NCBI GenBank assembly: GCA_021771915.1
Contig: JAETNY010000002.1
Coordinates: forward strand, 77,825-141,824
Source of the DNA: Bacillota bacterium
GTDB lineage: Bacteria > Bacillota > Dehalobacteriia > UBA4068 > UBA4997
Length of the DNA stretch: 64,000 bases
Direction of reading: 5' to 3'
This document shows, piece by piece, positions 1 through 64,000 of this stretch. How positions within the stretch are numbered: position 1 is the stretch's first letter; the number at the start of each line of letters is the position of its first letter. Position numbers and translations under genes: made by a program. Below the pieces are notes generated by a model. The model saw only the letters and a list, made by a program, of their open reading frames with translations, ran no database searches and had not been told where the DNA came from.

Positions 1-1140
1 CTCCAGTTTTTGCTGCTCTCCAGGGCCAACATACAAAGCAGCCGTATGCCCCAAACCACCGTTTTCCACCAGCCGCTCCGCTTTAACAACTGCCGCTGCA
101 AAATCCGCCGCATGATACATTGCCAAAACAGGCGAAAGCTTTTCATGCGCAAAAGGCTCGTCTGGTTCCACACTTTCCACCTCGCCAATCAAAACCTTAG
201 TGGCTGGCGGAACAGTCACCCCAGCCATGGCGGCAATTTTCACCGCCGATTGACCGGCCAACTGCGGATTAACTTCACCATCAATCAAAATTAAACGGCG
301 TAGCTTATCCAACTCCTCACCCTGCAAAAAATAACAGCCACGCGCCGCAAACTCCTGCCGCACTTCCTCATAAATTGAGTCCAAAACCGTAACCGATTGC
401 TCACTGGCGCAGATAACGCCATTATCAAAGCTTTTGGAATGAACAATGGAACTTACGGCCATCTTAATGTCAGCAGTTTCATCAATCACCGCCGGTACAT
501 TGCCGGGGCCAACGCCCACCGCCGGCTTACCGGAAGAATATGCCGCCCTGACCATACCCGGACCGCCAGTGGCCAGAATTAAATCTGCTTCACGCATAAC
601 CAGATTGGTTAAATCCAGACTGGGCTCATTAATCCAGCAGATAACATTCCGCGGCGCCCCAGCCTGCACCGCCGCATCACGCATAACCCGGGCCGCGGCA
701 ATAGTACTTTCCTTGGCGCGTGGGTGTGGTGAAAAGATAATAGCGTTACGCGTTTTCAGCGCCAATAACGCCTTAAAAATAGCGGTAGAAGTTGGGTTTG
801 TGGTTGGTATAACAGCCGCCACCAAGCCAACTGGCTCGGCTATCTTCTTAAAACCATAGGCTCTGTCTTCTTCAATTACACCGCAGGTTTTCATATCCTT
901 ATAGGCATTGTAAACATATTCCGCAGCATAATGATTTTTCAAGATTTTATCTTCCACAATACCCATACCGGTTTCTGCTGCCGCCAGCTTGGCCAGCGGA
1001 ATACGCTGACGGTTAGCCGCCATGGCCGCCGCAAAAAAGATTTTATCAACCTGCTCCTGCGTAAACGATGCAAAAATATGTTGCGCCGCACGCATTTCCT
1101 GAAGCTTTACCGCCAGAGTTTCCGGGCTGTCAATCTGCAT
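1..1140 (-). CDS. CoA-acylating aldehyde dehydrogenase domain protein (AdhE-like N-terminal ALDH domain or stand-alone EutE/PduP-type); partial, C-terminus lies beyond the window start
   Basis: Reverse-strand ATG at 1138-1140 preceded by GGAGGTAAGAGAT. The translation MQIDSPETLAVKLQEMRAAQHIFASFTQEQVDKIFFAAAMAANRQRIPLAKLAAAETGMGIVEDKILKNHYAAEYVYNAYKD is nearly collinear with the E. coli AdhE N-terminus (SFTQEQVDKIF, PLAKMAVAESGMGIVEDKVIKNH). The ICASEQS catalytic Cys motif is present. The frame stays open to position 1. Confidence 0.75.
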   Translation of the reverse strand, partial: MQIDSPETLAVKLQEMRAAQHIFASFTQEQVDKIFFAAAMAANRQRIPLAKLAAAETGMGIVEDKILKNHYAAEYVYNAYKDMKTCGVIEEDRAYGFKKIAEPVGLVAAVIPTTNPTSTAIFKALLALKTRNAIIFSPHPRAKESTIAAARVMRDAAVQAGAPRNVICWINEPSLDLTNLVMREADLILATGGPGMVRAAYSSGKPAVGVGPGNVPAVIDETADIKMAVSSIVHSKSFDNGVICASEQSVTVLDSIYEEVRQEFAARGCYFLQGEELDKLRRLILIDGEVNPQLAGQSAVKIAAMAGVTVPPATKVLIGEVESVEPDEPFAHEKLSPVLAMYHAADFAAAVVKAERLVENGGLGHTAALYVGPGEQQKLE

Positions 1141-1170
1141 ATCTCTTACCTCCTAAAAGTAAAAACGCTC

Positions 1171-2865
1171 TTAAACCAAATCCGGCGTGCATAATTCAGC
1201 ACAAGCATAGGTTTGCTGAACTTCTGTAATTCGCAGCAGACACTTCTGCCCCACCAGATGCGCTCCATTTTGCACCAAAATCACATAACCATTTACCCGA
1301 CAAATTGCATCATTTTTATTGGCATTATGCCGCTCACATAAAAAGCAGTCGATAACCTCACCAACAGCAAAGGGAGCCTTATCCAGACAGGCCACATCGC
1401 CCACAAACGGCCGCACCACAAAATCCGCCATTTTCAACTCCGGATTACCTTTAATACAAAGTTTTTTGCCAAAGCGTTTCTCAAGCAATAACTTATTCTC
1501 TCCGGCCGGCCCAATAATATAAGAAGAAACAATTGGATTTGTTTCAATATAAATGGCTGGCTGCTCGGAACTTTCGGCCATATTAGCCAGATGAGCCAAA
1601 ATATCAATAAAAACACTGTTCTCAGAAACCACACTGCCCTTGCCGCCACAAAATGGACAGGGGCGTTCAAAAAGTTCCTGCAAGCTGTACCCGTTCTTTT
1701 TACGCGTCATCTCCAAAAGCCCAAGCTGCGTAAAACCCAGCACATTGGTTTTTATACGATGCTTTTGCAGTTCCTCGTTCAAAGCCTGCAAAACGCTATT
1801 ACGGTCTTCGTCCTCTTTCATATCAATAAAATCAACAATGATAATACCGCCCAGATTGCGCAGCTGCATTTGACGAGCCACCTCTCTGGCCGCCTCTATG
1901 TTAGTGCGCAGCACCACGTCGGCAAAACTTTGATTGGAGCCGCCCACATATTTGCCGGTATTAACATCGACAATCGTAAAGGCCTCCATATGCTGAATAA
2001 CCAGATATCCACCGCATTTCAGCCAAACCTTATCCGCCAGCGCCTGACGCAGCTGAACAGACATATTATATACTGCCATAATATCGGTTTGCGGCTGCTC
2101 AATCTTAGGCACACAATCCGGCGCTGTACAGGCCGCTAATTCGGCCAGATGAGCGGCCGTTTGCGGATTATTGACATAAATATGTGCAATATCGCTGTAA
2201 AATATATCGCGCACCATGCGCTCCAACAGACCAGAATCCTGATAAAGCAAAGATACGGCTGACGCGCCGGCGCTTTTGCCAAGCAACCACTTCCATGTTT
2301 TCAACAATGTGCGCACATCATGCGCCAAATCCTCCGAGCTGGCCGCCAAAGCCGCCGTACGGATAATCGCACCCATGCCTGTGGGCAAAAGCTGGCGCAC
2401 CTGCGCCAAAAGGCGCTGACGCTCTGCCTCATCTTCAATCCGGCGGCTAATGGTCACACTGCCATTGTTAGGCAACAGCACCAGAAAACGCCCCGGAAAA
2501 CTTGGGTTCATGGTTAGTCTGGCGCCTTTATTGCCCGTGGCTTCTTTAACCACCTGCACCATAACTTCCTGCCCTGGCCGCAAAACTTTATCAATGCTCA
2601 TTTCCGGCTCCAAAAGTTGACCCTCAGCGTCCAGACGCGGCGCCAACGTATCACGCAGGTGTAAAAAACCGTTGCGTTCCGCGCCAAAATTCACAAAAGC
2701 CGCCTGCATACCCGGCAGAACATTATCCACCCGAGCCTTATAAACATTGCCCACAACGCTGCGGTCATGCTCTCGCTCAAAAAAAACCTCGGTCAGAACA
2801 TCATCATCTAACAGCGCCACCATTGTTTCAAATTCGTCCTGCTTGACAATTATATTTTTTTCCAT
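1171..2865 (-). CDS. rng: Rne/Rng family ribonuclease (RNase G-like) with S1 domain
   Basis: 564 aa ORF with an S1 domain and an RNase E/G catalytic core (DNase I-like, DFIDM motif), plus a C-terminal zinc-link/TRAM-like tail. RBS GAAGGG lies upstream of the ATG at 2865. Confidence 0.85.
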   Translation of the reverse strand: MEKNIIVKQDEFETMVALLDDDVLTEVFFEREHDRSVVGNVYKARVDNVLPGMQAAFVNFGAERNGFLHLRDTLAPRLDAEGQLLEPEMSIDKVLRPGQEVMVQVVKEATGNKGARLTMNPSFPGRFLVLLPNNGSVTISRRIEDEAERQRLLAQVRQLLPTGMGAIIRTAALAASSEDLAHDVRTLLKTWKWLLGKSAGASAVSLLYQDSGLLERMVRDIFYSDIAHIYVNNPQTAAHLAELAACTAPDCVPKIEQPQTDIMAVYNMSVQLRQALADKVWLKCGGYLVIQHMEAFTIVDVNTGKYVGGSNQSFADVVLRTNIEAAREVARQMQLRNLGGIIIVDFIDMKEDEDRNSVLQALNEELQKHRIKTNVLGFTQLGLLEMTRKKNGYSLQELFERPCPFCGGKGSVVSENSVFIDILAHLANMAESSEQPAIYIETNPIVSSYIIGPAGENKLLLEKRFGKKLCIKGNPELKMADFVVRPFVGDVACLDKAPFAVGEVIDCFLCERHNANKNDAICRVNGYVILVQNGAHLVGQKCLLRITEVQQTYACAELCTPDLV

Positions 2866-2934
2866 AAATTAACCCTTCATATCAGCAATATCAGATACAG
2901 ATTTCAGTTCAGGCATTTTCAGGCCGAACTTTTT

Positions 2935-3597
2935 TCAAGGCTCTCGCCGCTGGTTATCGGCCGACTGCACAAAGAAACCAACGCGCGCCAAACGATAAGC
3001 CGCACCACAATCCGACGGCAGCAAATACTGCAAAACCTCGGCCGGTTTCACACTGCCAGTTTCAGCAAAAGGAATTTCCAGACGCAAAATATTGTCTTGC
3101 CATTCCAGACACTGCACCCCAGCGCGCAAATCAATCATTTTATCACGCTTTTTAGGACGTTTACGCAAAATTTCCACTCTATCCGCTGCCCAAAATGTCG
3201 CCGCCTTATCCTTAACCGCCGCCAGTGAGGCCGGAGCCAGGATAAATTCTGCTTCGTAAACCGCCAGATTAATTTCCGCCATCAATGCCAGCGCATCATC
3301 AGCTATTTCTTTGGCAGCCACAACACGTAAATTTTTCGGCAAGGCCAAATTCAAACGCTGCATAACCACCTCTGGCTGCAACGGCTCTTTCAGCTGCAAA
3401 TCCCCCAGTTCTCGCCGACCCTCCTGGCCAACGCCGCGCGGAGGCCCAAAACTGATTTTGGGGTGTGGATTAAAGCCCTCAGAATAGGCCACAGGCAAAC
3501 CGGCTCGCAGCAAGGCGCGGTTAAACAGCTTCAGCAAATCCAAATGAGAAAGAAATTTTAACACGCCGTCCACTTGATAAACAAAACGTATGGTCAT
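2935..3597 (-). CDS. TIGR03936 family radical SAM-associated protein (DUF2344)
   Basis: 220 aa. It has a 4-nt overlap with the upstream radical SAM gene, in the typical clostridial pairing with TIGR03960. Confidence 0.7.
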   Translation of the reverse strand: MTIRFVYQVDGVLKFLSHLDLLKLFNRALLRAGLPVAYSEGFNPHPKISFGPPRGVGQEGRRELGDLQLKEPLQPEVVMQRLNLALPKNLRVVAAKEIADDALALMAEINLAVYEAEFILAPASLAAVKDKAATFWAADRVEILRKRPKKRDKMIDLRAGVQCLEWQDNILRLEIPFAETGSVKPAEVLQYLLPSDCGAAYRLARVGFFVQSADNQRREP

Positions 3598-5504
3598 TCC
3601 GCCACCTCGCTTTCACAGTAGCGGTTTTCACAGCCCAGTGCCGGGCATATTCCGCAACCGTTACATGGCCCCTGCCGACAATCCAGCGTTTTTTCCGCTC
3701 TGGCCGCTTTCTCCCACTCCTGCCATAGCCATTTTTTACTGACCCCACAGTCGATATGCTCCCAAGGCAAACAATCCTCCTGCGCAAACTGGCGCTCAGC
3801 ATATTCAGCCGGGTCAATGCCAGCCTTGTCAAAAGCTTGCAACCATTTATCATAAGCAAAATGCTCATGCCAGCTATCAAACTTGCAACCAAGCTTATGT
3901 GCAGCCAACAGAACCTGCCCCAAACGGCGGTCGCCACGGCTGAACACACCCTCCAAAAAACTTAACTCGATATCATGACAATTTAAGCGTGCACCGCGAA
4001 TATGTTTAAATTCAGCAAACAACAATTCTCGCTTGCGCTGTAATTCCGTTCGACTGTTCTGGCCAAACCACTGAAAAGGCGTATGCGCCTTGGGAACAAA
4101 AAAGGCCACGCTAACCGTGATATTCAAAGGCCGTCGCGGTTTGGCGTCCATATCCGCAGCAGAAGCGCGAGAACGCCCCAATGCCAAAATCTGCCGCGCC
4201 AGCTGAGCAATGCCGCGCAAATCATCATCAGTTTCATATGGCAAACCGGCCATAAAATAAAGTTTGATAGTATTCCAGCCAGCCGCCAAAGCTGCCTGCA
4301 CCGCCGCAAAAATATCTTCTTCATTAACACCTTTATTGATAATATCGCGCAGGCGCTGCGTCCCGGCCTCCGGCGCCAACGTCAGACCACCCTTGCGTAC
4401 AGTTTGCAGCTTATTCGCCAAACCAACCGAAACCGCGTCCACACGCAAACTGGGCAATGATACGCTTACACCGTCCGCGCTGTAATCCGCCAGAAGCTGG
4501 TCAATTAATGGGCTGACGCAGGAATAATCCGCCGTGGAAAGACTAATCATACCCAATTCATCATAACCGGTTGCCGCCAAAGCCTTAGCAGCCTGGGCGC
4601 GCAAAACCTCCGGCGATTTTTCACGAACCGGGCGATAAATAATCCCGGCCTGACAAAAGCGACAACCACGATTACAGCCGCGCATAACCTCAATAACCGC
4701 ACGGTCATGCACAATCTGCGCAAAAGGCACAATCTGACACTCCGGAAAAAGCGCCGTATTCATATCCTGCACCAAACGCTTTTGCACGCGCGCCGGTGCG
4801 TCCGACCCAACCTGCATAGCCTTTAAGCGTCCGTCTTCCGTATAAATCGGCTGATAAAGCTGCGGCACATAAATCCCCTGCAAAGCAGCCGCCCGGTGCA
4901 AAAACTGCTCACGGCTTAAACCAGTGCGCCGACATTCCGTATACAAATCCAGAAGTTCCGGCTCCACATCTTCACCCTCGCCGATAATAAACAAATCAAA
5001 GAAATCAGCCAACGGCTCCGGATTATAAGCACAGGGGCCGCCGGCCACCACCAACGGCCATTGCCAGCCATCGCCTGCCCTATCCGCCACCAACAGCGGC
5101 AAACCGGCCAAATCCAGCATATTCAATATATTGCTGAAACTCATCTCATATTGCAGAGTTACCCCCACAATATCAAAATCACGTACAGCATGATAATTGT
5201 CCCAGCTAAACAATGGAATATGGTTCTCTCGCATCAGCTTTTCCATATCCGTCGCCGGCGCAAAAACACGTTCCAGCAAATATTCCGGCCGCTTATTTAC
5301 CACCTCATACAAAATGCGCATACCCAAATGCGACATGCCAATTTCATATAAATCAGGAAAAAGCAGTGCCATCGTAGCCGCGGCCTGCCGCCAATCCTTC
5401 TCAACAGTATTATATTCACCGCCCAGATACTGAGCCGGCTTGTCCACATAAGGCAACAGTTGGCTTTCCACCTCTGCCGCCCAGCTTTTTGCCGTTTTAT
5501 ACAA
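3594..5504 (-). CDS. TIGR03960 family B12-binding domain-containing radical SAM protein
   Basis: 636 aa with the CNRGCRFC (Cx3Cx2C) radical SAM cluster motif and an N-terminal B12-binding-like region. The start appears to be a TTG at 5502-5504. Confidence 0.8.
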   Translation of the reverse strand: MYKTAKSWAAEVESQLLPYVDKPAQYLGGEYNTVEKDWRQAAATMALLFPDLYEIGMSHLGMRILYEVVNKRPEYLLERVFAPATDMEKLMRENHIPLFSWDNYHAVRDFDIVGVTLQYEMSFSNILNMLDLAGLPLLVADRAGDGWQWPLVVAGGPCAYNPEPLADFFDLFIIGEGEDVEPELLDLYTECRRTGLSREQFLHRAAALQGIYVPQLYQPIYTEDGRLKAMQVGSDAPARVQKRLVQDMNTALFPECQIVPFAQIVHDRAVIEVMRGCNRGCRFCQAGIIYRPVREKSPEVLRAQAAKALAATGYDELGMISLSTADYSCVSPLIDQLLADYSADGVSVSLPSLRVDAVSVGLANKLQTVRKGGLTLAPEAGTQRLRDIINKGVNEEDIFAAVQAALAAGWNTIKLYFMAGLPYETDDDLRGIAQLARQILALGRSRASAADMDAKPRRPLNITVSVAFFVPKAHTPFQWFGQNSRTELQRKRELLFAEFKHIRGARLNCHDIELSFLEGVFSRGDRRLGQVLLAAHKLGCKFDSWHEHFAYDKWLQAFDKAGIDPAEYAERQFAQEDCLPWEHIDCGVSKKWLWQEWEKAARAEKTLDCRQGPCNGCGICPALGCENRYCESEVAE

Positions 5505-5581
5505 TTAAATCGACTCCCCAAAATAAATTAACTATATTTATTTCGGCAAATTTTTGGTATTTCCTTTTAGAATATAGCTTT

Positions 5582-6154
5582 TTATTTGTATTTATCAGAA
5601 TTTCCCGGCTTCGTATGCGCCAATTCTAATAAATGCAGCATGTGCAGATACGGCAGATTGCGCTCCTCTCGCCAGGCCACAAGATACAGCCAAACCGCCA
5701 ACAGCAGCAACCAGCGATGCAGCCCAAAATAATATATAACACCAGCAAAAGCCAACGCCGCCGCCTTACCCCAAAACAACAGAAAACGAGAAACCGCCAG
5801 CCAGTCAAAAACACTGCCAGCCAGACCACGCAAGACCTTGCCACCGTCTAAAGGCAAAAACGGCAGTAAATTTACCGCACCCAACACAAAATTTGCACCC
5901 AACAGCGACGAACAATCCAAGCGCCAGGCTAAAACGGCCAAAAGCAGATTAGCTAACGGTCCGGCCACAGCCACATAGCTTTCTCGCCAACCCTGACAGG
6001 CCAGCGGCACCTCCAACGCCACCCCTAAAAACCAGCGATTATGCAACCGCCCAGCCATGCCCAAGCTATGCAGCGCCAGCCAATGCCCCAACTCATGCAG
6101 CAACCAGGCTGTCAACAGCGCCAGAATTAAGCCGCCATTCATTTCCGCACTCAT
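5582..6154 (-). CDS. site-2 protease family protein (peptidase M50), SpoIVFB-like but short and lacking a CBS domain
   Basis: 190 aa polytopic membrane protein with an HELGH (HExxH) motif. It overlaps the upstream M23 gene by 4 nt. Confidence 0.65.
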   Translation of the reverse strand: MSAEMNGGLILALLTAWLLHELGHWLALHSLGMAGRLHNRWFLGVALEVPLACQGWRESYVAVAGPLANLLLAVLAWRLDCSSLLGANFVLGAVNLLPFLPLDGGKVLRGLAGSVFDWLAVSRFLLFWGKAAALAFAGVIYYFGLHRWLLLLAVWLYLVAWREERNLPYLHMLHLLELAHTKPGNSDKYK

Positions 6155-6927
6155 TCCGGCCCTTTCACAAACAGAAAGGGGTCAAGCGGCTGCTCATCAC
6201 GCAGCACCTGAAAAAACAATGTGCTTTCCGTAATCCGCCCCAAGAGTTGGCCCTGACGCAAAGTTTCACCCACCTGCACCGCCGGCTCAATCGCTCCCTG
6301 ATAATAACTGAGAACCCCGTCCCGATGGCGCAGCACCACCTTTTCCCCACTAACAACCTCGATAACCTCGCCAATGGCGGCCGCTTTAACCTCCTGCTGA
6401 TTTTGACAAAATATTTTCAAGCCGTCAACACTTAAACCCTGCTCGTCAATATCGCCAAAAGCACTCTGCATTAAACCGCTGGCCGGCAAAATCATCACCA
6501 AATTACCTGCCGCATTGCCAGGCGCCGCCTGCAAATAGTCTGCGTTTGGCTGATAATCCACCGCCGCCACCTGACCAGGGAGTGTTTCCGTCTGCTCCTC
6601 TGGATTATCATTCGGCTCTTGTGCGTCAGGATTTTCACCGTCCTCGTCCCCGGCTTTATGTAACAAATCCTGCCAAATATCCGCAAAACTGTTTACTGCC
6701 ATAATTTGCTGCTCATTCGTGGTGGCCAACGCCACAACATAACGCACACCATCGCCCAATGCGCTCTCCTGCTCATAAAGATAAACCACGCCGCAAAACA
6801 AAAGCAAAGCCGCAGCAGCCTGGGCGATAAGCCTCCGTCCCCAGGCCTGCCAAAAAGGGCTGCCTGCATTATCACGCCGCTGGTTTTCATATGTATCCAT
6901 TCCTCTGAATAAATCCCGGTTTGCCAT
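6151..6927 (-). CDS. M23/LytM-domain membrane protein (SpoIVFA-like partner of the S2P)
   Basis: 258 aa with one N-terminal TM segment (LIAQAAAALLLFCGVVYLY) and a C-terminal LytM/M23-like beta domain. The gene order M23 then M50 mirrors spoIVFA-spoIVFB. Confidence 0.55.
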   Translation of the reverse strand: MANRDLFRGMDTYENQRRDNAGSPFWQAWGRRLIAQAAAALLLFCGVVYLYEQESALGDGVRYVVALATTNEQQIMAVNSFADIWQDLLHKAGDEDGENPDAQEPNDNPEEQTETLPGQVAAVDYQPNADYLQAAPGNAAGNLVMILPASGLMQSAFGDIDEQGLSVDGLKIFCQNQQEVKAAAIGEVIEVVSGEKVVLRHRDGVLSYYQGAIEPAVQVGETLRQGQLLGRITESTLFFQVLRDEQPLDPFLFVKGPE

Positions 6928-7038
6928 AGCCCAAATGCCTCCTTATCCTGCTAAAAGATATGCTTGGCAATGGCAAAATATACTAGCACTAAAATATTAA
7001 TATCGACACCACAAAATAAGATGCCGATATTACAAATT

Positions 7039-7554
7039 CTAAAAATGATTATGTGGCGTGCGCGCCAACACGCCTTTTATAAACAGCTTTTCAATCCGCC
7101 GGTTAACATACGTCCAGCGAAACTCCTGCGCCAGAGAAATAGGCTTAAGCAGTACAGAATCCAAACCGGCCAGCCCAGCGCCCATGATGTCTGTCAGTAA
7201 CTGGTCGCCAATCATCAGAGTGGCCGATGGCTTCGCACCCATCTGTTTAACAGCGCGCCAATAACCGTGCGGCAATGGTTTGCGCGCTTTAGCGCAAAAA
7301 TCAATCCCCAAACTTTCCGCCAAACACTGCAAGCGCTCCGCCGAATTATTAGAAAGCAAACAGGCATGCAGACCAGCGGCCGATACCGCCGCAAACCACT
7401 GCTTCACCGCTGGCGTCAAATGTCTATTATTCCAGGTAGTAATCGTATTATCCACATCAAGCAACAACCAGCGGTAGCCCTTAACCAACAAAACCTCCGG
7501 CTCCAGCAATTCCAGCTTGTCAAAATAGGCCACTGGCCTGAAAAGTCCGCCCAT
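7039..7554 (-). CDS. YqeG family HAD-IIIA phosphatase
   Basis: 171 aa with the LLDVDNT HAD motif I and a GDQLLTD motif. Size and motifs are typical of YqeG. Confidence 0.75.
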   Translation of the reverse strand: MGGLFRPVAYFDKLELLEPEVLLVKGYRWLLLDVDNTITTWNNRHLTPAVKQWFAAVSAAGLHACLLSNNSAERLQCLAESLGIDFCAKARKPLPHGYWRAVKQMGAKPSATLMIGDQLLTDIMGAGLAGLDSVLLKPISLAQEFRWTYVNRRIEKLFIKGVLARTPHNHF

Positions 7555-7577
7555 TATACCAGCCTTTCCTTATAGCT

Positions 7578-9056
7578 TTAAGCCTCCATATCCCAATACA
7601 ACAGGCCTGTCAGGCTCTCTACCGAGTTGTCCATATATTCCACCAAAATGTCTGGCTGCAAACCAAAATAAATCGTCAGCACTAAAAGCACCAACATGGG
7701 CAGCATTTCATACCAGTGAATATCCTTGCACCCAGCCAGTTCCGCCGGCAAACTGCCATAAGCCACACGCTGAAAAGCCCACAGATAATAACCCACGGCC
7801 AGAACAGCGCCCAACGCTACCAGCAGCACCACCAAGCCAAATGAGCGGAAAACACCCAGCATTACTGAAAATTCGGCGAAAAAACCCATAAAACCGGGAA
7901 TACCCATTGAGGCAAAGAAAGCTAAAATCAGCATTGTCATTGCGGTCGGCATCTTGCTATAAAGACCGCCCAGCCGACTGATTAAACGCGTGCCGGCATG
8001 GTGCTGAATAACACCACAGCCCATAAACAGCATGGCGGAAATCAGACCATGCGCCACCATCTGAAAAACTGCGCCCATAATGCCTATTTCATCAAAAGTA
8101 GCAATACCAATCAGCACAAAACCCATATGGCTGATTGAGGAATAAGCAATCAACTTTTTCAAATCGTCCTGCTTAAAGGCTACAAACGCACCATAAACAA
8201 TGCTTAACAGCGCCAGAAGCACCACCAGCCAGGTATATTGCCGAGCCGCCGTGGGACAGAGCATATAGGCCACACGTATTAAACCGTAGCCGCCCATCTT
8301 CAACAACACACCGGCCAGCAGCACCGAAGCCGCCGTGGGCGCTTCCACGTGCGCGTCCGGCAGCCAGGTATGCACCGGCACCACCGGCAGCTTAACGCAG
8401 AACGCAAACAACAAAGCCGGAAAAACCAACAGTTCAAAGTTCAAATCAAAGCCAACCTTCGTAATCTCCGGAATAGAAAATGTATAATAACCCAAAACGT
8501 CCGCCGCTTTGAAGAACATTGCGCCAATCGCCAGCAGCATAACCAGCGAGGCCACATGCGTATAAATCAGGAACTTCATGGAAGCATAGCTACGGCGTTC
8601 TCCGCCCCAAATACCAATCAGGAAAAACATCGGAATAAGCACAACTTCCCAGAAAATATAAAACAGGAAAAAATCCAAGGCCGAAAAAACACCCAAAACA
8701 CCAGTTTCCAGCACCAGCAAAAGGCCGTAATAAAACGGCGCGCGTTCTGTAACGTCCCAGGAATAAACAACCACCAGAAAACAAAGCAGGGTTGTCAGCA
8801 TAAACAGCGGCAGGGAAAGACTATCCAAGCCCAACGCAAAGGAAACGCCAAAAGCCGGGAACCAATTTGTTTCCTGCAAAAACTGATAACCGTCAGCAGC
8901 AGCTTCATAACCGGACAGCATCACCAAACTGCCGATAAAAACTGCCCCAGTGCAGATTATTGCCACATATTTAGACAGCTGCGGCTGACTGCGCAAAAGC
9001 AACAACAGCAGCGCGCCAACTAATGGTAAAGCAAGCAAAATCGTGATAATACTCAA
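7578..9056 (-). CDS. NADH-quinone oxidoreductase subunit M-like antiporter subunit (second NuoM/complex I subunit 4 paralog, downstream of nuoN)
   Basis: 492 aa polytopic protein carrying the NuoM/ND4 signature FFLFYIFWEVVLIPMFFLIGIWGG. Confidence 0.8.
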   Translation of the reverse strand: MSIITILLALPLVGALLLLLLRSQPQLSKYVAIICTGAVFIGSLVMLSGYEAAADGYQFLQETNWFPAFGVSFALGLDSLSLPLFMLTTLLCFLVVVYSWDVTERAPFYYGLLLVLETGVLGVFSALDFFLFYIFWEVVLIPMFFLIGIWGGERRSYASMKFLIYTHVASLVMLLAIGAMFFKAADVLGYYTFSIPEITKVGFDLNFELLVFPALLFAFCVKLPVVPVHTWLPDAHVEAPTAASVLLAGVLLKMGGYGLIRVAYMLCPTAARQYTWLVVLLALLSIVYGAFVAFKQDDLKKLIAYSSISHMGFVLIGIATFDEIGIMGAVFQMVAHGLISAMLFMGCGVIQHHAGTRLISRLGGLYSKMPTAMTMLILAFFASMGIPGFMGFFAEFSVMLGVFRSFGLVVLLVALGAVLAVGYYLWAFQRVAYGSLPAELAGCKDIHWYEMLPMLVLLVLTIYFGLQPDILVEYMDNSVESLTGLLYWDMEA

Positions 9057-9083
9057 TTTATAGCCACCTCTCTTTCGCCTATT

Positions 9084-10541
9084 TTACCAGGGCAACATAC
9101 TATTAAACAATGCGCTGCTGCAAATTTCTGTCAACCAGTTAGGCAACAGACCAAAGGCAAGCAACAAGGCCACAGACAACCACAATGCCAGCTGATAAGA
9201 ACGTCCGCTGGGCTTAACTTTATCCGCAGCCGGCGGCAACAACTCAATTTCCGCCGGGCGCATATACATCTCCCGAATTACGGCTGCATAATATACCAGC
9301 GAAAGCGCGCTGTTCAGTACCAAAATCAGCGCCAGCACCAGATACCAGCCGCCCAGACCAACAGCCGGCACCACCATCAGCATTTTACCCCAGAAACCCA
9401 GCAATGGCGGCACACCGCCGAATGATAACAGCAACAGCATCAGAGCAGCAGCCAACCCCGGCATTTGCTTGCCCAAACCGCGGAAGTGCTGCATCATGGT
9501 ACCACCTTTGCGCTCAAAAACAATTTGCAGCGCAAAGAAGCAGGCAATCGCCATCAACGCATGCGCCAGAATATGCACGAAAGAACCCACAATGGCAGTG
9601 CCGCCAACTGCAAAACCAACGCCAATATTACCGGCATGCGCCACACTGGAATAAGCAATCATGCGCTTAACATCTTTCTGCTTTAAGGCCAGAACATTAC
9701 CAACCGTCATGGTAACGGCACACAAAACACCCAACAGCAATGCAGCCAGCGGCGCAAACACCGCCGAGTAAACCACGATAATTTTTAGCGCCACCACAAA
9801 AGCACCCTTCTGCGTTACGCCAGACAAAAAACCAGTGGTTGGCGAGGGAGAACCGGTGTAGGTATCCGCCGCCCACCAGTGAAACGGCACCAGCGCCATT
9901 TTATAGCCAAAACCGGCCAGCAGCAACACCAAAGCCACAAGCAGCAATGGGTGCGCTCCCAATATGGCCATCGCCTGCGCACAGTTCTGCAAATTCATCG
10001 TGCCGGTAAAACCATATAATAAGGAAAGACCATACAAAATCAAAGCTGAAGCAAAGGCGCCGCTGATAAAATATTTCAGCGCAGCCTCGCCACCCTGCGG
10101 ATTATTCAACTCTGCCAGCGGCAGCACATATGTGGTAATACTCACCAGTTCAAACGCCACCACCAATGTGATAAAATCCATGGAACTAGGAATAATCAGC
10201 AAACCAAGCATCGCCATTAACAGCAGCGCATAATACTCTCTGGCTCGATAAACTCTGGCCGTAAAATCATGTGAGCCGATAACATTCAACATGGCCAGAC
10301 CCAGCAGCATCACCTTAACCAGTACGGCAAAATTATTAACCGCATAAGCGCCGCCCATGATATAATCATTTACGCCCCAAAGGGATAAACACATTAACAA
10401 ATCCGCCGCCAGACCGCCGGCCGCAACCAACCAGGCCATAGTCCGCGCACGCTCGGGCAGCAGCATAATTATCACTGCCAGCACCAGCAGCAGCAATTCC
10501 GGCAAAAGCATAATCAACTGTTCGAGAGTCAGTGAATTCAT
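9084..10541 (-). CDS. nuoN: NADH-quinone oxidoreductase subunit N
   Basis: 485 aa with the NuoN/ND2-type motif EAALKYFISGAFASALILYGLSLLYG. Confidence 0.8.
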   Translation of the reverse strand: MNSLTLEQLIMLLPELLLLVLAVIIMLLPERARTMAWLVAAGGLAADLLMCLSLWGVNDYIMGGAYAVNNFAVLVKVMLLGLAMLNVIGSHDFTARVYRAREYYALLLMAMLGLLIIPSSMDFITLVVAFELVSITTYVLPLAELNNPQGGEAALKYFISGAFASALILYGLSLLYGFTGTMNLQNCAQAMAILGAHPLLLVALVLLLAGFGYKMALVPFHWWAADTYTGSPSPTTGFLSGVTQKGAFVVALKIIVVYSAVFAPLAALLLGVLCAVTMTVGNVLALKQKDVKRMIAYSSVAHAGNIGVGFAVGGTAIVGSFVHILAHALMAIACFFALQIVFERKGGTMMQHFRGLGKQMPGLAAALMLLLLSFGGVPPLLGFWGKMLMVVPAVGLGGWYLVLALILVLNSALSLVYYAAVIREMYMRPAEIELLPPAADKVKPSGRSYQLALWLSVALLLAFGLLPNWLTEICSSALFNSMLPW

Positions 10542-12059
10542 TTATCTCACACCTCCCAGCAAGTCGATAATATAACCGGTGCCCTGCGCCACCATATCCG
10601 TAATCGGTGCCGGCCAAACGCCAAGCACCAAAACCAATACGCCCAAAACCAGCAGCGGCACTGTCTGAAACCACTGCAAATCATGCGGTTTTTTCTCCTG
10701 CAAATCCGCGGAGGGCTGGCCAAAATATGCCCTCTCCAACGCCCAGAGGTAATAAGCCGCCGTTACAATCATGGAAAGCATGGCAATTACTGTCAACAGC
10801 TTGTTAACACTGAAAGCGCCCAGGAAAACCTGCAACTCCGGAATAAAACCAAGCAGTCCGGGCAGACCAACCGAAGCAAAGAAAGTGAATACCGTAATCG
10901 CTGAAAGCCGCGGCAACACGGAAGCCACACCGCCCAAATCACCAATTCGCCGCGTGCCGACACTATGCTGCAAAATACCGCAAACCATAAACAGCATGGC
11001 GGAAATCAGCCCATGCGCAAACATTTGCAGAACCGCACCATTAAATGCCCTCTCCTGCAACATCGCCATGCCAAAAAGCAACAAACCCATATGGCTTACC
11101 GAAGAATAAGCAATCATCTTCTTTAAATCGTCCTGCGCCAGCGCCAAAACCGCGCCCCACAGCATACTGATAATACCAAGCACCGCCATAGGCAACGCAT
11201 AATGCACCGCCGCCTCCGGCATCAAACCAAAAGCAAAGCGCACCAAGCCATAACCGCCCATTTTCAACATCACAGCCGCCAGGAAAACGGAACCGCCCGT
11301 CGGCGCTTCCACGTGTGCGTCCGGCAGCCAGGTATGAAACGGCACAGTCGGTATTTTCACCGCAAAACCAAAGAATAAGGCCGGGAAAATCAGATATTGC
11401 AAACTGAGCGGCAGGCTAACCCCACTAAAACGCGGTATTTCACTTATAGCCACAAAATCAAAGGTAAAAATGCCAGTCTGCTGGAAATTCCAAATGACAA
11501 TGGCAAAAATACCCACTAACATCACCAAAGATGCGACATGTGTATATATGAAGAATTTAATTGCCGCATAACGCCGCCGGGGACCGCCCCAGCCTAAAAT
11601 CAGAAAATACATAGGGATTAAAACCAGTTCCCAGAACAAATAGAACAGGAAAAAATCCAGTGCAACAAAAACGCCAATCAAACCACATTCCAGTAACAAC
11701 AGCAGCGTGAAAAAGGTACGCAAATCCTTATGCTCATCATAGGAAAGCAATACCACCAACGGCGTCAGCAGACTGGTCAGAAAAACCAGCGGCATACTAA
11801 GACCGTCCAGACCGACTGTATAGGTAATGCCCAAACTGGCAATCCAATTCACTGAGCCGAAGAATTGATAGTTGCCAGACGGCAACTGCCAATCATACAA
11901 AGACAACATATAAAGATTAACCGCTAATGGCAGCAGTGAAACAGCCAGCGCCAAACCCTTAATAAAGGCTGGTTGTTTATTCAGCGTACCGCCGACAAAA
12001 ACCACGGCCGCACCAAGCAGGGGCAGAAACAGCAGAATGTTCAGCAAATCAAAACTCAT
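10542..12059 (-). CDS. nuoM: NADH-quinone oxidoreductase subunit M
   Basis: The likely start is MSFDLLNILLF at 12057-12059, giving an ATGA overlap with the nuoL stop. The longer ORF in the track has an implausible N-terminus. ND4 motif FFLFYLFWELVLIPMYFLILGWGG is present. Confidence 0.8.
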   Translation of the reverse strand: MSFDLLNILLFLPLLGAAVVFVGGTLNKQPAFIKGLALAVSLLPLAVNLYMLSLYDWQLPSGNYQFFGSVNWIASLGITYTVGLDGLSMPLVFLTSLLTPLVVLLSYDEHKDLRTFFTLLLLLECGLIGVFVALDFFLFYLFWELVLIPMYFLILGWGGPRRRYAAIKFFIYTHVASLVMLVGIFAIVIWNFQQTGIFTFDFVAISEIPRFSGVSLPLSLQYLIFPALFFGFAVKIPTVPFHTWLPDAHVEAPTGGSVFLAAVMLKMGGYGLVRFAFGLMPEAAVHYALPMAVLGIISMLWGAVLALAQDDLKKMIAYSSVSHMGLLLFGMAMLQERAFNGAVLQMFAHGLISAMLFMVCGILQHSVGTRRIGDLGGVASVLPRLSAITVFTFFASVGLPGLLGFIPELQVFLGAFSVNKLLTVIAMLSMIVTAAYYLWALERAYFGQPSADLQEKKPHDLQWFQTVPLLVLGVLVLVLGVWPAPITDMVAQGTGYIIDLLGGVR

Positions 12060-13948
12060 AACAGGCTCACACCCCCAATCGCCACCAGCAGCAACACAAA
12101 CACACCGACCAGCACCAGCGCCAAATAGCCCTGCAAACCGCCGGAGGCATAACGCCGCATATAACCGCCGAAGCCGCTGACTACAAAGCAAAATCCGCGT
12201 ATCAGGCCATCGACCACACAATAATCAAACCAACGGCAGAAAGTTGCCAGTCCCAGGTTAACCCTGGCCACCAAATTCACCAACCCGTCAATTACATATT
12301 TATCAATCACATCGGCCAACTCCGCAAAGCGCACAGCAAACCAGTAAGAAATTTTTTCATAAAGCCGGTCTATATAATAACGGTTCAGAAGCAGCTTATG
12401 CAACGGCGCGGCAGCTTTGGCAGCCTTATCTGCCGAGAAAATATTGAATAAATAAACCGCCGCCGAAAGGCCAATGCCGATTATCACCGCAAATATGGAA
12501 ACTATCATTGGCAAGTGCGTGGACGCACTGTGCGTATGCCCCGTCAAAAGTACGGTTATCGTCTGCGTCAAAGCGCCACTACCCAGCGCAAAGAATGACA
12601 GCACCACCAGCGGTGCAATCATCGGCACACTGCTTTCATGACCATGATAATCGCCACGCTTTGGGCCACAGAAAACAACAAAGAACAAACGGAACATATA
12701 AAATGCCGTCAACAAGCTGGTCAGGGCCAACAGCCAGAAAACTGGCGGCGCAGCCAAATATGCAGCCAGCAAAATTTCGTCCTTGCTCCAAAAACCGGCA
12801 AAAGGCGGCAGGCCGGCAATGGATACCGTAGCGCAAAGGATAGTCAGACCAGTTACTTTCTGATATTTGAGCAAACCGCCCATCTCATAAATATCATTGG
12901 TACCGGTGCCATGAATAGCCGAACCAGCGCCCATGAACAGCAACGCCTTAAAGAAAGCATGATTAATCAGATGCAAAATGGCAGCCACATAGTTCAACGC
13001 ACCCAACGACACCACCATAAAGCCCAGTTGGCTCAGGGTAGAAAATGCCAGAATACGCTTAAAATCACGGTTAACCACCGCCATCAAAGCCGTACCAAGT
13101 GCGGTAACCGTACCGATAATCAGCATAAAATCCGCAGTGTTGGGTGTTAAAGCAAACAGTGGGAAAAGCCGTGCGCACAGATAAATGCCGGCCTTAACCA
13201 TGGTGGCCGCATGAATTAAAGCAGAAACCGGCGTGGGACCTTCCATAGCGTCTGGCAGCCAGACATGTAACGGAAACTGGGCTGATTTGCCAATCACACC
13301 GCCAAAAATACAAAGCGTGGCAATCGTCAGCCAAAATTCATCATAATTACCGGCCGCCGCCTGGCTCAACATGACACTGTATTCCACACTGCCAAACATA
13401 TCAAACAGCAGAATAATGCCAACCAACATTACCACATCGCCGACACGCGTTACCAGAAAGGCCTTTTTGGCCGCAGCCGCTGCGCTGGGTTTAAAGAACC
13501 AGAAACCAATCAGCAAATATGAGCAAAGCCCCATAATCTCCCAAAAGATAAAGGCTTGCAGCAGGTTATCGGCCAATACCACCAAAAGCATGGAAAAGAC
13601 GAACAACTGCACCTCCGCAAAAAAGCGCAGCAAACCACTTTCATGCTCCATATAACCATAGGCATAAAGCAAAATCAGAGTTGCCAGAAAAGCCACCAGT
13701 AACAGTAAAATCAGCGATAGCTTATCAAGCAGAAAACCAAATTGCAAATTATCAAACCAGGTGAACGACAAACTGGCAGACTCCCCTGTAAAAACCGCCG
13801 GCGCACAGGCCAGCGCCAGGCAAAATGAAAGCACCGTGCCGCACATACCCAGCCAGGCAGATTTCAGTCCCAGCTGTTTGCCAAAAAGCAGCGTTAACAG
13901 CAATGTGACCAAAACCGGCAATGGTATTAACCAAAAATAACCCAGCAT
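12056..13948 (-). CDS. nuoL: NADH-quinone oxidoreductase subunit L
   Basis: 630 aa ND5-family protein with a long C-terminal extension carrying the lateral-helix region. Confidence 0.85.
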   Translation of the reverse strand: MLGYFWLIPLPVLVTLLLTLLFGKQLGLKSAWLGMCGTVLSFCLALACAPAVFTGESASLSFTWFDNLQFGFLLDKLSLILLLLVAFLATLILLYAYGYMEHESGLLRFFAEVQLFVFSMLLVVLADNLLQAFIFWEIMGLCSYLLIGFWFFKPSAAAAAKKAFLVTRVGDVVMLVGIILLFDMFGSVEYSVMLSQAAAGNYDEFWLTIATLCIFGGVIGKSAQFPLHVWLPDAMEGPTPVSALIHAATMVKAGIYLCARLFPLFALTPNTADFMLIIGTVTALGTALMAVVNRDFKRILAFSTLSQLGFMVVSLGALNYVAAILHLINHAFFKALLFMGAGSAIHGTGTNDIYEMGGLLKYQKVTGLTILCATVSIAGLPPFAGFWSKDEILLAAYLAAPPVFWLLALTSLLTAFYMFRLFFVVFCGPKRGDYHGHESSVPMIAPLVVLSFFALGSGALTQTITVLLTGHTHSASTHLPMIVSIFAVIIGIGLSAAVYLFNIFSADKAAKAAAPLHKLLLNRYYIDRLYEKISYWFAVRFAELADVIDKYVIDGLVNLVARVNLGLATFCRWFDYCVVDGLIRGFCFVVSGFGGYMRRYASGGLQGYLALVLVGVFVLLLVAIGGVSLL

Positions 13949-13972
13949 CTTATTTCTCCCATTTGTTTATAC

Positions 13973-14452
13973 TTAATTCTTCACATTCTCCGTGTTATCC
14001 TGAATAAGGTGGTCGGCCTCCGGCTCTGGTTCTATCTCTCCGGATAAATCCTCCACCACCTGCCAATCCTTATCTTCCTGCATAGCCTCCAGCATCTCCG
14101 CATAGGTTTTGGTTTCCCATGGTTCAATGCTGATATTATAGCTTAATGTTGTATCCTCCAAACTCAGCTGGCCAAAATCGCCCAATTCCTTTTCTCTTAT
14201 TAAATAGGCTGTGGCGGCATGGTCCTGTGTATCATACGTCTGCGCAAAACGCATGGAAACCAGCTTGCCCTGCTCCCAGGTCATGGTATTGGTAACATAC
14301 CGCAGACCGTTTTCCTTGTTCACATTCTGCTCCACCACCAAAACCGCGTCCTTGCCCGGTTCCGGCTCAGTGCAGGCCGTCAGGCCAAGCAACAAACTTA
14401 AAAGCAGCAACGGCCCTAACAATCTTTTTAAGTTTTTTCCTTGCATTCTCAT
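13973..14452 (-). CDS. lipoprotein of unknown function encoded inside the nuo operon (between nuoK and nuoL)
   Basis: Signal peptide MRMQGKNLKRLLGPLLLLSLLLGLTAC with a lipobox LTAC. RBS GGTGAGG precedes an internal ATG. The mature part is acidic, with an EPEPE tail. Confidence 0.55.
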   Translation of the reverse strand: MRMQGKNLKRLLGPLLLLSLLLGLTACTEPEPGKDAVLVVEQNVNKENGLRYVTNTMTWEQGKLVSMRFAQTYDTQDHAATAYLIREKELGDFGQLSLEDTTLSYNISIEPWETKTYAEMLEAMQEDKDWQVVEDLSGEIEPEPEADHLIQDNTENVKN

Positions 14453-14496
14453 GCGCCTCACCCCTAAATACATAAATCCCTACGCAAACCGGCATA

Positions 14497-14922
14497 TCAG
14501 CCACGCAGCGTATGGAACTGTTCAACATCAATAGTTCCGTTTCTTCTATATAAATACAGGCCAATCGCCAGCCCAACCGCAACTTCTGCCGCAGCCAGCG
14601 CCAACACCAGCACAGCCATTACACTGCCGGAACTTTGGCCAAGATATTGACTGAAAGCCACAAAATTAATATTAGCTGCATTAAGCATCAATTCAATAGA
14701 AATAATCAAAGCAATCAGATTACGGCGCGTCATCACACCAAGCAGGCCAATCGTAAAAAGAGCGGCCGCCAAAAGCAGATAATGCGTCAGGCTTAAATGA
14801 AAAGCAAAATACACGCCCTGCCGAAACATTTCAGCCAGGTCAAAATTGCTTAACCAATCGCCAACGGCCGCCAAACAAGGCAACAGCACACGGTCAAAAA
14901 TTCTTTCAATCGTTTCAAGCAT
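14497..14922 (-). CDS. nuoK: NADH-quinone oxidoreductase subunit K (with about 40 aa N-terminal extension)
   Basis: The core LSLTHYLLLAAALFTIGLLGVMTRRNLIALIISIELMLNAANINFVAF aligns to NuoK/ND4L. An AGGGGG RBS supports the ATG at 14922. Confidence 0.75.
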   Translation of the reverse strand: MLETIERIFDRVLLPCLAAVGDWLSNFDLAEMFRQGVYFAFHLSLTHYLLLAAALFTIGLLGVMTRRNLIALIISIELMLNAANINFVAFSQYLGQSSGSVMAVLVLALAAAEVAVGLAIGLYLYRRNGTIDVEQFHTLRG

Positions 14923-14934
14923 TTCCGCAGCCCC

Positions 14935-15489
14935 CTACTCGGTTTTTTCTCCGGCTTCCAACGGCTCCGGCTCCATTTTGCTGGAAGTCACAATCGCCGC
15001 CACCAACGCCGCCAACAGCAACGCCGCCACTGTTTCAAAAGCAATTACATATTGATTTAACAGGCCGTCCGCCAACTCGGTATAAGGCAGAGGTGTAATC
15101 TCGGCGGTTTCCATAGCCAGCGGCCAACCGCTGAAATGCGTATAGAATATTGCCCCGGCCAGGCTGCCGCCCACCAGTATGGCCGCCAAAATACTCGTCA
15201 GCCATTTATGCCGCCACTTATTGGTCTGACGCATATCCGCCGCGCTGCGGTTAATCAAAAACAACGCCAACACAATCAAAATCGCCACTGAACCAGCATA
15301 AACAATCACCTGTACACCGCCCAGATAATCAGCCTGCAAGCTGAAATAAATCCCGGCCACACAAAGCAGCGCCGCCATAAAGGATAAAAAAGCATGTATC
15401 ATATTACGAAAAATCAACGTACCCAGAGCAAAAAGCAACAACAGGCCGCCTAACGCCCAAAAGGTTAAAGTTTGTAAAATCTGCATCAC
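14935..15489 (-). CDS. nuoJ: NADH-quinone oxidoreductase subunit J
   Basis: 184 aa hydrophobic protein with ND6-like topology. It has a 4-nt overlap with nuoI. Confidence 0.75.
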   Translation of the reverse strand: MMQILQTLTFWALGGLLLLFALGTLIFRNMIHAFLSFMAALLCVAGIYFSLQADYLGGVQVIVYAGSVAILIVLALFLINRSAADMRQTNKWRHKWLTSILAAILVGGSLAGAIFYTHFSGWPLAMETAEITPLPYTELADGLLNQYVIAFETVAALLLAALVAAIVTSSKMEPEPLEAGEKTE

Positions 15490-15995
15490 TTTTCCCCTCC
15501 TTTTGGCAAATCCGGCGTAGACGCTTCGGCCGCTGGCGATACAGCCGGCCGCGGTGGTACCGGCTTAGGCAAAGGCGGCTTGGCTCCATACGTGGAAAGC
15601 TGTTTATCCATATTATTATTTGCCAGCAAATCCTGTGGCACATCAGCCGAATTATAAACCGCCGTTTCAAACTCCAACGTCAGGTGTAGACAACTCTTGG
15701 GACAAGCCTCCACACAAAGGCCACAATAAAGACAATACTGCCGCTCCATCACAAATTCGGTGCAATACTTTTTATTATTCTCGTCTTTCTCAAATTTCTG
15801 CCGGATAACCTTATTAGGACAGGCCATGGCACAAAGTCCGCAGCTTATGCAGGCTTCCTGATTAAGTGCGAACATACCGCCGCGCCAACGTGTTGGCAAC
15901 TGCGGCTTTTCCTCGGGGTATTTTTCCGTCAAACGCGGACTTACAGCCTCCTTGGCCGTCACCCCCAGGCCCTTGAGAATACCCTTTCCAAACAT
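15486..15995 (-). CDS. nuoI: NADH-quinone oxidoreductase subunit I (2x[4Fe-4S] ferredoxin)
   Basis: Two CxxCxxCxxxCP motifs (CISCGLCAMACP and CLYCGLCVEACP). Confidence 0.85.
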   Translation of the reverse strand: MFGKGILKGLGVTAKEAVSPRLTEKYPEEKPQLPTRWRGGMFALNQEACISCGLCAMACPNKVIRQKFEKDENNKKYCTEFVMERQYCLYCGLCVEACPKSCLHLTLEFETAVYNSADVPQDLLANNNMDKQLSTYGAKPPLPKPVPPRPAVSPAAEASTPDLPKGGEK

Positions 15996-16010
15996 TTTGT
16001 GAATGCCTCC

Positions 16011-17057
16011 CTATATTAAATACAGCACAACACCAGTTACCAACATATTAAGCAATGTTAATGGCACCAGAATTTTCCAGCAAAAACTAAGCACATAGTC
16101 AGCCCGGATACGCGGTAACGTCCAGCGCACCCAGATAAACACAGACATAATAACAAATGTTTTTAAGATAAACCAGAGCCAACCCGGCAGAAACGGGCCG
16201 CTGAAACCGCCCAAAAACAACGTAGTCGCCAAACCGGCCGCCACAAACATATTACAATATTCTGCCAGATAAAACAGCGCATAACGCATGCCTGAATATT
16301 CGGTGAAAACGCCGGCTGTCAACTCACTCTCACCCTCCGGCAGGTCAAACGGAGCCCGATTACATTCCGCCACAGCGGAAATGATGTAAACCACAAAAGC
16401 CAGCGGCTGCACAAATACCAACCACAAATGCTGCTGCTGAAAATGAACAATTTCTGTCAGGTTAAAAGTTCCGGCCACCATAATCACGCTTAAAAGCGCA
16501 AAAGCCTGTGGCACTTCATAGCTGATAGCCTGATTAACCACGCGCATGCCACCAATCAGCGAATATTTATTGTTAGAAGCATAACCGGCCAGCAACACAG
16601 GCAAAGAAGCCAGCGTGGTAACAGCCAAAACATAAACCACACCCAGTTTCAAATCCAGCGCCGCCATGCCCTCGCCGAAAGGAATAGCCGCCAACGCCAG
16701 CATCGGCGGTACAAAAGCCAACAAAGCCGCTAGTAAATGCACCGGCTTATCCGCCTTATCTGGCACGATATCCTCTTTCATTACCAGCTTGATTGCATCG
16801 CCAATCGTTTGCAGCCAGCCGTTCGGCCCCAGGCGGTTCGGCCCCGGCCGCCGCTGAATATAACCGGCCAGCTTGCGCTCCCAGATTACATAAAACAAAG
16901 CGCAAAGCACACAGACAACGACAATAGCAACCCAGTAAACCGCCGTCATCAAAACGTCGGTAAGCCCAAGCGGCAGCCCCAGCCACCCTAACAGCCAATT
17001 AAAGACCCAGCGCACCAGGCCGGCAATATTAACAAAAATATTGTTAATAAATTCCAT
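16011..17057 (-). CDS. nuoH: NADH-quinone oxidoreductase subunit H
   Basis: 348 aa ND1-family membrane protein (ERKLAGYIQRRPGPN). Confidence 0.85.
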   Translation of the reverse strand: MEFINNIFVNIAGLVRWVFNWLLGWLGLPLGLTDVLMTAVYWVAIVVVCVLCALFYVIWERKLAGYIQRRPGPNRLGPNGWLQTIGDAIKLVMKEDIVPDKADKPVHLLAALLAFVPPMLALAAIPFGEGMAALDLKLGVVYVLAVTTLASLPVLLAGYASNNKYSLIGGMRVVNQAISYEVPQAFALLSVIMVAGTFNLTEIVHFQQQHLWLVFVQPLAFVVYIISAVAECNRAPFDLPEGESELTAGVFTEYSGMRYALFYLAEYCNMFVAAGLATTLFLGGFSGPFLPGWLWFILKTFVIMSVFIWVRWTLPRIRADYVLSFCWKILVPLTLLNMLVTGVVLYLI

Positions 17058-17105
17058 GATATTTTCCTCAAATTTTAATTTATTTGTTTAGCTTTGCTAT
17101 CAATA

Positions 17106-18236
17106 TTAGCCATCAATCTCGCCCAGAACGATATCAAAGCTGGCAATAATGGAAACCAAATCCGCCACCTTATGCCCTGGCATAATTTTTTCAAAAATAG
17201 CAATATTGTCGAATGACGGCCGCCGAAAATGCACACGCAACGGATTGAGTTTGCCCTCTGAAGCCACCAGACAACCCATAATACCCTTGGGATTTTCCGT
17301 CTGAGCATAGGCCTCGCCAGCTGCCGGCTTTAAGACCTTGGGAATTTTCGCCATAATTTCGCCCACCGGTTCCTCTTTCAATGCCGCATAAATTTCCTTA
17401 ATCAGCTGAAAAATCTTTTCAACCTCCAGCATACGCTGCACATATCGAGCATGGCAATCGCCGGCCGTCAACACCGGCACTTCAATTTTAAAGCGGTCAT
17501 ACAGACAATACGGCGCATCGCGGCGTAAATCATAATCCACGCCAGAAGCGCGCAGGTTCGGCCCGGTCAGCGCATAGTCCATTGCGTCCTCTGCACTGAT
17601 TACGCCAATCCCCTTGGTACGACGCAGAAAAATTTCATTTTCATCGACCAGCTTATGATACATCTCAATAAAACGTGGCGTTTCCGCAACCAGCTTTTGA
17701 TAAGCCGCGTCAAATTCTTCATTAATATCTGCCTGCACGCCGCCGTAACGAATATAACTCTGCGTCATACGGGCGCCACACAACGCTGACATACAATCCA
17801 GCGCATATTCACGCTCCTGAAAGGGATAAAATACGCCGGAAACAGCGCCCAAATCCATAATATAAATGCCAACGCCTACCATATAAGAAGCCAAACGCAT
17901 AATCTCACAGGTCAGCATGCGCAACAGACTCGCTCTCGCCGGCACCTCCACACCCAGCAGCTTTTCCACCGCCAGTACATAAGGCAGGTTATTATTAACG
18001 CCAGCCAGATAATCCAAACGGTCAGTATAAGGCAACCCCTGCAAATAGGTGCGGCATTCCATCAGCTTTTCCATACCCCGGTGCAGATAACCGATTTTGG
18101 TATCCACGCCAACACAGGTTTCACCGTCCATTTCCACCAACATATGCAAAACACCATGCGTGCTGGGGTGTTGGGGGCCAAAATTCAGCTGATAAACCTC
18201 GCTGTAACGGCCCTGCTTATTTGTTTCAGTGTTCAA
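17106..18236 (-). CDS. nuoD: NADH-quinone oxidoreductase subunit D
   Basis: 376 aa 49 kDa-subunit homolog (NiFe-hydrogenase large-subunit fold). It has an ATGA overlap with nuoC. Confidence 0.85.
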   Translation of the reverse strand: MNTETNKQGRYSEVYQLNFGPQHPSTHGVLHMLVEMDGETCVGVDTKIGYLHRGMEKLMECRTYLQGLPYTDRLDYLAGVNNNLPYVLAVEKLLGVEVPARASLLRMLTCEIMRLASYMVGVGIYIMDLGAVSGVFYPFQEREYALDCMSALCGARMTQSYIRYGGVQADINEEFDAAYQKLVAETPRFIEMYHKLVDENEIFLRRTKGIGVISAEDAMDYALTGPNLRASGVDYDLRRDAPYCLYDRFKIEVPVLTAGDCHARYVQRMLEVEKIFQLIKEIYAALKEEPVGEIMAKIPKVLKPAAGEAYAQTENPKGIMGCLVASEGKLNPLRVHFRRPSFDNIAIFEKIMPGHKVADLVSIIASFDIVLGEIDG

Positions 18237-18706
18237 TCCAGCTGCCTCCTGCCCTGATATTTATTGGGCTGATGCACATAATCTTTGCGCAGCGGCCAGC
18301 CCTCAAAGCCCTCCCAAAGCAAAATACGCTCCAGCCGAGGGTGATTTTTAAACACAATACCAAACATATCGTAAACCTCGCGTTCCAGCCAGTTGGCAGC
18401 CGCCCAAACCGGGCAAACGCTCTCCACCAGCGGCTCATCACGTGAAACATCAACTTTTAACGTAATCGTATCGCCGTTCTGGTAATTGCAAACCTGATAT
18501 AACAAACGGAAATAACCCTGTTCCAGATAATCTACCGCTGTTATATCCGACAGAAAAGCATAACCGCCAGCTTTTAACTCCTGACACAACGGCACCAGCG
18601 TCATTAAATCAACTTTATACTCACAGTCGGTATCCGGCAGCGGCTCCACCATTAAACGAAACTTTTTCTGCACCATCGCAGCAACTTCCTGCTTATTTAA
18701 CATCAC
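18233..18706 (-). CDS. nuoC: NADH-quinone oxidoreductase subunit C
   Basis: 157 aa 30 kDa-subunit homolog. Confidence 0.75.
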
Positions 18707-19265
18707 GCACCACCTTCTGCCTTTCCGGGTGCCGCAACTTGGCTTTCAGTTGCAGCATACCGTCTATAATCGCTTCCGGTCGAGGCGGACAGCCCGGAAT
18801 ATAAACATCAACCGGCACAACCTTATCCGCACCAGCCACCACAGCATAGGAATCCACAAAAGGACCGCCGCTGATAGCGCAGCTGCCGATAGCAATAACC
18901 CATTTGGGCTCCGGCATCTGGTGATATAACAGTTCCACCGATGGACGCATTTTCTCCGTTATTGTGCCTGCCACCAGCATAACATCAGCCTGCCGGGGCG
19001 AGTTGCGAAAAACCTCAAAACCAAAGCGCGACATGTCAAAACGTGTCTGCGTTGTACAAATCATCTCAATCGCGCAACAGGCCAGACCAAATTGTAGCGG
19101 CCAGAGCGACCAGCCCGTACCCCAGCGGAAAAGTTTATCCAGACTGGTAAACAAAATACCGCGGCTTTCCAATTCCTCCGGCGTCAGCAAATCATGCGTA
19201 TTGGCTGGGTCGCCCTCCGGCATACCAACCCGACGCGGAAACAAAATATTAGTTTTCAGTGCCAT
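18693..19265 (-). CDS. nuoB: NADH-quinone oxidoreductase subunit B (N2 cluster subunit)
   Basis: GLACCAIEM motif plus downstream Cys ligands. The start is taken at MALKTNILF (ATG 19263-19265), overlapping the nuoA 3' end. Confidence 0.85.
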
Positions 19266-19642
19266 TGCAAGGCGCCCTCCTTCCAGGCATAAACCAAACC
19301 TGCTGCTAAAATTCCGATAAACACAAACATCTCCAGCAAAGCCGCCAGCCCCATCTCTGTAAAGCAAAGCGCCCACGGCAGCAGAAACATGGTTTCAACA
19401 TCAAATAAAAGAAAAATCAAACCGGTCACAAAATAGGACGGTTTGAAGCGTACCCAGGCATCACCTAAAGGCAGCATACCACACTCATAGGTGATATTCT
19501 TCTGTTTATAAGGATTATGGGGCTGCAAAAGACGCGAAACAATTAAAGCCGCGCAAGCAAAAAAAACAGCACCAATAAATAGCAAACCCACAGCCGCATA
19601 CTGAACCAACATATTTATTCTCCCCATTTCAGCTGCGCCCAA
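19256..19642 (-). CDS. nuoA: NADH-quinone oxidoreductase subunit A
   Basis: 128 aa ND3-like protein (YECG ... FLLFDVE motif). It is the first gene of the operon, and 145 bp of AT-rich promoter region lie upstream. Confidence 0.8.
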
Positions 19643-19788
19643 ACCGCGCCGCTATATATAATATATTTATTATAGTATATTTTACGCAAATAGTAAATAG
19701 CAAATTGCAAATTGGTGCATAAAATAAATTAAATTCTCCTCTCTTTGAGGAAAAAATCCAAAAAAAACGAAAGAAAGGTGATTTTTCC

Positions 19789-20370
19789 ATGGCAATAAAA
19801 ATTTTTATCGACCAAGGTCATAATCCACAAAATCCCAACGCTGGCGCTGAAGCCAACGGTCTGCGCGAACAGGATATTAATTTTGAAGTAGGCATGCGAC
19901 TGGCCGGCCTCTTAAACGCAAACCCTAATTTTGAAGCCAGAACCTCTCGCAATTATCCTACGGAACAGTTGGGAACCAGCACCACCAGCAGTCTGCAAAC
20001 CAGAGTGAACGGAGCAAATTACTGGGGAGCAGATTATTTTATCAGTATTCACTGCAACGCCAGCAATATTATCAGCGCCAGCGGCAGCGAAGCCTATGTT
20101 TACCGGCTGGACTCGGAAAGCGCCGTCTTTGCTGAATATATGCTGGTTGGACTGCACAACGCTACCGGTCTGACCAACCGCGGCGTAATGCTGAACACCG
20201 GACTTTTTGTGCTGCGTCATACCTATATGCCAGCTGTATTGCTGGAAATTGGCTACATAACCAATCCGGACGACGCTTTTTTGATGAGTACTGACCCCGA
20301 AGCCTTTGCCATAGGCATCTACAATGGTATCGTCGTTTATTTTGACGTTGACGGAGAAATAGAGGTCTGA
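19789..20370 (+). CDS. N-acetylmuramoyl-L-alanine amidase (amidase_3 family, CwlD-like; no signal peptide)
   Basis: 193 aa with IFIDQGHNPQNPNAGA ... ISIHCNAS ... E, the amidase_3 zinc-ligand pattern. RBS GAAAGGTG lies upstream. Confidence 0.7.
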   Translation: MAIKIFIDQGHNPQNPNAGAEANGLREQDINFEVGMRLAGLLNANPNFEARTSRNYPTEQLGTSTTSSLQTRVNGANYWGADYFISIHCNASNIISASGSEAYVYRLDSESAVFAEYMLVGLHNATGLTNRGVMLNTGLFVLRHTYMPAVLLEIGYITNPDDAFLMSTDPEAFAIGIYNGIVVYFDVDGEIEV

Positions 20371-21401
20371 GCAACCACCGGCTGAATAACCGTCGGCCGG
20401 CGTGTAGTCAAATCCAGCAGAGCCTGAGAAAACTCCGGCAAGCAGACTACACGCGTATAATTAACAAAAAGCACCTCTTTCAAAGCATTATCCTCAATTA
20501 TTTCCAGCGCGTTAAAATTGCTGTTTCTGGGGTCAATAACATATATTTCATCATAATGCGCCGTCAGAAAAGGAATAATCGTATTGGCATAGGAGTCCTT
20601 AATAATGGCCAGCCGCCGCCCGGTTCCAGCCTGAGTTTGCAGCTTGATATAGGGCAAATCGCCGCCCATGAAAAAAGCGTATTTATTGCCCTGCGTCAGC
20701 CACCAATCCTTATATAAACCCTTGGATATAAAAGGCTGGCCATTGTTGTTCCAATACGTATAGGTAACCTCCGCTGGCAGTTGATAATAATAAATCCTAT
20801 CCGGATTAACGGCCAGACTGTCACTTTCCGTTGCAGCATAAATCGAACCCAGATAATCTACACCGCTGTCCTGCAACGGATAATTCTGCAAATCAACCGG
20901 CGACAAACCCAGCTTTTTCGCCAGCTCCAGATAGGCCAGATAACCGGCGCGCGCCGTCCAATGATGGTCAGTGCGAAAATAAAGATATTCGTCACTGTGC
21001 GCGGCCAGCGTATCATAAATATTGATATGCTGAAAACGCTCGTCCAGCTGCGTCTGAACCCGGGCAATCAGCTTTTGTTGATTGGGAAAATAGCAGGTAT
21101 AATCAGGCGCAACGCCATAAGCCGCCGAGGTTGGCGCCAACAATGAGTATAGCTGAATATCTTCCGGCAGCTGCGCCGCAAAATTATTAAGAGCCGCGGC
21201 ATAAGCCGCCTCTTTTTTGTCGCTGAAAGACAAATAATGCGCATATCCCTGCCCATTAATAACATAATAATCGGTATAAATTTCCATTTGCCCATCTGCC
21301 GCCAATGCGCGCCCTGGGCAAAAAATCAGATAAACAAGCACAAATAACAATATTGACCAATTACACCATGTCACTCTGATTTTCTGCATAATTCCAATCA
21401 T
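20337..21401 (-). CDS. DHHW family protein (secreted or membrane-anchored)
   Basis: 354 aa with an N-terminal hydrophobic segment and the diagnostic TDHHWT motif. The 3' end overlaps the convergent amidase gene by 34 nt. Confidence 0.75.
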   Translation of the reverse strand: MIGIMQKIRVTWCNWSILLFVLVYLIFCPGRALAADGQMEIYTDYYVINGQGYAHYLSFSDKKEAAYAAALNNFAAQLPEDIQLYSLLAPTSAAYGVAPDYTCYFPNQQKLIARVQTQLDERFQHINIYDTLAAHSDEYLYFRTDHHWTARAGYLAYLELAKKLGLSPVDLQNYPLQDSGVDYLGSIYAATESDSLAVNPDRIYYYQLPAEVTYTYWNNNGQPFISKGLYKDWWLTQGNKYAFFMGGDLPYIKLQTQAGTGRRLAIIKDSYANTIIPFLTAHYDEIYVIDPRNSNFNALEIIEDNALKEVLFVNYTRVVCLPEFSQALLDLTTRRPTVIQPVVAQTSISPSTSK

Positions 21402-21526
21402 GCCCCTTTTTTCGTTATATTACTACTACTATTATTATATATTATATTTAAGGCTTTTCACAATAGCTTAAAGTATCTTTTTATAAAAAAAATTTAAAAA
21501 TTTTTACTAAATTTGCCATAAACCTC

Positions 21527-21555
21527 TTGACAAAACGCTTTTTTTTGTGTAATAT
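21527..21555 (+). promoter_or_regulatory. sigma-A type promoter for the tRNA-Met/tRNA-Glu pair
   Basis: TTGACA at 21527-32, a 17-bp spacer, then TAATAT at 21550-55, about 17 nt upstream of the tRNA 5' end. Confidence 0.5.
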
Positions 21556-21571
21556 AATAAAGCACAGCAAC

Positions 21572-21648
21572 GGCGGTGTAGCTCAGTTGGTCAGAGCACA
21601 CGGTTCATACCCGTGGTGTCACTGGTTCAAATCCAGTCACCGCTACCA
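21572..21648 (+). tRNA. tRNA-Met (CAU anticodon; elongator-type, G1-U72)
   Basis: GGCGGTGTAGCTCAGTTGGTCAGAGCACACGGTTCATACCCGTGGTGTCACTGGTTCAAATCCAGTCACCGCTACCA folds as a cloverleaf. The anticodon loop is TTCATAC and the 3' CCA is encoded. Confidence 0.85.
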
Positions 21649-21651
21649 TTT

Positions 21652-21728
21652 GGCACGTTGGAGAAGCGGCTTAACTCACCAGCCTCTCACGCTGGCATTC
21701 ATGGGTTCGAATCCCATACGTGTCACCA
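21652..21728 (+). tRNA. tRNA-Glu (CUC anticodon)
   Basis: GGCACGTTGGAGAAGCGGCTTAACTCACCAGCCTCTCACGCTGGCATTCATGGGTTCGAATCCCATACGTGTCACCA has the same scaffold as Bacillus tRNA-Glu, but the anticodon loop CTCTCAC gives CUC rather than UUC. It sits 3 nt after tRNA-Met and CCA is encoded. Confidence 0.75.
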
Positions 21729-21740
21729 TCATTTCCCATA

Positions 21741-21777
21741 AACTCCTCTGTTCGCATAGCAGAGGAGTTTTTTTTGT
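21741..21777 (+). terminator. rho-independent terminator after the tRNA pair
   Basis: A 10-bp stem (AACTCCTCTG / CAGAGGAGTT) and a 9-nt loop, followed by TTTTTTTT. Confidence 0.65.
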
Positions 21778-21843
21778 GTGAACACTTAGTGATTGACAGG
21801 CCGCAGGCAAAGTCAGAACTTTTTAAATTTTAACAAAAACCTG

Positions 21844-21874
21844 TTGACTCTGACCTTGGGTCAGGCTTTATAAT
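21844..21874 (+). promoter_or_regulatory. MerR-type promoter/operator: TTGACT, 19-bp spacer containing a perfect dyad CTGACC-TTG-GGTCAG, then TATAAT
   Basis: The -35 is at 21844-49 and the -10 at 21869-74, giving the 19-bp spacing diagnostic of MerR-family regulated promoters. It lies directly upstream of the MerR-family gene. Confidence 0.6.
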
Positions 21875-21917
21875 ATAAACAGTTCCGGAACCAAACATTA
21901 TCAAACAGGAGGCAAGC

Positions 21918-22721
21918 ATGTTCACAATCGGAGAGTTTTCTAAAATTTGCCAAATAAGCGTTAAAACACTGCATTATTATGACCGCATTGGCCTGCTTAA
22001 ACCGGCCAGAGTGGATAAATTTTCTGGTTATCGTTATTACAGCCAACAGCAGCTGAAACGCATGTTATTAATTCAGCGCTTAAAACGCTATAACTTCACT
22101 CTTGATGAGATTGCCTGTTTTCTGGATTGTACAGAACCGGCGCTTCGTCTGAAAAAACTGCGCCAACAAAAACAGAAACTGAACAAAGAAATGCAAGACA
22201 CGCGTTTAATTATCATGGAACTTGACGCACACCTGCGAAGTTATGAAGAAACGGAGGATATTATGGATTATCAGAAAAATTATAAGATTGAACTCATCAA
22301 CACACCGCCCCAGGCCGTTTTAACCTGCCGGCAAAATATGGGCGTGCGAGAATTCGGTCAATATTTCAGCAGTATATATGAAAGAATTGCCCAAGAAAAA
22401 TTGACCTCCAACGGCACCTGCGGCGCAATTTATCATGACCGGGAATTTGACCCGGACAATTCTGATATAGAACTTTTTGTCGGTATCGCAGAAACAAATC
22501 AGGCCGATTATTTGCTGCCCCAGCGCTTATGCGCCAAAACTCTGCATAAAGGCGCCTATTCCAGCCTGCACGACGCTTACGGCGCTTTAATAGAATGGAT
22601 AGCCAACAGCGATTATGAACTCTGCGGCGCTCCATATGATATTTATATCAAAGACAGTTTGCAAATGCTGCCACCGGAACAATGGGAAACTGAAGTCTAT
22701 TTCCCAGTTCAAAGTAAATAA
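21918..22721 (+). CDS. MerR family transcriptional regulator with C-terminal GyrI-like effector-binding domain (BmrR/TipA-class)
   Basis: The N-terminal HTH (FTIGEFSKICQISVKTLHYYDRIGLL) is followed by a coiled coil and a GyrI-like domain of about 150 aa. Confidence 0.8.
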   Translation: MFTIGEFSKICQISVKTLHYYDRIGLLKPARVDKFSGYRYYSQQQLKRMLLIQRLKRYNFTLDEIACFLDCTEPALRLKKLRQQKQKLNKEMQDTRLIIMELDAHLRSYEETEDIMDYQKNYKIELINTPPQAVLTCRQNMGVREFGQYFSSIYERIAQEKLTSNGTCGAIYHDREFDPDNSDIELFVGIAETNQADYLLPQRLCAKTLHKGAYSSLHDAYGALIEWIANSDYELCGAPYDIYIKDSLQMLPPEQWETEVYFPVQSK

Positions 22722-22726
22722 GCTAT

Positions 22727-22760
22727 AAAATTAAAAGCCTCTGCTCAATTAGGCAGAGGT
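22727..22760. terminator. bidirectional rho-independent terminator
   Basis: The stem GCCTCTGC / GCAGAGGT pairs with a G-U at the last position. TTTTT follows on the plus strand and there is an A-run on the other side. Confidence 0.5.
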
Positions 22761-22767
22761 TTTTAAT

Positions 22768-23040
22768 TTACAATTCTTTCTGCAAATATATCATATCACA
22801 AAGCTGTTTACCAGCCTCAAATATCTTATGATTATAATTATCAATAAAAAATTTGGGGATTACATGGGTTCGCTGAAAACCACAATGCTCATAAAACAGC
22901 AAAGTCAGCGGACTATCATCATAAAGAGCATACATATTGCCACGCTCCGGATAGCTGTCAATCATGCTTTCCTGCTCATCAGCTAACAACAATAAATCCA
23001 GATATTGCTTTTTATTTTCAGTTATAATTTGAAATTCCAC
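22768..23040 (-). pseudogene. GNAT-like acetyltransferase remnant (90 aa; acetyl-CoA binding motif A missing)
   Basis: It ends with a GNAT-type FYEHCGFQ segment but is roughly half the normal GNAT length, which suggests an internal deletion. No independent RBS was evaluated. Confidence 0.3.
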
Positions 23041-23047
23041 TTAAATA

Positions 23048-23407
23048 TTAATCCCAAGCTATTTCTGCGCCATGTTCACGCAAAAAACTGTAAATCTTTT
23101 TTTCATTTTCCACTAAATCACAAATAACCTCGGCAAATTTGGCCGCTTTTAACTCATTTGCCGGCGATAAATCATAATAGGCAACATACATGCCGGCCTC
23201 TGGGTCAGTCTGCATACCCTCCAGCAAATCCGGCGACATCTTCGCCAAATAACAATTCAAAAAGGCTTCCCAATTATATCCATTCATGTAGGCGTTTTCA
23301 TCAAGCGCCTGCATTTTTTCTGCAATGGCAATTATTCTTTCACGCTCAATATCAAACACAACTTCAGTATATTTATCTAAATTCATTTTTTTTACATATT
23401 CATGCAT
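23048..23407 (-). CDS. hypothetical protein (119 aa, acidic, no TM)
   Basis: Clean ORF with an ATG start and no recognisable motif. Confidence 0.4.
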   Translation of the reverse strand: MHEYVKKMNLDKYTEVVFDIERERIIAIAEKMQALDENAYMNGYNWEAFLNCYLAKMSPDLLEGMQTDPEAGMYVAYYDLSPANELKAAKFAEVICDLVENEKKIYSFLREHGAEIAWD

Positions 23408-23482
23408 AACCTAAGCCTCCTTTAATATATTCATAAAACAACAAACCTATAAAATTATACGTTTATAAAACTGATAATGTGC

Positions 23483-23974
23483 CTATAAAACATGATAATA
23501 TGGGCAAATATCCACAAAACTGCCGTCTTGCAGACGAAAACCGCCAGGAATTGTCCCCAGCTGCACAAAGCCCAAACGCTCATAAAGATGCCGGGCATGG
23601 ACATTACTGGCCACCACCGCATTAAACTGCAATATACCATAGCCCAGTCGCCGCGCCTGCGCCAGACAATCCAAAACAAGTTTTTCACCAATATGCAATC
23701 CCCGACTGTCTGAACACACTGCATAACTGGCGTTGCTGATATGCCCACAACGCCCCTCATTATTGGGGTGCAGAATATAAAGCCCTAATATCCGGCCGCT
23801 TTCAGCGTCCACCGCCACAGCGCTGTATGATTGCGCCGCAAAAAACGCCGCACCAGTTAACTCGTCCAAAACATGCTCCTGCGGAAAGGCAACCCCCTCC
23901 TCCACCACTTCATTCCAAATTGCCAGCATTGCCGGCAAATCATGTTCAGTATATTTTCTCACACTGACACTCAA
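23483..23974 (-). CDS. GNAT family N-acetyltransferase
   Basis: 163 aa with a motif A-like segment IGEKLVLDCLAQARRLGYGILQF and a C-terminal YERLGF. Confidence 0.75.
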   Translation of the reverse strand: MSVSVRKYTEHDLPAMLAIWNEVVEEGVAFPQEHVLDELTGAAFFAAQSYSAVAVDAESGRILGLYILHPNNEGRCGHISNASYAVCSDSRGLHIGEKLVLDCLAQARRLGYGILQFNAVVASNVHARHLYERLGFVQLGTIPGGFRLQDGSFVDICPYYHVL

Positions 23975-24015
23975 AGAAAAATCACCTGTCTTTCATTATT
24001 ATATATTTTGCATAA

Positions 24016-24774
24016 TCATGCATTATCGGCCGCCATAGCCAAAACAAACTCGGCAAAATGCTCACTCCGCGGACAAACATATTTATGCGGATTTTGCAGC
24101 TGTGCCGCCAATTCCGCATTGGGCAACAAAGCAATATCCGCCTCCTCCAGCATAGGCAAATCCAACTCGCTGTCGCCAGCCGCAACCAGCCGAGAGTTGG
24201 GAAACATTGAGCGCAAACGCTGCACAGCCACACCTTTATTTATATTTGGCGGCAAAAAATAAACCTTACGACCACCACGACACACCTGCAAGCCAGATTT
24301 TAGCGTAAATTCAGCAAAATCAGCCATGCACTTATCCGCTGCCGCCACATCATCGCAAACCACATATAAATAAATCTCATCAACCATATGATGATGAAAA
24401 AGCTGTGCCACATCTAACTGTTCAGTCAGTTTATGCAAAGCCGGCCGAAATTCCGCCGCCAGTTTCAATGACTTCGCTCGCCAGACCACATCAGGCTCAC
24501 CGGCACACAGCAGCAGGCCGCCGTTTGTGGTAACTGCCAGTTCTGGTATACCCAACGGCCAGACAAGCCGCAAATATTGTGCCTGTGAGCGTGTCGTCAC
24601 TGGCACCAGCTGTATATTTTCTGACAGTTGGCGCAGCTGTACCAAAGTTTTAGCTGTTATAAAACTCTGTTCCTGCCCCTCCAAAAGTTCAACGCAAACA
24701 TCGTCTGGCGTACGATGCTTATATGAATAAATAAGCGTGTTATCTAAATCGCAGGCCAAAATTGTTTTCTTCAT
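24016..24774 (-). CDS. HAD-IIB (Cof-type) hydrolase, Ter-island biosynthetic module
   Basis: Motif I is ACDLDNTL and GDSELD sits near the C-terminus. It is the last gene of the co-directional island. Confidence 0.7.
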   Translation of the reverse strand: MKKTILACDLDNTLIYSYKHRTPDDVCVELLEGQEQSFITAKTLVQLRQLSENIQLVPVTTRSQAQYLRLVWPLGIPELAVTTNGGLLLCAGEPDVVWRAKSLKLAAEFRPALHKLTEQLDVAQLFHHHMVDEIYLYVVCDDVAAADKCMADFAEFTLKSGLQVCRGGRKVYFLPPNINKGVAVQRLRSMFPNSRLVAAGDSELDLPMLEEADIALLPNAELAAQLQNPHKYVCPRSEHFAEFVLAMAADNA

Positions 24775-24803
24775 ATATAAATTTTCCCTTAAATTTTCGT
24801 TTA

Positions 24804-25865
24804 TCAGGTATCCGCCAAATTTTTAATTATACCACAGGCTCGATAATTTTGCAGAGGGTAAACCTGCAACTCCACACCCTTTTCCTGAGCCAGCTGATAC
24901 AAATGCCCCAAATGCTCTTCGTCCTGCAAACTGTGCACCAAAACTTTCCAGGGCAAACGGCGCAGCAAAACTCGCGTTGCTTCGCCAATGCCGGGCTTCA
25001 CAAAATTTATATCCACAACATTAAAATCCCGACAAATATTATGCACCTCTGCCATCGCATTCAATTCCGGCGCTGTTTCCGGGCATGTCAAATCAACAGC
25101 CGGCGCCGCATCTGGAAAATGCGCCGCCACTGTATCAATAAATTTATAGGTTAAATCCTGCGCCAGTAAATCCGCATAAAAAGCTGCACCATGAAAATCC
25201 GCCGTTCCAATTATATCATCACGATAAAAAGTGCGGCTTAACAGGCCGGAAACAGTAGAATTTAAGCAGGAACTGGCAATTAAAAAATCATCTCTGGTGC
25301 CATATTCGGCGGCAATACCAGCCGGGTCAGAAAGCACTGCCAGACCTGGATTAACCCCAGGCCAAGCAGAAACGGCTGCTTCCAGTTCGCGCTGAATAGC
25401 CCCCTTGCCCGTCCAACCGTCCACAAATTGGATTTGCTGCGGCTGATGTCTGGCCAGAATATAGCGCAGGGCATTTTCATCAATCCCACGACCACGAATT
25501 ATCGAAATTGTATAATGACTGACCGAATGCTGCATATGTTCTGCAATATAACGCTTCAGCAAAATGCCAATCGGCGTACCGGCACGCGCCAAAGACACAA
25601 TAACCAGTCCCGACCCTTTTTTGGCCCAAATTTTTGTGGCCAACACCGCCACCGCCTGCGCCGTCAGTGGCGAATACATTGCCAACGCCTTAAAAAATGC
25701 GTTCAGATAATCCGGCGAAGGCTCATATTCCAACGGCAACATCTCTGAATAATGCCGCCCACTCTGAATTAAAGCTTCTCGCTCCCGAGTAGGCAGCGGC
25801 TGCACCAAACCGCTGATATCTTTCAACAAAATAGTTACATCTTCCGCCTTATAGGTGCTGAACAT
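24804..25865 (-). CDS. PRTase-like protein of the TerD-associated module (cysteine protease StiP family naming in databases)
   Basis: About 353 aa from MFSTYKAEDV. It has a PRTase-like VIVSLARAGTPIGILL segment and overlaps the upstream PRTase gene end. Confidence 0.5.
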   Translation of the reverse strand: MFSTYKAEDVTILLKDISGLVQPLPTREREALIQSGRHYSEMLPLEYEPSPDYLNAFFKALAMYSPLTAQAVAVLATKIWAKKGSGLVIVSLARAGTPIGILLKRYIAEHMQHSVSHYTISIIRGRGIDENALRYILARHQPQQIQFVDGWTGKGAIQRELEAAVSAWPGVNPGLAVLSDPAGIAAEYGTRDDFLIASSCLNSTVSGLLSRTFYRDDIIGTADFHGAAFYADLLAQDLTYKFIDTVAAHFPDAAPAVDLTCPETAPELNAMAEVHNICRDFNVVDINFVKPGIGEATRVLLRRLPWKVLVHSLQDEEHLGHLYQLAQEKGVELQVYPLQNYRACGIIKNLADT

Positions 25866-27018
25866 TTTGCCCTCCCTGCACATAAAACAACTGCTGACAG
25901 CCCTGCTCACGCAATGCCACCAGTAAATCTGCCAAAGCCAAACGTCCGGCCTCCGTCGCTGTGGTATCGCTTAAAATCACCGCAGCGTCATAAGCAGCCA
26001 GATTATAAATATAGGTTGAACGCTCCGTCGCATAAAAGCTATGCAGACGATAACCATTGCGAATTGGATAACCAGACACCTGGCCAATACCAATCGGACT
26101 GCGCGTGGTTGCATGACAAAACACCTCGCTCGCCCAGCCCAGCCCTGACAACTCCTCGCCCAAAAGCAGTGCCGGATACATAAATTCTTCCGTACCCAGC
26201 AGCAAAATTCTACTGTCTGGCGTAATTTTCCTGGCCAAATGCCGCGCCAAATATTTAGCGTTATCCCGACAATTCTGCTGATACTCGCCAATCATAACCC
26301 CCAGCCGCGTATCCATATAAGGCGCAGCAGCAGTTAAGGCAGTATAATCGGGCAAATCTGCAGGTTCTATCGGCTTCGCTTCAGATACTACAAAATCAGC
26401 GACCGCCTGTTCATAATCCAAAGGTTCCGGCCGCACCAGATATTCACTGCGTAAACCAACGTCTGCCCAAGCCAACTCATTTTCCGGCTGCAAGCGGTTA
26501 ATGATAGAAGCCGCCACCATTTCCTTACCCTGACAGTCCGGGCAAAAATTCTTCAGCTGCGCCACAATATTCAGCAAAGTTTTACCGGTGGAGATTTCAT
26601 CATCAACAAAAATTATCTGCGGTGAATTGGCAACAGCCGCCGACAAATTATCCGCACATAATTTCTGCTCCACCGCATGACTATGCTCCTCCTGAAAATT
26701 CAGCCAGCTTTTAACCTGTGGCATCAACTCTCGCGTAGTTTGCAGATAAACGCAATCCGGCGCCAGACATGCCGCCACCGCCGCACCCAGCGCCGTAGCA
26801 GTTTCCGCAAAACCGATAACCAAGCGCGCCTGCGGATAATGTGCCGCCACCTTTCGGCCTAAACACTGCATCATCTGTAAAGCAGCATCAGGAGCCGACG
26901 GCAAATGCTTAGCCTGCAATGGATTAACCAACAAATAACTGCGCCTGGTATTCTGCCAGCGTTTAGCTAAAAGCAGCACATCGGCTGCGGTATATTTACT
27001 CATCATCAATAATCCCAT
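25849..27018 (-). CDS. phosphoribosyltransferase domain-containing protein (TerD-associated PRTase with C-terminal extension)
   Basis: Type I PRTase PRPP-binding motif IIFVDDEISTGKT, with an extended C-terminal domain. Confidence 0.65.
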   Translation of the reverse strand: MGLLMMSKYTAADVLLLAKRWQNTRRSYLLVNPLQAKHLPSAPDAALQMMQCLGRKVAAHYPQARLVIGFAETATALGAAVAACLAPDCVYLQTTRELMPQVKSWLNFQEEHSHAVEQKLCADNLSAAVANSPQIIFVDDEISTGKTLLNIVAQLKNFCPDCQGKEMVAASIINRLQPENELAWADVGLRSEYLVRPEPLDYEQAVADFVVSEAKPIEPADLPDYTALTAAAPYMDTRLGVMIGEYQQNCRDNAKYLARHLARKITPDSRILLLGTEEFMYPALLLGEELSGLGWASEVFCHATTRSPIGIGQVSGYPIRNGYRLHSFYATERSTYIYNLAAYDAAVILSDTTATEAGRLALADLLVALREQGCQQLFYVQGGQNVQHL

Positions 27019-28048
27019 ATATCTCGGCCAAAACAGCCGTTTTCAAGGCCCAATTGGTATGACATTTTAATTCATTCATGCGTGAACCGTCCGCGCTTTT
27101 AGCCACACCCAAATTATCCGGCAACCAGTCCAGCAAATGCAGCGCATCATCATAATCAGCTCGACTAACCTTAAGGCTGTCATAAATAATCGGCAGCTGC
27201 GCCGGGTGTACCGCCGTTTTGCCAACAAAACCATTCAAACGGTCCAAAGCCAACTCAGCGCGCAGACCTTGCGCCCAGGGCGCAACCGGATTATCACCAA
27301 AATATTCCCAAACCGGACCGGACAGCACATAATCATCAGAAAACATATTAACAATATCGGCCAGAATATCACGCACCACGCTAATTTGATAAATATTCTG
27401 CTGCACACTGCGGCGTAAGCCGAACAAACTGCAAAAATCGTTACAACCAACTCGTACATTCAAAATATATTTCTGGACGCGTGCCAATTCATCTTTAAGC
27501 TGCTGCAAAGCAGGCCGCCGACTAACCAGGTCAGCCAACATTCGACTTTCCAGAATCGGCATGAAATAAAGCGGCCGCTGCCGACCGGCATTTATCTGCC
27601 GAATTAAATCAATATAGGCCGCAGAATTAGACAAATCAAATTTGGGCAGAATATAACCACAAAGCAGTTCAGAAAAATCACCCAAAAATTCCTGAATATG
27701 CTGCAAATGTTGAGGTGTACGCACTCGCACGAACATCAGAGGCAAATTGGCAGACGGCAGATTTTTGGCTTTGATGGCCGCCAAATTACAACAGAGTTCC
27801 AATTCTGCCTGCGGCAAAGCCTCGTCCAGAATAGCGTCTTCCAGACAAAAGGCCAACGATGTCAGACCGGGTATCGCGCCGGCAGCAATTTTATCCGCCA
27901 ATTCCGGATTATATGGCGGAGTATATAAAAGCCCCCCCAACGCATAAGCCAGACGCGTACGTTCATCAAATACACGCAAGCTTCGTATTGTGGTTGAACC
28001 ATGTTGATTTAAGTTTTTTATAGTTAAACTATTCAATGTTGACTCCAT
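26996..28048 (-). CDS. HpcH/HpaI aldolase / citrate lyase beta-subunit-like TIM-barrel protein
   Basis: About 350 aa from MESTLNSL. The sequence is CitE/HpcH-like, and the gene sits where this family is expected in Ter biosynthetic modules. Confidence 0.6.
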   Translation of the reverse strand: MESTLNSLTIKNLNQHGSTTIRSLRVFDERTRLAYALGGLLYTPPYNPELADKIAAGAIPGLTSLAFCLEDAILDEALPQAELELCCNLAAIKAKNLPSANLPLMFVRVRTPQHLQHIQEFLGDFSELLCGYILPKFDLSNSAAYIDLIRQINAGRQRPLYFMPILESRMLADLVSRRPALQQLKDELARVQKYILNVRVGCNDFCSLFGLRRSVQQNIYQISVVRDILADIVNMFSDDYVLSGPVWEYFGDNPVAPWAQGLRAELALDRLNGFVGKTAVHPAQLPIIYDSLKVSRADYDDALHLLDWLPDNLGVAKSADGSRMNELKCHTNWALKTAVLAEIYGIIDDE

Positions 28049-29252
28049 AACTCTCACACAAATGCCGCAAGCCGCTGTGATAGCCGGCGCCGACAAAATT
28101 CATTTTCCATTCACCCTTATAACGATAAATTTCCACGGCCACCGCCGTTTTTTCCTCATAAAGTTCATCAAGTGCAAAACGATATATTTCTTTATCTGCG
28201 CTGAAAATACGCACAACAGCCCCTTTAACCGCTGAAAAACGCTGTGTCTGATTATCGCCATAAATTGAGTAACAAACGGCTATACGCTCCACATCAGCCG
28301 GCGCTTTGGCCAACTCCACCAGTGTCAGCGGACGGTCATTAACCTGACTCATTTTAACAGCGCCGCCCTGTGATTCTGTGTTGCCAAAGAAGATTAAATC
28401 TTCATCACGCCGCACCCGGCCGCCCTGCAACATAAAGCAATAGCCGTCGATATCCAGTTGGGCGTCTTCAGTCTGATATTCCAGAGCAATTTTCAAAACC
28501 GAATTCTGCCATTCCTTAACAGAAAGCCGCTGACCGCGCTTAATATGCTGCACATTGCTGTCGTCAATATCCGGCGCTAACATTTCCAATGGAGCTGTCA
28601 TCTGCACCGGCAGGGAAACCGCCGGCCCATTCGGCACAGCTTGCCCCTCATTATGCACCTGCGCCTCCGTCAACGCCTTGCCAGTTATGTATATGCGCCG
28701 GCTCACCCGGGTTTTCACCATAATTTCACCGTAAAGGATAGTATTATGACGCATTTCGGAAACAGTCAGAGTTATGGTGTTCGCCCCAGGCATCAAGGAT
28801 AATGGCGCCAATCGAACACCACGCACATTACATTCCAGCTGTGCGGCAGCCGCAGCTTCAAGTTGCAGCGTAAAAGTATTTTCAGTATCGGCGGCAAAAT
28901 TGCCAAGCGCAATCAAACCGGGCAAAGTCCAGTTCTCCGCTTCTGGCGCAAAGCCGCAAACCGCCCCCTTGACCTCCACATTCTCCAGATTAATGCTATC
29001 CGGATTGCCGGCCTGAAACTGCAACGCCGTACCGGCCCCATTATCACCACCAGCCAGTTCAATCCGCAGATTTTTTATCGTCACATTATCCGCTGCGATT
29101 GTCAGAACCGGACCGTCAGCAGACCAAAGCGTAGCGTTACCGCCGTCAAACACGCCAGGCCGGTCTATCAGCAGCGGCCCCTGATATTCACCGGGAGCCA
29201 GCAAAAAATCTCCCGTCTTATTCGCATTAAATTGTTCCTGTATATTTTCCAT
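28029..29252 (-). CDS. fusion protein: N-terminal ~210 aa domain of unknown function (repetitive beta-rich) + C-terminal TerD domain
   Basis: ATG at 29250-52 with a GAGGGA RBS. The C-terminal 190 aa (LSVKEW ... DIDGYCFMLQGG ... GEWKMNFVGAGYHSGLRHLCESYGVNIE) is collinear with the three canonical TerD proteins downstream. Confidence 0.65.
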   Translation of the reverse strand: MENIQEQFNANKTGDFLLAPGEYQGPLLIDRPGVFDGGNATLWSADGPVLTIAADNVTIKNLRIELAGGDNGAGTALQFQAGNPDSINLENVEVKGAVCGFAPEAENWTLPGLIALGNFAADTENTFTLQLEAAAAAQLECNVRGVRLAPLSLMPGANTITLTVSEMRHNTILYGEIMVKTRVSRRIYITGKALTEAQVHNEGQAVPNGPAVSLPVQMTAPLEMLAPDIDDSNVQHIKRGQRLSVKEWQNSVLKIALEYQTEDAQLDIDGYCFMLQGGRVRRDEDLIFFGNTESQGGAVKMSQVNDRPLTLVELAKAPADVERIAVCYSIYGDNQTQRFSAVKGAVVRIFSADKEIYRFALDELYEEKTAVAVEIYRYKGEWKMNFVGAGYHSGLRHLCESYGVNIE

Positions 29253-29353
29253 AAAAATATCCCTCAAGCCCAAATTGCATTATTTCACATAAAGCGCCTA
29301 CACCGGGAATGTAAGCGCTTTATTTTATTAACAGAATAATTTTTCAGGAAAAA

Positions 29354-29938
29354 TCAAACATTTACGCCATAAGTGCGGCACAAAGCCTCCAGACCACCCT
29401 GATAGCCAGCGCCAACCGCGTTGAACTTCCAATCATCGCCGTTTTTATAAATCTCACATACCACCAGCGCCGTTTCAATGGAGAACTCCTCTGCCAAATC
29501 AAATTTCAAAACTTCAGTCCCGACCATATCGTTTTCATTAGCCATACGCGCCACACGCACATAAGCGTTTGAAACCTGACCAAAATTCTGACTGCGTTCC
29601 TGCGCATCATAAATTGTTACAGTAATAGCAATTTTCTGAATATCAGAAGGCACTTTGGAAAAGTCAATGATTAAAACTTCATCATCACCATCGCCCTCGC
29701 CGGTAAGATTATCGCCAGTATGGCGCACAGAACCGTCAGAACTTTTCAAGTTACCATAGAAAATAAAATCTTCATCTTTGCGCACCTTGCCATCTGCATT
29801 CAACAAAAATGCTGAAGCGTCCAGGTCAAAATCCTTGCCGCCGTCATAACGGTTAGTATCCCAACCCAAACCAATAAGCGCCATATTCATATTTTTATCC
29901 AGACTTACGCGCTGGCCTTTTGCCAAATTAACACCCAT
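29354..29938 (-). CDS. TerD family stress protein
   Basis: 194 aa with the [13 protein letters not shown] calcium-binding-type motif and [25 protein letters not shown]. Confidence 0.85.
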
Positions 29939-29967
29939 TATTTATGCCTCCATTCCTGATATAATTT

Positions 29968-30558
29968 TTATACAAAGCGATTTGCCAATTCGCCTAAACC
30001 ATTATCACGTGTGCCCTGGCCAATAGCATTAAATTTCCATTCATTATTATAACGATACAGTTCGCCAAAAATCATAGCGGTCATGCCGTCATAATTTTCA
30101 GAAAGATTGTATTTGCACATTTCCTGATTATTATCCGCATCAACAATACGAATAAATGCATTTTCAATCATGCCAAAATGCTGCTTACGCTGGGCAGCCT
30201 GATAGATGTTAACAACGACAACCAGCTTATCATACTGGCTGGGCATGGAAGCCAAATCCACCATAATCTGCTCATCATCACCTTCGCCGGCGCCGGTCAG
30301 GTTATCACCCATATGCCGGATACAGCTAGATTTATGCGTTAAATTACCAAAATATACGATATCATCGGTACCCATCAAATGACCATTAACACAAACAAAA
30401 ACTGAAGCGTCACAGTCAATATCCTGAGGCTTGGGAGCAAAAAAACCTCTTTTTTGCTTAACCTCGTCCCAGCCCAAACCAACCATAACCCGGCGCAGAG
30501 CACCGCCATCTTCCTTACGTAGATTAACTTTCTGACCTTTTTGCAAATTAACAGACAT
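29968..30558 (-). CDS. TerD family stress protein
   Basis: 196 aa with GDNLTGAGEGDDE and [21 protein letters not shown]. Confidence 0.85.
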   Translation of the reverse strand: MSVNLQKGQKVNLRKEDGGALRRVMVGLGWDEVKQKRGFFAPKPQDIDCDASVFVCVNGHLMGTDDIVYFGNLTHKSSCIRHMGDNLTGAGEGDDEQIMVDLASMPSQYDKLVVVVNIYQAAQRKQHFGMIENAFIRIVDADNNQEMCKYNLSENYDGMTAMIFGELYRYNNEWKFNAIGQGTRDNGLGELANRFV

Positions 30559-30622
30559 TCTTTATTCTCCCTTTCCCTATTTTTTCACAATATATTTGTA
30601 TCACATAGTAAATGTTTAATAA

Positions 30623-31303
30623 TTAACTGTTACTAACCGTCGTCCCCAGCCATTGCCGAAAAGACGATGGATTTCTGGTTTGAATTAAAACCACACCCGG
30701 CCCCCGAAAACGGCAAACCAGACACTCGCCGGACATCCAGCTGGAAATCCAACCATTGGAAGCCTTTTCAATCTTATAATTCATATAATCCGGCCAGGCT
30801 ACCAAATGGCCGTTATCCACAATATACTCCTCATTATCAGCCAGATTAATAGCATGAATAGCGCCATAGCTGCTTAAAAATACTGTACCGCGGCCGCTGA
30901 CGTTTACCACGAAAAAGCCCTCTCGAGAAAACAGTCCCTGCGCCAGATTTTGCATAGCCGTATCCACCTGAATACCATCTGTGGCGGCCAAAAAACCAGT
31001 TTTTTGCACACGCAAACTATAACTGCCATCTAATTCCACATCAATAATGCCGCCTGGCGCCGGATGTCCCAGCAAAACCGAGCCGTCACCCCTGGCTGCA
31101 TCAATCGTCTGGAAGAAAAAACTCTCTCCGGTAAGCATGCGTCGCGCCAAACCGCCCAGCAGGCCGCCGTTCATACTGCCGCTGATTTCCAAAGTGGCCG
31201 ACATCGCCACCATGGCGTCAGACTCTGCTTTAATTTTTTCCCCTCGCTGCATCTCACACTTAACCAGCGGAAAAGCATCTTTATACAGAATTTCATATTT
31301 CAT
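30623..31303 (-). CDS. TIGR00266 / AIM24 (DUF124) family protein
   Basis: 226 aa. This family commonly co-occurs with TerD genes. Confidence 0.65.
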   Translation of the reverse strand: MKYEILYKDAFPLVKCEMQRGEKIKAESDAMVAMSATLEISGSMNGGLLGGLARRMLTGESFFFQTIDAARGDGSVLLGHPAPGGIIDVELDGSYSLRVQKTGFLAATDGIQVDTAMQNLAQGLFSREGFFVVNVSGRGTVFLSSYGAIHAINLADNEEYIVDNGHLVAWPDYMNYKIEKASNGWISSWMSGECLVCRFRGPGVVLIQTRNPSSFRQWLGTTVSNS

Positions 31304-31347
31304 TCAGCTTGCCCTACTTTCTGCCTGATAATCAGTAAATATTTTAA

Positions 31348-31926
31348 TTATACGTTTACGCCAAAATTCTGGCAGAGCGCCTGCAGACCACCCTGGAAAC
31401 CGCTGCCAATAGCGTTAAACTTCCATTCGCCATTATTGCGATACAGTTCGCCAACCACCACAGCTGTTTCAACCGAAAAATCTTCGCCCAAATCATAACG
31501 AACCAGTTCGGTATTATTGGCTTCATCAACAATACGGATAAATGCGTTGGAAACCTGACCAAAATTCTGGCGGCGTTCCTCTGCCTCATAAATAGTTACC
31601 GTAAAATCAATCTTTTCTACAGTTTCCGGCACTTTGCTCAAATCAATCTTAATTTCTTCATCGTCGCCCTCGCCCTCGCCGGTCAGGTTATCGCCCAGAT
31701 GCTCCACAGAACCAGAAGCGTGTTTCAAATTACCATAGAATACGAAGTCACTATCACTGGCGGTTTTACCGTCGCCGCCCAGCAGAAATGCCGCTGCGTC
31801 CAAGTCAAAATCGGAGCCACCATCATAGCGGTTGGTATCCCAGCCCAAACCTACCAACAAGTTGCATAAACCAGGATTACCCTTGGTAAGGTCAACCTTC
31901 TGTCCTTTTGTCAAACTAACTGCCAT
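31348..31926 (-). CDS. TerD family stress protein
   Basis: 192 aa from [11 protein letters not shown] (ATG 31924-26, AGGAGG RBS) with [13 protein letters not shown] and [18 protein letters not shown]. The longer ORF in the track starts upstream without an RBS. Confidence 0.85.
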
Positions 31927-32045
31927 AATTATATCCTCCTGAATTAATTTATTTCCTGCGGTACAAACCGCTGGATAATCAAAATTTTTATTCAATTTTC
32001 TCTACATATTAAATTGTAATACATTTTATCATAAATTTCAACACT

Positions 32046-34649
32046 TTATTGCTTTTTGCCCATAATCAATTTGCGAATAATATCCAAAGGAATTACCATA
32101 AAGGCCAAACCGGCACAAATCAGCCAGGCCGAGGGAGCCAAACTCTCCACGCTTAAAACGCTGCCGCCAAAAGTTACAAAAACAAACTGCAAAATAAAGA
32201 TAGAAAGCATTACCCAGATAAAATTCTTGTTGCGGTTAATGCCAGACAACACGTTAACATGGCTGGTTCTGGCGTTGAAGCCATTAAAGGTTATCGCCAT
32301 CATGAATGTGGCAAACAGAGCCGATTTCAAATAGGTGGTATCCACATCGCCAAACAGGTTGCGGATAGCCGGCACGAAAAGAATAGCCAGACAAATAAAA
32401 GTGATATATAAAGCGCCGATAATAATTTCCAGCATCATATCCTTGCTGATAATACTGGCCGAACGCGCAATCGGCTTTTCATGCATATATTCTTCCAGGG
32501 CCGGCTCGCTGCCAAAAGCAATAGCAGCCAGCGTGTCCATCGCCAGGTTAACCAGCAGCAGCTGAATAACCGTCATAACCACATTTTCACCCAACAGAGG
32601 GCCGATAAAGCAGGTTAAAACCGCCGCCACATTAACCGTCAGCTGGAAAATCAAGAACTTACGGATACTCTTAAACATCGTGCGGCCATACAAAATAGCC
32701 TTACGGATAGAAGCAAAATTATCGTCCAGAATAGTAATATCACCGGCCTCTTTGGCCACCTCCGTGCCGCTGCCCATAGCAAAACCCACGTCAGCCTTTT
32801 TCAGCGCCGGAGAGTCGTTAACACCGTCGCCAGTCATGCCAACCACCAGATTAAGTTCCTGAGCCACACGCACCAGACGGCTTTTATCCGTTGGCAAAGC
32901 ACGCGAAACCACACGCAAATGCGGCAAAATCTGCTTTAACTCATCATCACTCTTAGACGCCATTTCAGCGGAGGTCAAAGCAACATCATTGGGGCTTTGC
33001 AGCAAACCAGCTTCTTTGGCAATCGCAACCGCCGTTTCCTTGCGGTCGCCCGTAACCATAACCACCTGCACGCCGGCATTCTGCACATCTTTAATCGCCG
33101 CCACCGCTTCTTTACGCACATTATCGCGGATACTCAACACACAAATCAACGTCAGATTGGCGTCGTCCTGTTCACCGTCCACCATGGCCACAGCCAGCAA
33201 ACGCATAGAGCGCCCGGCCTGCTTGTCCATATAGGCATTAAGCGCAGTTTTTTCATTCAGCGTCTGGCGTTTGCCCTGCGCATCAATATAATGTGTACAA
33301 CGCTCAATAATTTTTTCCGGCGCACCCTTAACAAACGTCACCAGCTGACCGTTATCCGGCCGGCGCATCGTTACGCTGGAACTTTTTTTATTGGAGTCAA
33401 ATGCGTTAAAGCACTGAACATTATCTTTATTAATTTTATCCGCCTGGCCGGCCTCCTGCAAAAAGGCCAGCAAAGCACGGTCCGTACTGTTACCGCCAAT
33501 AATATTGCCATCGCTCAACGCCGCACTGTTATTAACGCCAATACCGTTCAGCAAATCCGCTGCCATGGCCGGGGACAACTCAGAAAAATTTTCCCAGGTC
33601 TGCAAATCACCGTTAGCCAACTCCACCACAGAAAGCCGACCCTCGGTTATCGTACCGGTTTTATCGCTGAAAAGAATGCTCAAACTGCCGGCAGTTTCCA
33701 AACCATTTATTTTGCGCACCAATACATTATCTTTAGCCATTTTCAAGCTTTGGAAAGAGAGCAGGATAGAGGTCAGCATCGGCAGACCCTCTGGCACAGC
33801 GCAAACGATAATCGTTACGGCCACCGTCACCGCGTCCATAATCAGCCTAATCCATTGATAAATATCGCCAGGCATGCTGCCGCTGATTAAAGTTTTGGCA
33901 ATAATGCCCAAAACAATACAAATTGCGCCGATATAACCAAATGTAGAAATCTGTTTAGCCAGCTTACCCAGCTTAACCTGTAAAGGCGTTTCGCGCGTAT
34001 CCTCCTGCACTTCCAGCGCCAACTCGCCAAAAAGCGTCTGGTCGCCCACCACCTTAATCTGCATATGAGCTTCGCCGCCGCAAACCACCGTGCCGCGATA
34101 TGCATAACAGGGATTCAGCAAATCCTTAACATCATAAGCCGCACCCTGCACATTAGGCTGTTTATCTGCTTCTTCTGTTTCACCGTTCAAAGCGGCCTGG
34201 TCAACCTTAACGCCGCCTTCCACGATTTCACCGTCCGCCGGAATTTTATCGCCAGCCTGCAAATAAACAATATCACCTACCACAACCTCGCTGACATGGA
34301 TTTCCTCCAGTTTGCCGTCGCGTATCACTTTGGCCATTTCTTTGGCTTCTTCCTCCGCTTTAAGCGCTGAGGCCTTGCCCTCCTGCTTACTTTCACTGAT
34401 AGAAGCCACGCCGTTGGCAATCATAATTGCCACCAAAATGCCCACCGGCTCAAACCATTCGGCTTGTCCCATAAAGAACAGAACCACCTGCACCACCAGA
34501 GCCACCAGCAAAATCATAATCATTGGGTCTTTAAAACCCTCTAAAATCTTCTTCCACAAAGGATCTGGCGGAATTTGCGTCAGCGTATTGGCGCCATGTT
34601 GTTTACGGCTTTCCTCCACCTGCGACGCAGATAAACCATTCAATTTCAT
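32046..34649 (-). CDS. calcium-translocating P-type ATPase (P2-type)
   Basis: P-type ATPase motifs SDKTGTITEG (phosphorylation site), CAVPEGLP (ion site), TGDGVNDSPALKKADVGFAMG and TGDRKETAVAIA. The start is taken at MKLNGLSASQV with a GAAAGGAAG RBS. Confidence 0.85.
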   Translation of the reverse strand: MKLNGLSASQVEESRKQHGANTLTQIPPDPLWKKILEGFKDPMIMILLVALVVQVVLFFMGQAEWFEPVGILVAIMIANGVASISESKQEGKASALKAEEEAKEMAKVIRDGKLEEIHVSEVVVGDIVYLQAGDKIPADGEIVEGGVKVDQAALNGETEEADKQPNVQGAAYDVKDLLNPCYAYRGTVVCGGEAHMQIKVVGDQTLFGELALEVQEDTRETPLQVKLGKLAKQISTFGYIGAICIVLGIIAKTLISGSMPGDIYQWIRLIMDAVTVAVTIIVCAVPEGLPMLTSILLSFQSLKMAKDNVLVRKINGLETAGSLSILFSDKTGTITEGRLSVVELANGDLQTWENFSELSPAMAADLLNGIGVNNSAALSDGNIIGGNSTDRALLAFLQEAGQADKINKDNVQCFNAFDSNKKSSSVTMRRPDNGQLVTFVKGAPEKIIERCTHYIDAQGKRQTLNEKTALNAYMDKQAGRSMRLLAVAMVDGEQDDANLTLICVLSIRDNVRKEAVAAIKDVQNAGVQVVMVTGDRKETAVAIAKEAGLLQSPNDVALTSAEMASKSDDELKQILPHLRVVSRALPTDKSRLVRVAQELNLVVGMTGDGVNDSPALKKADVGFAMGSGTEVAKEAGDITILDDNFASIRKAILYGRTMFKSIRKFLIFQLTVNVAAVLTCFIGPLLGENVVMTVIQLLLVNLAMDTLAAIAFGSEPALEEYMHEKPIARSASIISKDMMLEIIIGALYITFICLAILFVPAIRNLFGDVDTTYLKSALFATFMMAITFNGFNARTSHVNVLSGINRNKNFIWVMLSIFILQFVFVTFGGSVLSVESLAPSAWLICAGLAFMVIPLDIIRKLIMGKKQ

Positions 34650-34785
34650 AAAATTCTTCCTTTCATAATTCATAATATTGCCATGAGTGTACTATATTAT
34701 ATAGCTTACACAATAAATATAAACTCAACATGACAAATTATTTATATTTTGGTAAGATTTTTGTAAAGTTTAAGTAAATTTCGGC

Positions 34786-36252
34786 TTATCTTCCACATGA
34801 AACCTCAGCCACCAACCCCTTTTCCGCATCAGACAAACGGAAAATCGCGCCGTCTTTCAGCATCACCGCCTGCCCTGGCGGTACCAGATTACCGCTGGGC
34901 GAAGTCATACCCTGAATATTTTGGTTAACCAACAACCATTTACCCTGAAATTTACAGACATAAGCCATCAATTCCCTATCCGTTTTTTCGTCCGGGAAAG
35001 TATTAGCCAAAATATGCCATTTAAATATCGGCATATTATGATAAAGCACAACCTCGCCGGCATTCGCCCACTGGCCATGGCTGGCGCGTAACTGACTTTT
35101 CAGATGCAGACGCACAATATTTTCCTGCTTTATGCGGTGGCCGCAAAACGGACAAACCGGGTTTTTCGTATCATACAAAACAAACCATTTGGCTGCGCAC
35201 ATTGGATTCTCACAGGGGTGCAGCATATCCCAGGTCTTAACCAGACCCTTTTCCCATTCCAGCGCCGTCGGCCGCTCGTCCGGGTTATGCAGACCGTCCA
35301 CAAAAGCGCGCAAAAACAGGCGCTCCAAATGCGGCCCCAAATCCTTAATCTGCACATGCAAATCCGGCGGTCGATTACTAAAATCGGTGGGGTGTTCAAT
35401 AAACAAGGCCTTTTCACCCAAAGCCAGAAAATCATCACGCTCGGCAGAAGTAAAATCATAAACTTTCGGCCCCAGCAAAGGGTGGCGCAACAGCAAATAT
35501 TCATAAATCAACACCGGCAGGGCGTGCAAATCCGTATAAGCACTGGGCAGCACACGGTCATGAAAACGCACGCTGCTGGCCAAAACCTCTGGCGCTATAT
35601 AACCGCGCGTCCCCACCACCTCCGGCGGAAACAGCCCCGGCACCACCAAAGAATCAATATCAATAACCACGCAGCCCCCGGTTTTGGGGTCAATCAACAC
35701 ATTATTGCAGGACAAATCAGAATGAGCCAGTCCGGCCTGATGCATACGACGAATTGAACGTGCCAGCGAGATAGACATTTGCAGCATGGAGCAAAAATCG
35801 CCAACCTCCGGCAGATTTAAATATTTGCGGCTGCTGGAAGTAAACCAGGTACTGCGCTTATCACGCCCCTGCAAATCAAGCATATCTGAAGCTTCAGCAT
35901 CAAAAAAGAAATTGGCAGGATATGCCGGGCAAACAATACCAAACTCCGGCTCGGCCACAATGGCCGTTGGCCAGCAGAAACGGCCGGCAAAATAATTGGC
36001 TATCTGCTCGCTGTTGCCGCGCGCACCGCCGTCCTGCTCAGACCTGGTTGGATTATACTTGCCGATAATCGCCTCCAGACGCTTGCGAATGTTGGGGTCC
36101 TGCGCCGTTTCCGGGTCATTAAAAAACTGCACAACATAAGATTTGTCCGGCGCAAAATAGGTATATTTCATACCGCCACGCGGTGGGTTATCCTTAATCA
36201 CATAGGGAATTTTACGTCCATCAGTCAATGTGGCTTCTGCTAAAACGCCCAT
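34786..36252 (-). CDS. TerY-P-type Ser/Thr protein kinase-like protein with C-terminal zinc ribbon and FHA-like tail
   Basis: The kinase core has HSDLSCNNVLID (catalytic loop), DIDSL (DFG-like) and GTRGYIAPEV (APE). CENPMC ... CPFCGH forms a zinc ribbon and the C-terminus is FHA-like. AAGGAGG RBS. Confidence 0.6.
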   Translation of the reverse strand: MGVLAEATLTDGRKIPYVIKDNPPRGGMKYTYFAPDKSYVVQFFNDPETAQDPNIRKRLEAIIGKYNPTRSEQDGGARGNSEQIANYFAGRFCWPTAIVAEPEFGIVCPAYPANFFFDAEASDMLDLQGRDKRSTWFTSSSRKYLNLPEVGDFCSMLQMSISLARSIRRMHQAGLAHSDLSCNNVLIDPKTGGCVVIDIDSLVVPGLFPPEVVGTRGYIAPEVLASSVRFHDRVLPSAYTDLHALPVLIYEYLLLRHPLLGPKVYDFTSAERDDFLALGEKALFIEHPTDFSNRPPDLHVQIKDLGPHLERLFLRAFVDGLHNPDERPTALEWEKGLVKTWDMLHPCENPMCAAKWFVLYDTKNPVCPFCGHRIKQENIVRLHLKSQLRASHGQWANAGEVVLYHNMPIFKWHILANTFPDEKTDRELMAYVCKFQGKWLLVNQNIQGMTSPSGNLVPPGQAVMLKDGAIFRLSDAEKGLVAEVSCGR

Positions 36253-36331
36253 AAAAATGCCTCCTTACACATATCACACCTTTTAACAGTTTTTGGTGTA
36301 TATTATCAGGAAAATATATCAATAAAACAAC

Positions 36332-37555
36332 CTAACGAGTAAATATCACTAAGGTTCTATCATCAAAAGAACCGCGTTCCACATAATTATCCAGCCAGAC
36401 TTTGAGCTGCTCCGCCGCATTTTCAGCCGCAGCGCCGGCCAACTCCAAATGCGCCAATTTCAGCACCGTCTGCTCCTGCCAGATATCAGCCAGCGACAGA
36501 CTCAGCGCCTCACAAATCCGTCTGGTATATTGCACCGGCACCTTAATATTCTGGTCATTAACCCAGGGAAACGCCAGCGGACTGGGAATTTGCTTAAACA
36601 GTTTAAGCTGCTCCGGCGTCAAATCATTCAACGCTAACTGCCCACCGGCAAAAGGCAGCACGCCATTCAACAACAGATCAAAATATAAGCGCTGCAACTC
36701 CGTTTCATTGGGGAAATAATCGTCAGAAACACCGTCCGTCATCAAAAACAGCTTGTCCAAAGCGCCACAGAAAACACGAGTTCGGCTTTGCAGGTTTTCC
36801 AGATTTTGCATTTGCGACGAAGTTAAAAAATCTGTTTCCCCAGAAAAATCACCACTATCCGGCGTACCCAGCAATTTTAAGGCATTTGCAAAATCAGCGT
36901 CAGAATTAATAACCGCAATCATACCATCGCCAACCTGACACGACACAACCAGACAATCCTTGCTAAGGGGCGAAAGCGGAACCACCACGGCCAGCAGCAA
37001 TGTGGCCGAGAAATCCTTAAACTGCAAATCACGCCCCAACACAGCGGAATATGCCAAATCCGCCGCACGCGTATAAAAAGCAGCCTCCACCGCACCATAA
37101 GCCCTCAAAACCGCCTGCTGCACCAAACCGGCCAAACGATTAGTCAACTGTGCCGTATCATTTGTATCCACTGGCTTGTCCTGCGTCAAATTATGCAGAA
37201 GATAACCCAAAGCCGCCCGACAAGATTCTCTTGCGCCAATCCGGGAAAATTTCCTGGAACCGGCGCCGTCGGCAACCGCCAACAGCGTTATACCGTCCAA
37301 ATTAGCAACCTCATACCAGTCATCACAATTTGAACCGTCATGTTTGTGTTTTTTGCCGCGTACTCGTGCCGCAATCACCCTGCCATCTGGCAAGTCCCTT
37401 TCCTGCTGTATATACTCCGGAAAAGGTTCCGGTTCAGCCTGCGGTATATCCTGATATTTCCATAAAGCCGCCGTATGCGCCAAAACCTCATCATCACTCA
37501 ACGACTTGGCGTCCGGCGCGGCCGGCGCGGCCGGTAAAAGTTCCAAATCCGCCAC
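36332..37555 (-). CDS. PP2C-family protein phosphatase (TerY-P triad member)
   Basis: LLAVADGAGS metal-binding motif and a GDGMIAV segment. The start is probably a GTG 7 nt after AAGGAGG. Confidence 0.6.
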   Translation of the reverse strand: MADLELLPAAPAAPDAKSLSDDEVLAHTAALWKYQDIPQAEPEPFPEYIQQERDLPDGRVIAARVRGKKHKHDGSNCDDWYEVANLDGITLLAVADGAGSRKFSRIGARESCRAALGYLLHNLTQDKPVDTNDTAQLTNRLAGLVQQAVLRAYGAVEAAFYTRAADLAYSAVLGRDLQFKDFSATLLLAVVVPLSPLSKDCLVVSCQVGDGMIAVINSDADFANALKLLGTPDSGDFSGETDFLTSSQMQNLENLQSRTRVFCGALDKLFLMTDGVSDDYFPNETELQRLYFDLLLNGVLPFAGGQLALNDLTPEQLKLFKQIPSPLAFPWVNDQNIKVPVQYTRRICEALSLSLADIWQEQTVLKLAHLELAGAAAENAAEQLKVWLDNYVERGSFDDRTLVIFTR

Positions 37556-37676
37556 CAAAATCCCTCCTTATCATACCATAGAAACAAGTTTTTTCTTTTC
37601 ACCACAAATTGCACTATGATATTTGTTCATAAACGGCTCAATCATCGTCTATGGCTCGATTTTGCCGATATTCACA

Positions 37677-38324
37677 TCAGGGAACCACCACAAACCCCTG
37701 CGGCGGCGGTGGCAGTTCAATCGGCGCACCAGGCGCCGCATCAATACTTTTTGAAGACATTTTAATCGAACCGGAAACCCAGGCAAAAAACTGAGCCATA
37801 TCACCAGCTGACAGGGTATTCATCATTAACACACTTTCGGTAATCTGTTTCAAATAGGAAGTTTTAGCGCTGGAACCGGCTGCACAAGCAATAATATTAG
37901 CCGTTTTAACCATAGAAAGCTTTTTAACAGCATGGTTAAACTCCTCAATATCCGTCGGAGAACCGTCCGTCAGTATAAAAACAAGAGGTCGCCAATCACC
38001 CTTTTGCGTTTCGGTTGATTTACGGACCTCCGTATCAATACAATCAATAAGCACATTCAAAGCACCGCCCAAAGCCGTAGCGCCACTGGCATGTAAATCG
38101 GGTTCCTTAAAAAGCATCAGTTCTGTCAATGGCATAACCTGCCGGGCGGAACTATCAAATGTAATTACAGAAAGATAAGCCGTTTCCAGCGCCTGTGGGT
38201 CACCACGCAACTCTGAAATCAGCGCTTTAACACCCTGCTTAACCGCTTCAATAGGCTCGCCCACCATTGAACCGGAGCAATCCAAAAGCAGATATACCGG
38301 TAATCTGCGCACATAATTTGCCAT
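37677..38324 (-). CDS. vWA domain protein, TerY-like
   Basis: 215 aa with the MIDAS motif LLDCSGSM and a later ILTDGSPTD segment. It is the first gene of the island operon. Confidence 0.7.
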   Translation of the reverse strand: MANYVRRLPVYLLLDCSGSMVGEPIEAVKQGVKALISELRGDPQALETAYLSVITFDSSARQVMPLTELMLFKEPDLHASGATALGGALNVLIDCIDTEVRKSTETQKGDWRPLVFILTDGSPTDIEEFNHAVKKLSMVKTANIIACAAGSSAKTSYLKQITESVLMMNTLSAGDMAQFFAWVSGSIKMSSKSIDAAPGAPIELPPPPQGFVVVP

Positions 38325-38481
38325 AGATTTTTAGCCTCCAATCAAAATAATCAGAAAAATATAAAAGCTACAATACTATAACAATATTTTAGCACACCGA
38401 TGACCGATAATCAATAACTTTTCATATAAATTGGCTTTCTATCCAAATTTTTTTCTTCATATTATAATATAAGTTTTAATT

Positions 38482-38640
38482 TCAGGCGCTCAATGGCCAG
38501 AAAATCACCCCGGCCAGTATAAACCAACTGCAAATTGCCGCCTTGTTAGCAGCCCCCGGTTGACGCAGCTTTTCCGGTGCCCAAATCACAGCCAAAACTG
38601 TCAGCAAAGCAAATAGCATAAATCTTATAACAAAGCCCAT
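38482..38640 (-). CDS. small hydrophobic protein (about 52 aa, 2 predicted TM); the longer 79-aa ORF is less likely
   Basis: A GAGGGG RBS lies 8 nt upstream of the internal ATG (MGFVIRFMLFALLTV...). Confidence 0.3.
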   Translation of the reverse strand: MGFVIRFMLFALLTVLAVIWAPEKLRQPGAANKAAICSWFILAGVIFWPLSA

Positions 38641-38743
38641 ATAAATCGCCCCTCTGCACTGCCCTGTTTTATAACATAGCTTATGCCGCAAGCCTGGCAA
38701 AGGTGTGATTTTTCCTGACAAAACCTAAAAGATACTTACGATT

Positions 38744-38951
38744 ACCTGTTGACTGACTTCGCCTGTATTTATTTTACAACAGCAATTCCATTTGGTTAAC
38801 AGCACAATCGACCAGCCGCTACCCTAAAGGGGCGGCTGGTCGAAATGGTTCACACTAAGCTCTGTCTGCGTCCACTAAAGTGGCCTTGCCAATCGCTAAG
38901 TGTTCATACAAAAAAGGAACTCTCTGCCAGGCAAAGAGTTCCTTTATTATT
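38744..38951 (+). ncRNA. candidate small RNA / structured element between a promoter-like site and a terminator (strand uncertain)
   Basis: TTGACT at 38744-49, then about 150 nt with no ORF. This stretch contains a perfect 12-bp hairpin (TCGACCAGCCGC ... GCGGCTGGTCGA, around 38808-38846). It ends with a 15-bp terminator hairpin at 38914-38944 plus a T-run. Confidence 0.25.
38908..38951. terminator. bidirectional rho-independent terminator (main terminator of the SLH gene on the minus strand)
   Basis: Stem AAGGAACTCTCTGCC / GGCAAAGAGTTCCTT (one mismatch). There are six T on the minus-strand side and TTTATTATTT on the plus side. Confidence 0.65.
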
Positions 38952-38992
38952 TGCTAGATATGCCGAATATCAGCGAAAAATCATTAAACTAA

Positions 38993-40864
38993 TTATTCTG
39001 CAATGTTCTTTGCAAAACGAGTCAACAATGTTGCGATTTCAGCACGAGTAGCGTTGCCCTGCGGCTTCAAAGCACCATTATCACCATTAATCAGGCCTTC
39101 GCCTACTGCCCAGGCAATAGCGCTGTTAGCCCAGCTGCTTACCTTAGCAGCATCACTGAAGCTGGCAATGTTGCCGGCCAGAGTGGTGTCGTATTCCTTA
39201 TAAGCAGCGTAACGGTACAGAATTGCAGCAATCTGTTCACGTGTTACATTATCGTTAGGACCAAAGCGGCCGTCTTCATAACCATTCACGATGTCGTTGC
39301 GAGAAGCCCAGGCAACAGCTGCGCTGTAATACTGGCCACCAGCGGAAACATCTTTAAAGGAAGAAGAAGAAGAAACAGCCGGCTCACCCTCCATGCGATA
39401 CAGAACAGTTACAATCTGCGCACGTGTGGTTTTGTCGTTCGGGCCAAAGCGGCCGTCTTCATAGCCGTTCATCAAACCGTTTTCAGCAACATAGTTAATG
39501 TACTCTGCATACCAAGCGTCAGCAGCTACGTCAGAGAATCTCTTGTCAACATTAGTGGTATTGTCCTTATCGGAACCATCAATCTTAACAAATACAGGTG
39601 TAACCTTAACTTTGCCAGCCGGCATTACAAATGTATACTTGGTGTCGCTAACCTTGGTCAACTCAATGGTGTTGCCTTTCAGGTCAGTAACAGTCAGGCT
39701 GTCCAGTTTGTAGCCGTCAGCAGGTGTTACAGTGATAGTAACAGTCTGGCCACGGGTCGGTCTGGTAGGTGTAACGGTAACTTTACCGCCGGTAACCTTA
39801 GTAGCAATGCTTACATTGCTGCTGGAACCACCGCCACCAACATTGGAACTACCACTATCAACAGCAGTATCAGTCAAAACGATTGTAGAGAAATGTTTAG
39901 CAGAAATAGCAACATTAGCGCCATTATCTACAGAAGTAGCCGAAATACCAGTTTTATCATATTTGCCATCTGCCAAATAATAAGCATAAGGAGTCTTATC
40001 AGCAGCTAAAGGATTTGGTACGGTCAATACAACAGTTGGGTTAGTATCAACAGTAGCTTTAGGCATAACCGGATTGTTATTCAAAGTGAAAGTAACTTCA
40101 TAAGTAGCCTTTACGTTTTCTGCTTTAATACCATTAGCTTCGGTAGTTGCATTATCTTCTTTAGAAACTTTCAGAACAACATCAGCATTCTCTACATTCA
40201 GCTTATCCAAAACTGTCTTAGACAAAGCAATATCACCCAAGTCAGAACGCAGGATAACAGTTGTCTTACCAGTTGTCAAAGTGCCTAACATAGCCTCAAC
40301 AACATCTTTATTCATAGGAACATTTACTGCTTTAACACCAGTATCACCAGATTTAACATTGAACACAACATTAGCATCACCCTTTACTGAGTAAACGCCT
40401 GTATCAGTTGCTGTGTCACTAACAGTAACGGTGGTCGGCAATGTAACATTTGCCACACCAGCTACCGGTTTAACTGTAATCGCATCAGCAGCTACAACCT
40501 CAATATCAACAGTACCAGTATAAGACTGACCATTCAACGCAACAGTAGCTGTAACAGTAGCTGTACCAGCAGCTACACCTTTTACAGTCGCACCCTCGAT
40601 AGTAGCAAAATCATTACCAGCAGTAATTGCATAACTAGGAGTATATTCATCTGTCACAATTTTTGTATCAGCATCAACTTTATATGTTACAGATTCAACA
40701 GATACAGTTGCAGTTTCACCAACACGAATTGTTTTTGAACTCGCATCAGCATTTACAGTATAAGTGTTTTCGCTACCTTCCGCAGCAGCGCCAAAAGCTG
40801 TCATCGGAATCATGGTAAACATCATGCAAAAGATTAACAGCTTAGCCAAAAATTTTTTATTCAT
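38993..40864 (-). CDS. SLH-domain cell-surface protein with N-terminal signal peptide and Ig-like (Big_2-type) repeats
   Basis: The start at MNKKFLAKLLIFCMMFTMIPMTAFGAAAEG is supported by an AAAGGAGAGGG RBS. The middle is Thr/Val-rich beta-repeat sequence. The C-terminus carries three SLH repeats (FSDVAADAWYAEYINYVAENGLMNGYEDGRFGPND...). Confidence 0.8.
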   Translation of the reverse strand: MNKKFLAKLLIFCMMFTMIPMTAFGAAAEGSENTYTVNADASSKTIRVGETATVSVESVTYKVDADTKIVTDEYTPSYAITAGNDFATIEGATVKGVAAGTATVTATVALNGQSYTGTVDIEVVAADAITVKPVAGVANVTLPTTVTVSDTATDTGVYSVKGDANVVFNVKSGDTGVKAVNVPMNKDVVEAMLGTLTTGKTTVILRSDLGDIALSKTVLDKLNVENADVVLKVSKEDNATTEANGIKAENVKATYEVTFTLNNNPVMPKATVDTNPTVVLTVPNPLAADKTPYAYYLADGKYDKTGISATSVDNGANVAISAKHFSTIVLTDTAVDSGSSNVGGGGSSSNVSIATKVTGGKVTVTPTRPTRGQTVTITVTPADGYKLDSLTVTDLKGNTIELTKVSDTKYTFVMPAGKVKVTPVFVKIDGSDKDNTTNVDKRFSDVAADAWYAEYINYVAENGLMNGYEDGRFGPNDKTTRAQIVTVLYRMEGEPAVSSSSSFKDVSAGGQYYSAAVAWASRNDIVNGYEDGRFGPNDNVTREQIAAILYRYAAYKEYDTTLAGNIASFSDAAKVSSWANSAIAWAVGEGLINGDNGALKPQGNATRAEIATLLTRFAKNIAE

Positions 40865-41498
40865 TGTTCTTTGTCCCTCTCCTTTCTTTAACGAAAAATA
40901 ATATAGGTCTGCATAATTTGCAAGCTTTCTAAAAAAGCCATCACCTCCCATTGGCAAGTGTCATGTTCAGCGCCCAAATAGCAACAAAAGGTTAACATGA
41001 TTTCCCACGGCCGGCAAACCCATAACCCCCAAGCAATTTGATTTGAACACGCACAAAACCTTCCCTCGGCAAAAATGCAACCGTCCACTGAAGCATTCAT
41101 TTTAGGAAGATTCATTGTCAAAAAAGCAGCCTTTCTTGACAGTGCCTGCTTGCACAGATATAGTTTATCACAAATTTTTTATAAACACAATAATTTTATT
41201 GCATTTTTTCGCTCAAAAAGCAAAAAAATTTATTCCTGAAGCTTTTATAATATTTAAATAAGGTAGTTTTAGTAAAACCGGCAAACCTTGCCATAAATAA
41301 ACCCAAACTTTAAGCAAGAAAAACACTGAATTTTTTTTGATATAATTTCTTAAACCAATTTTAAGACAAGACCGAATATTGTTTATAAACACGCAAAAGC
41401 TCAACGCCATTTTTGCCAAATATTGTAAATTTGCGCAGGAATCTTATCGCCAGCCGCAGAATAGAACAGGCATTATAAAAGCAAAGGAGCATTTGTTC

Positions 41499-41615
41499 AT
41501 GCAACAAAAAATGACTATTCAAAGCTGGTTACAACAAAGAAACCTGATTTTGCAGCCCAGTTTCACTAATGAATTACAGCGACTTGCCGCCGCATATAAA
41601 AAAAGCAGCAGATAA
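41499..41615 (+). CDS. small ORF (38 aa) with a strong RBS
   Basis: AAAGGAG lies 8 nt upstream of ATG, giving MQQKMTIQSWLQQRNLILQPSFTNELQRLAAAYKKSSR. No homology is evident. Confidence 0.2.
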   Translation: MQQKMTIQSWLQQRNLILQPSFTNELQRLAAAYKKSSR

Positions 41616-41665
41616 GCCAGCTAAACAGCATATATCAACTTCTTGGCTGTAATAAAACAGATATT

Positions 41666-42181
41666 TGCCGCTGGCAACGCCAGCCATACAGCACTCACCA
41701 AACTGTCCGAGAGCACAAACTAAAAGTTATAGCCAATTCTGCCAAGCTTTTCTCCTTAACTGAATCACAAACTGAAAGCCTTGCTAATAAAGCCGGGCTT
41801 TCTTTATATGCCAAAGTTAATTTTTTACCCAACCTGCTGCAAAGCTGCGGCCAAAGACAACGCCGCCTGCTTTATCACAGCGCCGTCAGCGAGCGCATGC
41901 TGCAATATTATTTAGCCGGCCGCCAGCCCAGCAAACAGGCGTTGCTGGCTATTCTCATTTTATTAGAACAGGCAGAAACGGAAAAGCAGCTGCAAATAGC
42001 CTTAAACGCGCAGGGCTATTGCCTCTCAAAAAGTCTGGCTAATGATATGATAGTATTCTGGTTTTTGTTTGTACAACGTCCAACGCCTGAGCCAACCGTC
42101 ATTTTGCAAAATATCAACATAACCTTGCATGATTTCAAATTACCAATACTGATGGCTAAACAACTTAATAGGAAATTTTAA
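41666..42181 (+). pseudogene. degenerate ORF (open frame 41657-42181 with no ATG/RBS at its 5' end); possible gene remnant
   Basis: The ORF track only calls 41897-42181. The same frame is open a further 240 nt upstream, with only a TTG candidate at 41666 and no RBS. Confidence 0.25.
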
Positions 42182-42276
42182 CCAAAAGTTACGCATAATT
42201 TCGGAACTTTTAAACTTATATCAACTAAAATTGACATAGCAATAAAATTTTACCAAAATATAAGGAGGTTTTATTT

Positions 42277-43654
42277 ATGTGTAACAGCGTACAGGATTTT
42301 CAAAACAATTTTAATCAGTATTTGACAGAACAGGTGCAAAAAGTTTTTGGCTCGCAGATTGGCGCCAACTTTCGCGCCTTTCAGCACAGCGGTGGTTTCA
42401 ATTATTTCACCAATGACGGCATCAATTATAATCACCTTTCCCTGCCATGTCTGGACTCATTGCTAAAGCAGGACGCAACAGGAGAATACAGTCTGGAAGA
42501 GAGCGGCTTCTCTAAACTGTATTATGACGTGCTCAAAACTACTCGCTACACTCTTTCGCAGAACTCACAACAAAAGGTTAACGATTCGTTAATGCAATCA
42601 GCAGCACAGGCCAGAGAGGTAATCCAACTCTATCCAAAAAAAACTGCCGCCGCTCACTGCGGAAAACCCAAACGACAGGATTATCGAAATATATGAAAAC
42701 TGCGCCGAAGCCTTTGGCGGCGACGTCACGCAGGATTGCAGCATTATTCCCGACATATACAGGACTTTCAAGGTTGCCCTGCAAGAACTTAACAACATGG
42801 CCGAAGAAGCAGCGCAGCTGGTGATGAATGTGGGCAATAAAAACACCTTTTTAACCAATATTCTGAAAAATATGGCTAAACCCGAACAAAAATCCGGCGG
42901 TCTGCCGCTGGACAACGGCAATTTTTACGTCGGCTATGACAAAATCCCGACGCCCAATGAACTGCTTGGCTCCCTGAACACCAGCAAGAACCAGCTGACA
43001 ATTTCCGTCAGCGGCGAAACCTATAACGGCACGGAAATGCACATGCATATGGACAACCAGGGCGATTATATTTTCCCACTTGCCCTACTGATAAATGTTA
43101 TCGGTGTACATCAAAGCCACTTTGATATGGACAAGCTGAAAACCAACCAAACCAATTTCAGCGCGCAAATCACCTATACCGGACTGACCAAGGTGCCAAT
43201 CCAACCACAGCCGGCCGACATCACCGGCAAAAACGGCTGGTACGCAGAAACCGCCATTTTAAACGAAATAAAAGAAAAATCCGAAAATCCCGATGTTGAC
43301 GGTTATCATCTGCAAGGAACTGAATTTGATGTAAAAACGCTTTTCGGCCAGAAGCTGGCCTGTCTGAAAGCCCTGCTTATCAGCCAGATGCCCAGCATCA
43401 CCATTACCATGAGCAACATCAACATGGAATATGCCAAATCTGTTTTCAGTATGGAAAATGACGTTTTTGTAACGCTTTTCGGTTTTATAACGATTGGACA
43501 CCACCATAATTACAGTGAAACCAATGTCTGCTACAACGAGGAACAGGCCAGCGTCACCATAACTTTCCAGCAGCCCAACGTCAGCGGCACGCCGGACCCC
43601 CAAACCGCACACGCATTCATTATGGGCGGCGTCCCCTATTATCCGGGCATGTAA
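42277..43654 (+). CDS. hypothetical protein of about 460 aa, split into two ORFs (42277-42696 and 42797-43654) by a +1 frameshift at an A8 homopolymer (42636-42643)
   Basis: The frame of the second ORF stays open from the poly-A tract to its ATG. Adding or removing one A in A8 fuses the two ORFs. RBS AAGGAGG precedes 42277. No homology was recognised. Confidence 0.5.
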
Positions 43655-43663
43655 GCCGGTAAG

Positions 43664-44344
43664 GTGCTGCTTATGAAATATTTACTCAATTTACCGCCCA
43701 CTCAGGAGGCGCAGGCGCTTAATGTCGACTGGAACAGGCTTGACCAGGAACTTCAGCTGGTTTATAAACTTGACCAGGGAAATCAGGATTATATTTTTGC
43801 CGGTGAATATGACACAGAAGCAGATGATATTGAAGATGATGAAAACGCTATCATAGTGCCAGTATCATCAACCTATATCGGCCCCATAATCTGGAGCGCT
43901 AACACTATTTTTTCCAATATCCTCAGCAGCAGCGGCGACATGCCCCATGACCAGCAAGGGAAAAGCACCAGCTGGCATAATCTGGCAACCGCCGCCGGCA
44001 TCGCCTGGAACTGCCATGCCCAGCAGAATGTATTTTATGATTGCTTTACCGGCCAGCAGGTTGCCAACACACCACAAAAAACCTATGCCTGCGATAATAC
44101 CATTGTCGGCGGCCATGTAATGCCTGTTCAACGGCCAAGCACCGTGGCGCGCAACAGCATTGTTTATGTACTGCCAATCTGCCATAACCACAATTCCATG
44201 GGCATAAATCATAACGGTCAAACGCCTGGCAACGGCAACGGCTTCTTCATGCGCACTAATGCCAACACAGCGGTTATCCAACTCAAAGGCTATATGCCAA
44301 ACAATATGATTTTGCCAAAGCTGGTAAACGCTCCAATAATTTAA
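43664..44344 (+). CDS. hypothetical protein (226 aa) with possible HNH/His-Me-finger-like motif in the C-terminal half
   Basis: It starts 10 nt after the upstream gene, so is probably co-transcribed. The C-terminal half has GGHVMP ... ARN ... ICHNHN ordered like an HNH core; this is speculative. The N-terminus is acidic (DTEADDIEDDENA). Confidence 0.4.
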   Translation: MLLMKYLLNLPPTQEAQALNVDWNRLDQELQLVYKLDQGNQDYIFAGEYDTEADDIEDDENAIIVPVSSTYIGPIIWSANTIFSNILSSSGDMPHDQQGKSTSWHNLATAAGIAWNCHAQQNVFYDCFTGQQVANTPQKTYACDNTIVGGHVMPVQRPSTVARNSIVYVLPICHNHNSMGINHNGQTPGNGNGFFMRTNANTAVIQLKGYMPNNMILPKLVNAPII

Positions 44345-44394
44345 CTTAAAGCGTCAAAAAGCCGCCCAAACCGGGCGGCTTTTCATATATAATA

Positions 44395-45267
44395 TTACAA
44401 ACGAACAATCTCATATTCCCGGCTGCCCAAACCAAGCTCCGCCGCGCGCTCCACTGTATGAATACCGTTGCGCGACTCCATACGCTTAATCAAAGCGGCC
44501 TTGCCCTCGTCAGGCGAGTTATAAACCGCGTCCACACAGGCCTGGTCAACAGCCACCGGGTCAAGCGAAGCAAAAATTCCGATATCGGCCATTTCCGGCT
44601 CATGCGGATTAGCGTCACAATCGCAGTCTATGCTCAAGCGGTTTGCCACATTAATATAAACAATATTCCGGCGCCCCATATAATCCATAACTGATTTATC
44701 GGCCTCCGCCATACATTCCAAAAATGAATCATGGTCGGCTGTCCAGATATCCTCCGGCTTGCCAACGCCATGAATATGCGCTTTGCCATGCGCTGAAGCC
44801 ACGCCAATAGACATATTTTTCAGAGCGCCGCCAAAACCGCCCATCAAATGACCCTTAAAATGCGAAAGCATCAGCATGGAATCATAATTCTGCAAATGAG
44901 CGCCCACATAATTCTCGCTCAAATGACTGCCCTCACCGCCGTTAACAGCCAGGGCAATTTCCCCGTCCTCGTCCATAATATCGCAGGGCGCAATTTCCGG
45001 AAAACCATGCTCCCGAATAGCCTGCCAATGTGCCTCCGTGGTGTTGCGCCGCCCTTCATAGGCCGTGTTACATTCCACAATCGTGCCAGACAACTGCTGC
45101 ACCAAATCCTTAATCAGCGCCGGCTGCAAAAAATTATGGCCGCCCGGTTCGCCGGTGGAAAGCTTAACCGCCACCTTGCCACGCAGCTGCACGCCCAGTG
45201 CCTGATAGATTTTCTGCAAGGCTGCCGCTGATATTTCTTCTGTAAAGTAAACCTTTGCTTTTACCAT
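44395..45267 (-). CDS. DUF362 domain-containing protein
   Basis: About 290 aa from MVKAKVYFT. It is DUF362-like, with DCDCDANPHEPEM near the C-terminus. Confidence 0.6.
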   Translation of the reverse strand: MVKAKVYFTEEISAAALQKIYQALGVQLRGKVAVKLSTGEPGGHNFLQPALIKDLVQQLSGTIVECNTAYEGRRNTTEAHWQAIREHGFPEIAPCDIMDEDGEIALAVNGGEGSHLSENYVGAHLQNYDSMLMLSHFKGHLMGGFGGALKNMSIGVASAHGKAHIHGVGKPEDIWTADHDSFLECMAEADKSVMDYMGRRNIVYINVANRLSIDCDCDANPHEPEMADIGIFASLDPVAVDQACVDAVYNSPDEGKAALIKRMESRNGIHTVERAAELGLGSREYEIVRL

Positions 45268-45429
45268 GTCGGAACCTCCCAAAATTGGATTAAAGTTATG
45301 GATATATTATACATGAGCCCGGCCAAATCCTTTTTTCTTAACATATTTTGTCAATTTTTTTTTGCGCAGCCTGTCTGCCTATAAGCAAAACCTATATATA
45401 TCTATAAAGATTTACTATGCCCTATTCCC

Positions 45430-45458
45430 TTGACAAACCGGCTTTAACCCTGTATCAT
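45430..45458 (+). promoter_or_regulatory. sigma-A promoter for metY
   Basis: TTGACA at 45430-35, a 17-bp spacer, then TATCAT at 45453-58. Confidence 0.45.
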
Positions 45459-45519
45459 TTTAATTGTTCATCAGATATTCAGGTTTTACAATCCATAATT
45501 TGAAAAGAGGTAATTAAAA

Positions 45520-46806
45520 ATGCGTTATACTTATCCGCAATACAAATTTGAAACTATTCAGCTGCATGCCGGCCAGGAACAGCCAGACCCTGCTTCTGAC
45601 GCCCGGGCAGTGCCTATCTATCAGACAACTTCCTATGTTTTTCAAGACTGCGCCCATGCCGCGGCTCGTTTTGCGCTGGCCGAGGAAGGCAATATTTACA
45701 GCCGGCTGACCAACTCCACCACCGACGCTTTTGAACAGCGCATTGCCGCCCTGGAGGGCGGTGTGGCGGCTCTGGGCGTGGCCTCTGGCGCGGCGGCTAT
45801 CGCCTATACGTTTATGAATTTGGCCAGCGCAGGAGAAAATATCGTTTCCGCTCAGACAATCTATGGCGGCACCTATAACCTATTAGCTCACACCCTGCCA
45901 CAATATGGCATCACAACCACCTTTGTTAATGGTGATGACCCACAGAATTTTGCAAGCGCTATTAATGAGCAAACCAAAGCGCTTTTTATAGAAACTATCG
46001 GCAACCCCAACGCTACGCTTATTGACATTGAAGCCGTGGCCGCTATCGCTCATGCTCACAAAATTCCGCTGGTGGTAGACTCCACTTTTGCCACGCCTTA
46101 TCTGGTACGGCCGTTTGAATATGGCGCGGATATTGTCGTCCATTCCGCCACCAAATTTATTGGCGGTCATGGTACGGCTATCGGCGGCGTGATTGTGGAC
46201 AGCGGTAATTTTGACTGGGCCGCCAGCGGCAAATTCCCTGACCTGGTAGAACCCAATCCCAGCTATCACGGCGTTAGTTTCACAGAAACTGCCGGCGCGG
46301 CGGCCTTTGTGACCAAAATCAGAGCCATTCTGCTGCGTGATACGGGCGCAACGCTGGCGCCGCTTCATTCTTTCCTTTTCCTGCAAGGTCTGGAAACGCT
46401 ATCTCTGCGCGTAGAGCGCCATGTGGCAAACACCTTAAAAGTAGTCGATTTTCTGGCCGGACACCCCAACGTGGAAAGCGTTAATCACCCTTCCCTGCCA
46501 GACAACCCCTACCATGCGCTTTATCAGAAATATTTTCCCCATGGCGGCGCTTCAATCTTCACTTTCAACGTCAAGGGCGGCGCGGCGGAGGCGCAGGCGT
46601 TCATCGACAAGCTGCAAGTATTCTCGCTGCTGGCTAATGTGGCCGATGTAAAATCGCTGGTAATTCACCCGGCCAGCACCACCCACGCCCAACTGACTGA
46701 AGCGGAGTTGCTGGAACAGGGCATTAAACCCAACACCGTCCGCCTTTCAATCGGTATTGAGCATATTGATGATATTCTTGCCGATTTGGCACAGGCATTG
46801 GCCTGA
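45520..46806 (+). CDS. metY: O-acetylhomoserine aminocarboxypropyltransferase / sulfhydrylase (PLP-dependent)
   Basis: 428 aa highly similar to MetY/Cys-Met gamma family enzymes ([17 protein letters not shown] ... [10 protein letters not shown] with the PLP lysine). Confidence 0.85.
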
Positions 46807-46812
46807 AATACA

Positions 46813-46850
46813 AAAATCCTCCGACTTTGCCGGAGGATTTTGTATATTTT
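46813..46850. terminator. bidirectional terminator between convergent metY and the LysR gene
   Basis: An 11-bp stem AAAATCCTCCG / CGGAGGATTTT with T-runs on both strands. Confidence 0.65.
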
Positions 46851-47781
46851 AATTAACCTGTTCACTCAAATATTTTTTTACTTCCTCAATATAAACCTCG
46901 CCAATGCGGCTTAAAATTGCATCGCGTTTAGTAATATAGCCAATTTCCATAACGCTGTTGCGGTTCAAATCATCGGCCGCAAACGGCACGGCCACATAAT
47001 CGCTGCCATTCAACTCCTCGCAGATAATGCCGGAACAAAGCGTATAGCCGTTCAGTCCGACCATCAAATTAAGCATAGTCGCCCTGTCGCCGGCCTTGAT
47101 TACACGCTGATATTCATTTTCACTCAAAATCTCCTCGGCGAAGTAAACAGAACTGTTTTCACCCTGCTCAAACGACAGGCAGGGATAAGCCGCCAGCTGC
47201 GCCAAACTTACGCTGGGCAACTCCGCCAGTGGGTGGCTGCGCCACATATAAACATAAGCTTTGCAGTCAATTAGAGGGTGAAAAGCCAAATCGCGCTCAT
47301 TCAGCAGCTTGATAATAATCTTGCGGTTGAAATCGCTCAGATACAAAAGGCCGATTTCACTTTTCATAATCCCCACATCATCAATAACCTCATAGGTTTT
47401 GGTTTCCCGAATGGCAAATTCATATTGCAAAATGTCAAATTTTTTGACCATTTCCACAAACGCTTTAACCGCAAAAGAATAATGCTGCGTGGACACGCCA
47501 AATTTCTTTTTAATATTGCTGCGCTCCAGGCTGCCATATTTTTCCTGCAACAGCTCATACTGTTGATACACCTGCCGCGCCGACATCAAAAATTCTGCGC
47601 CCTCATTGGTGGGCACAACCCCCTTGCCGGTGCGCAAAAAGATGCTGATACCACATTCCTTTTCCAACTCCTTAATGGCACTGGTCAGGGAGGGCTGGGA
47701 TATATAAAGCGACTCCGCCGCCTTGTTCATGGAGCCAACTTTAGCAATCGTCAGCGCATAAAAAAGCTGTTGTAAGGTCAT
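46849..47781 (-). CDS. LysR family transcriptional regulator
   Basis: N-terminal HTH (LQQLFYALTIAKVGSMNKAAESLYISQPSLTSAIKELE) followed by a LysR substrate-binding domain. It lies directly downstream of luxS. Confidence 0.8.
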   Translation of the reverse strand: MTLQQLFYALTIAKVGSMNKAAESLYISQPSLTSAIKELEKECGISIFLRTGKGVVPTNEGAEFLMSARQVYQQYELLQEKYGSLERSNIKKKFGVSTQHYSFAVKAFVEMVKKFDILQYEFAIRETKTYEVIDDVGIMKSEIGLLYLSDFNRKIIIKLLNERDLAFHPLIDCKAYVYMWRSHPLAELPSVSLAQLAAYPCLSFEQGENSSVYFAEEILSENEYQRVIKAGDRATMLNLMVGLNGYTLCSGIICEELNGSDYVAVPFAADDLNRNSVMEIGYITKRDAILSRIGEVYIEEVKKYLSEQVN

Positions 47782-47809
47782 AATTTATCTCACTTCAATT
47801 CTGATATTT

Positions 47810-48271
47810 TTACTCGGCATACTGCATTTTGACCGGCGTCCAGTCCGCCAGCACCTGCTGCATATCCTGCGCCACCAGCTTGGCGCCCGGCAAATCATGC
47901 TCCAGATAATTTCCACACTCCTGCTGCTTGTTCCCGGGAATTTCGCCCTCAAAATCCACCACATAAGCCAGCGCACCCTGCATCAGGCTGATTGCCTGCT
48001 CCTTGCTCACATCATCACGCAACAACAGATAAAAACCGGTGCGGCAACCCATCGGCCCCACATAAATTACGCTGTCCGCATGTTCAGAATTTCTGGCATA
48101 AGTCGCCAAAAGATGCTCAAAAGTATGCATAGCCGGCGTGGGCAGATAATCTCCCATGTTCGGCTTTTTCATGCGCACATCATAAGTCACCACGTCGCCG
48201 TCAATTCTGGATACATACATACCCTTTTCCAACAAATCATGATTAACTGTAAAACTGGCAATAGTTTTCAT
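47810..48271 (-). CDS. luxS: S-ribosylhomocysteine lyase
   Basis: HTFEH metal-binding motif. The start is taken at MKTIASFTVNH; the longer form in the track begins at a TTG. My reading of the few bases upstream is off by one relative to the track. Confidence 0.8.
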   Translation of the reverse strand: MKTIASFTVNHDLLEKGMYVSRIDGDVVTYDVRMKKPNMGDYLPTPAMHTFEHLLATYARNSEHADSVIYVGPMGCRTGFYLLLRDDVSKEQAISLMQGALAYVVDFEGEIPGNKQQECGNYLEHDLPGAKLVAQDMQQVLADWTPVKMQYAE

Positions 48272-48439
48272 TATTAAAACACCTCTTAATCTATACTTTT
48301 CATATTTTCCCAAGGCAAAATATGCTTCTGCCCATATTGCATATTAAACTATGTTTAATTATAAACCAGCCCAGTTAAAAAGCCAAGCTATAATGCAAAA
48401 AAAATTCTGGCAAAATTTAAATATTTTTGCTGAAAACTC

Positions 48440-48468
48440 TTGACAATCCAGCCATATCATTATATAAT
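48440..48468 (+). promoter_or_regulatory. sigma-A promoter for tRNA-Thr
   Basis: TTGACA at 48440-45, a 17-bp spacer, then TATAAT at 48463-68. Confidence 0.5.
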
Positions 48469-48497
48469 AATACGCGTGGCAAATGATTGCCACAAAT

Positions 48498-48573
<76 letters not shown>

Positions 48574-48578
48574 TTAAA

Positions 48579-48620
48579 AGCAACTTTCTCTATTACCAAA
48601 ATGAGAAAGTTGCTTTTTTA
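48579..48620 (+). terminator. rho-independent terminator after tRNA-Thr
   Basis: A 12-bp stem AGCAACTTTCTC / GAGAAAGTTGCT followed by TTTTTT. Confidence 0.65.
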
Positions 48621-48704
48621 TAATAAAAAACAAATTAACTGATTAAATAATTAAGCCGTCATTTTTTAGGAGAATGACGGCTTAATTTTGCTTCAGATAA
48701 AAAT

Positions 48705-49466
48705 TTAAAAAATTTCCAGACAAACCGGGCAATGGTCACTACCCATAACCTGCGGCAGAATATAAGCGGACTTAATCTGCTCACGCAGCCGCTCGGATAC
48801 CAGAAAATAATCAATACGCCACCCGGCGTTGTTCTGCCGCGCCCGAAAGCGATACGACCACCAAGAATAGGCGCCCTCTTCGTCCGGGTGCAGCAGCCGG
48901 AAACTGTCAATAAAACCGGCCGCCAGCAGTTCCGTCATTTTGGCGCGCTCCTCATCAGAAAAGCCAGCGTTTCCTCGATTGGTTTTGGGATTTTTCAAAT
49001 CAATTTCCTCATGTGCCACATTCATATCCCCACAAATGATTACCGGCTTTTGCTTATCCAGCGCACAAACATACTGGCGCAAGGCGTCCTCCCAGCGCAT
49101 ACGGTAATCCAAACGCGCCAGACCATCCTGCGAGTTCGGCACATATAAATTTACCAGATAAAAATCCGGATATTCCAGCGTAATTGCGCGTCCCTCCGTA
49201 TCATGCTCAACCGTTTCCGGCAGATTCAGACCAATATAAGCGTTTTCCACCGGCTGGCGGCTGAAAATCAGCGTACCGCTGTAACCCTTGCGCTGGGCGC
49301 TGTTCCAAAACTGCTGATAACCGGGCAAATCAATATCTGCCTGACCAGGCTGCATTTTTGTTTCCTGCAAACAAATCATATCCGCATCTATATCTTTAGC
49401 AAAATCATAAAAGCCCTTGCCAATACAGGCGCGCAGCCCATTAACATTCCATGAAATTAAACGCAT
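48705..49466 (-). CDS. xth: exodeoxyribonuclease III
   Basis: 253 aa EEP-family AP endonuclease (MRLISWNVNGLRA ... SDHCPV). Confidence 0.85.
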   Translation of the reverse strand: MRLISWNVNGLRACIGKGFYDFAKDIDADMICLQETKMQPGQADIDLPGYQQFWNSAQRKGYSGTLIFSRQPVENAYIGLNLPETVEHDTEGRAITLEYPDFYLVNLYVPNSQDGLARLDYRMRWEDALRQYVCALDKQKPVIICGDMNVAHEEIDLKNPKTNRGNAGFSDEERAKMTELLAAGFIDSFRLLHPDEEGAYSWWSYRFRARQNNAGWRIDYFLVSERLREQIKSAYILPQVMGSDHCPVCLEIF

Positions 49467-49609
49467 AAATCACCTCAAAATTAATATTAACTTATTAAAA
49501 GCATGTTAAAATAATTATATCATATTCAAGTCATAATAAATAGTAAAATCAGACAAAATAATAAAAAAATAAGACGACATAATTTTAAACACAATCTGGG
49601 AGGTAAATA

Positions 49610-51025
49610 ATGCATACACAGAACAGAGATTGGGAAAATGAACTTTTACATGAAGTCAGCCAGCATTATGCGCAGGCAGAAGCAACATTGCTGGAGTTTT
49701 TACGTATACCCTCTGTGCAGGAAGCAAGCATACCAGAGGCACCCTTTGGCGAGCCAGTGCGTCAGGCTTTGAGCCAAATGGCGGCTTGGGCTAAAGAATT
49801 GGGCTTGCAGGTTAATCAGACCAGCCACTATCTAACAATAGATTTAGGCGACGGCGCCAGCCCGGAGGCCGTCGGTATTCTGGCTCATGCCGATGTGGTG
49901 CCGTTTGGCGAGGGCTGGCATTTTGCGCCTACTGGTCAGCTAGTAGCTAACAAAATTTATGGACGCGGCGCGCTGGACGATAAAGGACCAGCGATAGCGA
50001 CACTCTTTGCCATGGCGGCTCTGCATCGCCTAAACGCCCCCTTAAACCGTCCGGTGCGTCTGATTATCGGTGGTAATGAAGAAAGCGGCTGTGAATGTAT
50101 CAAAAAATATGCTGCTGAAAATCAGCCGCCGGCTCTTGGTTTCTCGCCAGACGCCAATTTTCCGGTAATTTTTGCTGAAAAGGGTATTGCCATGTATCAC
50201 ATTACCCTGCCGGCTGTAACCGAAGAACAACGGCTGCTGACGCTGCAAGCCGGCACCGTAGTTAATGCCGTGCCCGGTAAGGCTGAAGCTGTGCTTAATT
50301 TAACTGCTGCCGATGTCAATCAAATACTGCAAAACAATTTTGACAGAGAGTTGGCAGCCGGTTGGCTTGAGGTGCAGCCGCTGCCAGAAGATACGTCTAA
50401 AATCACCTGTCTGGGTAAGGCTGCTCATGGCTCACAGCCAGACAAAGGACGCAACGCCGCGGCGCTGTTGCTGCATGTTTTAAGCAATTTGCCGCTTAAT
50501 GATGCAGAATTAAACGCCTGCCGCCAGCTGTATCAGCTTTTTGGCCATGATTATTGGGGCGAAGCCGCTGGTCTGGCCACAGCTGATGAAGTTTCTGGCC
50601 AACTGACGCTGAATTTGGGCGTATTAAAGTTGCAAGACAATGCTATTCAGATTGATTTGGATTTGCGTTATCCGGTTACGTCTGAATATAATGCAATATA
50701 TCAGCAGCTGACGAAAGTCTGCACCGCAAATGGTTGGCAGATACGGGAAAGTGAACATAAAGCGCCGCTTTATGTTCCGACTGACCAAAAACCGGTAACC
50801 ACACTGCTGGAACTTTACCGGGAATATGAACCGCAAACCCAGCCTATCTCCACCGGCGGCGGCACCTATTGTCGGGCGTTTGATAATTTTGTGGCGTTTG
50901 GACCGTTGCGCGCCGATATGGCTGATGTTATGCATCAGGCAGACGAATATATCACCAGGGAGGATTTTCAGTTTTTACAGCGTATTTATACCCAGGCTAT
51001 TTGGCGATTGGCCGGCGCCAAGTGA
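49610..51025 (+). CDS. pepV: M20 family dipeptidase (PepV / Sapep-type)
   Basis: 471 aa with HADVVP ... GRGALDDKG and a GGNEESG metal-binding region. Confidence 0.75.
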   Translation: MHTQNRDWENELLHEVSQHYAQAEATLLEFLRIPSVQEASIPEAPFGEPVRQALSQMAAWAKELGLQVNQTSHYLTIDLGDGASPEAVGILAHADVVPFGEGWHFAPTGQLVANKIYGRGALDDKGPAIATLFAMAALHRLNAPLNRPVRLIIGGNEESGCECIKKYAAENQPPALGFSPDANFPVIFAEKGIAMYHITLPAVTEEQRLLTLQAGTVVNAVPGKAEAVLNLTAADVNQILQNNFDRELAAGWLEVQPLPEDTSKITCLGKAAHGSQPDKGRNAAALLLHVLSNLPLNDAELNACRQLYQLFGHDYWGEAAGLATADEVSGQLTLNLGVLKLQDNAIQIDLDLRYPVTSEYNAIYQQLTKVCTANGWQIRESEHKAPLYVPTDQKPVTTLLELYREYEPQTQPISTGGGTYCRAFDNFVAFGPLRADMADVMHQADEYITREDFQFLQRIYTQAIWRLAGAK

Positions 51026-51230
51026 CACAAACCAGCAAAATCTACTAAAAACAAATTATTTTTTCGACAAAAACAAGCTTGCCATTTAATGGTTAAATGA
51101 AGTATAATATTAATAGGTAGAATTAAAAAAGTTTACGGAAAAATCCAAACCAAGGTTTAATACAAAAATGGAGGTCGGTTGTTTCTTTGAAAGTTTTTCT
51201 TGAAAAATATCTCAGAAAGGATTGATATTT

Positions 51231-51701
51231 ATGCAAATTGCCTTTTTTCTGACCACCAAAGCTGAAAGTTCTTATCTGCTGGAAACTGCCACCCTAAGGC
51301 AGGCTCTGGAAAAAATGGAGCATCATCATTTTGCTTCCATGCCAGTTTTAAACAGCGAGGGCTTTTATCTTTACACCCTGTTTTTGGAGGATTGTTTTTG
51401 GACATTTAAACACAATCCGGAACTCTGTTTTGCTGATACCGAGAAAATCATGATTAGTGAAATCCCGACTCACCGCAAGGTGGAGGCAGTAAATATCTCG
51501 GCTCAGCTTGACGAACTGATACCAAAAATTGTGGAACAGAATTTTATTCCTGTGATTGATGATTTAGGCGTATATATCGGCCTGATACGACGCAAGGCTA
51601 TTGTTGAATATTGTCGCCCACTGTTATTACAGGAATACAAAAAAAACAAACAACAAGAAAACAAATTTATATTGAAAGGCGTGCCTAATATGGCGCTTTA
51701 A
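51231..51701 (+). CDS. CBS domain pair protein (CbpB/YkuL-like)
   Basis: About 156 aa with two CBS-like repeats. ATG at 51231 with an AGAAAGGA RBS. Confidence 0.55.
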   Translation: MQIAFFLTTKAESSYLLETATLRQALEKMEHHHFASMPVLNSEGFYLYTLFLEDCFWTFKHNPELCFADTEKIMISEIPTHRKVEAVNISAQLDELIPKIVEQNFIPVIDDLGVYIGLIRRKAIVEYCRPLLLQEYKKNKQQENKFILKGVPNMAL

Positions 51702-51706
51702 AACAT

Positions 51707-52816
51707 ATGAAACCCATCAAAATTAGATTGTTTAACAATAATACACCCTTTAATAACAGCACGGCGGTTATTTTGCTTGCTTTGCTGGTGGTTATGCTTT
51801 GTGCTTTTAAGAGCTGTACCGCAGACAAACCGGAAACACCGCCGCAACCATCAACCGGGCAAATATATTTGTATGGGGAATTACATGGCAATGATAATAT
51901 TTATGCGGCCGAACTTGAACAATGGCAGTCTTATTATCAGGAGCAAAATATGCGCCACCTATTTGTGGAACTCCCCTACTATACCGCCGAGTTTCTTAAT
52001 CTTTGGTTGCAGGCAGACAATGACGATATCCTGAATGAGATTTATGAGGATTTGCAGGGTACGGTAACTTATGATACCAATGTGCGCGATTTTTATCGTC
52101 AGATTAAACAAACCTGCCCGGAAACTGTTTTTCATGGCACAGATTTAGGCCATCAATATAACAGCACCGGCCAGCGTTTCCTTGATTATTTGCAGGCGCA
52201 GGAACTGGAAGATACAGAAAAATGGCAGTTAGCGCAGGAATGTATTGCTCAGGGGCAACATTTTTATGAAAACAACAGTGATATGGATTATCGCGAGGAT
52301 ATGATGACGGAAAACTTTATCCGCGCTTTTGATAGTCTGGAAAATGCGGATATCATGGGAATTTATGGCGCTGCGCATACCTGGCTGGGCGATGAGGATA
52401 CCAACAACTGTATGGCCGACCGTTTGCAGAAACGCTATGGCGAAGCTGTGCAGAGTACAGATTTTACTTATCTGGCAATGACAGATATTGAGCCACTGCG
52501 CATGGATACGCTGACCATTGCCGGGCAGGAATTTCAGGCGGCCTATTTTGGAGAGCAGGATTTAACAGGTTTATTCCCGGAATATAAATGCCGCCGTTTC
52601 TGGCGTTTGGAAAACGCCTATGCTGTTTTCCAGAACTATCCAACCAATGATGATGTGCTGCCTTACAATAATTATCCAATGCTGGTGGAAACTGGCAATG
52701 TTTATGTGGTGGAATATGAAACCACCAACGGTGAAATCAGCCGGAACTATTACCGCGCTGACGGCAACACCTATCAGGGCATGCCCACCACCAATGGTGT
52801 TAACATTCCAGAATAA
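51707..52816 (+). CDS. secreted/membrane-anchored hypothetical protein, possibly Tiki/TraB/ChaN/erythromycin-esterase superfamily
   Basis: N-terminal signal or TM segment. GELHG and GAAHTW resemble the paired GxxH motifs of that superfamily. Tentative. Confidence 0.45.
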   Translation: MKPIKIRLFNNNTPFNNSTAVILLALLVVMLCAFKSCTADKPETPPQPSTGQIYLYGELHGNDNIYAAELEQWQSYYQEQNMRHLFVELPYYTAEFLNLWLQADNDDILNEIYEDLQGTVTYDTNVRDFYRQIKQTCPETVFHGTDLGHQYNSTGQRFLDYLQAQELEDTEKWQLAQECIAQGQHFYENNSDMDYREDMMTENFIRAFDSLENADIMGIYGAAHTWLGDEDTNNCMADRLQKRYGEAVQSTDFTYLAMTDIEPLRMDTLTIAGQEFQAAYFGEQDLTGLFPEYKCRRFWRLENAYAVFQNYPTNDDVLPYNNYPMLVETGNVYVVEYETTNGEISRNYYRADGNTYQGMPTTNGVNIPE

Positions 52817-52833
52817 AAAACAATGAAGAAACT

Positions 52834-52866
52834 AAAAAAAGTCCCCGAATGGGGACTTTTAGTTTA
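52834..52866. terminator. bidirectional terminator
   Basis: AAAAGTCCCC-GAAT-GGGGACTTTT followed by a T-run. Confidence 0.65.
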
Positions 52867-52870
52867 CATT

Positions 52871-54118
52871 TTAAACCAGCTGCGGCAGTGTGGAACCGCC
52901 ATATGGCATAGCCAAAACCTTGGCGTCCGCTCCCAGCTTGGCAAACGCCGCGTCTAAAGCAGCCTGCGCACTGGCAAAAGGAGTCAGAAAACATTTTTTA
53001 GTCAATTCCTCCGGCATTTCCGATACCAGATAAACGTCAGCATTAGCCAAAACCATCGCAATAGCCGCCGCCTTATGCCCACCCAGCTTGAAATCCGCCT
53101 GCACGCGGTCAATCAAATCCTGCGGCTTGTTGGCCTCCTCAATCCAGTTCTGGAAAGTTTTCTCGCCCAAGCCCTCTTTACAGGAACCAATCAGAATTAT
53201 CACGCCGCCCTCGCGCACCGCATGTTTGGCATTATCCAAAGCCTTTTGCGTCTGATATAAATTCAAATCCTTAGGCGCTCCGCCCTGGCTTACCAGCACA
53301 ATATCCGCTTTCTGCTTAATTTCCTTGCGATACAGCGTATCCAAAAACGCACAACCGGCCCTATGCGCCTGCGTAACATCACCGGCCACCGCTTTAATAA
53401 TCTGTTTGTGCTCGTCCAACACCACATTTACAATATAATCAATGCCGCAAATAGCCGCCGCTTCTTCAATATCCTCACGGATTGGGTTACCGGCCAACCG
53501 TCCGGCATGCGCCTCCGGCTGTACCATCATGGAATGATTAACCTGAATAGCCGTCCGGTTGGAAACTCCCGGCATAATTGACTTGGCGCCGCCGGAATAA
53601 CCGGCAAAATAATGATATTCAATATTAGCCAGACAAATACGCTTATCCGCCTCCGCCACCACGCGTGTGATGTCCACCGGCGTGCCATGCTTGGTTGCCC
53701 CCATATTGATGCAGTCTTCCGGGTCAGAGTCTACGCATTTAATTTCATTATAAGCCATATCACCGGCCAGATGCTGCATTTCCTCCGGCGTATGATGACG
53801 ATGTGAACCAAGTGCAAAAACCAGCGTGATATCCTGCTTTTGCACACCAGCCGCATAAAGCCTCTTTAACAGTGCCGGCATAATCTGCCAGGTTGGGCAA
53901 GGTCTGGTAATATCAGAGGTAACAATGGCAATTTTTTCACCTGGCTTAACAACCTCCCCCAGTTCCGGCGCACCAATAGGCTCTGCCAAAGCACGCTCCA
54001 CCTCTGCTTCACCGGTCAGGTCATACTCCACTGCGTTGGCCGTTAACACACCCAACAAATTTTCTTCCGGCAATTCAACAGCCTGTATTCCGCTGCCAAA
54101 TCCAAATTCCAGTTTCAT
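52871..54118 (-). CDS. larA: nickel-dependent lactate racemase
   Basis: About 415 aa LarA/DUF2088 family protein (KLEFGFGSG start region and conserved His/Lys sites). Confidence 0.7.
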   Translation of the reverse strand: MKLEFGFGSGIQAVELPEENLLGVLTANAVEYDLTGEAEVERALAEPIGAPELGEVVKPGEKIAIVTSDITRPCPTWQIMPALLKRLYAAGVQKQDITLVFALGSHRHHTPEEMQHLAGDMAYNEIKCVDSDPEDCINMGATKHGTPVDITRVVAEADKRICLANIEYHYFAGYSGGAKSIMPGVSNRTAIQVNHSMMVQPEAHAGRLAGNPIREDIEEAAAICGIDYIVNVVLDEHKQIIKAVAGDVTQAHRAGCAFLDTLYRKEIKQKADIVLVSQGGAPKDLNLYQTQKALDNAKHAVREGGVIILIGSCKEGLGEKTFQNWIEEANKPQDLIDRVQADFKLGGHKAAAIAMVLANADVYLVSEMPEELTKKCFLTPFASAQAALDAAFAKLGADAKVLAMPYGGSTLPQLV

Positions 54119-54413
54119 AATTGTCATACCTCCTAATTAATAATTATATTTATCAGTATTTTTACACTGCATTGCACTATAAAATAAACTGCGATAACCC
54201 CATACAGGCGGCCAGGTATAAACAGCAATATTATTGCTGTTGTTTGCCGCCGTTCCTTAAGCCCAAACATCTATATAAGCCAATAATATCATATTTTTCC
54301 AGCAATTGCAATCAAAATATTCATTTAGCCCGACAAAGAAAAAAAACCTTTTTAATATTTGACTTGCAACTCAAAAATATGTATAATATTTTTAGGAAAG
54401 GAGATGGTAAATA

Positions 54414-54521
54414 ATGTATGAATTATTACGTTCATCAGTAGATATTATTTTTTATGTTTTGGCCGCAGTAGTTATCATCGGCGCAGTAATCAAACTCAGT
54501 AAAAATAAGAAAAACAAATAA
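54414..54521 (+). CDS. small hydrophobic peptide ORF (35 aa: MYELLRSSVDIIFYVLAAVVIIGAVIKLSKNKKNK)
   Basis: GGAGATGG lies upstream. It has one TM helix plus a basic tail, and a terminator follows. Unverified. Confidence 0.2.
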   Translation: MYELLRSSVDIIFYVLAAVVIIGAVIKLSKNKKNK

Positions 54522-54547
54522 TCTTTAATCCATAATCGTACAGCAAA

Positions 54548-54580
54548 AAAGGACGAACCAATAAGGTTCGCCCTTTTTAT
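54548..54580. terminator. terminator hairpin (main terminator for the rubrerythrin gene on the minus strand)
   Basis: AAGGACGAACC / GGTTCGCCCTT with one mismatch and six T on the minus strand. Confidence 0.55.
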
Positions 54581-54597
54581 TATGTGTAAAATATTTA

Positions 54598-55152
54598 TTA
54601 TTTGCTGAAATAATGTTTCAACAGACCGCGGAAACCAGCGCCATGACGAGCCTCGTCTTTAGCCATTTCATGTACGGTATCATGGATAGCGTCCAGACCC
54701 AACTCTTTAGCTTTAGCAGCCAGTTGCAGCTTGCCAGCGCAAGCGCCATGTTCAGCCTCAGCGCGCATCTTAACATTAGTTTCGGTGGAGTTGGTTACAA
54801 CCTCGCCCAGCAATTCTGCAAATTTAGCAGCATGCTCGGCTTCTTCCATAGCATAAAGTTCAAAAGCGCGGCCAATTTCCGGATAGCCCTCGCGATGAGC
54901 CTGTCTAGCCATTGCCAGATACATGCCAACCTCAGTACATTCACCCATGAAATTATCTTTCAAGCCAGAGATGATATCAGCCGGAGCGTCTTTAGCCACG
55001 CCAATAACATGCTCGCAGGCAAACGGAGCGTCAGCTTCAGCAGCCTGTTCGGTGAACTTTCCAGCCGGAGCACCGCACTGTGGGCATTTTTCTGGTGCTT
55101 CAGTACCTTCATAAACATATCCGCAAACTGTGCAAACAAATTTCTTTTTCAT
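54598..55152 (-). CDS. reverse rubrerythrin (N-terminal rubredoxin-like domain + C-terminal diiron ferritin-like domain)
   Basis: CTVCG ... CPQCG (rubredoxin Cys4) at the N-terminus, then an EAEHAAKF/ExxH diiron four-helix bundle. GGAGG RBS. Confidence 0.8.
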
Positions 55153-55341
55153 GTTTTAATTCCTCCAATTTTCAAAAAAAAAATTTAGGCTTAATAAGAA
55201 CCGTTTACTATTAATAACAATTCTCATTAAATTAATATTATTATACCAATTATGCATAAGCTTTGTCAATATTTTTCCGGTAATTTCCAGCAATAATTTT
55301 TATGATATTTATTTTTCTTAAAGCAAAAATTTCAATAACGC

Positions 55342-55370
55342 TTGCGATTAACGCCCAATTACTATATAAT
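55342..55370 (+). promoter_or_regulatory. sigma-A promoter for purL
   Basis: TTGCGA, a 17-bp spacer, then TATAAT at 55365-70. Confidence 0.45.
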
Positions 55371-55435
55371 AATAAAAGTAAAACCGCTTGAACAAAACAA
55401 GCCGCAAGCTTGGGTATTAAATAAGGAGAAAGATT

Positions 55436-58400
55436 ATGAGTACAAACAAGGTTTATCGTATTTATGTCGAAAAAAAGCCAGAATTTAGCCGTACACGCCC
55501 CATGCTGGAAAATATCCGCGGTTATCTGCAAATCAGCGGCCTGCAAAGTATCCGCATTTTGGAGCGCTACGACGTACAAGGTATTGACGACGCCACCTTT
55601 CAGGCAGCCTCTGTCAGCATTTTTGCCGAACCGCCGGTAGACAACACCTATACCGCATTGCCGCAGGTACCCGGCGCACATATTTTCGCCAGCGAATATC
55701 TGCCCGGCCAATATGACCAGCGCGCTGACTCATGCAGTCAATCCATTCAGCTGCTGACGCAGAAAGAGCGGCCTCTGGTACGTTATGCCCGGGTTTACAT
55801 CTTGCAGGGCGATTTATCCACTCAGGATATCGAACTGATTAAAGCCAGCTACATCAACCCAGTGGAAGCGCGTGAAGCCACATTGGACGAGCATACCACC
55901 CTGCAAGAAGAATATCCCGAGCCGCAGTCTGTGGCCGTTATGCAGGGTTTTCGGCAAATGGACAAGCAGGCGTTGGAGAAAATGCGCCAGGATTTGGGCC
56001 TGGCTATGGATTTTGACGATATCGCTTTTTGTCAGCAGTATTTTCAGCAGGAGGATAAAGACCCCACCCTCACTGAAATCCGCCTGATTGATACCTATTG
56101 GTCTGACCATTGCCGCCACACCACCTTTTTAACCACTTTGCAGGAGCCGCAAATTGAAGCTGATTATATCCGCGCCTCTTATAACAAATATCTGCAAATC
56201 AAGCAGGATTTGGGCCGGGCAGAAAAACCGGTCTGCCTGATGGATATTGCCACCGTGGCCGCACGCTGGCTGAAGAAACAGGGCAAACTTCAGGATTTGG
56301 ACGAATCCGAGGAGGTCAATGCCTGCTCAGTGCGCGTTCAGGCGCAAATTAACGGTCAGCCAGAGGACTGGCTGCTGATGTTCAAAAATGAAACCCACAA
56401 TCACCCCACCGAAATTGAGCCTTTCGGCGGGGCGGCCACCTGTCTGGGCGGCGCAATCCGCGACCCTCTTTCCGGCCGGGTTTATGTCTATCAGGCCATG
56501 CGCATCACCGGCGCCGCCAACCCCTTAACCGCACTTTCCCAAACTCTGCCCGGCAAGCTGCCCCAGAAAAAACTGGTAACCACGGCCGCCGCCGGCTACT
56601 CCTCCTATGGCAACCAGATTGGTCTGGCAACTGGTCTTGTACAGGAGATTTATCACCCCGGTTATGTCGCCAAGCGCATGGAAATCGGCGCGGTGGTTGG
56701 CGCTGCACCAGCCGCCAATGTGATACGTGAACGCCCTCAGCCTGGTGATATTATTCTGCTTTTGGGCGGCTCCACCGGCCGCGACGGCTGCGGCGGCGCC
56801 ACCGGCTCCAGTAAAAGCCACACGGCCGCCAGCCTGACCAGCTGTGGCGCGGAGGTGCAAAAAGGCAATCCGCTGGAGGAACGCAAATTACAACGCCTTT
56901 TCCGCAACCCGGAAGTTACCCGGCTGATTAAACGCTGCAACGATTTTGGCGCTGGCGGCGTAAGCGTAGCCATTGGCGAATTGGCAGACGGTCTGCAAAT
57001 TAATTTAGATAAAGTGCCAAAAAAATACGATGGACTGGACGGCACAGAATTGGCCATTTCCGAATCCCAGGAACGTATGGCAGTGGTTATTGCCGCTAAG
57101 GACGAGCAACAGTTTCTGGCGGCCGCGCTGGCGGAAAACCTGCAAGCTGTGCGCGTGGCCGAGGTTGTGACCGAACCGCGCATGCGCATGACCTGGCGCG
57201 GCGAAACCATTGTTGACCTCTCACGTGAATTTCTGAACTCCAACGGCGCGCCCAAACAAACCGCCGCCGCTATTGCTGCACCAGATTTGCAGCAGATTAG
57301 CTACCGTTTCCCCACCCAGGGCGGCAACTATAAAGAGCAGCTTTGTAACTGTCTGGCCGACCTCAACGTCTGCTCCCAAAAGGGTCTGGTTGAGGAATTT
57401 GACAGCACTATCGGCGCCGGCACCGTCACCATGCCTTATGGCGGTAAATATCAGCTTACGCCCACACCCTATATGGCGGCTAAACTGCCGGTTTTGCGGG
57501 GCGAAACCGATACGGCTTCAGTTATGAGTTGGGGCTTTGACCCCTATCTTTCCGCGGCCAGCCCATATCATGGCGCAATGCTGGCCGTGATAACCTCCGC
57601 CGCCAGACTGGCCGCGGCCGGTTTGGATTATCGCCGCCTGTGGCTGACTTTTCAGGAATATTTTGCCAAGCTGGGGCAACAGCCAGAGCGCTGGGGTCAG
57701 CCCTTGGCCGCTTTGCTGGGGGCGCTTGAGGCGCAGCTGGAACTTGGCGTTGCCGCAATCGGCGGCAAAGACAGCATGTCCGGCTCCTTTGAGCAGATTG
57801 ATGTGCCGCCCACGCTGGTCAGCTTTGCTATCGGCGTGCAGCAGGCGCCTGATATCATCACCCCGGAATTTAAGCAGACCGAAAGCCAAGTTTATTTGCT
57901 CCGTCCCCAGTATAATGAGCCAAAACTGCCCGATTTCGACTCACTGCGCAAGCTGTTAAACCAGACTTTTCAGCTTGCCCAAAGCGGCAAACTGCTATCC
58001 GCCTGCGCGCTGGGCTTTGGCGGCACAGCCGAGGCCATTGCCAAAATGTGCTTTGGCAATAAGCTGGGATTTGCCTTTGCGCCTGAATTTATCACTAATG
58101 AAGATATTTTTGCCCAGCATTGGGGCGCTATTCTGCTGGAACTGCCGACAGATGAGCCGCAGCCGGAAAATGCGCTGCTGGTTGGCGTAACCCAGAACAT
58201 ACCGCAAATCCAGATTGCAGATGAAGAAATTGCCCTGGAGGAATTATTAAACGCCTGGCAGAGAACGCTGGAGCCGGTTTATCCCACTCAGGCCGCCGCA
58301 GACGAAAATGCCGGACAGCCGCAGCTTTATAGCTACACTAAGCGCGCTCAAATTGGCGCCCCGGCCAAAGCTGCCCAGCCGCGTGTTCTGCTGCCCATGT

Positions 58401-59176
58401 TCCCCGGCACCAACTGTGAATATGATACAGCCCGGCAATTTACCAAATATGGCGCTCAGGCAGAAACCTGCATTATCGCCAACCTGACTCCGGCGCTGGT
58501 GGAGGACTCCGTGCAGCGTCTGACCGCAGCCATTAAACAAAGCCAGATTATCATGCTGCCGGGCGGTTTTTCCGGCGGTGATGAACCCGACGGCAGTGGC
58601 AAGTTTATAGCCACTTTCTTCCGCAATCCCCGTATTTGCGAAGCTGTCATGGAATTTTTGCAGCAACGCGGCGGTTTAATGTTAGGCATTTGCAATGGTT
58701 TTCAGGCATTGGTTAAGCTGGGGCTGCTGCCTTATGGCGAGATACGAAACATGACAGACAACAGCCCGACCCTAACCTATAACAATATCGGCCGCCACCA
58801 GAGTATGTTGGTTAATACGCGTATTGCCAGCGTTAAATCGCCCTGGCTGGCCTATACCGAGGTGGGCGATATTCACGCTATCCCCATTTCGCATGGTGAG
58901 GGCAAATTTGTCGCCAACGCCGCCGATTTGGAGCGTATGGCCGCCAACGGCCAAATCTGTACCCAATATGTCAACCTTGAGGGTCAGCCCACCCTGCAAA
59001 CACCCTTTAATCCCAATGCCTCTGTGCAGGCTATCGAGGGTATTTGCAGCCCGGACGGACGTATCTTCGGCAAAATGGGACACAGCGAGCGCGTTGGCAG
59101 TTTTGTGCATAAAAACGTACCCGGCGCTAAAGAACAGTTGCTATTCAAGGCCGGCGTTGACTATTTCCGTCTGTAA
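55436..59176 (+). CDS. purL: phosphoribosylformylglycinamidine synthase, single-chain large form
   Basis: 1246 aa with an N-terminal PurS-like domain, an FGAM synthetase domain and a C-terminal type I glutamine amidotransferase domain (GICNGFQ catalytic Cys). Confidence 0.9.
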   Translation: MSTNKVYRIYVEKKPEFSRTRPMLENIRGYLQISGLQSIRILERYDVQGIDDATFQAASVSIFAEPPVDNTYTALPQVPGAHIFASEYLPGQYDQRADSCSQSIQLLTQKERPLVRYARVYILQGDLSTQDIELIKASYINPVEAREATLDEHTTLQEEYPEPQSVAVMQGFRQMDKQALEKMRQDLGLAMDFDDIAFCQQYFQQEDKDPTLTEIRLIDTYWSDHCRHTTFLTTLQEPQIEADYIRASYNKYLQIKQDLGRAEKPVCLMDIATVAARWLKKQGKLQDLDESEEVNACSVRVQAQINGQPEDWLLMFKNETHNHPTEIEPFGGAATCLGGAIRDPLSGRVYVYQAMRITGAANPLTALSQTLPGKLPQKKLVTTAAAGYSSYGNQIGLATGLVQEIYHPGYVAKRMEIGAVVGAAPAANVIRERPQPGDIILLLGGSTGRDGCGGATGSSKSHTAASLTSCGAEVQKGNPLEERKLQRLFRNPEVTRLIKRCNDFGAGGVSVAIGELADGLQINLDKVPKKYDGLDGTELAISESQERMAVVIAAKDEQQFLAAALAENLQAVRVAEVVTEPRMRMTWRGETIVDLSREFLNSNGAPKQTAAAIAAPDLQQISYRFPTQGGNYKEQLCNCLADLNVCSQKGLVEEFDSTIGAGTVTMPYGGKYQLTPTPYMAAKLPVLRGETDTASVMSWGFDPYLSAASPYHGAMLAVITSAARLAAAGLDYRRLWLTFQEYFAKLGQQPERWGQPLAALLGALEAQLELGVAAIGGKDSMSGSFEQIDVPPTLVSFAIGVQQAPDIITPEFKQTESQVYLLRPQYNEPKLPDFDSLRKLLNQTFQLAQSGKLLSACALGFGGTAEAIAKMCFGNKLGFAFAPEFITNEDIFAQHWGAILLELPTDEPQPENALLVGVTQNIPQIQIADEEIALEELLNAWQRTLEPVYPTQAAADENAGQPQLYSYTKRAQIGAPAKAAQPRVLLPMFPGTNCEYDTARQFTKYGAQAETCIIANLTPALVEDSVQRLTAAIKQSQIIMLPGGFSGGDEPDGSGKFIATFFRNPRICEAVMEFLQQRGGLMLGICNGFQALVKLGLLPYGEIRNMTDNSPTLTYNNIGRHQSMLVNTRIASVKSPWLAYTEVGDIHAIPISHGEGKFVANAADLERMAANGQICTQYVNLEGQPTLQTPFNPNASVQAIEGICSPDGRIFGKMGHSERVGSFVHKNVPGAKEQLLFKAGVDYFRL

Positions 59177-59250
59177 CATCAGTTTGTGCAAAAATTTTTC
59201 TTGACTTTTCTGTTAAAAAAGTGCTAAAATAATTACGTTGAGTAGCACAG

Positions 59251-59294
59251 AAAATGCGTAAGTCCAAACAGTGGCTTACGCATTTTTTTTGTTT
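59251..59294 (+). terminator. rho-independent terminator after purL
   Basis: A 12-bp stem AAAATGCGTAAG / CTTACGCATTTT followed by TTTTTTTT. Confidence 0.65.
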
Positions 59295-59326
59295 TGCTCC
59301 ACAATTTTAACAAAGGAGTGAAGATT

Positions 59327-60505
59327 TTGACGCAAAAAAAATGGTCCCAACGCAATTTAGCCGTAACGATTTTGTCGCTGTCGCTGTTAACGGTTATGGC
59401 TGGCGCGGCAATGGCCCCGGCATTAAGTACAATTCAGGCGCATTTTACCGACACCAACCGTTTGCTTATTCAAATGATTATCGGTGTGCCGCCGCTGTTC
59501 ATTATCATTTTTAACTGCATTTTTCCCTGGCTATGCCAGCGATTTAACAACCGCACCCTGGTGCTTAGCGGTCTGTTGCTGTATATCGTTGGCGGCTGTG
59601 CGGCCGGACTTTTCAACAACATTTATCTCATTTTGGTCACTCGCGCGCTGGTAGGCGTTGGCGTGGGTATCATCATGCCATTTTCCACTGGCCTGCTGGC
59701 CTATTACTTTTCGGCGGACAAGCAAACCCGGCTGATGGGCTATTCATCAGCTATGAACCAAATGGGCGGCGTTATAGCCACGCTTTTGGCCGGTTTGCTG
59801 GCTAATATCAGCTGGCGTGTCAGCTTTCTGATCTATATGATGGGACTGCTCAGCATGGTTTTATGCCTGATATATCTGCCTGGCGACCAGATGAAACAGC
59901 CCACCAATGCAAAAAAAGCCTCCCGAGGTCAGATTTGGCAGACTTACCGCCTTTACATTATTGCCATTTTTCTGTTAATGTCCACATTTTTCGTTTATCC
60001 GGCCAATTTCAGCTTTATTACTCTGGCCGACGGTATTATTGCACCAAAGTACATCGCACTGATTATGGCCTTTATGGATTTAATCGCCTTTTTCGGCGGT
60101 CTGCTTTCCTATCAGGCGCGCAGTATTTTTCGGCAGTATACCAAATTCCTGGCGCCCCTCTGCTTTTTGCTTGGTTATCTGTTTTTGACCATACACAGCA
60201 GTCTGTTCAGCGTGCTGGTCGGCTCAGTTCTGGTGGGCTTCGCCAACGGCGCGAGTATCCCCTACATTTTTTCCGAAGTTTCTTTCAAGGCCGGCAAAAC
60301 TGCGGCCACCACCGTCATGCCCCTGCTTTCTGCGGCCATGTATCTGGCTCAATTTATCTCGCCTATGCTGATGTCAGTCATTCAAAGCATTTTTGGCAGC
60401 TTCGGCGGCGTACACCTGCCCTACTGCTTCGGCGTAGTGCTGGCACTACTTTTCTGTATCTGCTCCGGGCTGCTGCCTAAACAGACAACCAGCGCAAATC
60501 ATTAA
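59327..60505 (+). CDS. MFS transporter
   Basis: About 392 aa with 12 predicted TM segments. The start is probably a TTG at 59327, 8 nt after AAGGAG. The track start at 59294 lies inside the purL terminator T-run. Confidence 0.7.
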   Translation: MTQKKWSQRNLAVTILSLSLLTVMAGAAMAPALSTIQAHFTDTNRLLIQMIIGVPPLFIIIFNCIFPWLCQRFNNRTLVLSGLLLYIVGGCAAGLFNNIYLILVTRALVGVGVGIIMPFSTGLLAYYFSADKQTRLMGYSSAMNQMGGVIATLLAGLLANISWRVSFLIYMMGLLSMVLCLIYLPGDQMKQPTNAKKASRGQIWQTYRLYIIAIFLLMSTFFVYPANFSFITLADGIIAPKYIALIMAFMDLIAFFGGLLSYQARSIFRQYTKFLAPLCFLLGYLFLTIHSSLFSVLVGSVLVGFANGASIPYIFSEVSFKAGKTAATTVMPLLSAAMYLAQFISPMLMSVIQSIFGSFGGVHLPYCFGVVLALLFCICSGLLPKQTTSANH

Positions 60506-61030
60506 TCAGGTTTTTGGCAGCAAATCAGCCAGCCATTTTTCCAACGTCTCGGCCAAAGCCAGCTGCTGGCGCAGCACGGCCAGACCGGTGGCCGGAATAT
60601 CCGCGGATTTTTCTTTCAGCCATAAATTTTCCTGAATATATGATTTCAGAATTTTCAGATTATCTTCAATGCCGGCCAAACAAAAGCTTTGCTTTTCAGC
60701 GGAAAGACCGGCCAAATTGACGATAACAGCATTAAAATCTAAAAAAATGTTAATTGGCTGGCAGGCCACTTCCAACATCAAACGCTCAAATTCCAGGTCG
60801 CCGGCCGCCGTCAGGGAATAAACCGTCTTTTCCGGCATTTTCCCCGTCCGCTCCGGCTGACCGCTGATATAACCTTTTTCTTCCAGTTGCAGCACCTTTT
60901 TGTATATCGAAGGGGTGCTGATTTTTACCCAGTGGGAAATATGCCGATAATCCACCAGCTTTTGCAGCTCGTAAGCGCTCAAAGGCTGTTTTTTTAACAT
61001 ACCCAGAACAATTAAATCAATAGTTGACAT
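60506..61030 (-). CDS. PadR family transcriptional regulator
   Basis: N-terminal winged HTH (DLIVLGMLKKQPLSAYELQKLV) and a C-terminal dimerisation domain. It is divergent from the MATE gene. Confidence 0.8.
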   Translation of the reverse strand: MSTIDLIVLGMLKKQPLSAYELQKLVDYRHISHWVKISTPSIYKKVLQLEEKGYISGQPERTGKMPEKTVYSLTAAGDLEFERLMLEVACQPINIFLDFNAVIVNLAGLSAEKQSFCLAGIEDNLKILKSYIQENLWLKEKSADIPATGLAVLRQQLALAETLEKWLADLLPKT

Positions 61031-61049
61031 ATTTTCTCTCCTTTGCAGC

Positions 61050-61123
61050 TTGACATCTACTATAAATTATAGTATAATATTCAGCGCATTGCAACTACTA
61101 TATTTTATAGTACTATAAAATAT
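61050..61123. promoter_or_regulatory. PadR/MATE divergent control region: MATE promoter (TTGACA-17-TATAAT) overlapped by dyad operators TACTATA-N3-TATAGTA and CTATA-N3-TATAG / TATAGTACTATA
   Basis: The -35 is at 61050-55 and the -10 at 61073-78. A perfect 7-3-7 palindrome at 61058-74 spans the spacer and the -10. Further palindromes lie at 61098-61117. Confidence 0.5.
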
Positions 61124-61144
61124 CTATTAAGGAGGTTAATTTAC

Positions 61145-62494
61145 ATGTCAAATTCAAAAACCAATCCGCGATTACAACTTCTGGCCAGCGCGCCCATAGC
61201 TAAAGCGCTTTTTAGCCTTGGTATCCCCACCATGTTTGGCATGCTGATAAACGCTGTCTACAATGTGGCAGACGCCTATTTTGTCAGCGGCTTGGGGCAA
61301 AGCCAGCTTGGTGCGATTACCATAGTATATCCCCTAAGTCAGGTAGTGGTTGGTCTTGGGCTGCTTTTCGGCAATGGCGCAGCAGCTTATATCTCACGCC
61401 AGCTGGGTTGCGGCAACCAGGCAAAAGCCAGTCAGATTGCCAGCACCGCTCTATACAGCTGTCTGCTCAGTGGCGCTGTTATCATCACACTTGCCCTGCT
61501 CTTTTTACAACCGCTTTTACAGCTTTCCGGTGCCAGTGTCAGCATTTTGCCTTATGCAAAAACTTACGCCCCAATTTACATTATAGCCTGCATTTTCAAC
61601 CTGTTTAATGTCACCATGAATAATATCGTCACCAGCGAAGGCACCGCCAGAACAACCTGGCGTGCACTTTTAAGTGGCGCTTTACTCAACATAATTTTAG
61701 ACCCATTGCTAATTTACAGCTTAAATTGGGGTGTTGCCGGAGCCGCTGTTGCCACTGCAATTTCCCAGCTGTTCAGCAGTCTGATTTATCTGCATTACAT
61801 ATTAAGCCGCCGCAGCGTTTTCAGTTTTAAGCCCAAAGATTGCCGATTTGCCAAAGAAATACTTCTGCCAATAATGCAAATAGGTATCCCCACCATGATT
61901 TTTCAGCTGTTGGGCAGTCTGGCAATTACATTAATAAACCGTCAGGCACAGTTTTACGGTGATTACGCCGTTGCCGCGCTCGGCACTGTTACACGCCTGT
62001 TAACTATTGGCAGCCTGATGGTTTTTGGCTTTATTAAAGGCTTTCAGCCCCTTGCCGCTTACAGTTATGGCGCTCAGAATTATAACCGCCTACGTAACGC
62101 TATCTATACCACAACGCGCTGGGCAACCTTTTTGTGCATTGCTTTCAGCCTGATTATGCTAATTTTTGCTTCGCAAATTATCGCTCAATTCAGCGGCGCC
62201 AACCAACAATTACAAACTCTGGGCATACAAGCGCTACGCATCAATGCCATTTCCTTTTTATTTTTTGGCTTTCACACGGTTTATTCCTGCCTGTTTCTGG
62301 CGCTTGGCCAGGCCAGAACCGGTTTTATTTTGGGTATCTGTCGCCAAGGTCTTTGTTTCCTGCCGCTAGTATGGTTTCTATCCCGATTTTATGGTCTGCA
62401 TGGACTAATTTATGCCCAACCGGCCGCAGATATATTAACAGCCTTTATCACATTAATTTTAGCACTGCGCTTACATAAAAAGCTGCCAAAATAA
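61145..62494 (+). CDS. MATE family efflux transporter
   Basis: 449 aa with 12 TM segments (MatE repeats). AAGGAGG RBS. Confidence 0.8.
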   Translation: MSNSKTNPRLQLLASAPIAKALFSLGIPTMFGMLINAVYNVADAYFVSGLGQSQLGAITIVYPLSQVVVGLGLLFGNGAAAYISRQLGCGNQAKASQIASTALYSCLLSGAVIITLALLFLQPLLQLSGASVSILPYAKTYAPIYIIACIFNLFNVTMNNIVTSEGTARTTWRALLSGALLNIILDPLLIYSLNWGVAGAAVATAISQLFSSLIYLHYILSRRSVFSFKPKDCRFAKEILLPIMQIGIPTMIFQLLGSLAITLINRQAQFYGDYAVAALGTVTRLLTIGSLMVFGFIKGFQPLAAYSYGAQNYNRLRNAIYTTTRWATFLCIAFSLIMLIFASQIIAQFSGANQQLQTLGIQALRINAISFLFFGFHTVYSCLFLALGQARTGFILGICRQGLCFLPLVWFLSRFYGLHGLIYAQPAADILTAFITLILALRLHKKLPK

Positions 62495-62508
62495 TTGAAT
62501 TTAGGGGC

Positions 62509-62537
62509 TTGATTTTTTCTGCCGCTTTTGCTATAAT
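62509..62537 (+). promoter_or_regulatory. sigma-A promoter for tRNA-Leu
   Basis: TTGATT, a 17-bp spacer, then TATAAT at 62532-37. Confidence 0.45.
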
Positions 62538-62565
62538 ATTAAAGGTCAGTTTTGGCCTAAAATTT

Positions 62566-62652
62566 GCGAGAGTGGCGGAATCGGCAGACGCGCTACTTTG
62601 AGGGGGTAGTGGGAACTTTCCTGTACGGGTTCAAGTCCCGTCTCTCGCACCA
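62566..62652 (+). tRNA. tRNA-Leu (GAG anticodon), class II with long variable arm
   Basis: GCGAGAGTGGCGGAATCGGCAGACGCGCTACTTTGAGGGGGTAGTGGGAACTTTCCTGTACGGGTTCAAGTCCCGTCTCTCGCACCA is collinear with E. coli tRNA-Leu. The anticodon loop is TTGAGGG and the CCA is encoded. Confidence 0.85.
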
Positions 62653-62739
62653 AAAGGCGCAAATTTGAACACAAAGCCAAGATTTTACTTTGTTAAGAAA
62701 ATAGTGGTTGTGGTAGTCAGATTTGTCAAATAGTTTAAT

Positions 62740-62775
62740 CCCTGCTGGTTAGCAATAGCTGGCAGGGTTTTTTTG
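62740..62775 (+). terminator. terminator after tRNA-Leu
   Basis: CCCTGCTGG / CTGGCAGGG stem (two G-U pairs) with a 10-nt loop, then TTTTTTT. Confidence 0.55.
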
Positions 62776-62873
62776 TTTTAAACAAACTTTTCTTATCGAA
62801 TATCAATATTATTTATCAAAAGCCAGCGACAAATGGTAAAATTTGGTAATATTTATCTAAAGGATCTTGGTTT

Positions 62874-63032
62874 ATGATTACAATTTTACTGTCCACCCTG
62901 CTTGGCGCGCGGCGATGGACGCAAATGGATTTATCTCGTGTTACCAAAATACGGCCAAATACCATTAACGATTTATACCATGAAATGACTGACCGTGTTA
63001 GTCTTGAGCAGCTTGATTTAATATGCTAAGCG
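62874..63032 (+). CDS. small XRE-family HTH transcriptional regulator (YozG-like, 52 aa)
   Basis: MITILLSTLLGARRWTQMDLSRVTKIRPNTINDLYHEMTDRVSLEQLDLIC matches the YozG-type mini-XRE pattern (TGIRPNTISNLYHEK ... LDKIC). AAAGGA RBS. Confidence 0.55.
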
Positions 63033-63135
63033 TTAAATTGCAAACTGACTGACTTAATTGTCTGAGAGCCTAACACTGTTCCCAAACTTAATCAGGCTGA
63101 TTTGAAAACGCTGGATAAAAAAGGCTAACCTCTAA

Positions 63136-63170
63136 AAGCCCTCGACTTCACAGTTGAGGGCTTTATTATA
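63136..63170 (+). terminator. weak terminator-like hairpin after the XRE gene
   Basis: An 8-bp stem AAGCCCTC / GAGGGCTT with a 12-nt loop and only a partly T-rich tail. Confidence 0.3.
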
Positions 63171-63196
63171 TTTATAATATAAAAGGGGATGTTAGC

Positions 63197-63874
63197 ATGA
63201 ATATTGACTGGAATTCTAACTTTTTGTGGGGAATACTAAGTTTAGCAGGTGGTGGAATATTTAGTTTTATATTTTTTATATTAGGTAAAAAAACAAAAAA
63301 AATTGTTTATGAAATTAACAGCACACAACTAATTTCCGATAAGTTATCACAAATTAAAGGTTTACATATAACATTTGATGATAAAGAATTATCTAATCTT
63401 ACTTCTACAACAATCTCTATTATAAATAAGGGTAATGATATTATAGAAGATACGGATTTTGCCAGTCTTGAACCACTTCAGTTAAAATGTTCCAAAGAAA
63501 TTTTGAAAGTTAGTGATGCAAATTCATTTATTACAAAAATTTCAAACAAAACATGTAATATAAAACTAAAACAAATCAATCCAAATATTATACAAATATA
63601 TTGTGAATTTTTGAAAAAAAATGACGAATTTATTTTAACCATACTGCATACTGGTGAAATAGAGCTTTTAGGTACTCTAAAATCCGGCAAATTGATTAAT
63701 TCAAATATAAGAATATATAATAACAAATTATTATTTGATAATATTTTTCGGTTTACTGCATTAATCTTTTCTGTTTTTACGTTAGCGTTTTATAAATTAA
63801 GTATTCTTCCAACTATTTTATTAATTTACATAATGGCAATTACGTTAATTGACTATGCAAAAAAAAGTAACTAA
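63197..63874 (+). CDS. AT-rich membrane protein of unknown function (N-terminal TM, ~150 aa soluble region, two C-terminal TM)
   Basis: 225 aa. The gene is far more AT-rich than the window average and uses Asn/Ile/Lys-rich codons. It has its own promoter-like TTTATAATAT and an AAAAGGGGA RBS. Confidence 0.55.
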   Translation: MNIDWNSNFLWGILSLAGGGIFSFIFFILGKKTKKIVYEINSTQLISDKLSQIKGLHITFDDKELSNLTSTTISIINKGNDIIEDTDFASLEPLQLKCSKEILKVSDANSFITKISNKTCNIKLKQINPNIIQIYCEFLKKNDEFILTILHTGEIELLGTLKSGKLINSNIRIYNNKLLFDNIFRFTALIFSVFTLAFYKLSILPTILLIYIMAITLIDYAKKSN

Positions 63875-63875
63875 A

Positions 63876-63920
63876 AAAGTGCGCCAACAGCCAAAAAAAC
63901 TGTCAGCGCACTTTTTTCCT
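63876..63920. terminator. bidirectional terminator
   Basis: AAAGTGCGC ... GCGCACTTT stem with an inner ACAG/CTGT pair, then TTTTTT. Confidence 0.55.
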
Positions 63921-64000
63921 TTACTTAACCGTCACCACCGGCACCCCAGCCTTAGCATCATAACCAATATCAATCCGGGCGTCCCGTAAATCCTGCAACT
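63921..64000 (-). CDS. 3' end of an unidentified minus-strand gene (C-terminus ...LQDLRDARIDIGYDAKAGVPVVTVK)
   Basis: The frame is open from the window end down to a TAA at 63921-23. Only 26 codons are visible. Confidence 0.3.
   Translation of the reverse strand, partial: LQDLRDARIDIGYDAKAGVPVVTVK

Follow-up and report, generated by a model that had tools for sequence, protein, structure and literature searches.

A 13-gene Ter-type island linking TerD paralogs and a predicted biosynthetic enzyme block to a calcium pump and a TerY-P triad

Judged by its genes and those next to it, the block at 24016–31995 appears to be the downstream two-thirds of a 13-gene Ter-type island of about 14.3 kb in a Peptococcaceae-like Firmicute of the gut. 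The island is a genuine, ordinary member of the long-predicted and still uncharacterised Ter stress/defence system. As an explanation of the whole, we favour with moderate confidence Ca2+-triggered signalling through TerD and TerY-P, in which the enzyme block would make a nucleoside-like molecule.

Extent of the island and its upstream genes

The island spans 24016–38324 of the 64 kb stretch of DNA analysed here (the window), and all 13 genes lie on the minus strand. A preliminary description had recognised nine co-directional minus-strand genes at 24016–31995. All nine ORFs are present and the gene set stands, but the limit at 31995 does not, because a Ca2+-ATPase and a TerY-P triad follow upstream on the same strand. 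Gene starts were set from the gene calls of public assemblies and from ribosome-binding sites, and several fall inside maximal ORFs; the first TerD gene, previously given an end at 31995, now occupies 31348–31926 (192 aa). With the revised starts, the overlaps of 4–20 nt that had been described as frequent are found at three junctions, namely fusion–lyase (8 nt), lyase–PRTase_2 (8 nt) and PRTase_2–StiP (17 nt), while the remaining junctions are gaps of 29–101 nt. The four-enzyme block is predicted to be partly translationally coupled. The gene that the TerD fusion overlaps is the first of the enzyme genes, that of the lyase.

The upstream boundary is a strong terminator-like hairpin at 38913–38945 (minus strand), made of a 15-bp stem and a T run after it, which ends the upstream SLH-protein gene. 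Downstream, the earliest convincing terminator-like site is at 22738–22759 on the same strand, and no strong terminator was found from 38913 to 22759. Between the island and this downstream site are GNAT, Imm51 and 90-aa ORFs, kept only in the related loci L009–L011; they are lineage-specific passengers. The setting is a stable chromosomal one adjoining the nuo operon, with no integrase or other defence genes in the chromosomal surroundings, and a search for regulatory RNA found none. None of TerC, TerB, TelA and ATP-grasp is encoded among the ORFs annotated over the window, as had been noted beforehand, and YceG is likewise absent from both island and window.

The first gene of the triad (37677–38324), preceded by a ribosome-binding site (GGAGG) and an extended −10 promoter-like site, encodes a TerY-like von Willebrand A (vWA) protein of 215 aa (Pfam VWA, E 1e-12) with a MIDAS motif, DCSGS, at residues 15–19. 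It is followed by a PP2C-family protein phosphatase of about 407 aa (36332–37558; PP2C_2, E 7.5e-37) and by a Ser/Thr protein kinase (34786–36252; Pkinase, E 8e-9), whose translation contains a HSDLSCNN catalytic loop, DID and APE motifs, and a C-terminal zinc ribbon (CENPMC...CPFC). This kinase and zinc ribbon architecture agrees with TerY-P as described in PMC11090510; the C-terminal tail of some 115 aa beyond the ribbon has no Pfam match. Together, the three proteins would constitute a TerY-P phospho-switch. The fourth gene (32046–34649) encodes a Ca2+-translocating P-type ATPase of the PMCA type (867 aa in the gene call), which scores 620 bits against TIGR01517 (cut-off 507) and carries the motifs DKTGT329, PEGL286, GDGVND607 and KGAPE441. 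In the related loci with enough upstream flank, homologs were found for the vWA protein in 31/38, for the phosphatase in 33/38 and for the ATPase in 31/38, the last also in 17 of the 33 loci fetched via PRTase_2. Both the pump and the triad belong to the same conserved island as the TerD and enzyme genes.

TerD proteins and the enzyme block

Pfam profile searches assigned all nine downstream ORFs to the predicted families, far above the gathering score. The three proteins of about 190 aa described as TerD paralogs with Ca2+-binding motifs all match TerD models over their full length (E 5e-73 to 2e-86): TerD1, with an ATG start and a GGAGG ribosome-binding site (E 1.7e-86), TerD2 (29968–30558, 196 aa, E 5e-73) and TerD3 (29354–29938, 194 aa, E 5e-77). 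On alignment, the Ca2+ loop is intact in all three, reading GDNLTGEG(D/E)GDDE or, in TerD2, GDNLTGAGEGDDE. The AIM24/TIGR00266 gene lying between TerD1 and TerD2 (30623–31303, 226 aa) was correctly recognised, both models being matched above cut-off (AIM24, E 8e-71; TIGR00266, 166 bits against 96.6). Its product has PDB relatives in 1pg6 and 1yox, and a linkage of AIM24 with TerD is reported in PMC5822837, which cites Anantharaman 2012.

The fourth TerD (28029–29252, 407 aa) is indeed a fusion, but the domain joined to it is not new, since it comprises two known folds. A short right-handed beta-helix (residues ~1–105) is followed by a PapD/ASH-like Ig sandwich (~108–195), a linker and the TerD domain (~236–407; Pfam TerD E 1e-35, match residues 244–409), which has no Ca2+ loop. 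The N-terminal beta-helix and Ig module has no Pfam model. It is joined to TerD in 85 clusters among the best 150, and 2 clusters join it to vWA; it represents a widespread unannotated family recurrently fused to one or the other. The full-length fusion was found on no plasmid in PLSDB.

The enzyme block begins with the gene described as an HpcH/CitE-like TIM barrel (26996–28036, 346 aa), whose product is a C-C bond lyase (C-C_Bond_Lyase PF15617, E 3e-96). In the PDB this protein weakly matches citrate lyase beta and malyl-CoA lyase, and its conserved residues include E66, D67, R104, R106, E163 and D200. Next is a PRTase_2 and TRSP phosphoribosyltransferase (25849–27003, 384 aa; PRTase_2 E 1e-43, TRSP E 2e-20). 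The PRPP motif attributed to one of two PRTase-type genes is located here, as the loop IIFVDDEISTGKT at residues 130–142, alongside the invariant motifs GFAETAT, TTRE, EEHSH and TTRSP; no relative was found in the PDB. The third enzyme (24804–25865, 353 aa) joins StiP (PF11202, formerly PRTase_1; E 1e-102) to PELOTA_1 (E 1e-29) and conserves SLARAG, QFVDGWxGKGAI, C200 and H225; in the PDB, eL8 is its sole match and a marginal one. Following a report on Acinetobacter baylyi, PF11202 now carries the Pfam name of a cysteine protease (StiP). As C200 and H225 are also invariant, it is uncertain whether this protein acts as a second PRTase. The last gene is, as proposed, that of an HAD phosphatase (24016–24774, 252 aa), of the HAD-IIB (Cof-type) class, matching Hydrolase_3 (E 9e-11) and TIGR01484 (49.9 bits, cut-off 41.8) and conserving DLDNT at residue 9, T60, K170/K180 and GD...D at 200–205. 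The putative active-site motifs of all four enzymes are kept across homologs.

PRTase_2/TRSP, StiP with PELOTA_1, C-C_Bond_Lyase and HAD beside TerD paralogs and AIM24 are the gene set of the biosynthetic module of Anantharaman, Iyer and Aravind, as had been suggested. This identification is supported because the Pfam models stem from that work and because the four-enzyme block accompanies TerD elsewhere. The missing ATP-grasp gene had been taken as the sign of a minimal or variant form; the same four-enzyme form has already been described in Bacillus altitudinis 3W19 (PMC11994780), and the form without ATP-grasp is a common one in Firmicutes, so the absence by itself does not mark the island as specially minimal. 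That no product has been demonstrated agrees with the literature searched, which treats the product as a prediction and in which no published demonstration was found.

Conservation, proposed mechanism and competing explanations

Comparison across genomes revealed a gene order conserved over Clostridia and Selenomonadaceae. The series vWA–PP2C–kinase–ATPase–TerD–AIM24–TerD–TerD–fusion–lyase–PRTase_2–StiP–HAD is found again in Peptococcaceae, Lachnospiraceae, Oscillospiraceae and Acutalibacteraceae, and in rearranged form in Ruminococcus and Selenomonadaceae. Two samples were used for counting. Among fusion-containing loci, 41 had enough downstream flank and 38 enough upstream flank; PRTase_2, StiP and HAD occur together in 27/41, the enzyme block is absent from 11/41, and the full TerY-P triad is found in 26/38. 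The second sample, drawn independently from metagenomes, consisted of 33 loci with enough flank around a PRTase_2 homolog; StiP and HAD each accompany this homolog in 32 loci, the lyase does so in 24 and a TerD gene in 23. TerD is absent within 9 kb in the other 10 of these enzyme blocks; together with the fusion loci that have no enzymes, this means that the parts can act separately.

In the mechanism that we favour, the PMCA-type pump would hold cytosolic Ca2+ low, and phage, pore-formers, toxic oxyanions or other causes of envelope damage would let it rise. The TerD paralogs would then bind the raised Ca2+, and the vWA/kinase/phosphatase triad would convert the event into a phosphorylation signal. 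The enzyme block may ribosylate, at the expense of PRPP, a small precursor resembling a base or an acid that the lyase would make or tailor, after which the HAD enzyme would strip the 5'-phosphate to give a nucleoside-like small molecule, a signal or an effector. The Ca2+-blind beta-helix/Ig-TerD fusion could serve as an adaptor or ligand receptor connecting the TerD assembly to the enzymes in systems without TerB and TerC. We infer these steps from what is established about the chemistry of the enzyme superfamilies, together with the model of Anantharaman, Iyer and Aravind; it is the pump family and the TerD loop that suggest the Ca2+ trigger. The currently published model likewise assigns the Ter enzymes to signal biosynthesis (PMC7824862).

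An unlikely alternative is an island for anti-phage abortive infection, whose PRTase-type enzymes, once activated by TerY-P/TerD, would not make a signal but act as toxic effectors that drain PRPP or corrupt nucleotide pools, in the manner of ShosT and the retron type III-A PRTase effectors. TerY-P-like triads have been reported as stand-alone defence systems (Gao 2020, as cited in PMC11090510), ShosTA and Retron-Eco11 have PRTase effectors, ter loci inhibit phage in enterobacteria (PMC12054061), and the Imm51 immunity gene lies close by. PRTase_2 also gives a marginal PADLOC match to the retron PRTase_III-A model (E 6e-4), but this is limited to the PRPP loop, and beyond marginal ones the PADLOC defence models gave no match to the triad or the enzymes, with none at all for the vWA and PP2C proteins. 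The recurrence of HAD (32/33) and the C-C lyase (24/33) suits multi-step biosynthesis better than a depletion toxin, and the stable site beside nuo, free of integrase and other defence genes, also argues against such an island.

Similarly improbable is a module devoted mainly to Ca2+ homeostasis or buffering, for instance in sporulation or under gut Ca2+ fluxes, with an enzyme metabolite unrelated to signalling. This would account for the presence of the pump, which recurs with TerD in several arrangements, and for the loop kept in three TerDs; TerD and Ca2+-ATPase genes are also reported to co-occur in gut jumbo phages (PMC12880540). However, buffering needs neither a kinase/phosphatase/vWA switch nor PRPP-using enzymes, and the TerD most tightly coupled to the enzymes has lost its Ca2+ loop. 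A role in sporulation is further at odds with the occurrence of the island in Selenomonadaceae, which are not known to form spores.

A determinant of tellurite or oxyanion resistance proper, resembling terZABCDEF, is very unlikely. TerD and StiP homologs are tied to tellurite resistance in other bacteria, but the window lacks TerB, TelA and TerC, the last of which is reportedly part of the minimal TerC–TerD resistance unit of E. coli (PMC12054061), and tellurite would be an improbable natural selective agent for an anaerobic gut Firmicute. Finally, the view that ordinary nucleotide-salvage and citrate-lyase genes lie beside TerD by chance, named in advance as a possible refutation and hinted at by very weak adenine PRTase and RipC/CitE matches (E about 8e-4, far below cut-offs), is effectively refuted by the matches to specific Ter-module Pfam families (E 1e-20 to 1e-102) and by the co-occurrence counts, the four genes moving as a block with TerD across families.

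Relation to known Ter and TerY-P systems

The closest counterpart of the island is the Ter module with its TerD/AIM24 cluster, predicted by Anantharaman, Iyer and Aravind (2012, Mol Biosyst 8:3142) and known in its four-enzyme form from Bacillus altitudinis 3W19. Both have the same enzyme families in the same order (C-C lyase, PRTase_2/TRSP, StiP/PRTase_1-PELOTA, HAD) with a predicted product, several adjoining TerD paralogs and the AIM24 linkage. Unlike this counterpart, the island lacks TerB, TerC, YceG and TelA, adds a co-oriented PMCA-type pump and a TerY-P triad, and has a beta-helix/Ig-TerD fusion at the junction with the enzymes.

At the level of single proteins, TerD1–3 are full-length homologs of the TerDs of Klebsiella pneumoniae (2KXT) and Streptomyces coelicolor (3IBZ), whose Ca2+-binding motif they share exactly; the alignment of TerD3 with 2KXT, a Ca2+-binding protein, runs from end to end (E 4e-65; 3e-62 for 3IBZ). 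In contrast, a deletion of 7 residues has taken the acidic loop out of the fourth TerD domain, which also has a 235-residue N-terminal extension. The enterobacterial ter locus (terZABCDEF and a 'biosynthetic' operon containing terXYW; IncHI2 plasmids, E. coli O157, Klebsiella) has the same TerD Ca2+ loop and resembles the island in its TerY-type vWA component and in the HAD enzyme of a putative biosynthetic operon. Its centre, however, is TerC and TerB, it is carried by plasmids or islands, and it consists of two divergent operons. The TerY-P triad of CoCoNuT type II/III-A and of the stand-alone defence system of Gao et al. 2020 has the same three-domain order and C-terminal zinc ribbon on the kinase. 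The triad of the island is joined to a Ca2+ pump, TerD and enzymes instead of nucleases or McrBC, and its kinase carries the additional tail.

Extent and boundaries of the island

The preliminary description had listed nine co-directional minus-strand ORFs at 24016-31995, and a Pfam scan recovered all nine with the families then named. From the 3′ end these are HAD, StiP+PELOTA_1, PRTase_2+TRSP, C-C_Bond_Lyase, the fusion protein, TerD, TerD, AIM24 and TerD, with E-values from 9e-11 (HAD) to 1e-102 (StiP); HAD-IIB and TIGR00266 were additionally matched above the NCBIfam cut-offs. Five gene starts were shifted inward on the basis of public-assembly gene calls and ribosome-binding sites. The frequent overlaps reported earlier are found at three junctions (fusion/lyase, 8 nt; lyase/PRTase_2, 8 nt; PRTase_2/StiP, 17 nt), while the remaining genes do not overlap. 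The earlier interpretation was correct, but the unit had been drawn too small: immediately upstream on the same strand lie four further genes, for a P-type ATPase, a Ser/Thr kinase, a PP2C phosphatase and a vWA protein, which extend the island to 13 genes (24016-38324).

Promoter and terminator scans, which are consensus matches only and served just to suggest boundaries, place a strong terminator-like hairpin at 38913-38945 (minus strand), 3′ of the preceding SLH-protein gene, and the next convincing terminator at 22738-22759 (minus strand). No terminator separates the HAD gene from the two minus-strand genes directly 3′ of it, an Imm51 polymorphic-toxin immunity protein (23048-23407) and a GNAT acetyltransferase with a weak ArsN1-like match (23483-23974). 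These genes and a 90-aa ORF downstream, restricted to the nearest Peptococcaceae relatives (L009-L011), were treated as passengers. An Rfam search of the whole window at gathering thresholds returned four tRNAs and no riboswitch or leader RNA, so no such element accounts for the regulation of the island.

Several smaller features were recorded around the island. The stretch that separates the vWA gene from the SLH-gene terminator holds a 52-aa ORF (38482-38640, minus strand) with two predicted hydrophobic helices (MGFVIRFMLFALLTVLAVIW...ICSWFILAGVIFWPL), which is called as a gene in most assemblies of the species. Upstream of it, the intergenic region contains a GC-rich perfect hairpin at 38808-38842 (minus strand; CGACCAGCCGC...GCGGCTGGTCG) that matched no Rfam family. 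Two adjacent plus-strand tRNA genes (21572-21725), with no integrase near, lie between the downstream passengers and the DHHW/amidase/nuo region. Four plus-strand ORFs of 285, 226, 369 and 225 aa, located at 42797-44344, 51707-52816 and 63197-63874, have no Pfam match. Elsewhere the window contains a nuo operon together with housekeeping genes and genes of unrelated function.

Ca2+-related components, phospho-switch and enzymes

The four TerD-domain proteins score 123-289 bits against a Pfam gathering score of 25.3 (PF02342). The three paralogs of about 190 aa (TerD1-3) share the loop GDNLTGEG(D/E)GDDE, or GDNLTGAGEGDDE in one copy, and TerD3 matches the Ca2+-binding TerD of K. pneumoniae over its full length (2KXT, E 4e-65), including the same loop. 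Their initial assignment as TerD proteins with a Ca2+-loop motif is borne out by Pfam, by the alignment and by the 2KXT match. TerD1-3 are distinguished from the fusion protein by a predicted acidic Ca2+-binding loop, which the TerD domain of the latter lacks. The neighboring gene proposed as TIGR00266/AIM24 was likewise confirmed, with 238 bits for PF01987 and 166 bits for TIGR00266 (cut-off 96.6).

The 867-aa P-type ATPase exceeds the cut-off of TIGR01517, the PMCA-type Ca2+-ATPase equivalog (620 vs 507 bits), and contains the DKTGT, PEGL, GDGVND and KGAPE motifs; it is predicted to be a PMCA-type, Ca2+-translocating pump. The VWA, PP2C_2 and Pkinase matches on the adjacent genes make up a full TerY-P triad, a set whose definition includes a kinase that carries a zinc ribbon at its C-terminus (PMC11090510). 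The vWA protein has a DxSxS MIDAS motif and the kinase has HSD...N, DID and APE motifs. A putative ribbon of the form C-x4-C...C-x2-C (CENPMC...CPFC) was read from the kinase translation at about residues 346-369, in the C-terminal position of the definition. PADLOC gave no meaningful match over the 13 island proteins: none of its models matches the vWA or PP2C protein, and the kinase matches generic kinase models only.

Within the species, the TerY-like gene is variable, since one strain lacks it. In this locus (L003, positions 1-2400, Logan SRR26686114, corresponding to about 37600-39000 of the window), the island proteins are 99-100% identical, but the vWA gene is missing along with the small ORF upstream of it, and a 553-aa ORF without Pfam match takes their place.

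Downstream, the enzyme families first proposed (two PRTase-type genes, an HpcH/CitE-like TIM barrel and a HAD phosphatase) were all recovered. PRTase_2 (PF15609, E 1e-43) is joined to TRSP (PF12500, E 2e-20) and retains an intact PRPP loop, the motif IIFVDDEISTGKT that had been quoted for it. Homologs from the fetched loci conserve the PRPP loop (DE..TG.T) as well as GFAETAT, TTRE, EEHSH and the TTRSP motif that gives the domain its name. The PRTase_2 homologs at L010 12287-13441 and L035 13233-14369 have one internal stop codon each and may be pseudogenes or assembly errors. StiP (PF11202, E 1e-102) is fused to PELOTA_1 (PF15608, E 1e-29), and its homologs conserve SLARAG, the PRPP-loop-like element QFVDGWxGKGAI, and the invariant C200 and H225. 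Formerly called PRTase_1, it may act either as a PRTase or as a cysteine protease; the Pfam name "cysteine protease StiP" traces to an Acinetobacter baylyi report cited in PMC11994780. The C-C bond lyase (PF15617, E 3e-96) conserves E66/D67, R104/R106, E163 and D200. The HAD protein, with both Hydrolase_3 and HAD-IIB above cut-off, conserves DxDxT, T60, K170/K180 and GDxxxD (GD...D). In all four enzymes the conserved residues are putative catalytic residues. PDB sequence searches found no solved relative of PRTase_2-TRSP or StiP and, for the lyase, only weak matches to CitE/malyl-CoA lyase.

The TerD fusion and conservation of the island

The 407-aa fusion protein (28029-29252, minus strand) is covered by Pfam in its TerD part only, i.e., the last ~170 residues. 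Foldseek pairs the model of the protein with the TerD structures 3ibz and 2kxt, and a 7-residue deletion in the TerD part removes the acidic Ca2+ loop. The N-terminal part consists of a beta-helix and a PapD/ASH-like Ig domain, and the weak NosD and pectinesterase sequence matches of the protein agree with a beta-helix. Inspection of the N-terminus revealed no obvious signal peptide, and the protein is therefore probably cytoplasmic. The fusion family is conserved, and its most distant full-length homologs are about 30-43% identical; in plasmids, the protein was matched through its TerD domain only, with no full-length match.

A profile built from residues 1-200 (28653-29252, minus strand) was searched against 1.84 billion representatives and found 810 clusters (50% identity) at E<=1e-3. 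Among the best 150 of the 810, the module is joined to TerD in 85, on either side, and to vWA in two (P0194, P0197). The same 150 include partners with long Beta_helix/NosD regions (P0206, P0244), Sel1 (P0219) or TPR (P0245), as well as extensions without a Pfam match (P0214, P0236, P0254). Pfam holds no model for the combined beta-helix and PapD/ASH Ig module. A fourth TerD fused to a new domain had been proposed; the fusion and the Pfam blank are real, but the folds are known ones. The module is not new as a fold, and represents a family that lacks annotation, is markedly associated with Ter components and merits a profile and a name.

The locus is found, identical and in the same chromosomal context, in more than 250 assembly blocks from public metagenomes. 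Among named genomes, an uncultured Peptococcaceae MAG comes closest, with a fusion protein that is 96% identical. A mobile-element origin seems unlikely, given the shared context of the assembly blocks, the absence of any visible integrase or transposase, and a GC content like that of the flanks. The single PRTase_2 match in a phage collection (L087, MT836648.1, "UNVERIFIED: Bacteriophage sp.") is a faecal scaffold with PRTase_2-StiP, lyase and three TerD genes that looks like a bacterial Ter fragment and not like a phage.

When gene order was compared across 76 genome loci searched by tblastn with the window proteins, the arrangement vWA-PP2C-kinase-ATPase-TerD-AIM24-TerD-TerD-fusion-lyase-PRTase_2-StiP-HAD recurred in Peptococcaceae, Lachnospiraceae, Oscillospiraceae, Acutalibacteraceae and unclassified Clostridia, and a rearranged island was present in Ruminococcus and Selenomonadaceae. 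Full-length fusion genes were found in 53 loci. Where at least 5 kb downstream was available (41 loci), PRTase_2, StiP and HAD occur together in 27 and the lyase in 26, and 11 loci lack all four enzymes. Where at least 9 kb upstream was available (38 loci), the ATPase is present in 31, the full triad in 26 and AIM24 in 20.

Counted from the enzyme side, with the PRTase_2 profile against metagenome contigs, 33 loci had enough flank. StiP and HAD each accompany PRTase_2 in 32/33 of these and the lyase in 24/33; at least one TerD is present in 23/33 and a P-type ATPase in 17/33, and the enzyme block stands without TerD within 9 kb in 10/33. The four enzymes thus form a highly stable block that mostly, though not invariably, is linked to TerD, and this linkage is observed across genomes. 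A TerD-TerD-TerD-P-type ATPase-PRTase_2-StiP-HAD arrangement is also common in metagenomes (L101, L103, L111, L120, L121, L123, L164 and others); its ATPase, ~44% identical to that of the window, directly abuts the enzymes, with no fusion and often no lyase.

Possible function and relation to known Ter systems

The locus is very probably a Ter-type island with a predicted biosynthetic module. Family memberships, motifs, gene order and conservation are direct observations, while the mechanism proposed here draws on superfamily chemistry and on the model of the Ter enzymes outlined in PMC7824862 and PMC8115787. The pump would hold cytosolic Ca2+ low. Upon envelope damage, Ca2+ or other metals would rise, and the vWA/kinase/PP2C switch together with the Ca2+-binding TerDs would register the change. 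The enzymes could then use PRPP and a small acceptor to form a ribonucleotide, and its dephosphorylation by the HAD enzyme would leave a nucleoside-like molecule. The Ca2+-blind fusion may join the Ca2+ half to the enzyme half: the first enzyme gene overlaps the fusion gene, and other TerD and vWA proteins carry the N-terminal module of the fusion.

Taken together, the island assignment and this scheme are somewhat favored, and the specific Ca2+ trigger and messenger, considered separately, are tentative and rather unlikely to be correct. Most speculative, and improbable as it stands, is a self-contained Ca2+-signaling immune or stress circuit, in which the PMCA would set the resting state, Ca2+-loaded TerD and TerY-P would detect an envelope breach, a new PRPP-derived nucleoside-like compound would act as messenger, and the beta-helix/Ig module would be a receptor replacing TerB in Firmicute systems without TerC/TerB.

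The questions of what the Ter module produces and which cue TerD senses date from 2012, and those on the ter phenotypes toward phage, colicin and tellurite go back to the 1990s. Rival readings would make the PRTases abortive-infection toxins, reduce the island to pure Ca2+ homeostasis, or confine it to narrow tellurite resistance. The weakest, housekeeping salvage, is effectively ruled out together with an ordinary citrate-lyase operon because the enzyme block does not form part of such operons, and the original reading thus withstands the objection it had raised against itself.

With respect to the proposed Ca2+ scheme, the pump, Ca2+-binding TerDs, phospho-switch and enzymes in one compact, conserved island without TerC/TerB strengthen the Ca2+ hypothesis. 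The locus does not answer what the module makes or what TerD senses; as an uncultured instance it does not make that question decisively more testable, and it holds little surprise for a specialist. It does offer a small construct for heterologous metabolomics (about 5 kb for the enzymes, about 14 kb in all), and related islands occur in the cultivable Selenomonas bovis DSM 23594, Selenomonas sp. ND2010 and Clostridium tetani ATCC 19406. No paper demonstrating a nucleoside-like product of the module was found in the literature searched.

The gene set matches the Ter biosynthetic module predicted by Anantharaman, Iyer and Aravind, in its families and its TerD linkage, as first suggested. According to citing papers (PMC11994780, PMC11090510, PMC5822837, PMC7824862), the 2012 comparative-genomic description includes all the families and the pairwise links TerD-enzymes, TerD-AIM24 and TerY-P-Ter. 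TerD and Ca2+-ATPase genes also co-occur in gut jumbo phages, as stated in PMC12880540. The reported lack of TerC, TerB, TelA and ATP-grasp holds for the genes annotated across the 64 kb window: the first three, which mark a classical ter operon, are missing there, and neither island nor window has an annotated ATP-grasp amidoligase, an enzyme of the five-enzyme form only. A minimal or variant form had been deduced from these absences. The lack of ATP-grasp does not by itself make the island a special minimal form, since according to PMC11994780 two- to four-enzyme Ter forms do not need ATP-grasp and a four-enzyme form, likewise without it, is already known in Bacillus. The island belongs to a known, experimentally uncharacterized Ter kind, and of its elements only the domain family without annotation might set it apart as a variant. 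This Clostridial form is distinguished by being without TerC, TerB and TelA, by gathering all parts in one co-oriented island and by carrying the beta-helix/Ig-TerD fusion.
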